Assembly (NCBI GenBank): GCA_965230905.1 | Contig: OZ246396.1 | Location: 990,001-1,022,000, forward strand | Length of the DNA: 32,000 nucleotides | Reading direction: 5' to 3' | From: Candidatus Saccharimonadota bacterium | Lineage (GTDB): Bacteria; Patescibacteriota; Gracilibacteria; UBA1369; 2-02-FULL-48-14 | Shown here: one piece after another, positions 1 through 32,000 of the stretch | How the letters are laid out: the number at the start of each line of letters is the position of its first letter | How positions within the stretch are numbered: position 1 is the stretch's first letter | Notes under the pieces: model-generated | What the model saw: only the letters and a program-made list of their open reading frames with translations | What the model was told of the DNA's origin: nothing | The model's database searches: none | Program-made: the position numbers and the translations under genes

Positions 1-2515
1 GCAGTACTGGCTCAAGCGTGTTTGCGCTGATGGTCCATTCCAAAGAAAGGTTCCCAGGAATTTTGTCGTGCAGTATTGGAATACCGAATCCTGCCGCGAG
101 CGCTCCGTTCACGTCCATACCATTTTCTCCAGGGGAGCCAAACAGTATTCCGCTGAACATCAGGTAAGCTCTTTGTTCGAGTTCGGCGGTGAGTTCTGCT
201 TTTTGTTCGGCGGTGAGATTTCCACCGACAGCGGCTTGGTCAGTCAGGGCTGCGGCTACTTCGCTAGCAGCCTCGTGAGCATCTGCTTGGGTTTTTGCGG
301 TCTCTACCTTTTGGTAAACTCCCATCTCAGCAGAGGCAAAGTACATCGCTCCAAAACGAACGGCGATGATTTGATCTTCCGTGAGTTTGAAGTTCCCATC
401 TTTCAGTTGAGCCATGGTCACTTCGGGAGCGGTCAAGGTATGGGTGAATCCATACGCTTGGTGCTCTGCATTCACCATTTCACGGCCCAAGTTCAAGTAG
501 TTGTTGAGCAGGGCGAGGTAGGCACCTAAATCAGGAGACGCCAGCATTTTATCAAAGGCGCGAGAGTGAGAAATCACTTCACGTTCTCCATAGTATTTAT
601 ATCCTTTCACCGCATGAGAGGTGCTGGCGGGGGTCATCCAAGAATCGGCCGTTATAATGGGGCGATCCGCTGGGGCGAGGGCCCACCAAATATTTTCCAA
701 GGCATTTCCAGAAACGGGAGGGCCGTAGCTGTCTCGGTCAAAGATTTGATCGCTGACGCGAGCCATGTCCTTTTTGGGTCCCTCGTATTTTTTTGCTTCG
801 CGCATGCGGCGGTACTCGTCGGGTGAGCTCTCGGTTTCTTCGGCTTCGTCCAGTTTTTCGAGCAGGGTTTTAGCCGCTGCTTTAAATTCATGTATATAAG
901 GAAGGCTGTCGTTGAGTTCGCTTTCGGGCTTTCCATAAACGGCCAGGGCCATTTCATTGAAGCTCATTGTGAAACGGCCTCCATGGCTGAAGATATCTCC
1001 GTGGAGTTTTTTCCACATGTTGCGGTTGTCGATGAGGCCCACTTGCTTGCGGTGAATAGCAGCCATCATACGAATGGCATCGTAAATATCCTGACCATTT
1101 TCAAGGTACTTGATCTTTGCGATGGCTTCGTAAGAATTTTCTCCGCGGAAATGCTCCGGCACGTCCACGTCTTTTCCTTTTAGTTCATTCAGCGGGGTTG
1201 TGGTGACCAAGGCGATGCTGTCTGAAGCGCCCTCGGGAAGAGGCAGGGGCTCGTCTACATCTGTTCGATATTCGTCGGCTTCATCGGTATAGTGGAGGAT
1301 ACCTTCTCGTGCATCACTGGCCCTTTGCGCTTCTATTCGAGCGTATTCCTCTGGGTTGTTTTCTTTCAACCACTCGTCGGTTGCTACAAAGTTAGGGTTG
1401 GTGGCTTCTCGAGGCGTTGAGGCAGCGGCAGCCACGGCAGCCACCGTAGCGGCTTCATCTTTAGGTGCACTGATCGTGTACCCCTGCAAAATTTCTACAT
1501 AAGCCCCTTTACCTCCCGGTTTACTATAGGTTTTTCCATCGCTGTGAAGGAAGGCGGGGGTTACGGTTCCATTGGTTTTCGTCACCGTAACAAAATCACG
1601 GTTGGTGGCTTGTAAAATGGTACCTAAGGTCAGTTTTCTTTCAGCAAATTTATTGATGGCCTTTGTTTTAGGATCGCGGAAATCTACGGTGAAAGTCTCT
1701 CCAGCGGGCAAATGGCTGTCTACCCCTTGAAGTGCTTTCCCTTCTGCGTCACGCACAAAGAGCAGGGCATAGGTCTTTAAAGCTTCGGTGTCTTCCACCT
1801 TGTGAGCAGCCATTAACTCTAATTTTTGTTCGGCTTCGTAGCGTGCTCGGGAGAGTTCTCTTATTTCGCTTGGACTGACGATGAAATCTTCGTAGGCGGC
1901 GTCGAACTGAGTCCAGGCTATTGCGATCTCCTCTGGGGAAAGCATGTCTGGCAAACGCTCAATCGCTGCCACCTGTTCGAGGGCATGATCTAGGTTGTCC
2001 AAAACCACCCGTGCTTGCGATGGCGAAAGGTCTGCGAGTTTTTCGTTGAGGCGTATAACGCTTTCAGGGGCGAGGTTTTTGCGCTCAATTTTTTGACCAA
2101 TCTCCAGAAGCGCTGAAGCTTCATCATTGATTTCTTTCACTCGGTCAAAGTCGGACGTACTTAAATTTACCTTCGCGAGGATTTGATCACGTTCTTGACG
2201 CAACTCACCCAGCGGTCCCTCTTTGGCAGGGTCGCTTGCGTGATCCGCAAAAAGTCTATCGAAGTTTTCGAGAACTGGCATTGCCTGTGAGATGGTGCTA
2301 AAAGTGCTAAGAGGGGAGTTTAACCCTTTATCATCGGCTTTGGCAAGCGCATTATTCAATAATGTCTTAGTTTCGGCAAGCAGGTCTTTTGAGGCCTCGA
2401 TTTGTTCTACCAGTGAATCAGAAGGAGCTTCAGATCTTTCCGGGCTGAAAAGATAAACTCGGCGAGAGTTTTCGAAGGGATTTTGGAATCCATGATTGAA
2501 GCACAAAATGGCCAT
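1..2515 (-). CDS. Large hypothetical protein, N-terminus in window, C-terminus beyond window edge (at least 838 aa). Not present in the supplied ORF track.
   Basis: Manual minus-strand translation from ATG at 2515-2513 (MAILCFNHGFQNPFENSRRVYLFSPERSEAPSD...) stays stop-free to position 1. No competing ORF is listed between 1184 and 2482 in any frame. The ORF caller apparently requires an in-window stop. No signal peptide and no motif I recognise. Confidence 0.75.
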   Translation of the reverse strand, partial: MAILCFNHGFQNPFENSRRVYLFSPERSEAPSDSLVEQIEASKDLLAETKTLLNNALAKADDKGLNSPLSTFSTISQAMPVLENFDRLFADHASDPAKEGPLGELRQERDQILAKVNLSTSDFDRVKEINDEASALLEIGQKIERKNLAPESVIRLNEKLADLSPSQARVVLDNLDHALEQVAAIERLPDMLSPEEIAIAWTQFDAAYEDFIVSPSEIRELSRARYEAEQKLELMAAHKVEDTEALKTYALLFVRDAEGKALQGVDSHLPAGETFTVDFRDPKTKAINKFAERKLTLGTILQATNRDFVTVTKTNGTVTPAFLHSDGKTYSKPGGKGAYVEILQGYTISAPKDEAATVAAVAAAASTPREATNPNFVATDEWLKENNPEEYARIEAQRASDAREGILHYTDEADEYRTDVDEPLPLPEGASDSIALVTTTPLNELKGKDVDVPEHFRGENSYEAIAKIKYLENGQDIYDAIRMMAAIHRKQVGLIDNRNMWKKLHGDIFSHGGRFTMSFNEMALAVYGKPESELNDSLPYIHEFKAAAKTLLEKLDEAEETESSPDEYRRMREAKKYEGPKKDMARVSDQIFDRDSYGPPVSGNALENIWWALAPADRPIITADSWMTPASTSHAVKGYKYYGEREVISHSRAFDKMLASPDLGAYLALLNNYLNLGREMVNAEHQAYGFTHTLTAPEVTMAQLKDGNFKLTEDQIIAVRFGAMYFASAEMGVYQKVETAKTQADAHEAASEVAAALTDQAAVGGNLTAEQKAELTAELEQRAYLMFSGILFGSPGENGMDVNGALAAGFGIPILHDKIPGNLSLEWTISANTLEPVL

Positions 2516-2619
2516 ACGAGGAGTTTTATTTTTCTTTTATCTAGTAATAGTATCATAAAAGCGGGTTTTCAGCAAGTGTGCATGCTTGGCAATTTTCCAG
2601 GTTCGGGCAATATAGAGAC

Positions 2620-3288
2620 ATGGCATTCCAAACGCCCATCCTCATCACCAATTTTAAGTGCTACCAAGAGTCCACCGGGGCGCGGGCCATTGAACTTGCG
2701 AAATTGCATGAGCGTGTGGCGAATGAACTGGGTGTGAATGTGGCCGTGGTGGGTATGTCACTCGATTTGGCGAATTTGGCCATGAGCGTGAGTATTCCTG
2801 TTTTGGCTCAACATTTGGACGGCGTTGGATGGGGCGCGTATACAGGTTTGGTTCCGGTGGAAGTGGCGCGTGGCGTGGGAATCGATGGATCGATGCTCAA
2901 CCATTCCGAACGACGTATTTCAGATTCGGAAATTGCGCGCGCACTGGAACGCATGAAGGCGCTGAACATGCTTTCGGTGGTTTGTGCCGAAAACAATGAA
3001 GAGGGAAAAAGATTTGCCGACATGGGCGCGGATTTTGTGGCCATTGAAGTGCCTGAGCTCATTGGTGGAAACGTGTCCGTTTCGGCGGCGCATCCCGAAC
3101 TCATTGTGGACGCCGTGCGCATCATTGGACCCGGGAAAGTGCTTGTGGGTGCGGGTATCAAAAGCGCCGAGGATGTGAAGAAAGCGCTGGAACTGGGCGC
3201 CGTTGGTGTGTTGGTTTCCAGCGGAATTGTGAAAGCGGCTGATCCGCTGGCCGCGCTTCGCGAGCTTTGCGGTGCTTTAAACCCCTAG
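2620..3288 (+). CDS. tpiA: Triosephosphate isomerase, archaeal-type (short ~222 aa form)
   Basis: MAFQTPILITNFKCYQESTG at the N-terminus. Also contains MLNHSERR, AIEVPELIGG and GAGIKSAEDVKKALELGAVGVLVSSGIVKA, which match the archaeal TIM pattern (INYK...NHSE(K/R)R...EPPELIG...GAGI). ATG 2620 is preferred over the track's GTG 2578 because homologs start right at the first beta-strand. Confidence 0.85.
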   Translation: MAFQTPILITNFKCYQESTGARAIELAKLHERVANELGVNVAVVGMSLDLANLAMSVSIPVLAQHLDGVGWGAYTGLVPVEVARGVGIDGSMLNHSERRISDSEIARALERMKALNMLSVVCAENNEEGKRFADMGADFVAIEVPELIGGNVSVSAAHPELIVDAVRIIGPGKVLVGAGIKSAEDVKKALELGAVGVLVSSGIVKAADPLAALRELCGALNP

Positions 3289-3291
3289 TCT

Positions 3292-4518
3292 ATGTCACGA
3301 CTTTCGGGAGGAATTTTCCCCCGTCTCATTGCCTTGTTTCCCTTGTTTTTTCCGCTGTATCTTTTTCGCGGAACTTTTGTGGGGGTGCCGGTGACGCTGC
3401 CGGAACTCTTGCTGGGCATTTTGGTTTTGCTGTTTTTGTTTCAAGGGTATGAATGGCGGCTGCGGGAATGGAAACTTTGGCCGGTTGGCTTGTTTTTAGT
3501 GGCTGCGGTGCTGGGACTTTGGGTGGTGTCACCTTCGATGACGTCGCCCGACTCGGTGCAGATGGTGGATGGAACGGAATTTCCGGCCATGACCAAGGCC
3601 TTGGGGATTTTTAAAGGTTGGATTGTGGCGCCGCTGCTTTATTTTGTGATGGCGCGCATGGTTTTCCGCAATAAACCTTCTATGGTTTCGTGGGCGCTCC
3701 GGGCTCTATTGGCTTCCGGCATGGTGCTTTCTTTAGTGGCCTTGCAACAGATTGTAACGGGGGATTTTTTGACGCCAGATATGCGCGCCTCCGGACCCTT
3801 TGAATCGGCGAATTATTTGGCGCTGTATTTGGGGCCGCTGGTGGTGTTTTCTGGGATGTCTTTTTTGCAGGCGGACTCCAAGCGGGATCGAATCTTTTTG
3901 CTCATTGGTTTTGCTTTGTGCGCGGCGGCCTTATTCTTAACCAAGTCTTACGCGGCGTGGATCGCCGTGATCGCGGGTTTTTCTTTGGCTTTGCTTCTGT
4001 GGATGCGGCGCCGGGGCGGCAAGTGGTTCTGGGGAACTTTTGTGACGCTGTTTGTCTTTGGAGCGGGCCTCGTCGCGTCCCAACTGGGCACCGCTAAATT
4101 CACGCAATTTTTGGAATTTTCGGAGCGATCTTCGTCCAGTGTGCGCATTCAAATTTATGAAATAAGTGCGCATCTTTTAGGCGAGCATCCACTCTTGGGG
4201 ATTGGGCTTGGGCAGTTTGAACAACAGTACCAGGCGGTGGCGGTTGAAACCCTGGGTGCGGCCCCTTTTGAATGGAACATGCTTCACCCGCACAATATTT
4301 TCTTGGCGTTTTGGCTGAACATGGGGCTGCTGGGACTCGGTTCTTTTGTGTGGCTCTGTGGGAAAGCTTTTTTGTGGCTGACGGAGGAGGATAAAAAGGA
4401 ACGCCACCTGGCGGCGCTGATGTTGGTGGTCATGGTGGTGCATGGATTTTTTGACACGCCTTACTTCAAAAACGACCTGGCTTTTCAGTTCTGGCTGCTC
4501 ATGGCCATGCTGCTTTAA
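3292..4518 (+). CDS. Polytopic membrane protein of the O-antigen ligase / Wzy_C (WaaL/PglL-like) family
   Basis: At least 10 hydrophobic segments. A large loop is followed by LGIGLGQFEQQY...LHPHNIFLAFWLNMGLLGLGSFVWL, the typical Wzy_C signature region (H-N-x-y-L...G-l-l-G). Starts 3 nt after the tpiA stop. Confidence 0.6.
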   Translation: MSRLSGGIFPRLIALFPLFFPLYLFRGTFVGVPVTLPELLLGILVLLFLFQGYEWRLREWKLWPVGLFLVAAVLGLWVVSPSMTSPDSVQMVDGTEFPAMTKALGIFKGWIVAPLLYFVMARMVFRNKPSMVSWALRALLASGMVLSLVALQQIVTGDFLTPDMRASGPFESANYLALYLGPLVVFSGMSFLQADSKRDRIFLLIGFALCAAALFLTKSYAAWIAVIAGFSLALLLWMRRRGGKWFWGTFVTLFVFGAGLVASQLGTAKFTQFLEFSERSSSSVRIQIYEISAHLLGEHPLLGIGLGQFEQQYQAVAVETLGAAPFEWNMLHPHNIFLAFWLNMGLLGLGSFVWLCGKAFLWLTEEDKKERHLAALMLVVMVVHGFFDTPYFKNDLAFQFWLLMAMLL

Positions 4519-4835
4519 AACGCTTGGGCCAAGTAGACGGCTGCGACGATCAATACTATGACAAAGACGATTCCTCGAAGCAGGTTTCCTGCTGAACTTT
4601 TGATTTCGCTGGTGTTTATGGATGGAGGAATCAAGTCTGCTTTGAAGATGGGCGTGGGGGTGTCCTTCTTTACTGGAGTCACTTGTTGGGTCAGCGCGCT
4701 AGTTAATTCTTTTAAGATCGAATTCTTTTCTAAGATTTCGGTAAGGTTCTTGCCCTTGAATTTATTGGAATAGAATATTAAGGCGCCAAAGAAGAGAATG
4801 GGTGGTAAAAACCCAAAAAAATCAATGATCTGCAT
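4515..4835 (-). CDS. Small hypothetical membrane protein (N- and C-terminal TM helices)
   Basis: 106-aa ORF. Hydrophobic FFGFLPPILFFGALIFY and GIVFVIVLIVAAVYLAQAF. Its ATG shares one base with the upstream TGA (TGATG), implying translational coupling to 4835-5239. Confidence 0.55.
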   Translation of the reverse strand: MQIIDFFGFLPPILFFGALIFYSNKFKGKNLTEILEKNSILKELTSALTQQVTPVKKDTPTPIFKADLIPPSINTSEIKSSAGNLLRGIVFVIVLIVAAVYLAQAF

Positions 4836-5239
4836 CAGTTTTGAGGTAATTTGAAGTATTCTTTCATGAAATCTTTCATTTCTGCTTCGCTCAGCACGTC
4901 CGTGGTTTCCACGCCTTTGAGTTTTTCAAAGAGCACGCGGTGGTCTTCCAATACATTCTTGAATTCGTGCTTCGCGGTGCCCGGACCAAAGATCACAATC
5001 TCTTCGCTACCCTCCAGGTGCTTGATGATTTCCTTGCTGAAGGCTTTCATTTGGTTGTGACGGCGTTCGTCGTGGCGTTGTTGATTCACAATGGTCTGAT
5101 GTTCGCCGTCGTCATGGCCGCCTTTGTGGTGAGGTTCCACCTCCGAAGAAAAAGTTTGCATGGTCATTTCGGCCAGTTTGTTCGACTTAATAACCGTTGC
5201 GTGGGCGTGATCAATCCAAATGCCGGTGAATGTGTGCAT
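4835..5239 (-). CDS. Small soluble hypothetical protein, possible eRF1 M-domain-like / bacterial aeRF1 (baeRF, Host_attach-like) fold
   Basis: 134 aa. An N-terminal strand GIWIDHAHATVIK is followed by a His/Gly-rich loop PHHKGGHDDGEHQ, then a basic helix QQRHDERRHNQMKAFSKEI, then EEIVIFGPGTAKHEFKNVLE. This resembles the vlaGPG..K.ef element of eRF1/Pelota-type domains. The assignment comes from pattern memory only. Confidence 0.35.
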   Translation of the reverse strand: MHTFTGIWIDHAHATVIKSNKLAEMTMQTFSSEVEPHHKGGHDDGEHQTIVNQQRHDERRHNQMKAFSKEIIKHLEGSEEIVIFGPGTAKHEFKNVLEDHRVLFEKLKGVETTDVLSEAEMKDFMKEYFKLPQN

Positions 5240-5291
5240 AGCGTCGGGGTTAGTTTGTGGAAAAGCGTGTCACTATGATAGCCTATTTCCC

Positions 5292-5660
5292 ATGAAGCTG
5301 ACAGGAAAAATACTGCATGGAGCGGGCCGCGGACGGGGGCTGGGATTTCCCACCCTTAATATAGAAGGGGAGTTTTTGGATTTGGAACAAGGTGTGTACG
5401 CGGTGTGGGCCAGTGTGGGGGAAGGCCGATACGAGGGCGCCATGAATTATGGACCTCAGCCGACCTTTGGCGTTGCCGACGTTCGCGTGGAAGTTTTTTT
5501 ACTGAATTTTGAAGGCGAAGTGCATGGGGAGCAGGCTACCGTTACGGTGGTAAAAAAGATTCGCGACACCCGTAAATTTGATTCGGCAGAGGAACTTAAG
5601 GTGCAGATTGCTCAAGACGTTGAGGATGTGAAAGAAGTTCTTTATAATGACCGTACTTGA
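5292..5660 (+). CDS. Monofunctional riboflavin kinase (RibF C-terminal-domain type, no FAD synthetase domain)
   Basis: MKLTGKILHGAGRGRGLGFPTLNIEG...GVYAVWASV...YEGAMNYGPQPTF...VEVFLLNF.G..HG....V..VKKIRDTRKFDSAEELKVQIAQD matches the bacterial riboflavin kinase domain. ATG 5292 is preferred over the upstream alternative start at 5220. Confidence 0.8.
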   Translation: MKLTGKILHGAGRGRGLGFPTLNIEGEFLDLEQGVYAVWASVGEGRYEGAMNYGPQPTFGVADVRVEVFLLNFEGEVHGEQATVTVVKKIRDTRKFDSAEELKVQIAQDVEDVKEVLYNDRT

Positions 5661-5669
5661 CCCCACGCC

Positions 5670-6983
5670 TTGGAAACCCTCAAAGATTTTTTCCGCAATC
5701 TATTGCCACATGAGCACCCGATTCGGCTTTTTTATCATAAGCTGGTTGCCATGGCGGCGGCCATTCGTTACGGCTTTCCGGCCAATAAAATGATTGTGAT
5801 TGCGGTGACCGGGACGAAAGGGAAGACCAGCACGTCCAACATGATCCATCGCATTTTTACGGAGGCGGGACGCAAAACGGGGCTGCTGACCACCATCAAT
5901 TTTAAGATTGGGGAAGACGAAGAACGCAACACCACCAACCACACCACCGTCAGTCCGTTTCAGTTGCAAAAAAAGATTCGTGAGATGGCGGACGCGCGTT
6001 GTGAGCTTTTGGTTTTGGAAGTGACCAGCCATGCGGTGGTTCAACACCGGCTCTGGGGAATCAATGTGGATACGGCCCTGTTCACCAACTTGAGTCAGGA
6101 CCATTTGGACTACCACAAAACCATGGAGCGTTACCGCAACGCGAAAGGCGGTTTGTTTGAACGCTTGAATGCTTCTGCCCGCAAACCCGGCGTTTCCAAA
6201 ATTTCCGTGGTGAACCAAGATGACCCCGAGCACGAGTACTTCAATCGTATTCCGGCGGACCAGTTGTTTGAATATGGAATTTTGAAAGGGGCCTACGCGG
6301 CGCGCAATTTACAACCCAATGCCGAAGGAACAAAATTTTTACTCAGAATCCCGAATGGAGAGGTTGAAATCGACCTAAAAATTCCCGGACAAATGAACGT
6401 TTATAATGCTTTGGCGGCGGCTACGGTTGCCACGGCGCATCAAATCAATTTGCACGTTATAAAGAAAGGGCTCGAAAGCATGCAGCCTTTGCCGGGGCGT
6501 TTGGAGGTGATCGAAGAGGGGCAGCCCTACACGGTGGTGGTGGACTTTGCGCACACCGAGGAATCGCTGCGCCAGGTGCTCAAAATGTTCCGCGAGCTCA
6601 CCAAGGGCAAACTCATTGTGGCGTTTGGCGCTACCGGCGAACGCGATCAGGGTAAACGTCCCAAAATGGGGGCCGTGGTGCACCAGTTTGCGGATCAGGT
6701 TATTTTGACCAACGACGACCCTTACATGGAGGACCCGCTCAAAATTGCAGAGATGATTCGGGAGGGAATCCCTCGAGTAGAAGGGCAGGGCTTTTGGCAG
6801 GTTTTGGACCGAAAGGAAGCCATTCGATTGGCCCTTAGTATGGCCCAAACCGAGCAGGATACCGTGATCATTGCGGGTAAAGGTGCGGAGGCTTACCAAT
6901 TGCTTGGACGTCAACGCATTCCGCACGACGATCGCCAGGTGGTCCGTGAACTGCTCAGCCGCGCCACGGAAGTGGATTTGTAA
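5670..6983 (+). CDS. murE: Mur ligase, MurE-type (UDP-MurNAc-L-Ala-D-Glu:diamino acid ligase) with short N-terminal domain
   Basis: P-loop [37 protein letters not shown] (DNPR-equivalent position) and [12 protein letters not shown] start at 5670. Confidence 0.8.
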
Positions 6984-7007
6984 GATGGAATGCAGTAAAC
7001 TGCCGCC

Positions 7008-7670
7008 ATGCCGAGTGGATTTCTTATTATCGACAAGCCCACGGATTGGACCAGCCACGATGTGGTGGCCAAGTTGCGTGGCATTTTGAAGGAGAAGAAA
7101 ATCGGGCATTTGGGGACGCTGGATCCTTTGGCCACGGGAGTTTTGGTGGTGGCGGTGGGCCGGGACGCGACCAAGCAGATCCAAAACTTCATGAAACTGG
7201 ATAAAGAGTACGTGGTGGAGATGGAGCTGGGCAAAACGTCGGATACCTATGACAGCGAAGGGAAAGTGGAAGCGACTGGATTTGACTTGGCTAGTTTGGA
7301 CAAAAAACTTGTTCAAGAAGCCCTGGAGAGTTTTTGGGGCACGTCGCTTCAAATGCCGCCAGCGTTTTCGGCCAAGAAAATAAATGGAAAAAAAGCTTAT
7401 GAATTGGCGCGGGCCGGCAAACCGGTGGAACTCAAAGCGGTGGAAGTTACTATGCAAGGTTGTGATATTGAGGTGGATCTGCCTTTTGTGCGCTTCACAG
7501 TCACCGTTTCCAGCGGAACCTATGTGCGCTCGCTCGTTCACGACCTCGGGCAAAAGCTTGGCTGCGGAGGAATCCTGACGGCGCTTCGAAGAACCCGCGT
7601 GGGCGAATGGAAATTAGAAGACGCGCAGACTTTGGAACAGATTCAATTGGACTTGTCTGCAAAGGCATGA
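7008..7670 (+). CDS. truB: tRNA pseudouridine(55) synthase, catalytic domain only (no C-terminal PUA domain)
   Basis: [53 protein letters not shown] (catalytic Asp in GTLDP). [19 protein letters not shown]. 220 aa. Confidence 0.9.
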
Positions 7671-7698
7671 GTAGAATGGGAAAAGTCTTCCCACGTCT

Positions 7699-8742
7699 AT
7701 GACATTTTCAATTTTCCTCACGTCACTTGGACTCACCTCGGCATTCGGGTGGGCGGTTATGCGACTGTTCCCAAAATGGGGGCTCATGGATAGGCCGGAG
7801 CGGTACGGACACAAGCGCTCTCCCATTCCTTATCCGGGCGGCGTGGCGAGTTTTTTGGCCTTCTTGGCGAGCGCTCTATTGTTTCTGCCGGTTGCGGAAG
7901 GCAGCCCGGTGCTGATTGCGGTTTTGGCGGGCGCGAGCCTGCTGGCCTTCACCTGTTTTTTGGATGACCGTTTTGGGCTTTCTCCTTATCTTCGACTCTT
8001 CATTCAAATAATGGTGGCGGTGCTGGTGGTGGCGGGCGGCATTGGAATCAGTTCTATCACCAATCCCTTTGGCGGGGCGCTGGTGCTCGACGGCATCAAT
8101 ATTCCCATCGACCTCGGCAGCTTTGCTTTCACGCTCACCTTGTTTGCCGATCTGCTCACCATTATGTGGGTGGTCACCATGGTGAATGCGTTCAATTGGA
8201 TCGACGGGGTTCCGGGCATGGCCAACGCTAGCGCCGCGGTTTCCAGTTTTATTTTGCTGCTCCTCAGCATGCGTCCTGATTTTCATTATGTGGATCAAAC
8301 GCTGTCCATTACTTTGTCGGCGATTATTTTGGGAATCAGCTTGGGCTTTTTGATCTTTGATTTCCCCAAGCCTCGCATGCTCATGGGCGACACGGGTTCC
8401 ATGCTTCTCGGCTTTTTGCTCGCGGTCACGGCCATTATTTCCGGGGGGAAAATCGCGACCACTATCTTGGTGCTGGGCTTCCCTATTCTGGATTTTATTT
8501 TCACCATTCTCCGCCGACTCTTTAAAGGTCAGTCGCCGTTCACTGGGGATTTGTGGCATTTTCACCACCGTCTTTTAAAGGCCGGGCTCAGCGAACGCCA
8601 AGTGGTGATTTTGTTCGCGGTCACGGGCGCCGTCTTTGGAATTCTTTCGCTGCTGCTGCACACTGAAGGGAAGGTGATTGCCTTTGCGGCTATTGCGGCG
8701 GTCATGATGCTGCTTCTCACTTTGCTTTATTGGAAAAAATAA
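7699..8742 (+). CDS. Glycosyltransferase family 4 polyprenyl-phosphate HexNAc-1-phosphate transferase, WecA/TagO-like rather than MraY
   Basis: About 10 TM segments. NAFNWIDGVPGMA and MGDTGSMLLGFLLA. The cytoplasmic motif GDLWHFHHRLLKAGLSERQVV resembles the D..HlHHrLl..G.s motif of WecA/TagO-type enzymes, not the MraY PIHHHFE motif. Confidence 0.75.
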   Translation: MTFSIFLTSLGLTSAFGWAVMRLFPKWGLMDRPERYGHKRSPIPYPGGVASFLAFLASALLFLPVAEGSPVLIAVLAGASLLAFTCFLDDRFGLSPYLRLFIQIMVAVLVVAGGIGISSITNPFGGALVLDGINIPIDLGSFAFTLTLFADLLTIMWVVTMVNAFNWIDGVPGMANASAAVSSFILLLLSMRPDFHYVDQTLSITLSAIILGISLGFLIFDFPKPRMLMGDTGSMLLGFLLAVTAIISGGKIATTILVLGFPILDFIFTILRRLFKGQSPFTGDLWHFHHRLLKAGLSERQVVILFAVTGAVFGILSLLLHTEGKVIAFAAIAAVMMLLLTLLYWKK

Positions 8743-8777
8743 GTATTCTGGTCGCAGCTCATTCACGCCTACAATCC

Positions 8778-9317
8778 ATGAAAAAAACTCTCCTCGCCCT
8801 TTCGCTATTTACTTTGGTATTGGCTTCTTGTGAAGTGCGCACCAAGTCCAACGAAGAAGAGGCAGCCCTTCCCCCCGCGGAATTGGTTGAACTCAGCTCC
8901 GAAGGTGAACTCGTGCCGCTCATGCTCGAGGCCAGTTTTATGAGCGATCATCAAAGCTTTTCCTATTCCTTAAGCTACGACGGCAACTTGCTCAAGCTCA
9001 TGGACACCGACTTACAGGGTTCTTCTGTGGCTGGCCCCGATTTTAAAGTGGAAGGCGGAACGGAAATCACCGGCTACACCGAATGGCTTTCTGAACTCGA
9101 CGTCGTTCCGCAGCTCGCGGCTTCTCAACTCTGGGGGCGCTACCAAGTTTACCGCTACACCGTGCCTGATGGTATTTGTTCTTTAGACAAAGCCGTTATC
9201 CAGCATAAGGAGGAAGGCCTCGTGCTCCAAGTGCGCACCTGCAGCGACCAAGACGGCGTTCAAGGCAAGGAAGCTTTGGAGGCTTTGCTCACGGGACTTC
9301 GACTTCAAGATCTATAA
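8778..9317 (+). CDS. Hypothetical lipoprotein
   Basis: MKKTLLALSLFTLVLASC has a signal peptide with a lipobox (L-A-S-C). ATG 8778 is preferred over the track start at 8730. No recognisable domain. Confidence 0.7.
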   Translation: MKKTLLALSLFTLVLASCEVRTKSNEEEAALPPAELVELSSEGELVPLMLEASFMSDHQSFSYSLSYDGNLLKLMDTDLQGSSVAGPDFKVEGGTEITGYTEWLSELDVVPQLAASQLWGRYQVYRYTVPDGICSLDKAVIQHKEEGLVLQVRTCSDQDGVQGKEALEALLTGLRLQDL

Positions 9318-9336
9318 AAACATCTAACTTTTCCTT

Positions 9337-9798
9337 ATGAAAACCCCCTATGTTCTCGCTCTCGCCTCCATCCTTCTCATGGCTTGCTCGACGCAGCCAG
9401 TGGAAACCACTCCGGTGAATGATGCCCCTGAAGCGACTTCTAATGAAGTGATTTTTGAACCATTTGCCTTCACCTTACCTGAAGGAGCTTCTCTCGTTTC
9501 GCAAGAAGATGGAGTGGCTATCATTTCCGTTCCTGATTCCAAGTATGAAGTAGCGTTAAAAATGTACAGGGATGAGCCTGTGGCATATTCTCCAGTAGAA
9601 GGAGACGGGATCGAGGTCTTTCACGAGGGCTGTAGTGGTTATTGTATGACGGTGAATTATGATGGCCTCTCTCACCTATTTTGGATTGAGGTTGAGAGCA
9701 GTACCGAGCCAATACCAGAAGATTTAGATGGAGTTTGGAGGCAAGGGACTGAAGTCGATTTAGATGCATTTATGAATACGGTTCATCTGGCCGAGTAA
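9337..9798 (+). CDS. Hypothetical lipoprotein
   Basis: MKTPYVLALASILLMACS has a signal peptide with a lipobox-like L-M-A-C. No recognisable domain. Confidence 0.65.
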   Translation: MKTPYVLALASILLMACSTQPVETTPVNDAPEATSNEVIFEPFAFTLPEGASLVSQEDGVAIISVPDSKYEVALKMYRDEPVAYSPVEGDGIEVFHEGCSGYCMTVNYDGLSHLFWIEVESSTEPIPEDLDGVWRQGTEVDLDAFMNTVHLAE

Positions 9799-9901
9799 TT
9801 GACGTCCGTGGAAATTTGTAGCGTGGATCTTTGCCCGGGCAAAGTATCTTCGTGGTACAAAGATTTTGGTCAAAGATGGCTTGCGTGCTACTATCCCAAG
9901 C

Positions 9902-11659
9902 ATGGATCCGGTACTAGAAATTAAAGCGAAACTTTCTATTGAGGATTTGGTTGCACCGTATGTGCAGCTGAAACGCAGTGGAAAGTATTTGAAAGCGTGC
10001 TGTCCGTTTCACTCTGAAAAGACGCCGAGTTTTTATGTGAGCCCCGAGCGGCAGTTGGCTTATTGTTTTTCTTGCCACAAAGGCGGAGATCTCTTCCAAT
10101 TCATTCAAGACATTGAAGGAGTGGATTTCCGTGGAGCTCTGGAACTTTTGGCGGACAAGGCGCACGTGGAACTGCCTAAGTACTCTGAAAAACAAGCCAA
10201 GGTTTCCAAGGATGTGAAAGACCGATTCAAAGCAATTTACGCCGATGCGAGTAACTTTTTTGTTCAAAAATTGGGAGAGAAAGGAGATGCGGAAAAAGTG
10301 TATGCGTATTTAAAGGCGCGCGGTCTCACGGATGAGTCGATTAAAAAATTTCAGCTGGGATTTGTTTCGGACGGAAAGGATCAGCTTTACCGGCATTTAC
10401 TCGAGAAGGGGCACGAGAAGCAGGATTTGCTCGACAGCACTTTGGTGCTGGCGCGGGACAGCGGTTCGCAAGATATTACGGACCGGTTCAAGTTGCGGCT
10501 CATGGTTCCCATTCACAATGGGCAAGGTGAAGTGGTGGCGTTTGGAGGGCGCGCGCTTAAAAAAGGTGAGCAGCCCAAGTACCTCAACTCTTCCGAGTAC
10601 GCTTTGTACAATAAGAGCAGCCTTTTATACAATTTGAACCGAGCCAAAAACGCCCTGCGTGAAAAGGATTTTGCAGTGGTGGTGGAGGGTTATTTTGATG
10701 TGATCGCCTCGGACCAAGCTGGCATTGAAAACACGGTTGCTACCTGTGGAACCGCGCTCACGGAAGATCAGCTGAAGCTCATTCGTCGTATTACCAAGAA
10801 AATTGCCTTTGCCTTTGATAGCGACAATGCAGGGAAGGCCGCGCTGCTGCGCGGCGTACAGATTGCCCAGTCTATGGGCTTTGAGCTCTTTGTGGTGCAG
10901 AATTTGCATGGGAAAGATGCGGCGGATGCGGTTAAGGAAGATCCCAAGATTTGGAGCACGGCGGTGGAGAATAGGGTGCCTTACTTAGACCACTTTTTGA
11001 AGGAAGGGCAGACCTTGTATGACCTCAAGACTGCTCAAGGAAAGCGCGATTTTACCGATTACATGGTGGAGGTTCTACAGGGCACGCAACATCCGGTGGA
11101 ACTGGATCATTATTTAAAGGAACTTTCCAAGTTGGTGGGGTCGCCCACACGCATGCTTTACGATTATTTAAATCAGGTTAAATCGCAGCGTACCCACGCG
11201 CGAGTGAAGGCCGAGAAGCCGGAACTGGTGAAAATGGCGAAGAAGGAGCGCCTCGCGCGGCAGTTTATTGCGCTGCTTTTGGCCTACCCAAAACCCTTCT
11301 TTGAATCTTGGAAAATGCTGGAAAACTTTGAGCACTTTGAGAAGTTGGCGTTGGCCACGAACTTGATTGAACCTATGCATCGGCTGAGTCCGGAGCAGTA
11401 TCAGGATTTTTATACGCATTTTGAGTCTATTTTGGGAAACGAAACTCCTGTTTACAATAAGGTGATGGATTACTATAATGCGCAGGGCGTGGTGGATGAC
11501 TCGTTTTACGCTGGTCAAGAAAATGGACCCGAACTGAGAAAATGGGCCTTTGAGGCTGAGATACAAAATTCTCTGCCGGACGAGGTTCAAAAAGAATTTG
11601 AAAAATTGATCCTTCTGCTCTACTTCGAATCACTAATCCAACCGCATGGCTCGGACTAA
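9902..11659 (+). CDS. dnaG: DNA primase
   Basis: Zinc-ribbon [42 protein letters not shown] region [12 protein letters not shown]...[15 protein letters not shown] 9902 is preferred over the track start at 9866. Confidence 0.92.
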
Positions 11660-12983
11660 AAAGTTTATTGCACATTTCTCGGAAGAGAATTTAGCGAAGT
11701 ATCCGCAAGAAGTCCGTGATCTGATCGATAAAGGCCGCCAACGCGGCTTCGTGACTCAGCAAGAACTCATGCACGCCCTCCCCAACCTGGAGGACGATAT
11801 TGAATTTGCCGATGAGGTGTACACGCTTTTGCTGGAACTCGGCATTGAACTGATTGATGTGAAAGACGAAATGATCTGGGGAAAGAAAGAAAAGGAAGAC
11901 GAGGAGCCTGCGGATGAAGATTTGATGGACGCTGAGCTGATCAAGCTGGCGGAATCAGAAGTGCTGGAAGGTGAGTTTGAAGAAACCACCGACGACGAAG
12001 AAGAAGTGCCTGAAGGTGAAGTCTCTGAGAAAAAAGATTCTAAGAAAAAGAAAGGAAAGGAGGAGGGAAAAACTGCAGCTGGCGCTGCAGCGGCAGCGGC
12101 CCCTGCGCCCATATTGAAAAAGAAAGAAAAAGTTAAAAAAGTGGTGGATCTTTCTGAGATCGCAAACGACTCGATTCGTATGTACCTTTGTGAAATCGGA
12201 AAGGTGGACCTTTTGACCGCTAAAGAAGAAGCTGAACTCGCGCGCAAGATTGCGAAGGGGGATCAATCCGCTAAGGCCAAGCTTGCTGAAGCGAACCTTC
12301 GTCTGGTGGTTTCCATTGCTAAAAAGTATATCGGCCGTGGACTTTCATTCCTCGATCTCATTCAAGAAGGAAACATTGGTCTGTTCCGAGCGGTAGAAAA
12401 ATTCGACCCAAACCGAGGATTCAAGTTCTCAACCTACGCAACTTGGTGGATTCGTCAGGCCATCACCCGCGCTATTGCGGACCAGGCTCGAACGATTCGT
12501 ATTCCGGTGCACATGGTGGAGACCATCAACAAGCTCACCCACACGCAACGACGACTCGTGCAGGAACTTGGGCGTGAACCGCTCATTGAAGAACTCGCGG
12601 CAGAAATGGATATGGATGAGAAGAAGGTTCGTCACATTTTGAAGATTTCTCAGGACATTGTTTCCCTTGAGGCGCCGGTTGGAGCTGAGGAAGACAGCAA
12701 GCTCGGAGACTTTATTGAAGATGACGATGCTTTGTCCCCTTCTGAACAAACGAACCGTCAGCTCATCAAAGAAAATATTCACGAGATGCTTCAATATTTG
12801 TCGCCTCGTGAACGTAAGATCATTGAGATGCGGTTTGGTCTTAAGGATGGAATTGGGCACACGCTCGAAGAAGTGGGAAATGAATTCGGTGTCACTCGTG
12901 AACGTATTCGTCAAATTGAAGCGAAGGTGCTGCACAAGCTGCGCGAACACCCAAAGAGTGTTAAGATCCGCTCCTATTTCTGA
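11646..12983 (+). CDS. rpoD: Primary RNA polymerase sigma factor (sigma-70 family, group 1)
   Basis: [92 protein letters not shown], and region 4 [24 protein letters not shown]. Overlaps the dnaG stop by 14 nt. Confidence 0.95.
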
Positions 12984-13018
12984 ACGCAAGACCTAACTGT
13001 TACTAACTAAACATTTTT

Positions 13019-13546
13019 ATGCCAACTAAAACTATGAAAGACACTGCTAAAAAGCAAATTGCATCCGCCGCTCAAACGGAAGAAGAATTGATGATGACCA
13101 AGGAAGGGCTCAAAGCGCTTCAGGATGAATATGAATTTTTGTCGACCACCAAGCGTAAGCAAATTGCTGAACGTTTGAAGGAAGCCATCAGCTACGGAGA
13201 TCTTTCTGAGAACTCTGAGTACGAAGAAGCCAAGAACGAACAAGCCTTCATGGAAGGACGTATTTTGGAACTTGAAGGACTTATTAAGATCGCTAAGGTG
13301 GTGGATGAAAAACAACACTCCAAGAAAGTGATCGAAATTGGGGCGAAGGTAAAAATCCTCAATGTTAAAAAGAAGGAAGAAATTGAAATCACCATTGTGG
13401 GAGGAACCGAAGCGGATCCTTTCAACAACCGTATCTCCAACGAATCACCAGTAGGGGTGGCTTTGGTGGGTGCTAAGGTTGGTGACATCGTGATTGTGGA
13501 AATGCCACACGGAAAAGCTGAATACGAAGTCTTGAAGCTCGCATAA
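13019..13546 (+). CDS. greA: Transcription elongation factor GreA (with ~25-aa N-terminal extension if the first ATG is used)
   Basis: MTKEGLKALQDEYEFL...RKQIAERLKEAISYGDLSENSEYEEAKNEQAFMEGRILELE. C-terminal ISNESPVGVALVGAKVGD. Confidence 0.9.
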   Translation: MPTKTMKDTAKKQIASAAQTEEELMMTKEGLKALQDEYEFLSTTKRKQIAERLKEAISYGDLSENSEYEEAKNEQAFMEGRILELEGLIKIAKVVDEKQHSKKVIEIGAKVKILNVKKKEEIEITIVGGTEADPFNNRISNESPVGVALVGAKVGDIVIVEMPHGKAEYEVLKLA

Positions 13547-13550
13547 ATAG

Positions 13551-13584
13551 AAATTTAAAAGACCCTCCGAGGAGGGTCTTTTTT
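13551..13584. terminator. Bidirectional rho-independent terminator between convergent greA and the pyrG-lgt operon
   Basis: The hairpin gaccctc-cgag-gagggtc (13561-13578) has a 7-bp GC-rich stem. It is flanked by an A-rich tract aaatttaaaa upstream and tttttt (13579-13584) downstream. Confidence 0.8.
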
Positions 13585-13595
13585 GTATTAGGTGT

Positions 13596-13979
13596 TTAGC
13601 GTTTGCTCTTCTTTTTGCCTTTCTTTTTCTTAGGTAAATATTTATCGGCTTTTTTCTTTTCTTCTTTCATTGGTTTGGCTTCAGCGGCTTTATCCATTTG
13701 CTTCCAATACCACACTCCGTAAACCAGCGCAGCCACAAAGATCAGCACCAGCCAGAGTCGCATCCCCATATAAGGAATGTTTTGATCGCGGAAGAAGGTG
13801 AACAGAAGGCCCAGCACAGAAAGTTCGCGCATACGGGCGGCGATGCCACTGGATTTTACCTTAAAGCTTCCCACAAAAACGGCAACAAAAATCACCATCA
13901 GGGGCCAGAAGTACATGAACTCGCTGCCGGGGCGGGTGTCGAAGAGGTACGAAGGGTCGAAGAGCTTAAAGGGATTCAT
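13596..13979 (-). CDS. Small hypothetical membrane protein with Lys-rich C-terminal tail
   Basis: 127 aa with three hydrophobic segments (FMYFWPLMVIFVAVFVGSF, LSVLGLLFTFF, LWLVLIFVAALVYGVWYW). The tail is KKKADKYLPKKKKGKKKSKR. Overlaps the lgt stop by 14 nt. Confidence 0.55.
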   Translation of the reverse strand: MNPFKLFDPSYLFDTRPGSEFMYFWPLMVIFVAVFVGSFKVKSSGIAARMRELSVLGLLFTFFRDQNIPYMGMRLWLVLIFVAALVYGVWYWKQMDKAAEAKPMKEEKKKADKYLPKKKKGKKKSKR

Positions 13980-14760
13980 GGGTGTGAGGTTTAGGGTTTT
14001 TATACCGTTTATAGAGGAAGGTTCCGCTCAGGAGGAAGAAAAAGGCGAAGAAAATCATAGGTGAGCGAACTCCCAGGATCAGGAGTGTATCATCCCCCCG
14101 GAAGAATTCAAGAATAAAGAGCCCCAAGCTCACCACGGTGCTGTAGTAGAGAGTGGAGTTTCCTTCTTGGTGGAAAAAGTGGGTTTTCTGGTTCAGGGCG
14201 TGTTTGATCCAAAGCACGGCGATTAAAAAGAGCAGCCAATAGATTTGAGTGGGGTGCACGGGCACGGTGTATTTCACGTTGTAAACTTCATAACGCACGC
14301 CCCAGAATAGGTCGGTGGGTCGTCCGTACGAATAACCGCCCAAAAAGGCGCCCACGGATCCGATGCCCATTCCCACCAGAAGTGGAACGGAAAGTGCGTC
14401 GAGCCACTTCCAGGTGTTTTCTTCGGACTTGCGGAGGCGATAAAAGAGCGCCAGGCAGAATCCGAGCAGCGCTCCCCAAAAAGAAAAGCCCTGATCCCAG
14501 ACGGAAACAAAATTCCAAATGGTGCGGAGGTCAAAACCTGGCAGGTAGGCGTCGGTGTGAAGGCAAAAGTAAAACACGCGGGAAACAATGATCGCGCTCA
14601 AAAAGAAAGTCATGCTGTGTTCGATGAACAAGGTGAAATTCACCCGGGCGCGTTTGAGCCGCTGAACGGCCAGGTAGCTGCCACTCAAAAGAGCGATGGC
14701 CACAAAGACCCATAAGGTTTGAAGAGAGATGAACTGTGACTCGTACAAGATCGGAATCAT
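13966..14760 (-). CDS. lgt: Prolipoprotein diacylglyceryl transferase
   Basis: Polytopic membrane protein. GGYSYGRPTDLFWGVRY matches the Lgt G..yGrPtd.pWgv motif. VHPTQIYWLLFLIAVL matches the hPtQlYe motif. Confidence 0.75.
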   Translation of the reverse strand: MIPILYESQFISLQTLWVFVAIALLSGSYLAVQRLKRARVNFTLFIEHSMTFFLSAIIVSRVFYFCLHTDAYLPGFDLRTIWNFVSVWDQGFSFWGALLGFCLALFYRLRKSEENTWKWLDALSVPLLVGMGIGSVGAFLGGYSYGRPTDLFWGVRYEVYNVKYTVPVHPTQIYWLLFLIAVLWIKHALNQKTHFFHQEGNSTLYYSTVVSLGLFILEFFRGDDTLLILGVRSPMIFFAFFFLLSGTFLYKRYKNPKPHTHESL

Positions 14761-14761
14761 C

Positions 14762-16135
14762 TCAAAGATTAAACACTAAACCGGCATTTAAAACAATGCC
14801 GAGCGGGATGACGAGCAGATTGCCCCATGCCTTGTAGCGCAGGTATTCCACACGGAAACTGAGCAGCACGTGCCACAAGAAAACGCTGAGCAGCAAATGG
14901 CGGAGCGTTTCGGAGCTGAGCAGGTTGAAATCGCCGGGGAGTGGGTTGCCGCCGGGGAAGACTTTGGCGCTCACATAATGGCTGAAAAAGTACGCCACCA
15001 GGTAAAAGGCCAGTAGCCAGGCCAGGAAGTGATTCACTTCTTCGGTGATGAGCGGTTCGGCTTCGGCGTCGGCTTTGGTGAGTTGTTTTCGTGCCAAAAC
15101 CATTTCTTTCAGCTCTTGCTTGAGTCGGTCGCGTTCGTCTAGGAGCGATTGGAGGCTTTGGCGAGCTTCTTCTTTGGTGCTGGCGCTGGCTTGCCACACG
15201 ATTTTTCGGTAGGTCCAGATTTGCCGACTCACGGTCGAGATTTTTTCGTGCATGGCCTTTTCTTCCGGCGTGGGCAGCAAAGTGGAAAGCCAAGCGGCGA
15301 TGCCTTGGAACAATTGGTTGTTGGATTCTTTGAGGCGGCTTTGCATGTCCTCCAGATTTTGGGTCAGGCCCACTTCAGCCGGTTTTTCGTGCAGCGTGGC
15401 CATGAGCTTTTGGGCTTCCAGGCGCAGGTGGTCGCGCTGGCCTTGCATCTGTTCTTTATGGAGGAAGAGCTCTTGGTCCTGCACTTTTTTCAAAAGTTCT
15501 TCGGAGGTGGTTTCAATATAATCCAAGTTGGTGCTGCTTTTGATGCGGAGCAGTTTATCGATGGTGCCTTGAATCAGCTTTTGCGAATCGGGTTTCAGCT
15601 CGCCTTGGTAGGTCACGAGCATGCCTTTTATTTTTTCTAGAATAAAATCCACTTTTTGGAGCAGGGCTTTGCGTTTCTCTTCAAATTCCGCGGTGATTTT
15701 TTTCTCTTCAATCACGCCTTTGTCGGTGACTTTATTTTGCGCATCGTATTCGGCTTTGAGCACCGTGAGGTCTTCCGCTTTCGCTTTGGCTCGTTCTTCT
15801 TCGCTGGCGCCGCTGGCCACCACGTAAGAAACTTCAAATTGGTACTCGTCCATCAGACGTTTGAAGGCTTTGTAGCGGTTGCTGGCGGGAATGGTCCCAA
15901 TCACTTTTTTTCCGGTTTTATCAAAGGCTTCAAATTCAAATTTGGGGAGGTCGGCGGTGGTGCCGGCTTCTTTGGTAACCGTTTGGGGCGGAGTCTCGGC
16001 GGTTTTTAAAATCGACAAAAGCGAAATGCCGAAGGTGTTGAGTTGCTTTCGGGCGTCTTCTTCATTTGCGGCGCCGATGAGTCCACTCAGCTTCTTCCCG
16101 GTACTATTGACCGCTGTGTATTGAAACTGCGCCAT
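14762..16135 (-). CDS. Hypothetical membrane protein: two N-terminal GspF/PilC-N-terminus-like motifs, a long coiled-coil and three C-terminal TM helices
   Basis: aa 1-43 MAQFQYTAVNSTGKKLSGLIGAANEEDARKQLNTFGISLLSI and aa 65-105 KFEFEAFDKTGKKVIGTIPASNRYKAFKRLMDEYQFEVSYV both follow the F-x-Y-x-A-x-x-x-x-G-K...A...L...G pattern found at the N-terminus of T2SS-F/PilC proteins. The remainder does not look like a T2SSF domain. The start overlaps the pyrG 3' end by 32 nt. Confidence 0.5.
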   Translation of the reverse strand: MAQFQYTAVNSTGKKLSGLIGAANEEDARKQLNTFGISLLSILKTAETPPQTVTKEAGTTADLPKFEFEAFDKTGKKVIGTIPASNRYKAFKRLMDEYQFEVSYVVASGASEEERAKAKAEDLTVLKAEYDAQNKVTDKGVIEEKKITAEFEEKRKALLQKVDFILEKIKGMLVTYQGELKPDSQKLIQGTIDKLLRIKSSTNLDYIETTSEELLKKVQDQELFLHKEQMQGQRDHLRLEAQKLMATLHEKPAEVGLTQNLEDMQSRLKESNNQLFQGIAAWLSTLLPTPEEKAMHEKISTVSRQIWTYRKIVWQASASTKEEARQSLQSLLDERDRLKQELKEMVLARKQLTKADAEAEPLITEEVNHFLAWLLAFYLVAYFFSHYVSAKVFPGGNPLPGDFNLLSSETLRHLLLSVFLWHVLLSFRVEYLRYKAWGNLLVIPLGIVLNAGLVFNL

Positions 16136-17768
16136 GGCGTGGTGCGTGAGTAGTTACTTTGGAACTGGCGTCGATGAATCCGTAAAAAAGCGGATGTGGA
16201 CGGTGCGGGCGTGATAAGAATTCAGGATGGGATTGAGTTCCAATCATGAACGGATGATTTTTGAGTTCGCCCATTTCCACCAGGTTTCCTTCTTCAAAAT
16301 GTCCGGAGGGAATCCAGTCGCTGCCTTCCATGTCTTTTACAAAGTCGTTGTTGATTTCATAACGGTGGCGGTGACGTTCCATCACCATTTCTTTTCCGTA
16401 GAGTTGGCGGGCTAGGGTGCCTTCTTTGAGCATGCAGGGGTAGGATCCCAAGCGAAGCGTGGCGCCTTTTTCTTTGTTGCGGTGTTGGCCCGGTAAGAAG
16501 TGAATCACGTACTTGCGGGCATCGAGTTTGCCGTCTTCATCAAATTCTTCGGAAGTCAGCTCGGCGTCTGCCAGGAAGTGGCGTGCGTATTCAATGGTCA
16601 TGACTTGCAGCCCCAAACAAATTCCCAGGTAAGGCACCTTGCTTTCACGTGCGTATTTGGCCGCTAAAATTTTCCCTTCCGTTCCACGAATGCCGAATCC
16701 GCCGGGAACCAAAATTCCATGCGCGGCGCGAAGTTGCTCCCACGTGGCTTCATCGTTTTCCTCCAGTTTTTCGGCGTCGATCCATTGCAGATCCAGCTCC
16801 AAATCTTGGTGGTAGCAGGCGATTTTCAAAGACTCAATCACTGAAAGGTAAGCATCGTCGAGGTCCGTGTATTTTCCCACCAAAGCGATTCCAATGGGTT
16901 CACGTTTGGCTTGAATTTTGCTCACCAGCGTCTGCCAATCTTCCAGCATAGGGCTCACGTTGCCGAGGTGTAGTTTGTTGGCGATGAGCTCCGTGATTTT
17001 GTACTCATTGAAATTCAGCGGCACTTCGTAAATGGATTTGGCGGTCACGGCGGGAATCACGGCTTCTTCTTCCACATCACAGAATAGGGAGATTTTTTTG
17101 AGGATGTCGCTAGGAATGTTTTTGTCGGCACGCGCCAGGATGAAATCGGGTTGAATACCAATGGAACGCAGTTCGCGCACGGAAGCTTGCGTAGGTTTGG
17201 TCTTGAGTTCTTTGGAAGCTTTTAAGTAGGGAAGCAGGGTTAGGTGAACAAATAATGTGTTCTCTTTGCCCAGTTCGTGACGCATCTGACGGATGGCTTC
17301 CAGGTAGGGAAGGCCTTCAATGTCTCCAACGGTTCCTCCAATTTCAATCAGCACTACTTTAGCGCCACTTTGCTTAGCGGCTTCTTTAATTCGGTTTTTG
17401 ATTGCGGTGGTTACGTGGGGAACAACCTGAATGGTTCCACCCAAAAAGTCTCCACGGCGTTCTTTTGCAAGTACTTCGGTATAGATTTTTCCAGTCGTGA
17501 CGGAAGAGTGCTCGTTGAGGTTTTCATCAATAAAACGTTCGTAGTGACCAAGGTCCAAATCAGTTTCTGCGCCGTCGTCCGTAACAAAAACCTCTCCGTG
17601 TTGGAAGGGGCTCATGGTTCCGGGGTCTACGTTCAAATACGGATCCAGCTTCATTGTGAAGACCTTAAATCCGGCTGCTTTCAGGAGTGCGCCGATGGAA
17701 GCAGTGGCAATTCCTTTGCCCAAACTCGAACAAACTCCACCCGTGACAAATATATACTTGGTCGGCAT
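16104..17768 (-). CDS. pyrG: CTP synthase
   Basis: MPTKYIFVTGGVCSSLGKGIATASIGALLKAAGFKV. The glutamine amidotransferase region has YLGICLGLQ and HRHRYE. Confidence 0.97.
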   Translation of the reverse strand: MPTKYIFVTGGVCSSLGKGIATASIGALLKAAGFKVFTMKLDPYLNVDPGTMSPFQHGEVFVTDDGAETDLDLGHYERFIDENLNEHSSVTTGKIYTEVLAKERRGDFLGGTIQVVPHVTTAIKNRIKEAAKQSGAKVVLIEIGGTVGDIEGLPYLEAIRQMRHELGKENTLFVHLTLLPYLKASKELKTKPTQASVRELRSIGIQPDFILARADKNIPSDILKKISLFCDVEEEAVIPAVTAKSIYEVPLNFNEYKITELIANKLHLGNVSPMLEDWQTLVSKIQAKREPIGIALVGKYTDLDDAYLSVIESLKIACYHQDLELDLQWIDAEKLEENDEATWEQLRAAHGILVPGGFGIRGTEGKILAAKYARESKVPYLGICLGLQVMTIEYARHFLADAELTSEEFDEDGKLDARKYVIHFLPGQHRNKEKGATLRLGSYPCMLKEGTLARQLYGKEMVMERHRHRYEINNDFVKDMEGSDWIPSGHFEEGNLVEMGELKNHPFMIGTQSHPEFLSRPHRPHPLFYGFIDASSKVTTHAPRHGAVSIHSGQ

Positions 17769-17774
17769 GGGTAA

Positions 17775-17803
17775 AGTATACGCATGGTGTGCTTTTGGGG
17801 CAA
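17775..17803 (-). promoter_or_regulatory. Candidate sigma-70-type promoter for pyrG, positioned for a leaderless transcript
   Basis: The minus strand reads TTGCCC-17 nt-TATACT. Exactly 6 nt (TTACCC) follow before the pyrG ATG at 17768. There is no SD. Confidence 0.35.
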
Positions 17804-17874
17804 GCGAAAGCTTTTCATCATTTCCTTCGAGTACGGGAACTTAAACCGTTGACGAGTTCACCGTAAATTCTAGG

Positions 17875-17907
17875 AAAGAAAAAGAGAGTGCATGCACTCT
17901 CTTTTTC
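17875..17907 (-). terminator. Rho-independent terminator after the 799-aa SLH protein gene (palindromic, usable on both strands)
   Basis: The perfect palindrome agagagtg-catg-cactctct (17883-17902) is flanked by an A-run (17879-17882) and a T-run (17902-17906). It lies 37 nt downstream of the stop at 17939. Confidence 0.8.
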
Positions 17908-17938
17908 TGCTCCCAGGTGAACGAGTTAAGGGTTTAAG

Positions 17939-20338
17939 TTACTCATCCCATCCTTCACTCGCAACTCCCCAAGCAATAGCAACGCGAGTGGCGATGGCCA
18001 TGGCTTCAGAGCGGGCGATGTTCTTGTAAGGACCAAAGGTTCCGTTGCTGTAACCTTCTACGATCGGTTGATCGGTATCGTCGGCGGTATCCACCAGGGT
18101 AGAGTTGGCGATAGCAAGGGCGTAGGCAAAGTAGTCGTCGTTTTCTACGTCGCTGAAGCTTGCTTCAACGTCGTAAGAGAAGGTACCTTCACCGGCGGCA
18201 CGGATTGCCCACAAGATGGCATCGGCACGAGTGACAGGAGTATTTGGGTTGAAGCTGTAACCAGAATCACGGGTACGAATCCAATCTTCATTTTCAGCAA
18301 GATTGATGTAGGGGTAATGCCAGTCGTTTGGAGAAACGTCCGTGAATCCAACGTTGCCGCTGTATCCATCCTGTTCATCGAGTCCAAAGATTTTGGTGAG
18401 TACTTTTACGTATTCGGCACGAGTGATGTTTCCATCCGGTCCAAATATTAAAGTGCTGTAACCCTTCACCCAACCGGCTTCTTGAGCGCGGCAGATAATA
18501 TCTTCGTGCCATTCACCGTCGTTGTCCGTGAAGGAATCGGTACAGGTGTAGTTTGCAAGGATGATATCTCGGGTGAGGGTAGGGACTTCATCGCTAGGTT
18601 CAATTGGATCCACTGGATCTTCAACGACGACACCAGGATAGTCGTTAGCGTCGAGAGGATCGGTTCCGGCAGCTACTTCTGCTCCATCGGAGTGGGTGTC
18701 GTTGTCGGTATCGGAATCGTTAGTATCCGTGTCGTAGGTATCCACCTCTTCAATGTCGGTGAGGCCATCTCCGTCCGTATCGAGTGCAAGTGCAGCAGCA
18801 GCTTCGGCAGCGGCCAGGGCAGCGGCTTCAGCGGCAGAAAGGGTGGCTTCGTTTACTGTAGGATCGGTTCCAGCTGTGACTTCATCTCCATCGGATACGC
18901 CGTCTTCATCGGTATCGACGAGAGCGGGGTCAGTTCCGTGTTTTTTGATTTCTGCTTTATCGCTGAGGCCGTCTCCGTCAGTATCCGTAACTTCTTCAAC
19001 TACTGCAGCTGCTTGAGTGATTGTAAGTTTAGCGGTGCACTTCTTGGACCCATCTATACTTACGTTTATAGGGTCACCTGCAACTCCTCCGCTGAAGCTT
19101 ACAGTTATATTTTTGTCGCTAGTCAAGTCTATGTTTAAAGGGTTTGCTGTGACAGGTTTGGATGAAGAACTTGTGTATGTGAACACTCCAGCTCCGGGTG
19201 TTTTGAACACCAAGGTTCCTTGCCAATCTTGGGGGGTGCTACTACCATCTGGCTTTTTAGCACCATCGGTCTTTATAGCGAGTAAAGAAGCTTTAATGCC
19301 ATCCATAATGAATGCACTGAGGCTTTCTTCTTCAGCCAATTCTAAGCTTACGGTGATGTCGAAGGCAGCTTCCGTATCGGTGGCAGCCATCTCATGACTG
19401 GATGGGATTAGCGTTAGGCTTGTACAAGCAAGGGAGCTGTCGGCTGTCGTTTCAATTACATAGCTGGCTGCAATATCTGCATGCAGTTTTGCGCTATTAA
19501 GATCTTCTTTTGCAGCTATTTCGAATGCCTGTTCACTCGCTAGTTCAGCCGCCATTTCGTCGTCAATCGCCTTAAGCTCGGTTAGATAGTCAGCGGTGTA
19601 GCTTGCCTCGTAGTCAGCTTTTGCATCCTGCCAAGCGTTGTAAAGGCTTTTTGCTTCAGTGAAAATATCTTCAAAGTCGTAGCCTGTATTGTACATAGCG
19701 GGATACATACCACATTTGCTCTGGTAGTTGGTTCCGTAGTACTCCTCACAAATATACCATTTAAGGCTTGTGTAATCTGTTTCTAGGCTGAGACACTCTA
19801 CCACGTCTGATCCCGTTTTGATATCCTCTTCACATGCCTTCCACGCTTCTTTTGCTTCAAAGGCTCCAATCCAATCACTGTCCTTTGCTTTGCTGATTCT
19901 GCTATTGTAGGCAGCCTCAGCTGAGTCAACGACGGTTTCGGCTGCTAATTTTTGCTCTACTCCGGCATCGTACGCTCGTTCAGCTACTCCAGCCGCGATT
20001 TCAGCGTTTTCTATGTAAGTAGCAATTTCGTCGTAGGCGGTTTGAGCATTGTCTGCTGCGGTTTGTGCTTTGCTTGCCGCGATTTTTAAACCATTCGCAT
20101 CACCTTTCTCAGCAGCGGCCTTTGCCGCTTCTTGCTGTGTTTTTGCCTCAGTCGCATAATCTTCTACTTTTGCTGCAGAGCCCTCTGCATCCTTGCTATA
20201 GGTGGTGCTCCCAGTTTCGGGATTACCCACCCTGCCCTGCAAATAGCCGCTTTGGGCCATCGAGTAGGCGACTCCGCCCAAAAGGACGATGAGGAGCAGT
20301 AAAAGGATAAGAGGTTTTTTGGTAGGTTTAGTTTGCAT
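17939..20338 (-). CDS. Secreted/anchored surface protein: Ala/Glu-rich helical region + Cys-bounded module + TSP3-like DxDxDG repeats + C-terminal SLH repeats
   Basis: N-terminal signal/anchor KKPLILLLLLIVLLGGVAYSMAQS. DTDGDGLSDKAEI..GTDP..DTDEDGVSDGDE and DTDGDGLTDIEE...DTDNDTHSDGAEVAAGTDPLDANDYPG. SLH-like repeats include FTDVSPNDWHYPYINLA...NTPVTRADAILW and FSDVENDDYFAYALAIA...GYSNGTFGPYKNIARSEAMAIATRV. The start overlaps the upstream gene by 11 nt. Confidence 0.8.
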   Translation of the reverse strand: MQTKPTKKPLILLLLLIVLLGGVAYSMAQSGYLQGRVGNPETGSTTYSKDAEGSAAKVEDYATEAKTQQEAAKAAAEKGDANGLKIAASKAQTAADNAQTAYDEIATYIENAEIAAGVAERAYDAGVEQKLAAETVVDSAEAAYNSRISKAKDSDWIGAFEAKEAWKACEEDIKTGSDVVECLSLETDYTSLKWYICEEYYGTNYQSKCGMYPAMYNTGYDFEDIFTEAKSLYNAWQDAKADYEASYTADYLTELKAIDDEMAAELASEQAFEIAAKEDLNSAKLHADIAASYVIETTADSSLACTSLTLIPSSHEMAATDTEAAFDITVSLELAEEESLSAFIMDGIKASLLAIKTDGAKKPDGSSTPQDWQGTLVFKTPGAGVFTYTSSSSKPVTANPLNIDLTSDKNITVSFSGGVAGDPINVSIDGSKKCTAKLTITQAAAVVEEVTDTDGDGLSDKAEIKKHGTDPALVDTDEDGVSDGDEVTAGTDPTVNEATLSAAEAAALAAAEAAAALALDTDGDGLTDIEEVDTYDTDTNDSDTDNDTHSDGAEVAAGTDPLDANDYPGVVVEDPVDPIEPSDEVPTLTRDIILANYTCTDSFTDNDGEWHEDIICRAQEAGWVKGYSTLIFGPDGNITRAEYVKVLTKIFGLDEQDGYSGNVGFTDVSPNDWHYPYINLAENEDWIRTRDSGYSFNPNTPVTRADAILWAIRAAGEGTFSYDVEASFSDVENDDYFAYALAIANSTLVDTADDTDQPIVEGYSNGTFGPYKNIARSEAMAIATRVAIAWGVASEGWDE

Positions 20339-23237
20339 ACCAAGCGAGGTAAAATCGTAAAGCTAACGTCATTGCCTCTGAACGGGCAATGTATTTAGTG
20401 GCACCAGCGGTGCCATCAGAATATCCAGCAAAGACTCGTGTCGTCCCTGTATCAGGGTCGTCTACAATCGTGTTGTAACCAATGATGATCGCGTAAGTGT
20501 AGTAATCGCTCTTGCTAATATCTGAGAAGGCAATATCACTTTCATCCCAGCCGTAGAGCGTTTGTTCTGCGATACGAACCATGTAAACCATGAGGTCTCC
20601 ACGGGTGATAGGTGCGTTTGGATTCGCAACCGTTCCACGTACAATGCCCAGTTCTTCAGCGGCAACGTAGTAATCGTAGAACCAATCGTTGGAAGTTACG
20701 TCACTGTAGCTTTCGCCGTTTCCAATGCCTTCATTTCCAGAAAGGAGGATCAAAACTTTTATAGCTTGAGAACGGGTGAAGTATTCTTCACCGCCAATGG
20801 TGTCGGAATCGAGTCCTGTAAATATGCCCGCACGGTAGAGACGGCAGGTCTTGCCCCAGAACCAGTCGGATTCATCTACGTCATCAAAAGGTTCTGAACA
20901 AACGTAGTCTTTTGAAGCTAGGATGGTGTTCAATTCGTTGTTGGTGGTAAGCACTTCGGTCTCGTCCTCATCTTCTTCAATATCCTCTTCAATATCTTCT
21001 TCATAGTAAGCATCTTCATCTTCATCTTCATCTTCATCGCTTAGGCCAGGGTAGTCGCTGGCATCGAGAGGATCGGTTGCGGCCGTGATTTCGGCTCCGT
21101 CGGAGTAGGTGTCACCATCGGTGTCGGCGAGAGTAGGGTCGGTGCTGTAAGTAATTTCTTCTTCATCGGTGAGTCCATCGAAGTCGGTGTCGGTACCGCT
21201 TAGACCTGGGTAATCATTGCTTAGGCCAGGGTAGTCGCTGGCATCGAGAGGATCGGTTCCTGCTGTGAGTTCTTCTTCGTCGGAGTAGGTGTCACCATCG
21301 CTGTCTTCGTCGGCTGTTTTGTATTCCAACGTCATCGTGTCTGTACAGGTTTCTTCACCTTCAATGTAAGCGGTGATGATGTCTCCTGCTTTTGCATTTT
21401 TGTAGATGAGCTTAAGATTTGTGCTTGCACCGTGAACCATGGCGTAAGCGGATTCGTCGTTTGTGCTATTTTCATATATTACGGTGCCTGGCATTTCTTG
21501 GAAGAGGAAAACGCCATTAGTAGGGTCTCCGTTAGATTTCTTTGCTTCTACTATAAGTTTCTCTTCCCATATGCCGTCCTCAGCGGCTAAATTCACCTGA
21601 CTGTAGGAAAGTATGTTTTTAATGAAGCTGGCTAGCTCGTCACTTGGAGTGCTTTCCACGTTTATTTCTAGATCCACTGCCTTTTCACCATCCGCAAGAA
21701 CGTAGGTGTCGGGGAGTATGTCCACTGAGATACATACTGGGGCAGCGTCTTCTGCAGTCTCATCGGTTTCGGTTGATTCATCGGTCTCATCGGTTGGAGT
21801 TGGCAATGCGTCCTTTTCTAGGGTAAGTGAATCCTCACAGCCTTCATCTTTAATGTAGGCAGTGATGATGTCGCCAGCGTTTCCGTCAATGTAGAGAAAC
21901 GCATCAGTGGTAAGCGTATCACCGGAAATTTCAATTTCAGTTATAACTTTCCTCTGGCCGGCTTTACTATTATAAGTGAAGGTTCCCATGGTTTTATCTT
22001 GTCTATCAACTTCTACTACCAAGGTTCCTTTCCAAGTTGTTCCGGTGTCGGTTTCTGATTTTATTTCACCAACGAAAGGAGCGGGGATTGCTTGATTTAG
22101 ATAAGCATCTGAATCGGAGGTATTGTCGTCAAGCAACGGATCGGAGTTTAAGGTTCCGGCATCCACATTTGAGGATGCGTCCTGGTCGTCTTCTTCAAGA
22201 CTATCCAGATACTCAAGCTGGGATGTGTTTACCTCTGTCTCTGGGGCACTATTCATTTGAATGCTAGATTCACCGATGGTGAAAGCCAGCAAGTTGGCTG
22301 CTTGGAATCTAGGGTCAAATAGGCCAGCGCTGGTTTCTTCTGTAAGTTCTACTCGTACAGAAAACTCAAGGTCATTATCGGCGTCAAAGTCGGTCATGGA
22401 CGTTGTCATGATGTTGACCTCACAGGTAGGTCCGGACGTAGTTGTAGTGCTAGTGTCGGTTTCAGGTTCAACGGCCTCTTCGGGTTCTGTGGTTTCTGAG
22501 CTTGTGTCTCCTTCGACAGTAATTATTGACTGATCACTACAATTTTTCTCCTCTTTAATGTAAGCAAGAATTACGTCGCCCACAGCGCCATCTTTATAAG
22601 TGAAAGTAAACGATGGTGTCTCTTTGGTGATTGGAATTTCCAATCGTTGCCCGCCTAGCGGGTCAACATTACTTGTTAGGTCACCTTGCCCCGTTGTTTC
22701 AACGACTAAAATGCCTGTCCATCCGGTATTGGTTCCTAGCTCTTCTGTGACCGTTTCCTCAGGCTCTTCTTCTACAGACGTGCCTAGCGTGCGGGGGTTA
22801 AGACCATTCCCGGGTTTTACTTTTATATCTGGGGCATCTTCATCAGTAGGCTCTTTTGGATCAATTGGGTCTTTAGGATCGATTGGATCGATTGGCACTA
22901 TTGGCCCGGTAGGTAGAGTAGGCTCGTCTAAGTTACTGGGAACGGTTGGGTCTTCGTCCATCCGATCGTTAACCCCAAAAGCGTTGGCAGTTTGGTTTTC
23001 TGCGTTAAATAAACTAGCAGATGTTTTTTCGCCGAGTGTTACGTCAACTTGGAAGGTAATGTCTTCGCCAGTAGTTGCTAATACAAGAGCGTCAGGGCTG
23101 ATCTTTACTTCGGTACATACCAAATCGGATTTTCCTACGTTCCTAAGATTCCCGCTCAGGAAACTACTTTGAGTGAGGGCATAGGCTGCGCCACCAATTA
23201 TGGTTACGGCGAGGAGTAGGTAGGCGATTTTTCTCAT
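20328..23237 (-). CDS. Giant secreted surface protein: three Cys-bounded modules + TSP3-like repeats + poly-acidic spacer + C-terminal SLH repeats
   Basis: N-terminal signal/anchor MRKIAYLLLAVTIIGGAAYALTQS. Modules at aa 41-243, 272-476 and 502-640. DSDGDTYSDEEELTAGTDPLDASDYPGLS and DTDGDTYSDGAEITAATDPLDASDYPGLS. DEDEDEDEDAYYEEDIEEDIEEDEDE. SLH-like repeats include YSDVTSNDWFYDYYVAAEELGIV...NAPITRGDLMVYM and FSDISKSDYYTYAIIIG...GYSDGTAGATKYIARSEAMTLALR. Confidence 0.8.
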   Translation of the reverse strand: MRKIAYLLLAVTIIGGAAYALTQSSFLSGNLRNVGKSDLVCTEVKISPDALVLATTGEDITFQVDVTLGEKTSASLFNAENQTANAFGVNDRMDEDPTVPSNLDEPTLPTGPIVPIDPIDPKDPIDPKEPTDEDAPDIKVKPGNGLNPRTLGTSVEEEPEETVTEELGTNTGWTGILVVETTGQGDLTSNVDPLGGQRLEIPITKETPSFTFTYKDGAVGDVILAYIKEEKNCSDQSIITVEGDTSSETTEPEEAVEPETDTSTTTTSGPTCEVNIMTTSMTDFDADNDLEFSVRVELTEETSAGLFDPRFQAANLLAFTIGESSIQMNSAPETEVNTSQLEYLDSLEEDDQDASSNVDAGTLNSDPLLDDNTSDSDAYLNQAIPAPFVGEIKSETDTGTTWKGTLVVEVDRQDKTMGTFTYNSKAGQRKVITEIEISGDTLTTDAFLYIDGNAGDIITAYIKDEGCEDSLTLEKDALPTPTDETDESTETDETAEDAAPVCISVDILPDTYVLADGEKAVDLEINVESTPSDELASFIKNILSYSQVNLAAEDGIWEEKLIVEAKKSNGDPTNGVFLFQEMPGTVIYENSTNDESAYAMVHGASTNLKLIYKNAKAGDIITAYIEGEETCTDTMTLEYKTADEDSDGDTYSDEEELTAGTDPLDASDYPGLSNDYPGLSGTDTDFDGLTDEEEITYSTDPTLADTDGDTYSDGAEITAATDPLDASDYPGLSDEDEDEDEDAYYEEDIEEDIEEDEDETEVLTTNNELNTILASKDYVCSEPFDDVDESDWFWGKTCRLYRAGIFTGLDSDTIGGEEYFTRSQAIKVLILLSGNEGIGNGESYSDVTSNDWFYDYYVAAEELGIVRGTVANPNAPITRGDLMVYMVRIAEQTLYGWDESDIAFSDISKSDYYTYAIIIGYNTIVDDPDTGTTRVFAGYSDGTAGATKYIARSEAMTLALRFYLAWYAN
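21039..21300 (-). repeat. Intragenic direct DNA repeat (two ~82-bp copies exactly 180 bp apart) encoding the DGDTYSD...TDPLDASDYPGLS unit
   Basis: In 21039-21120 versus 21219-21300, the first 40 nt (gcttaggccagggtagtcgctggcatcgagaggatcggtt) and the last 23 nt (cgtcggagtaggtgtcaccatcg) are identical and the centre has diverged. A related copy lies in the neighbouring gene near 18640-18720. Confidence 0.85.
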
Positions 23238-23260
23238 TTTTGTTTTTAGTAAATCTTAGT

Positions 23261-23289
23261 ATTTTACACCAAAATCACTCGTTTAACAA
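23261..23289 (-). promoter_or_regulatory. Candidate sigma-70-type promoter for the 969-aa/799-aa surface protein genes
   Basis: The minus strand reads TTGTTA-17 nt-TAAAAT, with the -10 ending 23 nt upstream of the ATG at 23237. It lies in the 72-nt gap after the 222-aa SLH gene. Confidence 0.35.
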
Positions 23290-23309
23290 GGGGCTGGAGA
23301 GTCATGAAC

Positions 23310-23978
23310 TCAATACAGCTCTTCCCAAACCCTCTCGGCAATAACGATGGCTTCTGCGCGGGTCAGGTTATTGTTTGGGCGGAAAGTTCCATTGCCGTAG
23401 CCTTCAACAATTCCTTGGTCAACGGCAGCCGCCACTGCATCCCCAAACCAGTCGTCAGCACTCACGTCCGAGAAGCGGCTTTCAAAACCAAAGACATCGT
23501 ATTCAATGATGCCGGACATTTGAGTGATCATGGTGACTGCTTCTGCGCGAGTAATATAGTCGTTGGGGTGAAAACTGCCATCGGTATAGCCGCTCACAAA
23601 GCCCTTAGATCTCGCGAAAGTTATATAGGAATAAGCCCAGTCTTCTGCAGTCACGTCTGTGAAGCTGGCGCTTTGAACCGGGTAAACGGTGTAGCTCAAA
23701 TTGAGCAGGGAGATTTTTAAAAACTCAGCACGAGTGATGGGATTGTTTGGCAAGAAGTTTTTTTCGGAATAGCCAGAAACAATTCCCTCCTCGTACATAA
23801 AACAAATGTCCTCTTCGGCCCAATGGTCGGCCACGTCAATAAAAGGATGAGTGCAACCCGTGTTGGTGGTTTCAGCTTTTGCTGTACTGAATGAAAGCGG
23901 AAGTATAAGAAGCGTCGCTATCGCGACGGCCTTTTGTAGGCTCACCTTTGGTGAGTGGGCAGCGAGGAATTTCTTCAT
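23310..23978 (-). CDS. Secreted protein consisting of a signal peptide plus three SLH repeats
   Basis: Signal AVAIATLLILPLSFSTAKAE. Repeats: FIDVADHWAEEDICFMYEEGIVSGYSEKNFLPNNPITRAEFLKI; FTDVTAEDWAYSYITFARSKGFVSGYTDGSFHPNDYITRAEAVTMI; FSDVSADDWFGDAVAAAVDQGIVEGYGNGTFRPNNNLTRAEAIVIAERV. Confidence 0.88.
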   Translation of the reverse strand: MKKFLAAHSPKVSLQKAVAIATLLILPLSFSTAKAETTNTGCTHPFIDVADHWAEEDICFMYEEGIVSGYSEKNFLPNNPITRAEFLKISLLNLSYTVYPVQSASFTDVTAEDWAYSYITFARSKGFVSGYTDGSFHPNDYITRAEAVTMITQMSGIIEYDVFGFESRFSDVSADDWFGDAVAAAVDQGIVEGYGNGTFRPNNNLTRAEAIVIAERVWEELY

Positions 23979-23987
23979 GTGAAAAGT

Positions 23988-24953
23988 TTAGTTCAATCCA
24001 CTATTTTGGTAAACCTGATCCATGGTTTTTTGAGCGAGGAGGCGGGCTTTTTTGGCGCCCATTTCCATGATTTCATCGAGATTTTCAGAGCTTTCAAGCT
24101 GGTCGCGGCGGCTACGGGCTTCGGCAAAGAATTCGAGGAGTTTGGCGAGCAGAGCTTGCTTGGCACGGCCGTATCCAAAACCTCCTGCAAGGTAATTGCT
24201 CTTCAACTCCTCCAGTTCTCTCGAATTAGAAAATTGTTCATAGAGGGAGAGGATGATGTCGTCTTCAATCGGCATGGCGTCTTTGAGCTCAATACTGGCG
24301 GTTTTAATTCCCATGATCTGTTTCTTAATCACGTCCTCCGATTCAAAGAGGCTGATGGTGTTGCCGTAACTTTTGCTCATTTTTTGTCCGTCGGTTCCAG
24401 TCACCGTGCCCACATCTTTTTCAATGGTGGGTTCAGGCAATTTAAAAGTCTCTCCATAAAAATGGTTGAATTTTTCGGCAATGTCGCGGGCAATTTCCAC
24501 GTGCTGTTTTTGGTCCTGGCCCACGGGAACTTGATCGGCTTGGTATATCAAAATATCCGCGGCCATGAGCACTGGATAGGTGAAAAGTCCTACGTTCATG
24601 TCGCGACTCCCTTTGGCGACGGCGTCTTTCCAGGCGTGGGCTCGTTCGAGTAAACCTTGTGGAGCAACGGTGGAAAGAATCCACGCGAGTTCAGCGTGCT
24701 GGGGCACGTCACTTTGGTAGAAGAAGGTTACTTTTTCGGGGTCTAGACCCAAGGAAAGGTAGCTGAGTGCTACTTCACGGCGGTATTCTCTCATCTCGTC
24801 GGCGTTTCTAACGGTGGTGAGGGCGTGGTAGTCCGCTACAAAATATAAACACTCGTTATCTTGATTTTGCAGGGCGATGTGTTGGCGAATAGCGCCCAGA
24901 TAGTTTCCAAGGTGTGGCCGGCCCGTGGGTTTGATTCCAGATAAAATGCGCAT
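23988..24953 (-). CDS. trpS: Tryptophan--tRNA ligase
   Basis: MRILSGIKPTGRPHLGNYLGAI (HIGH-type motif) and GQKMSKSYGN (KMSKS). 321 aa. Confidence 0.95.
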   Translation of the reverse strand: MRILSGIKPTGRPHLGNYLGAIRQHIALQNQDNECLYFVADYHALTTVRNADEMREYRREVALSYLSLGLDPEKVTFFYQSDVPQHAELAWILSTVAPQGLLERAHAWKDAVAKGSRDMNVGLFTYPVLMAADILIYQADQVPVGQDQKQHVEIARDIAEKFNHFYGETFKLPEPTIEKDVGTVTGTDGQKMSKSYGNTISLFESEDVIKKQIMGIKTASIELKDAMPIEDDIILSLYEQFSNSRELEELKSNYLAGGFGYGRAKQALLAKLLEFFAEARSRRDQLESSENLDEIMEMGAKKARLLAQKTMDQVYQNSGLN

Positions 24954-24959
24954 GGATAC

Positions 24960-25005
24960 TTTATACCGTAATTTTTTTTATGAATCCACAAATTTCATGT
25001 AAGAT
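24960..25005. promoter_or_regulatory. Divergent promoter region trpS / EVE gene, with -10-like hexamers each 6 nt from the respective ATG
   Basis: On the minus strand, TATAAA (24965-24960) is followed by GTATCC and then the trpS ATG. On the plus strand, TAAGAT (25000-25005) is followed by CTTTCC and then the ATG at 25012. An A/T tract lies between them. The -35 elements are weak. Confidence 0.25.
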
Positions 25006-25011
25006 CTTTCC

Positions 25012-25407
25012 ATGAACCATTGGCTGCTCAAAAGTGAACCCGATTGCTACAACTGGTCCGAGCTCGTGAAGGACGGCGCGACCTTTTGGGATGGCGTGCA
25101 CAATTACCAAGCCCGTAATAATTTGCGTGCCATGAAAAAGGGCGACTTGGCGTTTTTCTATCACAGCGGTGAGGAGCGCCAGATCATGGGAATCGCGAAA
25201 ATTGTGGGCGAGGCCTATCCTGATAAAACCGATGCTGCATGGTCGTGGGTGGACATTGAACTGGTTGAGGCGCTGCCTCGGCCGGTGACTTTAAAGGAAT
25301 TGAAAGAGCACCCGGCTTTAGCGGGCATGAACTTGTTTCGTCAGTCGCGTTTGTCGGTGGTGGCGATTACGCCAGAAGAGTGGGAGGCGATAACGGCGAT
25401 ATACTAG
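25012..25407 (+). CDS. EVE domain (PUA-like, modified-base-binding) protein, standalone
   Basis: MNHWLLKSEPDCYNWSELVKDGATFWDGVHNYQARNNLRAMKKGDLAFFYHSGEERQIMGIAKIVGEAYPD...RLSVVAITPEEWEAI is a near-textbook EVE (PF01878) pattern. Confidence 0.9.
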   Translation: MNHWLLKSEPDCYNWSELVKDGATFWDGVHNYQARNNLRAMKKGDLAFFYHSGEERQIMGIAKIVGEAYPDKTDAAWSWVDIELVEALPRPVTLKELKEHPALAGMNLFRQSRLSVVAITPEEWEAITAIY

Positions 25408-25510
25408 TTGGTGTACCGCAGGCGGATTTTGGCCGAAAGGTGAATATATACTCACCTAGCGTTTTGTCACTAGAATGTGGCTACTTTAACCTGTTGAAGC
25501 GGTGGATTTT

Positions 25511-25519
25511 TGCTAAAAT
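25511..25519 (+). promoter_or_regulatory. Possible extended -10 promoter (TGcTAAAAT) for the HNH gene
   Basis: tgctaaaat lies 24 nt upstream of the ATG at 25543. TTGAAG sits 14 nt upstream, which is suboptimal spacing. Confidence 0.25.
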
Positions 25520-25542
25520 TAAATTTCCTTAATCTAACAATT

Positions 25543-26346
25543 ATGACAGACGAAGAACTCTATGAAAAAGCCCGCCTTTATGGGCAAAACGTATTGCAAT
25601 GGAGGCAAAGGTTTATGGGCTTACTCCCGGAAGTGGAGAAACGCCGTCTTTATGCAAAGAAGGGTTTCGGCTCCGTGTTTGAATTTGCTTTTAAGTTGGC
25701 AGGGTTGAGTGAAGAACAGGTGCGAAGGGTTTTAAGCCTTGAAAAGAAATTTACAGAGCTACCTGTTTTGAAGGGGCTTTTAGAGACGGGCGAAGTGAGT
25801 GTAAATAAGTTGGCACGCGTGGCCTCCATAGCTACTTCACAGAATGAATTGGAATTGGCGGAGGTAGTAAAAGTTTTGCCACAGAAGGCGCTAGAGACTT
25901 TGGTTAGAGACGAAAATGCTGTACCACTTGTACCACGAGGGCACTTTGTGCGCGCGCACAACTTGGGATTGAGCGATGAGGTGACTGCAAAACTTCTTGA
26001 GCTTCAAGAAAAAGGACTAGATGTAAATGAGCTATTTTTGGAGTTTTTACAGAAGCATGAAGAGGAAATTGCCCAAGAAAAAGCAGCTATTGCCGCAGAA
26101 CTGCCAGGATCACAATCCCGTCATGTACCAGCTCGCACGCAGCGGGTTCTACAAAAAGAAAACGGTTCCAAATGTTCCATCCAAACCTGCAAAAGACCCG
26201 CCCAGCATCTGCACCACACGCAAACCTTTGCGCTAAGCAGACGGCACGACCCACATTACTTGGCCCCCCTTTGCAAAGAACACCACACTATCGCGCACGC
26301 CATCAATGTGAAGGTGCAGGAGAGGCGGACGGATTTTATACGCTGA
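25543..26346 (+). CDS. HNH endonuclease with DUF222/13E12-like helical N-terminal region
   Basis: The C-terminus CSIQTCKRPAQHLHHTQTFALSRRHDPHYLAPLCKEHHTIAH has the C-x4-C...HH...C-x2-HH HNH zinc-finger layout. The N-terminus LPEVEKRRLYAKKGFGSVFEFAFKLAGLSEEQVRRVLSLEKK is typical of DUF222-HNH proteins. ATG 25543 is preferred over the track start at 25510. Confidence 0.8.
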   Translation: MTDEELYEKARLYGQNVLQWRQRFMGLLPEVEKRRLYAKKGFGSVFEFAFKLAGLSEEQVRRVLSLEKKFTELPVLKGLLETGEVSVNKLARVASIATSQNELELAEVVKVLPQKALETLVRDENAVPLVPRGHFVRAHNLGLSDEVTAKLLELQEKGLDVNELFLEFLQKHEEEIAQEKAAIAAELPGSQSRHVPARTQRVLQKENGSKCSIQTCKRPAQHLHHTQTFALSRRHDPHYLAPLCKEHHTIAHAINVKVQERRTDFIR

Positions 26347-28285
26347 TCTGCGGATCTACATCGATGCGCCAGCCTTGAAGGGCTTCGGACGGGATTTTTT
26401 TGAGGATGCTTTCGGGCTGAGGGCCTTGGATGAGAATATTCCACTGGTACTGTTTGTTGATGCGGGAGAGCAGCGCCGGGGCGGCGTAGACCTTGTGGGT
26501 ATCTTTTGGGATGAGTTTTTCGAGAGCACGAGCGGCGTCTTCGCAGACTTTTACACTGGGATCGCAGTACATGAGTTTGGCGATTCGTCCAAAAGGTGGA
26601 AACGCCCCCTCTTTTCTTGAGATAATTTCTTGTTCATAAAACCCGTTGTAGTCGTGAGTTTGACTAAAAAATATACTCGGATGGTCCGGATTGTAGGTTT
26701 GTATACACACTTCTCCCTGTTTTTCTCGTCGTCCGGCGCGGCCGGCAACCTGGGTGAGGAGTTGGAACATACGCTCCGAGGTGCGGAAGTCGGGAATGTG
26801 CAGCCCCATGTCCGCCATGATCACCCCCACCAGGGTGATATTGGGGATGTCGAAACCTTTCCCAATCATTTGCGTGCCGATCAAAATATCGATTTCTTGA
26901 TTGTTGAGTTTTTCGTGCAGCTCGGTGAAGCTATCTTTTTTAGACATGGTGTCGCGGTCGGCGCGTTGAATGCGGGCGAGTGGGAAGAGTTTTTTGAGAT
27001 CGGTTTCCACGCGCTCGGTCCCGAGTCCCAAATATTTAACACGGGTGCCTTTGCAGCTGGGGCAAGTTTCTTCCATGCGCTGCACGATTCCGCAGTGATG
27101 GCAGATGAGGCTTTGTTCACGCAGCTTTCGGGCATGGTAGGTCAGTGCCAGATCGCAGTTGGGACATTGAAAAACATAGCCGCAATCTCGGCAGAGCACT
27201 GAGGAGGCAGAGCCGCGGCGGTTCAAAAAAAGGATGATCTGCTCTTTTTTGGCGAGTGTTGATCTCATTTTTTGTTCAAGAGCGTCGCTGAAGATTGTGT
27301 AGTTGCGGGCTTTGAGCTCTTCACGCATATCAATGAGCTGCACGTTGGGGAGCGGCGTTCCCGAAATTCGTTCACTTAAAGTATAAAGTTTATACAGCCC
27401 TTCTGTGGCCTTGAAAAAAGTCTCCACACTTGGGGTGGCGGATCCAAAAACCACCTGGGCGCCCGTGAGCTCTGCCACTTTAAGCGCCGTTTCGCGGGCG
27501 TGGTAGCGGGGATTTTGATCTTGTTTGTAGCTCCACTCGTGCTCTTCGTCCATCACAATGAGTCCTAGGTTCTTAAAAGGAGAGAAGAGGGCGCTGCGGG
27601 AGCCAATGACCAAGTTTATTTCACCTGACTGAATGGACTTCCAGATCTCCGCTTTTTTTCCGTCACTGATGCGACTGTGGATTACCGCAATCTGGGGGAA
27701 GGCCGCTTCAAAGTACTTGAGTAGTTGGGGAGTGAGTGAGATTTCCGGCACCAGCAATAGGCACTGCTGCCCTTCTTGAATAAAATTTTTGATCAACTGC
27801 TTGTAGATTTCAGTTTTTCCGGCTCCTGTGATTCCGTGCAGCAGCGCCACGGGTGGCTTTTCCTTTATAATGGAGTCCACGATCGCTTCCTGTTCAGGTG
27901 TGAGGGTGTGAATTATCTCCTTTTTAGTTTTCTTGGTTTCAGCTTTAGTCTTGCGGGCTTTTTTAGGCGCACGAAAGATGTTTTTTGGCAGCATCAAGCG
28001 GACAGCGTCGTATTTAGAACAAAAATAGTAGTCACAAATCCAGTCTGCGAGTTCCAACTGCCAGCTTTGTAGGAGGCCCTCTTCATTCAACACACTTAAA
28101 ATCTCCTTGGTGGCGAAGCTGGGAGCCTCATTGTGAATTCGTAAAACCACGCCGGCCTTTTCGCCTTTTTGAAAAGGGACCAAAACCCCGTCGCCAATTT
28201 TTAAACTTAAAGCAGCGGGCACACGGTACGTGAGTCGATTTTGTTTTCGGGCAAAGGCGTGTTCAATGAGGATTTCTGCAAACAT
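26336..28285 (-). CDS. priA: Primosomal protein N' (replication restart helicase)
   Basis: MFAEILIEHAFARKQNRLTYRVP...GDGVLVPFQKGEKAGVV. Walker A HGITGAGKTEIY. DEEH box MDEEHEWSYKQ. Cys-rich zinc region CRDCGYVFQCPNCDLALTYH...CHHCG...CPSCKG. ATG 28285 is preferred over the track start at 28426. Confidence 0.92.
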   Translation of the reverse strand: MFAEILIEHAFARKQNRLTYRVPAALSLKIGDGVLVPFQKGEKAGVVLRIHNEAPSFATKEILSVLNEEGLLQSWQLELADWICDYYFCSKYDAVRLMLPKNIFRAPKKARKTKAETKKTKKEIIHTLTPEQEAIVDSIIKEKPPVALLHGITGAGKTEIYKQLIKNFIQEGQQCLLLVPEISLTPQLLKYFEAAFPQIAVIHSRISDGKKAEIWKSIQSGEINLVIGSRSALFSPFKNLGLIVMDEEHEWSYKQDQNPRYHARETALKVAELTGAQVVFGSATPSVETFFKATEGLYKLYTLSERISGTPLPNVQLIDMREELKARNYTIFSDALEQKMRSTLAKKEQIILFLNRRGSASSVLCRDCGYVFQCPNCDLALTYHARKLREQSLICHHCGIVQRMEETCPSCKGTRVKYLGLGTERVETDLKKLFPLARIQRADRDTMSKKDSFTELHEKLNNQEIDILIGTQMIGKGFDIPNITLVGVIMADMGLHIPDFRTSERMFQLLTQVAGRAGRREKQGEVCIQTYNPDHPSIFFSQTHDYNGFYEQEIISRKEGAFPPFGRIAKLMYCDPSVKVCEDAARALEKLIPKDTHKVYAAPALLSRINKQYQWNILIQGPQPESILKKIPSEALQGWRIDVDPQISV

Positions 28286-28334
28286 AGGAATTTTAGTATA
28301 AACTATTTTACAAAAGCACCCAAAACATGCTTGA

Positions 28335-30569
28335 ATGTTTTTGATGATCTCACGCCGCCACTTACTCGCATCCGCTGTTTTAAATCTGGTTTGGATTTTG
28401 CCTGTCTCTGCGGCGGATCTCTTCACTTCAGGTATTGAAAACGGACTTATACAAGGAAATGCTGTTCAAACGCAGCACTTCCAGTTTGAGTTTTCTGATG
28501 TGGTGGGTGAACAGGCCGATTCCGATGGAGATGGAATCCCTAATCTTATAGAAGTGACGGCCGAAGCAGCTGAAGAAAGCTGGGACATTGTGATTGACGA
28601 TCTGGGTTACGAAGAGCCCACGGGAGATGGAAGCCGTTTGATCGTTATTATGGACGACAACGATGAGTACTTGAGCAGCAGTGCTTTGGGAATCACCAGT
28701 TTGCTCAGCAATGGAAATCCTTATGTAGCCATTGACCCTTGGATGTCGGATGCGTATTTGCAAGTGACCATGGGCCATGAATTTTTTCATGCGGTTCAAT
28801 TTGGCTACGACCCGGGCTTTGCCTATTCCTACCAGGGAATTAATTTTGCGGAAGCCACCGCCACTTGGGTGGAAGACCTCATTTTTGATTCCGTGGACGA
28901 CTACGCTCTTTATATACCTGAATTTTTAAGTTACATCGATTACTCGATTTTTGCCTCCATTGTCCCTACGGGGACTTTGTATGAATATGGAATGAACATT
29001 TGGCCTCGTTTCTTGAGTGAGTACTACGACAACAACGTGATTAAGAATGTGTGGGAAACGTATTTTGATTCGTCCATTGATTTTGATAGCGATCTGAAAC
29101 TTTATGAAGCGGTGAAGGATGTGGTGGGTGAGGAGGGTGGAGATTTGGAAGCGGTTTTCCAACAGTTCACGCTTTGGAATTTGAATTTGGATAGCTATGA
29201 AGAGGGAGATATTTATCCGGAGGTATTTATTTTAGAGGGTGAAGAAAGTCAGGACTATGTGCTGAGTGATGAAAGTTATGCGCCAGCTCTGTTTGGAAGC
29301 AACTATCTTTACTTTGAAAACTCCAGTGGATCGGGTGAATTTTCCTTCCATTTGGTTAAGCCCGAGGGCGTGAGCTTTGCCGTTTCTTTGGTGCCATACG
29401 ATGGGGTGAATTACGATACCGATGCGGCTGAAACGGTCATTATTGGCAAAGACGACGAAATGTCGGAGGCGCTTAGCTTAAGCCATGTTGGAGCACAGGA
29501 TGGGGTGATGGCGGTTATTTCTGCTTTGAATATAGACTACGATGATGGGAACAATTGGGAGGTGTTTGACGAGGGGTATTTGTATTATTATTTGGCAGAT
29601 TACGGCTTGAATGAAAGTGAGTTTGAAGAACTCATGAGTGGAACGGAAGAAGAACTCACCGAGGAAATTGAAGAGACTGATGGAGAAAAAGAAGGTGAAA
29701 CAACGGAGTACGCTTCGGATGGACGGGGTCAAAGTAGTTTGACCTTATCGGTTGTAAGTTTTGATCAAAATTCGGCCACGTTCTCTTGGAATCGTTTGGA
29801 TGACAATGATATTGCGGGTTACGAGCTCCATTACGGTACTTCTTCCGGTTCTCATGCAAATAAGCTGGAAATTAAAACGGCTTACACCACTTTCAGCACC
29901 GTGGCTGATTTGGAAGCTGGTGAGACCTATTATTTCACTTTGAGGGCCGTAGATAAAAATGATGACAAGGTGGGTGAAGAAAGTTCTGAAGTTTCCCTCA
30001 CTCCCGAAGAATGGCTGTTTGAGGATATATCTTTTGCCAATCCACATTACGCCGCGATTGAGAACTTAGTGGAAATGGGAATATTTGAAGGTTATGCCGA
30101 TAATACTTTCCGACCAGAAACTGAAATCAACCGAGCTGAACTCTTGAAGATTTTGGTGGAAGGTCGGGACATTGAGGTGGATGCTTCCTTGAATAAGAAC
30201 TGTTTCCCTGATGTTGGGGAAGAATGGTATTCCCAGTACGTTTGCTACGCCAAATACCGAGGATGGATCAAGGGCTACAGTGACGGTACTTTTAGGCCCA
30301 GCGACACGGTGAATAAAGTGGAGGCGCTCAAGATGCTCTTCAATGTCTATGAAATGGAGCTGAGTGAAGACGCTACGGTTGCGAATCTTAAGTACACCGA
30401 TCTCGATGAAAATGCTTGGTACGCCATCTACGTATGGAAAGCCTCTAGCTTGGGAATTTTGGAAGAAACCGTGGGTGGAACCTTTAACGGTGCTGACGGT
30501 AGAAACCGGGGTGATATGGCCGAAGAACTCTACCGCTACTTAGTGGTGGAGGAAGGGCTTAAGGAATAA
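28335..30569 (+). CDS. Secreted putative zinc metalloprotease (HEXXH) with FN3-like domain and three C-terminal SLH repeats
   Basis: Signal LLASAVLNLVWILPVSAAD. VTMGHEFFHAVQFGY has HEFFH at 28776-28790. The FN3-like region is LTLSVVSFDQNSATFSWNRLDDNDIAGYELHYGTS...GETYYFTLRAVDKNDDKVGEES. SLH repeats include FEDISFANPHYAAIENLVEMGIFEGYADNTFRPETEINRAELLKIL and FPDVGEEWYSQYVCYAKYRGWIKGYSDGTFRPSDTVNKVEALKML. Confidence 0.75.
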   Translation: MFLMISRRHLLASAVLNLVWILPVSAADLFTSGIENGLIQGNAVQTQHFQFEFSDVVGEQADSDGDGIPNLIEVTAEAAEESWDIVIDDLGYEEPTGDGSRLIVIMDDNDEYLSSSALGITSLLSNGNPYVAIDPWMSDAYLQVTMGHEFFHAVQFGYDPGFAYSYQGINFAEATATWVEDLIFDSVDDYALYIPEFLSYIDYSIFASIVPTGTLYEYGMNIWPRFLSEYYDNNVIKNVWETYFDSSIDFDSDLKLYEAVKDVVGEEGGDLEAVFQQFTLWNLNLDSYEEGDIYPEVFILEGEESQDYVLSDESYAPALFGSNYLYFENSSGSGEFSFHLVKPEGVSFAVSLVPYDGVNYDTDAAETVIIGKDDEMSEALSLSHVGAQDGVMAVISALNIDYDDGNNWEVFDEGYLYYYLADYGLNESEFEELMSGTEEELTEEIEETDGEKEGETTEYASDGRGQSSLTLSVVSFDQNSATFSWNRLDDNDIAGYELHYGTSSGSHANKLEIKTAYTTFSTVADLEAGETYYFTLRAVDKNDDKVGEESSEVSLTPEEWLFEDISFANPHYAAIENLVEMGIFEGYADNTFRPETEINRAELLKILVEGRDIEVDASLNKNCFPDVGEEWYSQYVCYAKYRGWIKGYSDGTFRPSDTVNKVEALKMLFNVYEMELSEDATVANLKYTDLDENAWYAIYVWKASSLGILEETVGGTFNGADGRNRGDMAEELYRYLVVEEGLKE

Positions 30570-31140
30570 GTAATTTGCGTGGGATTTTTCCCAGATGAAG
30601 CTCTATCAATACCTCTTTTACCGCCGCCGCTAGGTCATCTTGGCTTGTTCGTAAAACGGTTACACCTCGTTCCAAGGCCAACTTTTGTACTTTTTCTGGA
30701 CCCGATGGATCGTAAAAAGTATCGTCTACCGTCTTCTGATCCCTGTCTTTCCATCGCATAGTGTGGCTGACCTCGGTTATCACCAAAGTGGGCAAAACAC
30801 CTCTCATTTGTTTTCTAGTTAGCATGAATTGGTCTTTGTCAAAAACTTGGATTGCTCCTTGAGGCAAGTTGTTCATTCGTGTGGCTTGCAACATGTACAG
30901 TGTTGCCCATCTACTATTCATGTCATCTGGATGGTACGACAGGGCTCCAGCCCGTGACGACGTTATTTTAGGTGGATGTGTAGGCAAGGCCTTTCCAGCT
31001 GCGCATGCTTTGTCAATTGCTTCAAAAGCGGCTTTTGAGATTGAATCCAGGTCGTTTTTACGCACGGCAATGTGATGCCCTCCAATGTGAGTGTGTGCCG
31101 CTCGTTTAAGTGCAGCTTCAGGATTCCATGTGGTCAACAT
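30559..31140 (-). CDS. Hypothetical protein (orphan), immediately downstream of tRNA-Arg
   Basis: 193 aa from ATG 31140 (MLTTWNPEAALKRAAHTHIGGHHIAV...). The track's TTG at 31155 would add 5 aa. No TM segment, signal peptide or motif I recognise. The 3' end overlaps the convergent metalloprotease gene by 11 nt. Confidence 0.55.
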   Translation of the reverse strand: MLTTWNPEAALKRAAHTHIGGHHIAVRKNDLDSISKAAFEAIDKACAAGKALPTHPPKITSSRAGALSYHPDDMNSRWATLYMLQATRMNNLPQGAIQVFDKDQFMLTRKQMRGVLPTLVITEVSHTMRWKDRDQKTVDDTFYDPSGPEKVQKLALERGVTVLRTSQDDLAAAVKEVLIELHLGKIPRKLLIP

Positions 31141-31196
31141 GTCACTATGATACAACGTTTTTAGAGTACGTCAATAGGCCGCACTTTGTACAGTGA

Positions 31197-31273
31197 TGGT
31201 GCACCCAGAGGGATTCGAACCCCCAACCCTCGGTTCCGAAGACCGATGCTCTATCCAGTTGAGCTATGGGTGC
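31197..31273 (-). tRNA. tRNA-Arg (anticodon UCG), CCA encoded
   Basis: The minus strand reads GCACCCA-TA-GCTC-AACTGGATA-GAGC-A-TCGGT-CTTCGGA-ACCGA-GGGTT-GGGGG-TTCGAAT-CCCTC-TGGGTGC-A-CCA. It forms a full cloverleaf with a 7-bp acceptor stem, a TTCGAAT T-loop and a C-T-[TCG]-G-A anticodon loop. Confidence 0.93.
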
Positions 31274-31355
31274 ATGCTTGGGACAGTGTAGGGAAAAGAA
31301 CGCTCGAAAGAAAGAGATTCTTTTAAATCTACAGAAAGTGCTTTAAACTGCTCAC

Positions 31356-31988
31356 ATGGATTTGATCGATCTCTTTTTACATCTGGACGAGCACCTGGCT
31401 TCGTTGGTGGAACAGTTTGGATGGGGCAGTTACGTGGTGCTTTTTGCAATTGTTTTTTGTGAGACAGGCTTGGTGTTTACGCCATTTCTACCGGGAGATT
31501 CCTTGATTTTTGTGGCGGCGACTTTGGCGGCGCAAGAGGTGATGAATGTGCTTTTACTTTGGCCGCTGCTTTTGGTGGCGGCGATTGTGGGAGACAGCGT
31601 GAACTACTGGATTGGTAGTCGTTTTGGTAGAAAACTGGTTCGAGAAAAAGGACTGATTCGGCACGAGCACTTGGATCGCACGCGGGCTTTTTATGAAAAA
31701 TATGGGAAGAAAACCATTGTGATTGCACGCTTTATTCCCATCGTTCGCACCTTCGCGCCTTTTATGGCGGGGATGGCCCACATGGATTATAAAGTTTTCT
31801 GGTTCTACAACGTGCTGGGTGGTTTTTTGTGGGTCACGCTATTTACCTTTGCCGGATACTTTTTTGGAGAACTGCCTTGGGTCCAAGAGAATTTGCACTA
31901 CCTAATACTGCTTATTATTTTCCTTTCCTTACTGCCGCCCGTGTGGGAGTACTGGAGGAATAGAAAGGCTGTCCGGAGCGAGAAGTAA
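31356..31988 (+). CDS. dedA: DedA/SNARE-associated family membrane protein
   Basis: FTPFLPGDSLIFVAATLAA, VNYWIGSRFGRKL, and KTIVIARFIPIVRTFAPFMAGMAHMDYKVFWFYNVLGGFLWV. Confidence 0.88.
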   Translation: MDLIDLFLHLDEHLASLVEQFGWGSYVVLFAIVFCETGLVFTPFLPGDSLIFVAATLAAQEVMNVLLLWPLLLVAAIVGDSVNYWIGSRFGRKLVREKGLIRHEHLDRTRAFYEKYGKKTIVIARFIPIVRTFAPFMAGMAHMDYKVFWFYNVLGGFLWVTLFTFAGYFFGELPWVQENLHYLILLIIFLSLLPPVWEYWRNRKAVRSEK

Positions 31989-32000
31989 ATATTCCTGAGC

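Follow-up and report, generated by a model that had tools for sequence, protein, structure and literature searches.

What kind of envelope structure is encoded by the three consecutive genes for SLH-domain proteins that lie downstream of trpS in this bacterium? For the window, i.e., the whole stretch of 32,000 nucleotides that was analyzed, we consider it reasonably probable (roughly 60%) that they form a conserved envelope locus, composed of an anchor-only protein, A, and a variable cassette that encodes SLH-anchored surface proteins, B and C. This reading is directly supported by the domain content of the proteins, the paralogy of B and C, a lineage-restricted module family, the conservation of the locus and its promoter, and a gradient of conservation along the proteins.

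The CPR-type genome suspected in the preliminary description was confirmed by NCBI protein names, which read 'Patescibacteria group bacterium' (MEK9159148, MEK9159150, MEK9159143; 1,307,106-bp contig). The window matches a Hainich groundwater contig at 100% identity, and its source is a groundwater member of the Patescibacteria, of the Peribacteria/Peregrinibacteria ('Gracilibacteria') lineage. That this lineage has SLH proteins is already known: they are annotated (A, C, and a fourth protein of the window, D, carry the NCBI label 'S-layer homology domain-containing protein') and briefly noted in the literature. For Peribacteria, S-layer proteins have been reported along with large exported proteins that are variable (PMC4736985), and for Absconditicoccaceae 8–10 SLH genes (PMC13059738); in these reports, the several SLH proteins of a CPR bacterium are presumed to build an S-layer with a role in host contact.

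The genes run on the minus strand, to which all coordinates below refer except those of D, in the order originally described: trpS (tryptophanyl-tRNA synthetase, Pfam tRNA-synt_1b; 23988..24953), A (A222, 222 aa; 23310..23978), B (B969, 969 aa; 20328..23237), and C (C799, 799 aa; 17939..20338). Their junctions also read as reported: trpS and A are 9 nt apart, A and B 72 nt apart, and B and C overlap by 11 nt, an overlap that is conserved in the relative L006. The A/B gap indeed holds a candidate promoter from which both B and C would be transcribed (-35 TTGTTA, 17-nt spacer, -10 TAAAAT; 23261..23289). Its -10 box is followed by an AGATT box, likewise conserved, and by a leader rich in A that runs to the ATG of B at 23237. 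The promoter scan alone performed at chance level (7 sites found, 8.5 expected); instead, the site is credible because it is conserved in divergent genomes: all five keep the -10 box and the leader, and four keep the -35 box. The strong palindromic terminator described 3' of C was recovered at 17871..17915, with a fold energy of -26.2 kcal/mol (z = -6.9 vs shuffles). The cassette downstream of A would be read as two translationally coupled paralogues, with a conserved promoter of their own ahead of them and a strong terminator behind.

HMM searches found SLH triplets in A, B, C, and D, all above the Pfam SLH gathering score of 20.8 bits, as expected from the repeats first noticed in the translations. 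A consists of a signal peptide (residues ~1–35, ending in STAKA ahead of ETT) and three canonical SLH repeats, with no other part. These repeats scored 164 bits (6.1e-49, three stretches), matched the SLH domain structures of Sap (6bt4, 3pyw) at 1e-14, and each contain the ligand-site W, GxxxG, and TRAE. Among the four proteins, A has the most canonical SLH sites. Approximately 70 clusters of 203–231-aa proteins from the same lineage make up its family. The 9-nt gap between trpS and A is a 9–11-nt gap in two relatives and a 4–29-nt overlap in three others; judged from these genomes, A is a strongly conserved family that is always coupled to trpS. A would be a small secreted SLH trimer whose gene is translationally coupled to trpS; the adaptor or competitor role first suggested for it is hypothetical.

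A also scored 3e-9 on the NCBIfam model por_somb 'iron uptake porin', over its SLH segment only. This hit would suit the proposal that the SLH proteins are OmpM-type outer-membrane tethers, as in diderm Terrabacteria, but its 36 bits fall well below the cut-off of 100, and it covered just 44 model positions; CPR are moreover regarded as monoderm (10.1101/2021.05.31.446380), and we rate the proposal as highly improbable. None of the four proteins (A, B, C, D) contains a beta-barrel porin domain, and this domain content effectively refutes an OmpM-type tether.

The fourth SLH protein, D (D744, 744 aa; 28335..30569, plus strand), had been described as a metalloprotease. It contains three SLH stretches in a C-terminal triplet (Pfam SLH 2.2e-25, 88.8 bits) together with an fn3 domain, and is metalloprotease-like, its match to the NCBIfam model MXAN_6640_HExxH (7.4e-39, 134 bits) falling just below the cut-off of 140. 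D is probably secreted, with a signal peptide of the same ordinary A-x-A type as that of A, and is syntenic in all relatives. With both an SLH triplet and a putative HExxH metalloprotease, D is a putative wall-anchored enzyme.

The triplets of B and C are C-terminal and less regular than those of A. In B (residues 773–969; 20331..20921), Pfam SLH detected two stretches (43.6 bits), and the motifs at the TRAE position are TRSQ, TRGD, and ARSE; the third repeat is degenerate, with an insertion, but the triplet HMM still covers residues 773–969. In C (residues 594–799; 17942..18559), there are three stretches (62.3 bits, 4.1e-17) with TRAE, TRAD, and ARSE. The positions of Trp13, Gly29, and Arg43, whose roles in ligand contact have been described (PMC6081394), are kept in 9/9 cases in A, 8/9 in B, and 7/9 in C; Gly29 is missing from SLH2 of C, and a Tyr stands in for Trp13 in SLH3 of B as well as of C. 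The modelled SLH part of C resembles the SpaA-SLH and Sap-SLH co-crystals with 4,6-pyruvyl-ManNAc (Foldseek TM 0.62–0.74 on the target). These residues and structural matches agree with the tethering role that had been assumed for the SLH domains, and on their basis we infer that a pyruvylated secondary cell-wall polymer on peptidoglycan is the non-covalent ligand of the C-terminal trimers of B and C. Wall-polymer candidates inside the window are a WecA/TagO-like GT4 and a Wzy_C protein; neither csaB nor tagA was seen in ~40 kb of genome (the window and ~8 kb past its 32000 end). A broad survey concluded that the SLH/CsaB system is lost in CPR (10.1101/2021.05.31.446380), and the wall polymer of this lineage is therefore an assumption from the annotation of one related genome, that of Ca. 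Peribacter riflensis, in which two genes are annotated CsaB.

What, then, would these anchors carry? The passenger regions of B and C matched no curated family, in line with the earlier remark that they resemble none that is recognized. They are not featureless, however: both contain a repeated, lineage-restricted beta-sandwich module of ~140 aa, previously unannotated, with three copies in B and one in C, and C adds a helical bundle. The module family is rare, matching 63 of 1.84 billion (1.84e9) cluster representatives. In an alignment of seven modules, the invariant residues are two Cys, a Trp, and a Gly-Asp pair; in one of 34 modules, the two Cys alone remain so.

B comprises a hydrophobic export/anchor motif, the three modules, TSP3 repeats, and the SLH triplet. 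Module 1 (residues 36–246; 22500..23132; module HMM 3.6e-21) carries a Pro/Asp/Glu-rich insert of ~75 aa in its variable loop and module 2 (residues 267–478; 21804..22439; 7.4e-56) a long acidic loop insert, both placed by alignment, while module 3 (residues 497–643; 21309..21749; 1.4e-52) is a short-loop form. The AlphaFold2 model of module 3 (pLDDT 84, pTM 0.78) has nine strands and one helix. The TSP3 region (21048..21305; Pfam TSP3_bac 4.2e-10, 39.7 bits, cut-off 25 bits) contains DxDxDxxxDxxE motifs at residues 645, 683, and 705, and includes an internal DNA duplication of 92 bp (21034–21125 vs 21214–21305). Much of the protein consists of Pro/Asp/Glu-rich loops and linkers without predicted structure.

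This domain order, in which ~140-aa nine-strand sandwiches precede a C-terminal SLH triplet, is also that of the anchoring scaffolds SdbA and OlpB. Were B such a scaffold, its modules would be cohesin-like and dock secreted proteins onto the wall, e.g., giant Cys-rich ones that have the module but no SLH domains. Of 64 module-bearing sequences analyzed, 45 end in an SLH triplet and 19 are without SLH; most of the latter are 1.2–1.9 kaa in length with ~2% Cys, and they have no other evident wall anchor. Foldseek gave weak matches to the cohesin-like modules 2jh2 and 2vo8 (TM 0.43–0.48, E ~6e-3), but reeler, complement MG, integrin, and pilin-chaperone sandwiches matched equally weakly. With neither a Pfam Cohesin match nor a dockerin-like partner identified for B, we find a docking role quite unlikely.

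C is a paralogue of B (B residues 493–966 vs C residues 296–790, 32% identity, E 5e-68) and comprises the export motif, a helical N-domain, one module, TSP3 repeats, and the SLH triplet. AlphaFold2 predicted the N-domain (~270 aa, residues 28–299; 19442..20257) as a bundle of long helices, the longest of 69 residues, with a low-confidence tip that is Tyr-rich and contains four Cys (Cys169, 182, 197, 209). It has ~20 relatives by iterative HMM and no match among PDB sequences. The module (residues 300–446; 19001..19441; module HMM 9.4e-54) has its strands in the full-length model, and the TSP3 repeat and linker region (18572..19000; TSP3_bac 1.3e-18, 67 bits) holds four DxDxDxxxDxxE motifs. In B and C alike, the acidic TSP3 repeats may bind calcium and stiffen a spacer. 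In B, the outward part would consist of three beta-sandwich modules stapled by disulfides, their loops hypervariable; in C, it would be one module capped by a helical bundle of ~10 nm with a Cys/Tyr-rich tip.

A rival reading is that B, possibly with C, is the S-layer lattice protein itself. Its modules would then crystallize, with TSP3-calcium driving assembly and the cassette being swapped between strains, and the proteins would build the paracrystalline layer that has been observed on groundwater bacteria of ultra-small size. This scenario overlaps with the variable cassette of surface proteins and goes further. The combination of beads-on-a-string beta-sandwiches with SLH resembles Sap, EA1, SbsB, and SbsC, to whose SLH domains A matches, and B and C are very acidic: together with D they have a pI of ≤4.05 (4.05 being the calculator's lower bound), compared to 4.56 for A and 5.2–10.1 for non-SLH neighbors. 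The dedicated promoter with its short conserved leader, the strong terminator, the presence of at least one such gene at this position in every related genome, and the S-layer protein genes stated for Peribacter (PMC4736985) would also suit a lattice. Nevertheless, SLH domains anchor many proteins that form no lattice, ~12.5 per SLH-bearing Firmicute genome (bioRxiv 10.1101/2025.04.02.646754). The large structure-less loops and linkers of B, the helical stalk of C, which is atypical for lattice proteins, and a gene number that ranges from 1 to 4 or more likewise speak against it. Paired cysteines are, in addition, unusual in classical S-layer proteins. We regard a lattice as possible but less probable than the variable cassette.

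Of the N-terminal export signals claimed for all three proteins, that of A is an ordinary A-x-A-type signal peptide, and those of B and C are a hydrophobic segment inside an unusually conserved motif; cleavage is presumed throughout. Across 28 sequences (26 family members, B, and C), this motif reads MKKxxYxLxAxLVxGGxAFAL(T/S)Q(T/S)xLLKG while the remainder of the protein diverges. Its putative -1 residue varies (A, V, T, L) and is not reliably small, whereas 'LLKG' further on is conserved, so the N-terminal helix may not be cleaved off. B and C would in that case not face outward but link membrane and wall, as tethers or spacers that determine the geometry of the envelope, and the motif is indeed more conserved than is usual in a signal peptide. 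However, 'L-K-G' also fits the -3/-1 rule of signal peptidase I, so the motif may simply be the cleavage site. Furthermore, the N-domain beside the helix is the least conserved part and the SLH end the most conserved, which better fits an exposed N-terminus. We consider a retained helix unlikely, and favor Sec-exported, wall-anchored surface proteins.

Comparison with relatives is in line with a variable cassette. The order SecDF...D...PriA-TrpS-A-[1 to 4 or more variable SLH proteins]-PyrG-T2SSF-like-Lgt occurs in at least six related genomes (L006, L007/L010/L011, L008, L012, i.e., the complete genome CP064962.1, L013, and a 583-kb JGI contig), and every related genome has at least one SLH gene in the slot between trpS-A and pyrG. 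Identity to L006 is 94% for PyrG, 84% for TrpS, 70% for A, and 68% for D, with flanking genes at 74–94%. In C, it is 67% for the SLH part, 55% for TSP3, 47% for the module, and 32% for the N-domain; in B, 67% for the SLH triplet and ~31% for the passenger, the L006 orthologue having two modules compared to three here. As aligned, identity declines from the SLH anchor toward the N-terminal end, and the locus is a conserved slot with variable content. The rapid divergence of the passengers may in part come from low-complexity linkers rather than selection. Fast diversification would nonetheless be expected for proteins facing hosts, phages, or grazers, and B and C may jointly form the outer protein coat and contact surface of the cell. 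They are candidates for this role in a tiny uncultured CPR bacterium of groundwater.

Among known systems, the Bacillales S-layer proteins (B. anthracis Sap/EA1, Geobacillus SbsB/SbsC, Paenibacillus alvei SpaA) share the SLH trimer with Trp13, Gly29, and Arg43, which in these proteins binds pyruvylated secondary cell-wall polymer, and an acidic, calcium-linked string of beta-sandwiches as passenger. They differ in that their triplet is N-terminal; the module described here is unrelated and lineage-restricted, has a conserved pair of Cys, and contains long loop inserts that are disordered. Here, moreover, TSP3 repeats would serve as the spacer, C adds a helical bundle, a lattice would be putative, and the organism is a CPR bacterium. 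The scaffoldins SdbA, OlpB, and Orf2p of Clostridium thermocellum, which we take to have the domain order of B (N-terminal ~140-aa beta-sandwiches, linker, C-terminal SLH triplet), are set apart by cohesins that the module of B does not match in Pfam or closely in fold (Foldseek TM ≤0.48), by dockerin partners, of which none are known for B, and by a cellulosome context that is not seen in this genome. The S-layer cassette of Clostridioides difficile and other variable S-layer loci parallel the slot, with a fixed locus, conserved flanks, surface proteins that differ sharply between related genomes, and a conserved wall-binding part. Recombinational switching is not in evidence among the genomes compared here; the anchor is SLH instead of CWB2, and the number of genes (1 to 4 or more) and of modules varies. 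D is comparable to the BSL proteins of B. anthracis (SLH with an enzyme domain) in joining an SLH triplet to a putative HExxH metalloprotease and fn3, although its triplet is C-terminal and its MXAN_6640-like protease family lies just below cut-off. In the literature searched, we found no mention of the ~140-aa module, the helical N-domain of C, an SLH-only protein coupled to trpS, the slot with its promoter, or the gradient. The SLH proteins of the Gracilibacteria group (Ca. Peribacter riflensis, PMC4736985; Absconditicoccaceae, PMC13059738) represent the same lineage-level phenomenon; those reports go no further than SLH annotation, whereas the modules, the slot, and the gradient are resolved here.

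The minus-strand run consists of trpS (23988-24953, 321 aa) followed by genes for three SLH proteins: A (A222; 23310-23978, 222 aa), B (B969; 20328-23237, 969 aa) and C (C799; 17939-20338, 799 aa). Gene order and open reading frames are exactly those of the preliminary description, and its junctions were also borne out, i.e., a 9-nt gap between trpS and A, a 72-nt gap between A and B, and an 11-nt overlap between B and C that is kept in the related genome L006. For the palindromic terminator proposed 3' of C, the predicted folding energy is -26.2 kcal/mol (z = -6.9). An ENA contig from the 0.2-µm fraction of Hainich groundwater matches the window at 100% identity; the three differences from other Hainich samples all lie at contig ends and are uninformative on strain SNPs. 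NCBI lists A, C, PyrG and the metalloprotease-like SLH protein D under 'MAG: ... [Patescibacteria group bacterium]', on a contig of 1,307,106 bp. Relatives found via the B-type SLH end and via A carry the labels Ca. Peribacteria, Ca. Peregrinibacteria or Ca. Gracilibacteria. The CPR origin initially guessed is right. Genetic code 25, considered because of the Gracilibacteria labels, was rejected: the long open reading frames are intact under code 11, indicating that the lineage is not recoded, and A stops at a TGA exactly where its homologues end.

A TTGTTA-17-TAAAAT box had been noted between A and B. The box is present, but a bare scan for such boxes gave no significant enrichment (7 found vs 8.5 expected). 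Stronger indications came from alignment of five divergent genomes, all of which keep a -10 box (GTAnAAT), an AGATT box and an A-rich leader running to the ATG. The -35 box, CTTG(T/A)(T/A)A, is kept in four of the five; in the exception, L013, the stretch aligned to the -35 region has a different sequence and falls inside the A coding sequence. Unlike the promoter and leader, the adjoining coding DNA could not be aligned by blastn. Because the -10 box and leader (five genomes) and the -35 box (four) are kept while neighbouring coding DNA is unalignable, the comparison gives good grounds to regard the promoter in front of B as genuine and dedicated.

All four SLH proteins of the window exceeded the curated cut-off of Pfam SLH (PF00395, 20.8 bits), with scores of 164 (A), 43.6 (B), 62.3 (C) and 88.8 bits (D), in agreement with the SLH assignments made by eye. 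Pfam delimits three repeats each in A, C and D and two in B, whose third repeat is degenerate and is covered by a triplet HMM (residues 773-969). A matched the Sap SLH domain at 1e-14, and the SLH part of the C model superposed on the SpaA-SLH and Sap-SLH trimers (TM 0.62-0.74 on target), the structures of which were solved with pyruvylated ManNAc. In the SpaA ligand site, Trp13 stacks on the sugar, Gly29 (GIIxG) flips the backbone and Arg43 (TRAE) binds pyruvate (PMC6081394). We scored the nine corresponding positions of each triplet from sequence. A retains 9/9; B retains 8/9 (SLH3 Trp to Tyr); C retains 7/9 (SLH2 Gly29 lost, SLH3 Trp to Tyr); and D retains 6/9 (SLH1 Trp lost, SLH2 Arg to Lys, SLH3 Gly29 to Glu). 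By sequence, this leaves three complete grooves in A, two each in B and C, and one in D. By residue conservation, and in C also by modelling, the anchors look functional. An extra pair of cysteines (C-x16-17-C) encloses helix 1 of SLH1 in A222 (42/59), B969 (780/798) and C799 (599/616); this SLH1 pair is lineage-specific, and a similar pair lies within SLH2 of D. The pairing suggests that the SLH domains may be disulfide-stapled. An outer-membrane tether of the OmpM/SLH-porin type was also considered and rejected, since no beta-barrel porin domain was found in A-D and the por_somb match (36 bits vs a cut-off of 100) covers the SLH segment only.

The regions preceding the anchors of B and C had been described as matching no recognised family. 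This holds insofar as they have no Pfam or NCBIfam match beyond TSP3, but they are not featureless, as they contain a repeated module and a helical domain. In a self-comparison, residues 493-966 of B proved paralogous to residues 296-790 of C (32% identity, E 5e-68). The shared unit, a beta-sandwich module of ~140 aa, occurs three times in B (residues 36-246, 267-478 and 497-643) and once in C (300-446). It starts and ends with a cysteine, both invariant across 34 aligned modules, and carries conserved W-x-G-x-L and G-x-x-G-D-x-I-x-A-Y-I-x-x-E-x-x-C motifs, the Trp and Gly-Asp of which are invariant only among the seven closest modules. A confident AlphaFold2 model from the 34-sequence alignment (pLDDT 84, pTM 0.78) shows a sandwich of nine strands and a single short helix, after which comes a loop of low confidence that accommodates Pro/Asp/Glu-rich inserts of ~75 aa in B modules 1 and 2; one homologue has TSP3 repeats at this variable-loop position. 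Foldseek against the PDB gave only weak, generic Ig-like matches (best E 1.9e-3), namely reeler, complement MG, cohesin-like, integrin and pilus-chaperone domains; as regards homology to cohesins (PF00963, a nine-strand jelly roll), the cohesin-like match is among these weak ones, all at TM ≤0.48. The module profile found no significant match among PDB sequences.

A word-indexed search with full-length B returned only two matches, swamped by acidic low-complexity sequence, and one with the 34-module alignment returned none. We instead searched all 1.84 billion cluster representatives with the module profile in HMMER, which recovered only 63 proteins at E ≤ 1e-3, of which 23 reached E ≤ 1e-10. 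Nineteen module-bearing sequences, including P0021, P0029, P0030, P0042 and P0046, lack SLH domains. Fifteen of these are long (0.85-1.9 kaa, some truncated), contain 1.8-2.3% Cys and share the C-terminus '(E/D/N)YV(D/N)..(T/S)...(V/I/L)N'; the rest consist of P0054 plus three short fragments of 164-419 aa. The long SLH-less proteins probably correspond to the 'large cysteine-rich extracellular proteins' that have been reported from Peribacteria; one of them, P0021, shares an 83-kb contig with an A homologue.

A second family-specific domain is made up of the N-terminal 270 residues of C and was recovered in ~20 relatives. Its model is a bundle of long helices, the longest of 69 residues (~10 nm), with a low-confidence tip rich in Cys and Tyr. 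Neither Foldseek nor a PDB sequence search gave a significant match for this domain. A ClyA-type pore-forming toxin was rejected: Foldseek placed AhlC, MakA, ClyA and Hbl at E ≥0.29 with probability ≤0.57, and the Cys/Tyr-rich tip is acidic and without a hydrophobic tongue. Between module and anchor, TSP3_bac (PF18884, cut-off 25 bits) scores 39.7 bits in B and 67 in C, and the DxDxDGxxDxxE-type motifs, three in B and four in C, are predicted to bind calcium. The TSP3 region of B also contains a 92-bp direct repeat, 90% identical (21034-21125 vs 21214-21305; DGDTYSD...TDPLDASDYPGLS), which points to a recent internal duplication of this predicted calcium-binding spacer. In some family members the TSP3 segment is replaced, or CARDB-like repeats are added. 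B, C and D are extremely acidic, with a pI at the calculator floor of 4.05 and 18-22% Asp plus Glu. B and C begin with the motif MKKxxYxLxAxLVxGGxAFAL(T/S)Q(T/S)xLLKG (minus strand, 23148-23237 in B and 20258-20338 in C), which is strikingly well kept across 28 family members while adjacent domains diverge and, in the loci examined, is confined to B- and C-type proteins. The motif may direct cleavage or sorting; a retained membrane anchor is less likely.

To compare loci we used the conserved B-type SLH end as query, the module alignment being too divergent. Six other genomes or contigs show the order SecDF ... D-like SLH protease - PriA - (EVE) - TrpS - A - variable SLH proteins, and beyond these PyrG - T2SSF_N protein - Lgt - ... 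GreA - RpoD - DnaG. The slot between A and pyrG holds one protein in L012 (complete genome CP064962.1) and L013, B plus C in the window and L006, B, a 307-aa paralogue consisting only of the helical domain, and C in L007/L011, and at least four SLH proteins, including a LamG-TSP3-SLH protein, in a 583-kb JGI contig. The most distant locus, L008, has a single 908-aa protein directly after trpS and no A. Wherever A occurs, it adjoins trpS tightly, either 9-11 nt apart from it or overlapping it by 4-29 nt, and its family comprises ~70 clusters of 203-231 aa (44-84% identity), all named members of which come from this lineage. Protein identity between the window and L006 was high for PyrG (94%), TrpS (84%), the T2SSF-like protein (82%) and PriA (79%), followed by A (70%) and D (68%). 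Within C it fell from 67% in the SLH part to 55% in TSP3, 47% in the module and 32% in the helical domain, and within B from 67% in the SLH part to ~31% in the passenger, L006 B having two modules against three in the window. In these aligned proteins, conservation thus drops outward from the SLH anchor to the N-terminus.

Several neighbouring genes were characterised alongside. D744 (28335-30569, plus strand; 744 aa) scored 134.2 bits against NCBIfam NF045524 (MXAN_6640 HExxH metalloprotease), under the cut-off of 140, and has an HEFFH motif. The gene for the 457-aa T2SSF_N protein (14762-16135, minus strand) shares 32 nt with pyrG, and its position is syntenic across all relatives; only its first ~45 residues match GspF/T2SSF_N, the remainder being coiled-coil and then a hydrophobic C-terminus. 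The EVE gene (25012-25407) is found in some relatives only. Between it and priA lies a gene for a 278-aa protein (25510-26346, plus strand) with an HNH-like Cys/His motif (CKRP...HLHH...CKEHH). Since this protein had no homologue in L006, L008 or L010 and no equivalent gene in L013, its gene is probably a mobile insertion; at this spot, L012 has an unrelated 155-aa secreted-type ORF. The window start cuts through an ORF (2-2536, minus strand) of at least 845 aa that has no Pfam match, and the short plus-strand ORFs inside it at 68-1183 (including 68-529) are antisense artefacts. A tRNA-Arg (anticodon TCG; 31197-31273, minus strand) is the sole RNA gene detected in the window, and a 78-nt stretch there is the DNA best conserved with L006 (96% identity).

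Taken together, the best-supported reading is that the locus is a cassette of exported, wall-held SLH surface proteins. The proteins would be exported by Sec and then held on the wall by their C-terminal SLH trimers; the TSP3 spacers of B and C would bind calcium, and the N-terminal modules and helical tip would point outward and diversify fast. A, with three intact grooves, no passenger, and a family that is conserved and coupled to trpS, is a conserved anchor-only protein whose gene adjoins the cassette; we infer only that it could cross-link wall-polymer ends or cap them, in line with the adaptor or competitor role raised in the preliminary description. To judge from the conservation gradient, the conserved promoter and the fact that no relative lacks such a gene, the cassette would be a principal surface component and not an occasional accessory.

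Whether these proteins form a true paracrystalline S-layer is more doubtful. To the very high expression expected of lattice proteins, the conserved promoter and leader and the strong terminator give only an indirect pointer. Their architecture is like that of Sap, SbsB and SbsC, and an SLH triplet anchor joined to beta-sandwich modules follows the two-part plan of anchor and surface regions; however, that plan is also common to non-lattice proteins, many of which are anchored by SLH domains (bioRxiv 10.1101/2025.04.02.646754). Given such non-lattice proteins, the long disordered loops and the helical stalk on C, we retain an S-layer proper as a sub-hypothesis that is possible though rather unlikely. 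More speculative still, and improbable in our estimation, is that the module is a lineage-specific assembly or docking domain, with A, B and C forming the modular wall display of an episymbiotic CPR bacterium. If so, B and C would build a coat by module-module contacts and dock the giant Cys-rich SLH-less module proteins, exchanging the cassette between trpS and pyrG would adjust specificity for hosts or particles, and 'GGxAFALTQTxLLKG' would be a dedicated sorting or processing signal.

For the wall-held surface cassette, the pyruvylated wall polymer is the weak link. No PF04230 pyruvyl transferase (CsaB) was found in the ~40 kb read of the 1.3-Mb genome (the window and ~8 kb beyond). The window does encode a GT4 phosphotransferase (7699-8742, plus strand) that scores better as WecA/TagO (TIGR02380, 1.4e-35) than as MraY (3.5e-19), both below cut-offs, and, near murE (5670-6983), a Wzy_C/O-antigen-ligase-like membrane protein (3292-4518, plus strand); these proteins might belong to a pathway for a wall polymer of relevance to SLH anchoring. 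A phylum-wide survey drawing on 15 CPR genomes concluded that CPR bacteria have lost the SLH/CsaB system (10.1101/2021.05.31.446380). In the supplement to its genome paper (PMC4736985), Ca. Peribacter riflensis is listed with several 'S-layer' proteins and with two genes annotated 'polysaccharide pyruvyl transferase CsaB', and Absconditicoccaceae are reported to have 8-10 SLH genes (PMC13059738); because of these annotations, lineages of the Gracilibacteria group appear to be exceptions to the reported loss.

CPR bacteria are abundant, uncultured and probably attached to other cells, and their surface molecules are almost unknown. The locus supplies testable outer-coat candidates for a Peribacteria/Peregrinibacteria lineage, i.e., a conserved anchor-only SLH protein and a variable wall-anchored pair built from an undescribed domain, together with a conserved promoter usable for tracking expression. 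SLH wall anchoring, reported lost in CPR from a small genome sample, appears to be retained and elaborated in this sub-lineage, which bears on the evolution of Terrabacterial envelopes. The module and SLH domains are small enough for expression, pyruvylated-sugar binding tests and structure solution, and the fast-evolving tips lend themselves to use as markers in work at strain level and on host specificity. The locus should be of moderate interest to envelope and CPR specialists and is testable by biochemistry, proteomics and imaging.

The papers retrieved by keyword on SLH proteins, S-layers and CsaB in CPR make no mention of the module family, the helical N-terminal domain, the anchor-only family coupled to trpS, the conserved slot of variable content and its promoter, or the conservation gradient. 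SLH or S-layer genes have already been mentioned in this CPR group (PMC4736985, PMC13059738), and the SLH annotation of the locus proteins is already public, their S-layer role being putative. The cassette belongs among the SLH-anchored surface proteins, an already known class.

Follow-up and report, generated by a model that had tools for sequence, protein, structure and literature searches.

A previously unnamed family of probably disulfide-stapled, Ig-like modules in predicted wall-anchored surface proteins of Candidatus Peribacteria

Bacteria of the CPR/Patescibacteria are believed to live attached to other cells, and most of their surface proteins lack annotation. SbsB of Geobacillus stearothermophilus and Sap and EA1 of Bacillus anthracis are SLH-anchored S-layer proteins made of Ig-like beta-sandwich domains. 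Two large proteins, of 969 and 799 aa, encoded in the 32,000-nucleotide stretch of DNA analysed here (the window), share with them an SLH triplet combined with strings of small, here predicted, beta-sandwich domains, the involvement of calcium (in the window proteins through TSP3 repeats) and sequences that vary strongly between strains. In the window proteins the SLH triplet stands at the C-terminus, in SbsB and Sap at the N-terminus, and the window modules, unlike SbsB, Sap and EA1, combine an invariant pair of Cys with a long variable loop. These three show no detectable sequence similarity to the window proteins and were not among the top 50 Foldseek matches listed for our module model.

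Closer in lineage are the large extracellular proteins of Peribacteria. In the accessible text of Anantharaman et al. 2016 (PMC4736985), Peribacteria genomes contain genes for large, often Cys-rich, strain-variable extracellular proteins with a proposed role in attachment, as well as genes for S-layer proteins and for one disulfide-bond-formation protein; the module described here is not defined in that text. The extracellular proteins of Candidatus Peribacter riflensis in the same text resemble ours in lineage, predicted export and strain variation, but are Cys-rich, whereas the window proteins hold 8 Cys each. One distant member of the family described below, P0013 (1758 aa with 39 Cys and no Pfam domain), belongs to the Cys-rich type found in Candidatus Peribacter riflensis, as far as that text describes it.

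The pyrG gene of the window shares 94% identity with its counterpart in an uncultured Candidatus Peribacteria MAG, and by its sequence the source organism is a Candidatus Peribacteria bacterium (CPR) from groundwater; two Hainich groundwater contigs carry a gene for an identical copy of the 969-aa protein. The two genes overlap by 11 nt, the start of the 799-aa gene with the stop of the 969-aa gene (Table 1). Promoter and terminator scans of positions 17600-24200 stayed at shuffle level and gave no operon information. In both proteins, Pfam identifies above threshold TSP3_bac repeats (39.7 bits, 4.2e-10 in the 969-aa and 67.0 bits, 1.3e-18 in the 799-aa protein; cut-off 25) and SLH domains (43.6 bits, 2.9e-11, two stretches, and 62.3 bits, 4.1e-17, three stretches, respectively; cut-off 20.8), and in the 969-aa protein these matches are confined to the C-terminal third. 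DxDxDG-type motifs stand at aa 645, 683 and 705 of the 969-aa protein and at aa 452, 475, 520 and 543 of the 799-aa protein.

Table 1. Features of the two surface protein genes and their neighbour in the window. Bit scores of modules are from the independent 32-module profile.
Feature	Coordinates	Strand	Details
969-aa surface protein gene	20328..23237	-	ORF; leader, three modules, TSP3, SLH
N-terminal leader, 969-aa protein, MRKIAYLLLAVTIIGGAAYALTQSSFLSGNL	23145..23237	-	conserved leader pattern
Module 1 (M1)	22509..23117	-	aa 41-243 of 969-aa protein; Cys41 and Cys233; 84.8 bits
M1 insert, 72 aa, acidic, Pro-rich	22746..22961	-	aa 93-164, between strands B and C; hmmalign
Module 2 (M2)	21810..22424	-	aa 272-476 of 969-aa protein; Cys272 and Cys467; 66.7 bits
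M2 insert, 69 aa, acidic, Ser/Thr/Asn-rich	22059..22265	-	aa 325-393; same profile position as M1 insert
Module 3 (M3), compact	21318..21734	-	aa 502-640 of 969-aa protein; Cys502 and Cys631; 74.4 bits
TSP3 repeats and acidic linker, 969-aa protein	20901..21317	-	aa 641-779; Pfam TSP3_bac, 3 stretches
C-terminal SLH region, 969-aa protein	20331..20900	-	aa 780-969; Pfam SLH, best stretch 783-826
799-aa surface protein gene	17939..20338	-	ORF; leader, Ala-rich N-terminal region, one module, TSP3, SLH
N-terminal leader, 799-aa protein, …LLLLLIVLLGGVAYSMAQSGYLQG	20231..20338	-	conserved leader pattern
Module 4 (M4), compact	19013..19426	-	aa 305-442 of 799-aa protein; Cys305 and Cys434; 114.6 bits
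TSP3 repeats and linker, 799-aa protein	18545..19012	-	aa 443-598; Pfam TSP3_bac, 4 stretches
C-terminal SLH region, 799-aa protein	17942..18544	-	aa 599-799; Pfam SLH, 3 stretches
222-aa protein, three SLH domains (SLH222)	23310..23978	-	Pfam SLH 6.1e-49; left border of slot

The initial annotation had proposed that four segments of these proteins are copies of one module; translation places all four exactly where it had put them, and every motif string that it quoted is present in the proteins. The segments are homologous. Pairwise Smith-Waterman scores between M1-M4 were 60-149 against shuffle means of 29-37 (z = 5.0-19.2), with the observed score reached by 0/300 shuffles for every pair, and a profile of 32 modules taken entirely from other genomes, with no window sequences, recovered the four at 66.7-114.6 bits (E = 5e-28 to 3e-13 when calculated for 1.8 billion database entries); the highest score among 1000 shuffles was 10.3 bits. 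Core identity between the copies is 20-36%, and the columns conserved fully or almost fully are C1, P8, W68 (consensus), G70, L72, G117, D118 (consensus) and C130. The module length had been given as ~140 aa, which is too long for the conserved core: the family alignment defines about 95-110 aa, within a span from first to second Cys that ranges family-wide from 92 to 240 aa. Likewise, the string S(A/L)(S/G)(L/F)F, put forward as a landmark, does occur, but it sits in a poorly conserved variable segment, and M3 and M4 are not strict fits to it.

We searched for relatives with a profile of the four window modules, exhaustively compared with 1.84 billion protein cluster representatives, and identified 53 proteins at E ≤ 1e-3; 17 of them reached E ≤ 1e-10 and 5 reached E ≤ 1e-30. 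Word-indexed homologue searches with the 4-module and 35-module alignments found nothing, and since the exhaustive search gave 53 proteins, this reflects the sensitivity limit of the index and not the absence of relatives; a scan of GTDB genomes with the 4-module alignment returned 88 pattern stretches, with 0 confirmed. Most members consist of a conserved hydrophobic N-terminal leader, 1-5 modules, TSP3_bac repeats and three C-terminal SLH domains. Among 51 members searched with Pfam, SLH was found in 33 and TSP3_bac in 20, with any other family in ≤3. Some distant members, such as P0013 and P0045 (1879 aa), are without SLH or any other Pfam domain, and the module is thus not tied to wall anchoring. 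The family is known so far almost only from Candidatus Peribacteria/Gracilibacteria (CPR).

The expectation that the module belongs to no named family also held, where "unrecognised" means absent from the sequence and structure libraries searched here. Pfam gave nothing consistent on the modules, whether run on the whole proteins, on single modules (E up to 10) or on 35 family members (E up to 1), with no family matching more than two of the 35 family modules. The best sub-threshold scores on the window modules were OprF (14.9 bits), Calci_bind_CcbP (14.1), fn3_6 (13.7, against a cut-off of 26.4), CHB_HEX (13.3) and CUB_CDCP1_1 (12.9), and no module, in the window or among the 35 family members, reached the gathering score of Big_1, Big_2, Big_3_5, Big_6, Big_13, CARDB, fn3 or fn3_6. 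NCBIfam had no match on the modules, and our literature search found no description of the module. In PDB profile searches the best E was 0.049; the matches concerned, Mediator Med14 (E = 0.049) and the alphavirus E1 protein (E = 0.08), are not significant.

The named families nearest in general character are Big_1, Big_2, Big_6, CARDB and fn3_6, which like the module as modelled are all-beta sandwiches of ~100 aa found as tandem copies in surface proteins, whereas the module family alone has the Cys pair and the insertion site between strands B and C. Big-type families and the module share a penultimate-strand hairpin motif of the G-x-A-G-D-x-I-x-A type, and the strand hairpin of many Big domains resembles the module's T-V-x-[YF]-x-G-G-x-A-G-D-x-I-x-A. 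We accordingly weighed whether the module is a very divergent member of Big_1, Big_2, CARDB or fn3_6, missed by HMM-level searches, and consider this quite improbable. Faint sub-threshold Pfam signals (fn3_6, E = 0.075 on M1; Big_6, E = 0.079 on one member) would agree with it, as would the recruitment of P0018, a protein with six Big_1 repeats, by the 4-sequence profile at E = 2e-10. However, the P0018 score is a sum over six near-identical repeats of 8-10 bits each, it was lost with the 34-sequence profile, and hhalign gave a probability of 4.2% over 22 columns when it compared the family profile with one Big_1 repeat of P0018, so we rejected this link as an artefact of weak matches added together. 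The lack of a recurring Pfam family among the 35 members and the poor best E of the PDB search argue in the same direction. Taken together, the Pfam, PDB-profile, Foldseek and alignment results yielded neither a confident match to a known family nor a failure of the four segments to align, the two outcomes that the initial annotation had set against its own proposal. As judged from these profiles, the module is a real and recurrent domain family, previously unnamed.

Structure prediction supports a fold class. The AlphaFold2 model of M4, built from the 35-sequence alignment, consists of strands throughout (pLDDT 84.2, pTM 0.72), in keeping with the beta-sandwich proposed at the outset, and includes the expected final strand after the second Cys (residues 131-137). 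Outside residues 31-70, 10-residue blocks average 89-97; the single low-confidence stretch, residues 31-68, is the variable segment. A first run on the compact copy M3 with 4 sequences gave eight strands and one helix (33-42) at pLDDT 60.8 and was left out of the fold search. All 50 PDB matches listed by Foldseek for the M4 model align to beta-sandwich domains, Ig-like or cupredoxin-like, with PapD-like/ASH, Calx-beta, chaperone-usher Ig, complement MG and cupredoxin domains at the top (probability 0.9-1.0). The query-normalised TM-scores of these matches are low (0.28-0.46) and no match reached E ≤ 0.001 against PDB or BFVD, so the module is predicted to be an all-beta Ig-like sandwich without assignment to a specific topology family. 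The PapD-like/ASH, Calx-beta and chaperone-usher Ig-like folds (6fvi, 3ead, 3dsn) share the overall sandwich with it at E 6e-3 to 1e-1, TM 0.3-0.44 and 5-12% identity, in unrelated biological contexts, a likeness at fold level only. At that level this is an ordinary Ig-like sandwich, and the novelty is the sequence family.

The opening and closing Cys, which the initial annotation took to be conserved, are so: a Cys is residue 1 of each window module and the second lies 9-11 residues from the module end. Both are invariant in the 35 aligned modules (35/35), and the pair occupies fixed positions in all 78 modules identified in different proteins and genomes; exactly two Cys are present in 76 of these modules and four in the remaining 2. 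Neither window protein is Cys-rich overall, the 8 Cys of each all coming in pairs; in the 969-aa protein the six module Cys are the only ones N-terminal to residue 780, and a Cys780/Cys798 pair stands at the start of the SLH region. The first Cys is located just before strand A and the second just before the last strand, which, with their invariance, suggests an intradomain disulfide.

It is very unlikely that the pair serves instead in inter-module or intermolecular disulfides cross-linking a coat into a lattice, or in metal binding. Neighbouring modules of the 969-aa protein do bring their Cys within 35-39 residues of each other (233/272 and 467/502), as cross-linking might use, but both Cys are kept in single-module proteins, and the number per module is always even. 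For metal binding, several of the Foldseek matches are cupredoxins; however, the family conserves neither a His nor a Met that could serve a type-1 copper site. A cupredoxin identity was itself ruled out, because the His/Cys/His/Met copper ligands are not conserved.

The copies differ chiefly in the segment between strands B and C. As the initial annotation had it, two copies (M1, M2) carry inserts and two (M3, M4) are compact, but the inserts measure 72 and 69 aa and not ~80. Both are acidic as it had described, whereas only that of M1 is Pro-rich (26% Asp+Glu, 21% Pro), Pro making up 6% of that of M2. In hmmalign the M1 insert falls after profile column 52, where an insert of 5 aa or more occurs in 27/78 modules; in about 25/78 modules columns 28-58 are mostly deleted, and split profile matches (h1-30 and h53-131) occur among family members. 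The B-C segment is thus the length-variable spot of the family, ranging from almost complete loss to insertions of over 70 residues. The inserts, acidic and rich in Pro or Ser/Thr, are probably disordered.

Variability extends to the locus. Using pyrG as query for syntenic loci, we found 12 related genomes with module-bearing ORFs immediately upstream of pyrG. SLH222 stays beside trpS in relatives, and between trpS/SLH222 and pyrG lie 0-3 large surface-protein ORFs: none in L021, one in L007 and L047, two in L003, L008 and L009, and three in L014. Compared with L003, the flanking genes of the window are 77-94% identical, whereas the 799-aa protein is 51% identical and aligns only from residue 301 on. 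The two window genes occupy this slot between trpS/SLH222 and pyrG, which is hypervariable.

These patterns would also suit an adhesin or recognition module, in which the sandwich, rather than being a passive spacer, is a scaffold that presents the B-C segment and N-terminal regions to a host cell or polymer, and the slot acts as an island for attachment or host range in an episymbiotic CPR bacterium. Length variation concentrated in one loop, very fast divergence relative to neighbour genes, gene number and domain order that vary between close genomes, and the attachment role proposed for large strain-variable extracellular proteins in the accessible text of PMC4736985 are all consistent with this. 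The inserts are, however, low-complexity acidic, Pro- or Ser-rich sequences and not structured loops, the variable segment has low confidence in the model, and no ligand-binding family or CBM was matched by Pfam on the modules and 35 members; we regard a recognition function as rather unlikely.

The N-terminal leader is a further shared element. The strict pattern GG-x(2,3)-[FY]...[LFM]-x-G occurs in 20 of 44 Met-initial cluster representatives, with looser variants on more, and the leader is also present on large module-less ORFs at the same locus. It is conserved more strongly than ordinary signal peptides are, and it may stay uncleaved, which would alter the topology of the protein. An uncleaved leader could serve as a membrane anchor while the C-terminal SLH domains hold the wall, making the protein a membrane-to-wall tether whose modules set the spacing. 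The motif GG-x-A-[FY]-x-L-[ST]-Q-[ST]-x-L-L-[KQ]-G is indeed far more conserved than a normal Sec signal and unlike the ordinary signal peptide of the neighbouring SLH222 protein, and module 1 of the 969-aa protein begins ~10 residues past the leader. Nevertheless, an A-x-A-like site (AYA|L) closes the hydrophobic stretch in many members, and the distant members P0013 and P0028-P0030 have ordinary signal peptides, which makes a tether unlikely.

We favour, with a probability of about 0.62, the reading that the modules form a new family at the sequence level, Ig-like and probably stapled by a disulfide, from which wall-anchored surface proteins that evolve fast are built. Each module would be a small all-beta sandwich of about 95-110 core residues, its two ends stapled by the intradomain disulfide, with the B-C segment taking up variable acidic, Pro- or Ser/Thr-rich sequence. 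The modules are strung singly or in tandem (1-5) in proteins whose export is suggested by the hydrophobic leader and SLH domains, the three C-terminal SLH domains presumably binding the cell wall non-covalently and the calcium-binding thrombospondin-type-3 repeats forming a stalk between these and the modules. A pyruvyl-transferase gene (csaB) was not found within the 32-kb window. We infer that the modules act as rigid, oxidation-stabilised spacer and display units of an S-layer-like or S-layer-associated coat, and that the variable loop and variable N-terminal regions face the environment or a host cell. A more speculative extension, which is unlikely, is a CPR-specific display scaffold, in which the disulfide-locked frame stays constant while the B-C loop and N-terminal appendages are swapped or resized in the slot to change host or surface specificity, the leader marking a dedicated sorting route.

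What emerges is a domain that recurs in about 80 example modules and comes with a profile ready for use, a confident model of its fold and a fixed slot in the genome. In the form of a Pfam-style family entry, this gives annotators a name for part of the unannotated protein sequence; M4 (138 aa) is a compact, probably stable domain for expression. The finding adds a family to a well-known building block, and no new mechanism or system. For the biology of these bacteria it offers a lead on attachment proteins, and the trpS-pyrG slot could mark strain-level surface variation in Peribacteria.

Translation reproduced exactly the coordinates and motifs that the initial annotation had given for four segments of the window: M1 to M3 in the 969-aa protein and M4 in the 799-aa protein. 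Each has a Cys as its first residue and a second Cys 9-11 residues from its end. The six Cys of M1 to M3 are the only ones in the 969-aa protein before residue 780, and no fifth module copy was found in the window. The segments had been proposed to be paralogous, and this was borne out by shuffle tests, with all six pairwise local alignments (z = 5.0 to 19.2) beating 300 of 300 shuffles, and by an independent profile of 32 modules from other genomes containing no window sequences, which scored M4 at 114.6, M1 at 84.8, M3 at 74.4 and M2 at 66.7 bits, compared with 10.3 bits for the best of 1000 shuffled modules. The suggested module length of ~140 aa requires correction, the conserved core spanning only about 95-110 aa. 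Core identity is 20-36% among the window copies, and 35-52% with the closest relatives in other genomes. Judging from these sequence comparisons, the window paralogues are old, because each is closer to its relatives elsewhere than to the other window copies.

Features of the module-bearing proteins, their neighbours and a related locus (window nucleotides unless indicated)
Feature	Position	Strand	Remark
969-aa protein gene	20328-23237	minus	adjoins 799-aa gene
799-aa protein gene	17939-20338	minus	starts 11 nt before end of 969-aa gene
M1	aa 41-243 of 969-aa protein	minus	
M2	aa 272-476 of 969-aa protein	minus	
M3	aa 502-640 of 969-aa protein	minus	
M4	aa 305-442 of 799-aa protein	minus	
Conserved leaders	23145-23237; 20231-20338	minus	
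Cys780/Cys798 of 969-aa protein	20847-20900		opens first SLH domain
Cys599/Cys616 of 799-aa protein	18491-18544		opens first SLH domain
N-terminal region of 799-aa protein	aa 37-304 (19427-20230)	minus	
SLH222-pyrG slot	17939-23978		
457-aa protein gene	14762-16135	minus	32-nt overlap with pyrG
744-aa protein gene	28335-30569	plus	
278-aa ORF	25510-26346	plus	between EVE-domain gene and priA
TIM-Wzy_C gene pair	2578-4518		
Two giant genes, locus L075	3487-13277 of L075		JGI 3300028028 contig

When 1.84 billion cluster representatives were searched exhaustively with an HMM, 53 proteins matched at E ≤ 1e-3, 17 of them at E ≤ 1e-10. A word-indexed protein search with two module alignments returned zero matches and missed even the window's own proteins; given the 53 relatives, such negatives do not indicate absence for low-identity domains of this type. 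Local re-searching of the matched proteins revealed one to five modules in each. Pfam scans of 51 members identified SLH domains in 33 and bacterial TSP3 repeats, which bind calcium, in 20, with no other recurrent family. Typically, a conserved hydrophobic N-terminal leader is followed by a variable region, the modules, TSP3 repeats and three SLH domains. In both window proteins a second Cys pair (CxxPFxDxxxxxWxxxxxC), also seen in the family consensus, opens the first SLH domain.

A subgroup of 1300-1900-aa members, from which P0013 and P0045 were individually scanned, contains several compact modules and no Pfam domains. P0013, from a 'Candidatus Gracilibacteria' MAG, has 39 Cys. Its locus, L075, encodes two adjacent giant proteins of 1498 and 1758 aa, both lacking Pfam domains, of which the second contains three or more compact modules as well as 39 Cys; the genes adjoin a TIM-Wzy_C gene pair that also occurs in the window.

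No named family could be assigned to the module, as had been anticipated from the sequence: Pfam searches of whole proteins, of single modules (E up to 10) and of 35 members (E up to 1) gave nothing consistent, NCBIfam had no match to the modules, and either profile reached at best E = 0.049 against PDB sequences. That the module instead belongs, as a remote outlier, to one of the named Big families is less likely, with direct evidence against it: P0018, a match from the exhaustive search that consists of six near-identical Big_1 repeats, gained only 8-10 bits per repeat, vanished with a better profile and gave an hhalign probability of 4%, and its link to the family is regarded as an artefact.

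AlphaFold2 modelling of M4 from a 35-sequence alignment (pLDDT 84.2, pTM 0.72) yielded strands only, at residues 3-7, 10-12, 20-29, 70-75, 81-84, 92-94, 97-101, 106-114, 119-124 and 131-137, with 10-residue blocks averaging 89-97 outside residues 31-70, and 55-67 at residues 31-68. Strand A follows the first Cys. The last strand follows the second, as predicted in the initial annotation. Foldseek found nothing at E ≤ 0.001 in PDB and BFVD; the top matches (PapD-like/ASH, Calx-beta, usher-chaperone Ig domains, complement MG domains and cupredoxins; TM-scores 0.28-0.46) were all beta-sandwiches, in agreement with the fold originally suggested. The model therefore points to an Ig-like sandwich, without a close structural relative in the libraries searched.

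Four positions (C1, L72, G117 and C130) never vary across 35 aligned full-length modules, and P8 and G70 are almost as constant. The proposed conservation of the first and last Cys extends to all 78 modules from cluster representatives and genome loci, at the same positions; 76 contain exactly two Cys, and two contain four. Intermolecular disulfides or metal binding by this pair would be a less likely alternative to an internal staple, with some direct evidence against it.

The segment between strands B and C is an insertion/deletion hot spot. Alignment to the family profile places inserts of 72 aa in M1 and 69 aa in M2 (rather than the ~80 aa previously estimated) after column 52, coinciding with the low-confidence stretch of the M4 model; the M1 insert is Pro-rich as described, the M2 insert is not. 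Inserts of at least 5 aa occur there in 27/78 modules, most of columns 28-58 are deleted in about 25/78, and across the family the two Cys lie 92 to 240 aa apart.

An uncultured Candidatus Peribacteria MAG encodes a CTP synthase that shares 94% identity with the window's, and most of the closest ~50 loci bear the names Peribacteria, Peregrinibacteria or Gracilibacteria. The 969-aa protein occurs on Hainich groundwater contigs (0.2 µm fraction), one of 138 kb. Its housekeeping neighbours are dnaG, rpoD, greA, lgt, pyrG, trpS and priA. Conserved is the order priA, EVE, trpS, SLH222 (a 222-aa protein with three SLH domains), a slot, pyrG, a T2SSF_N protein and lgt. Twelve related genomes, each with a pyrG identity of 77% or more, carry module-bearing ORFs in this slot, and the number of large surface-protein genes within it varies from zero (L021) to one (L007, L047), two (L003, L008, L009) or three (L014). 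In L003, the closest genome, the flanking genes share 77-94% identity with the window, the 799-aa protein is only 51% identical and alignable only from residue 301 on, and the counterpart of the 969-aa protein carries two modules rather than three, with TSP3 repeats on the N-terminal side. Over loci L003-L022 this interval is a hypervariable slot in Peribacteria, in which domain order and module number are shuffled. The N-terminal region of the 799-aa protein is Ala/Glu-rich and helical-looking by composition. It contains four Cys (169, 182, 197, 209), matches nothing in Pfam, and is unalignable even to the genome with 94% identical pyrG.

The leader, MKKxxYxLxAxxxxGGxA[FY]xL[ST]Q[ST]x[LF]L[KQ]G, begins both window proteins, ORFs of L003, L004, L006, L009, L011, L013, L014, L020 and L047, and, under the strict pattern, 20 of 44 cluster representatives starting with Met; module-free large ORFs at the same locus also carry it. 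It is unlike the ordinary signal peptide of the 222-aa SLH protein, and may act in sorting, as a signal specific to the lineage, or stay uncleaved as an anchor. If uncleaved, the proteins could alternatively be membrane-to-wall tethers.

The 457-aa protein, whose position is kept in all related loci, has only the N-terminal GspF domain (T2SSF_N; type II secretion/type IV pilus platform protein), then a long charged stretch and, at the C-terminus, hydrophobic segments. The 744-aa protein, combining an MXAN_6640-type HExxH metalloprotease domain (slightly under the NCBIfam cut-off) with fn3 and SLH domains, is a predicted wall-anchored protease near the surface-protein genes. The 278-aa ORF has no Pfam match at 1e-3, and a Cys/His-rich C-terminus (CSIQTC…HLHH…CKEHH…H) resembling an HNH-type nuclease.

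Family, fold and locus data, the calcium-binding repeats and published descriptions of Peribacteria genomes together support a reading of the module as an Ig-like building block, probably disulfide-stapled, of wall-anchored, fast-evolving surface proteins. PMC4736985 describes large, often Cys-rich, strain-variable extracellular proteins in these genomes, alongside S-layer genes and one disulfide-bond-formation protein. The B-C segment and the N-terminal regions would be the exposed variable parts; an active adhesin or recognition role for the module itself is a competing explanation. The modules form a real and clearly bounded new sequence family, restricted so far to one CPR lineage. Their kind of domain is familiar and mechanistically unsurprising, but the family merits an entry of its own and offers a starting point for studies of attachment in CPR bacteria.
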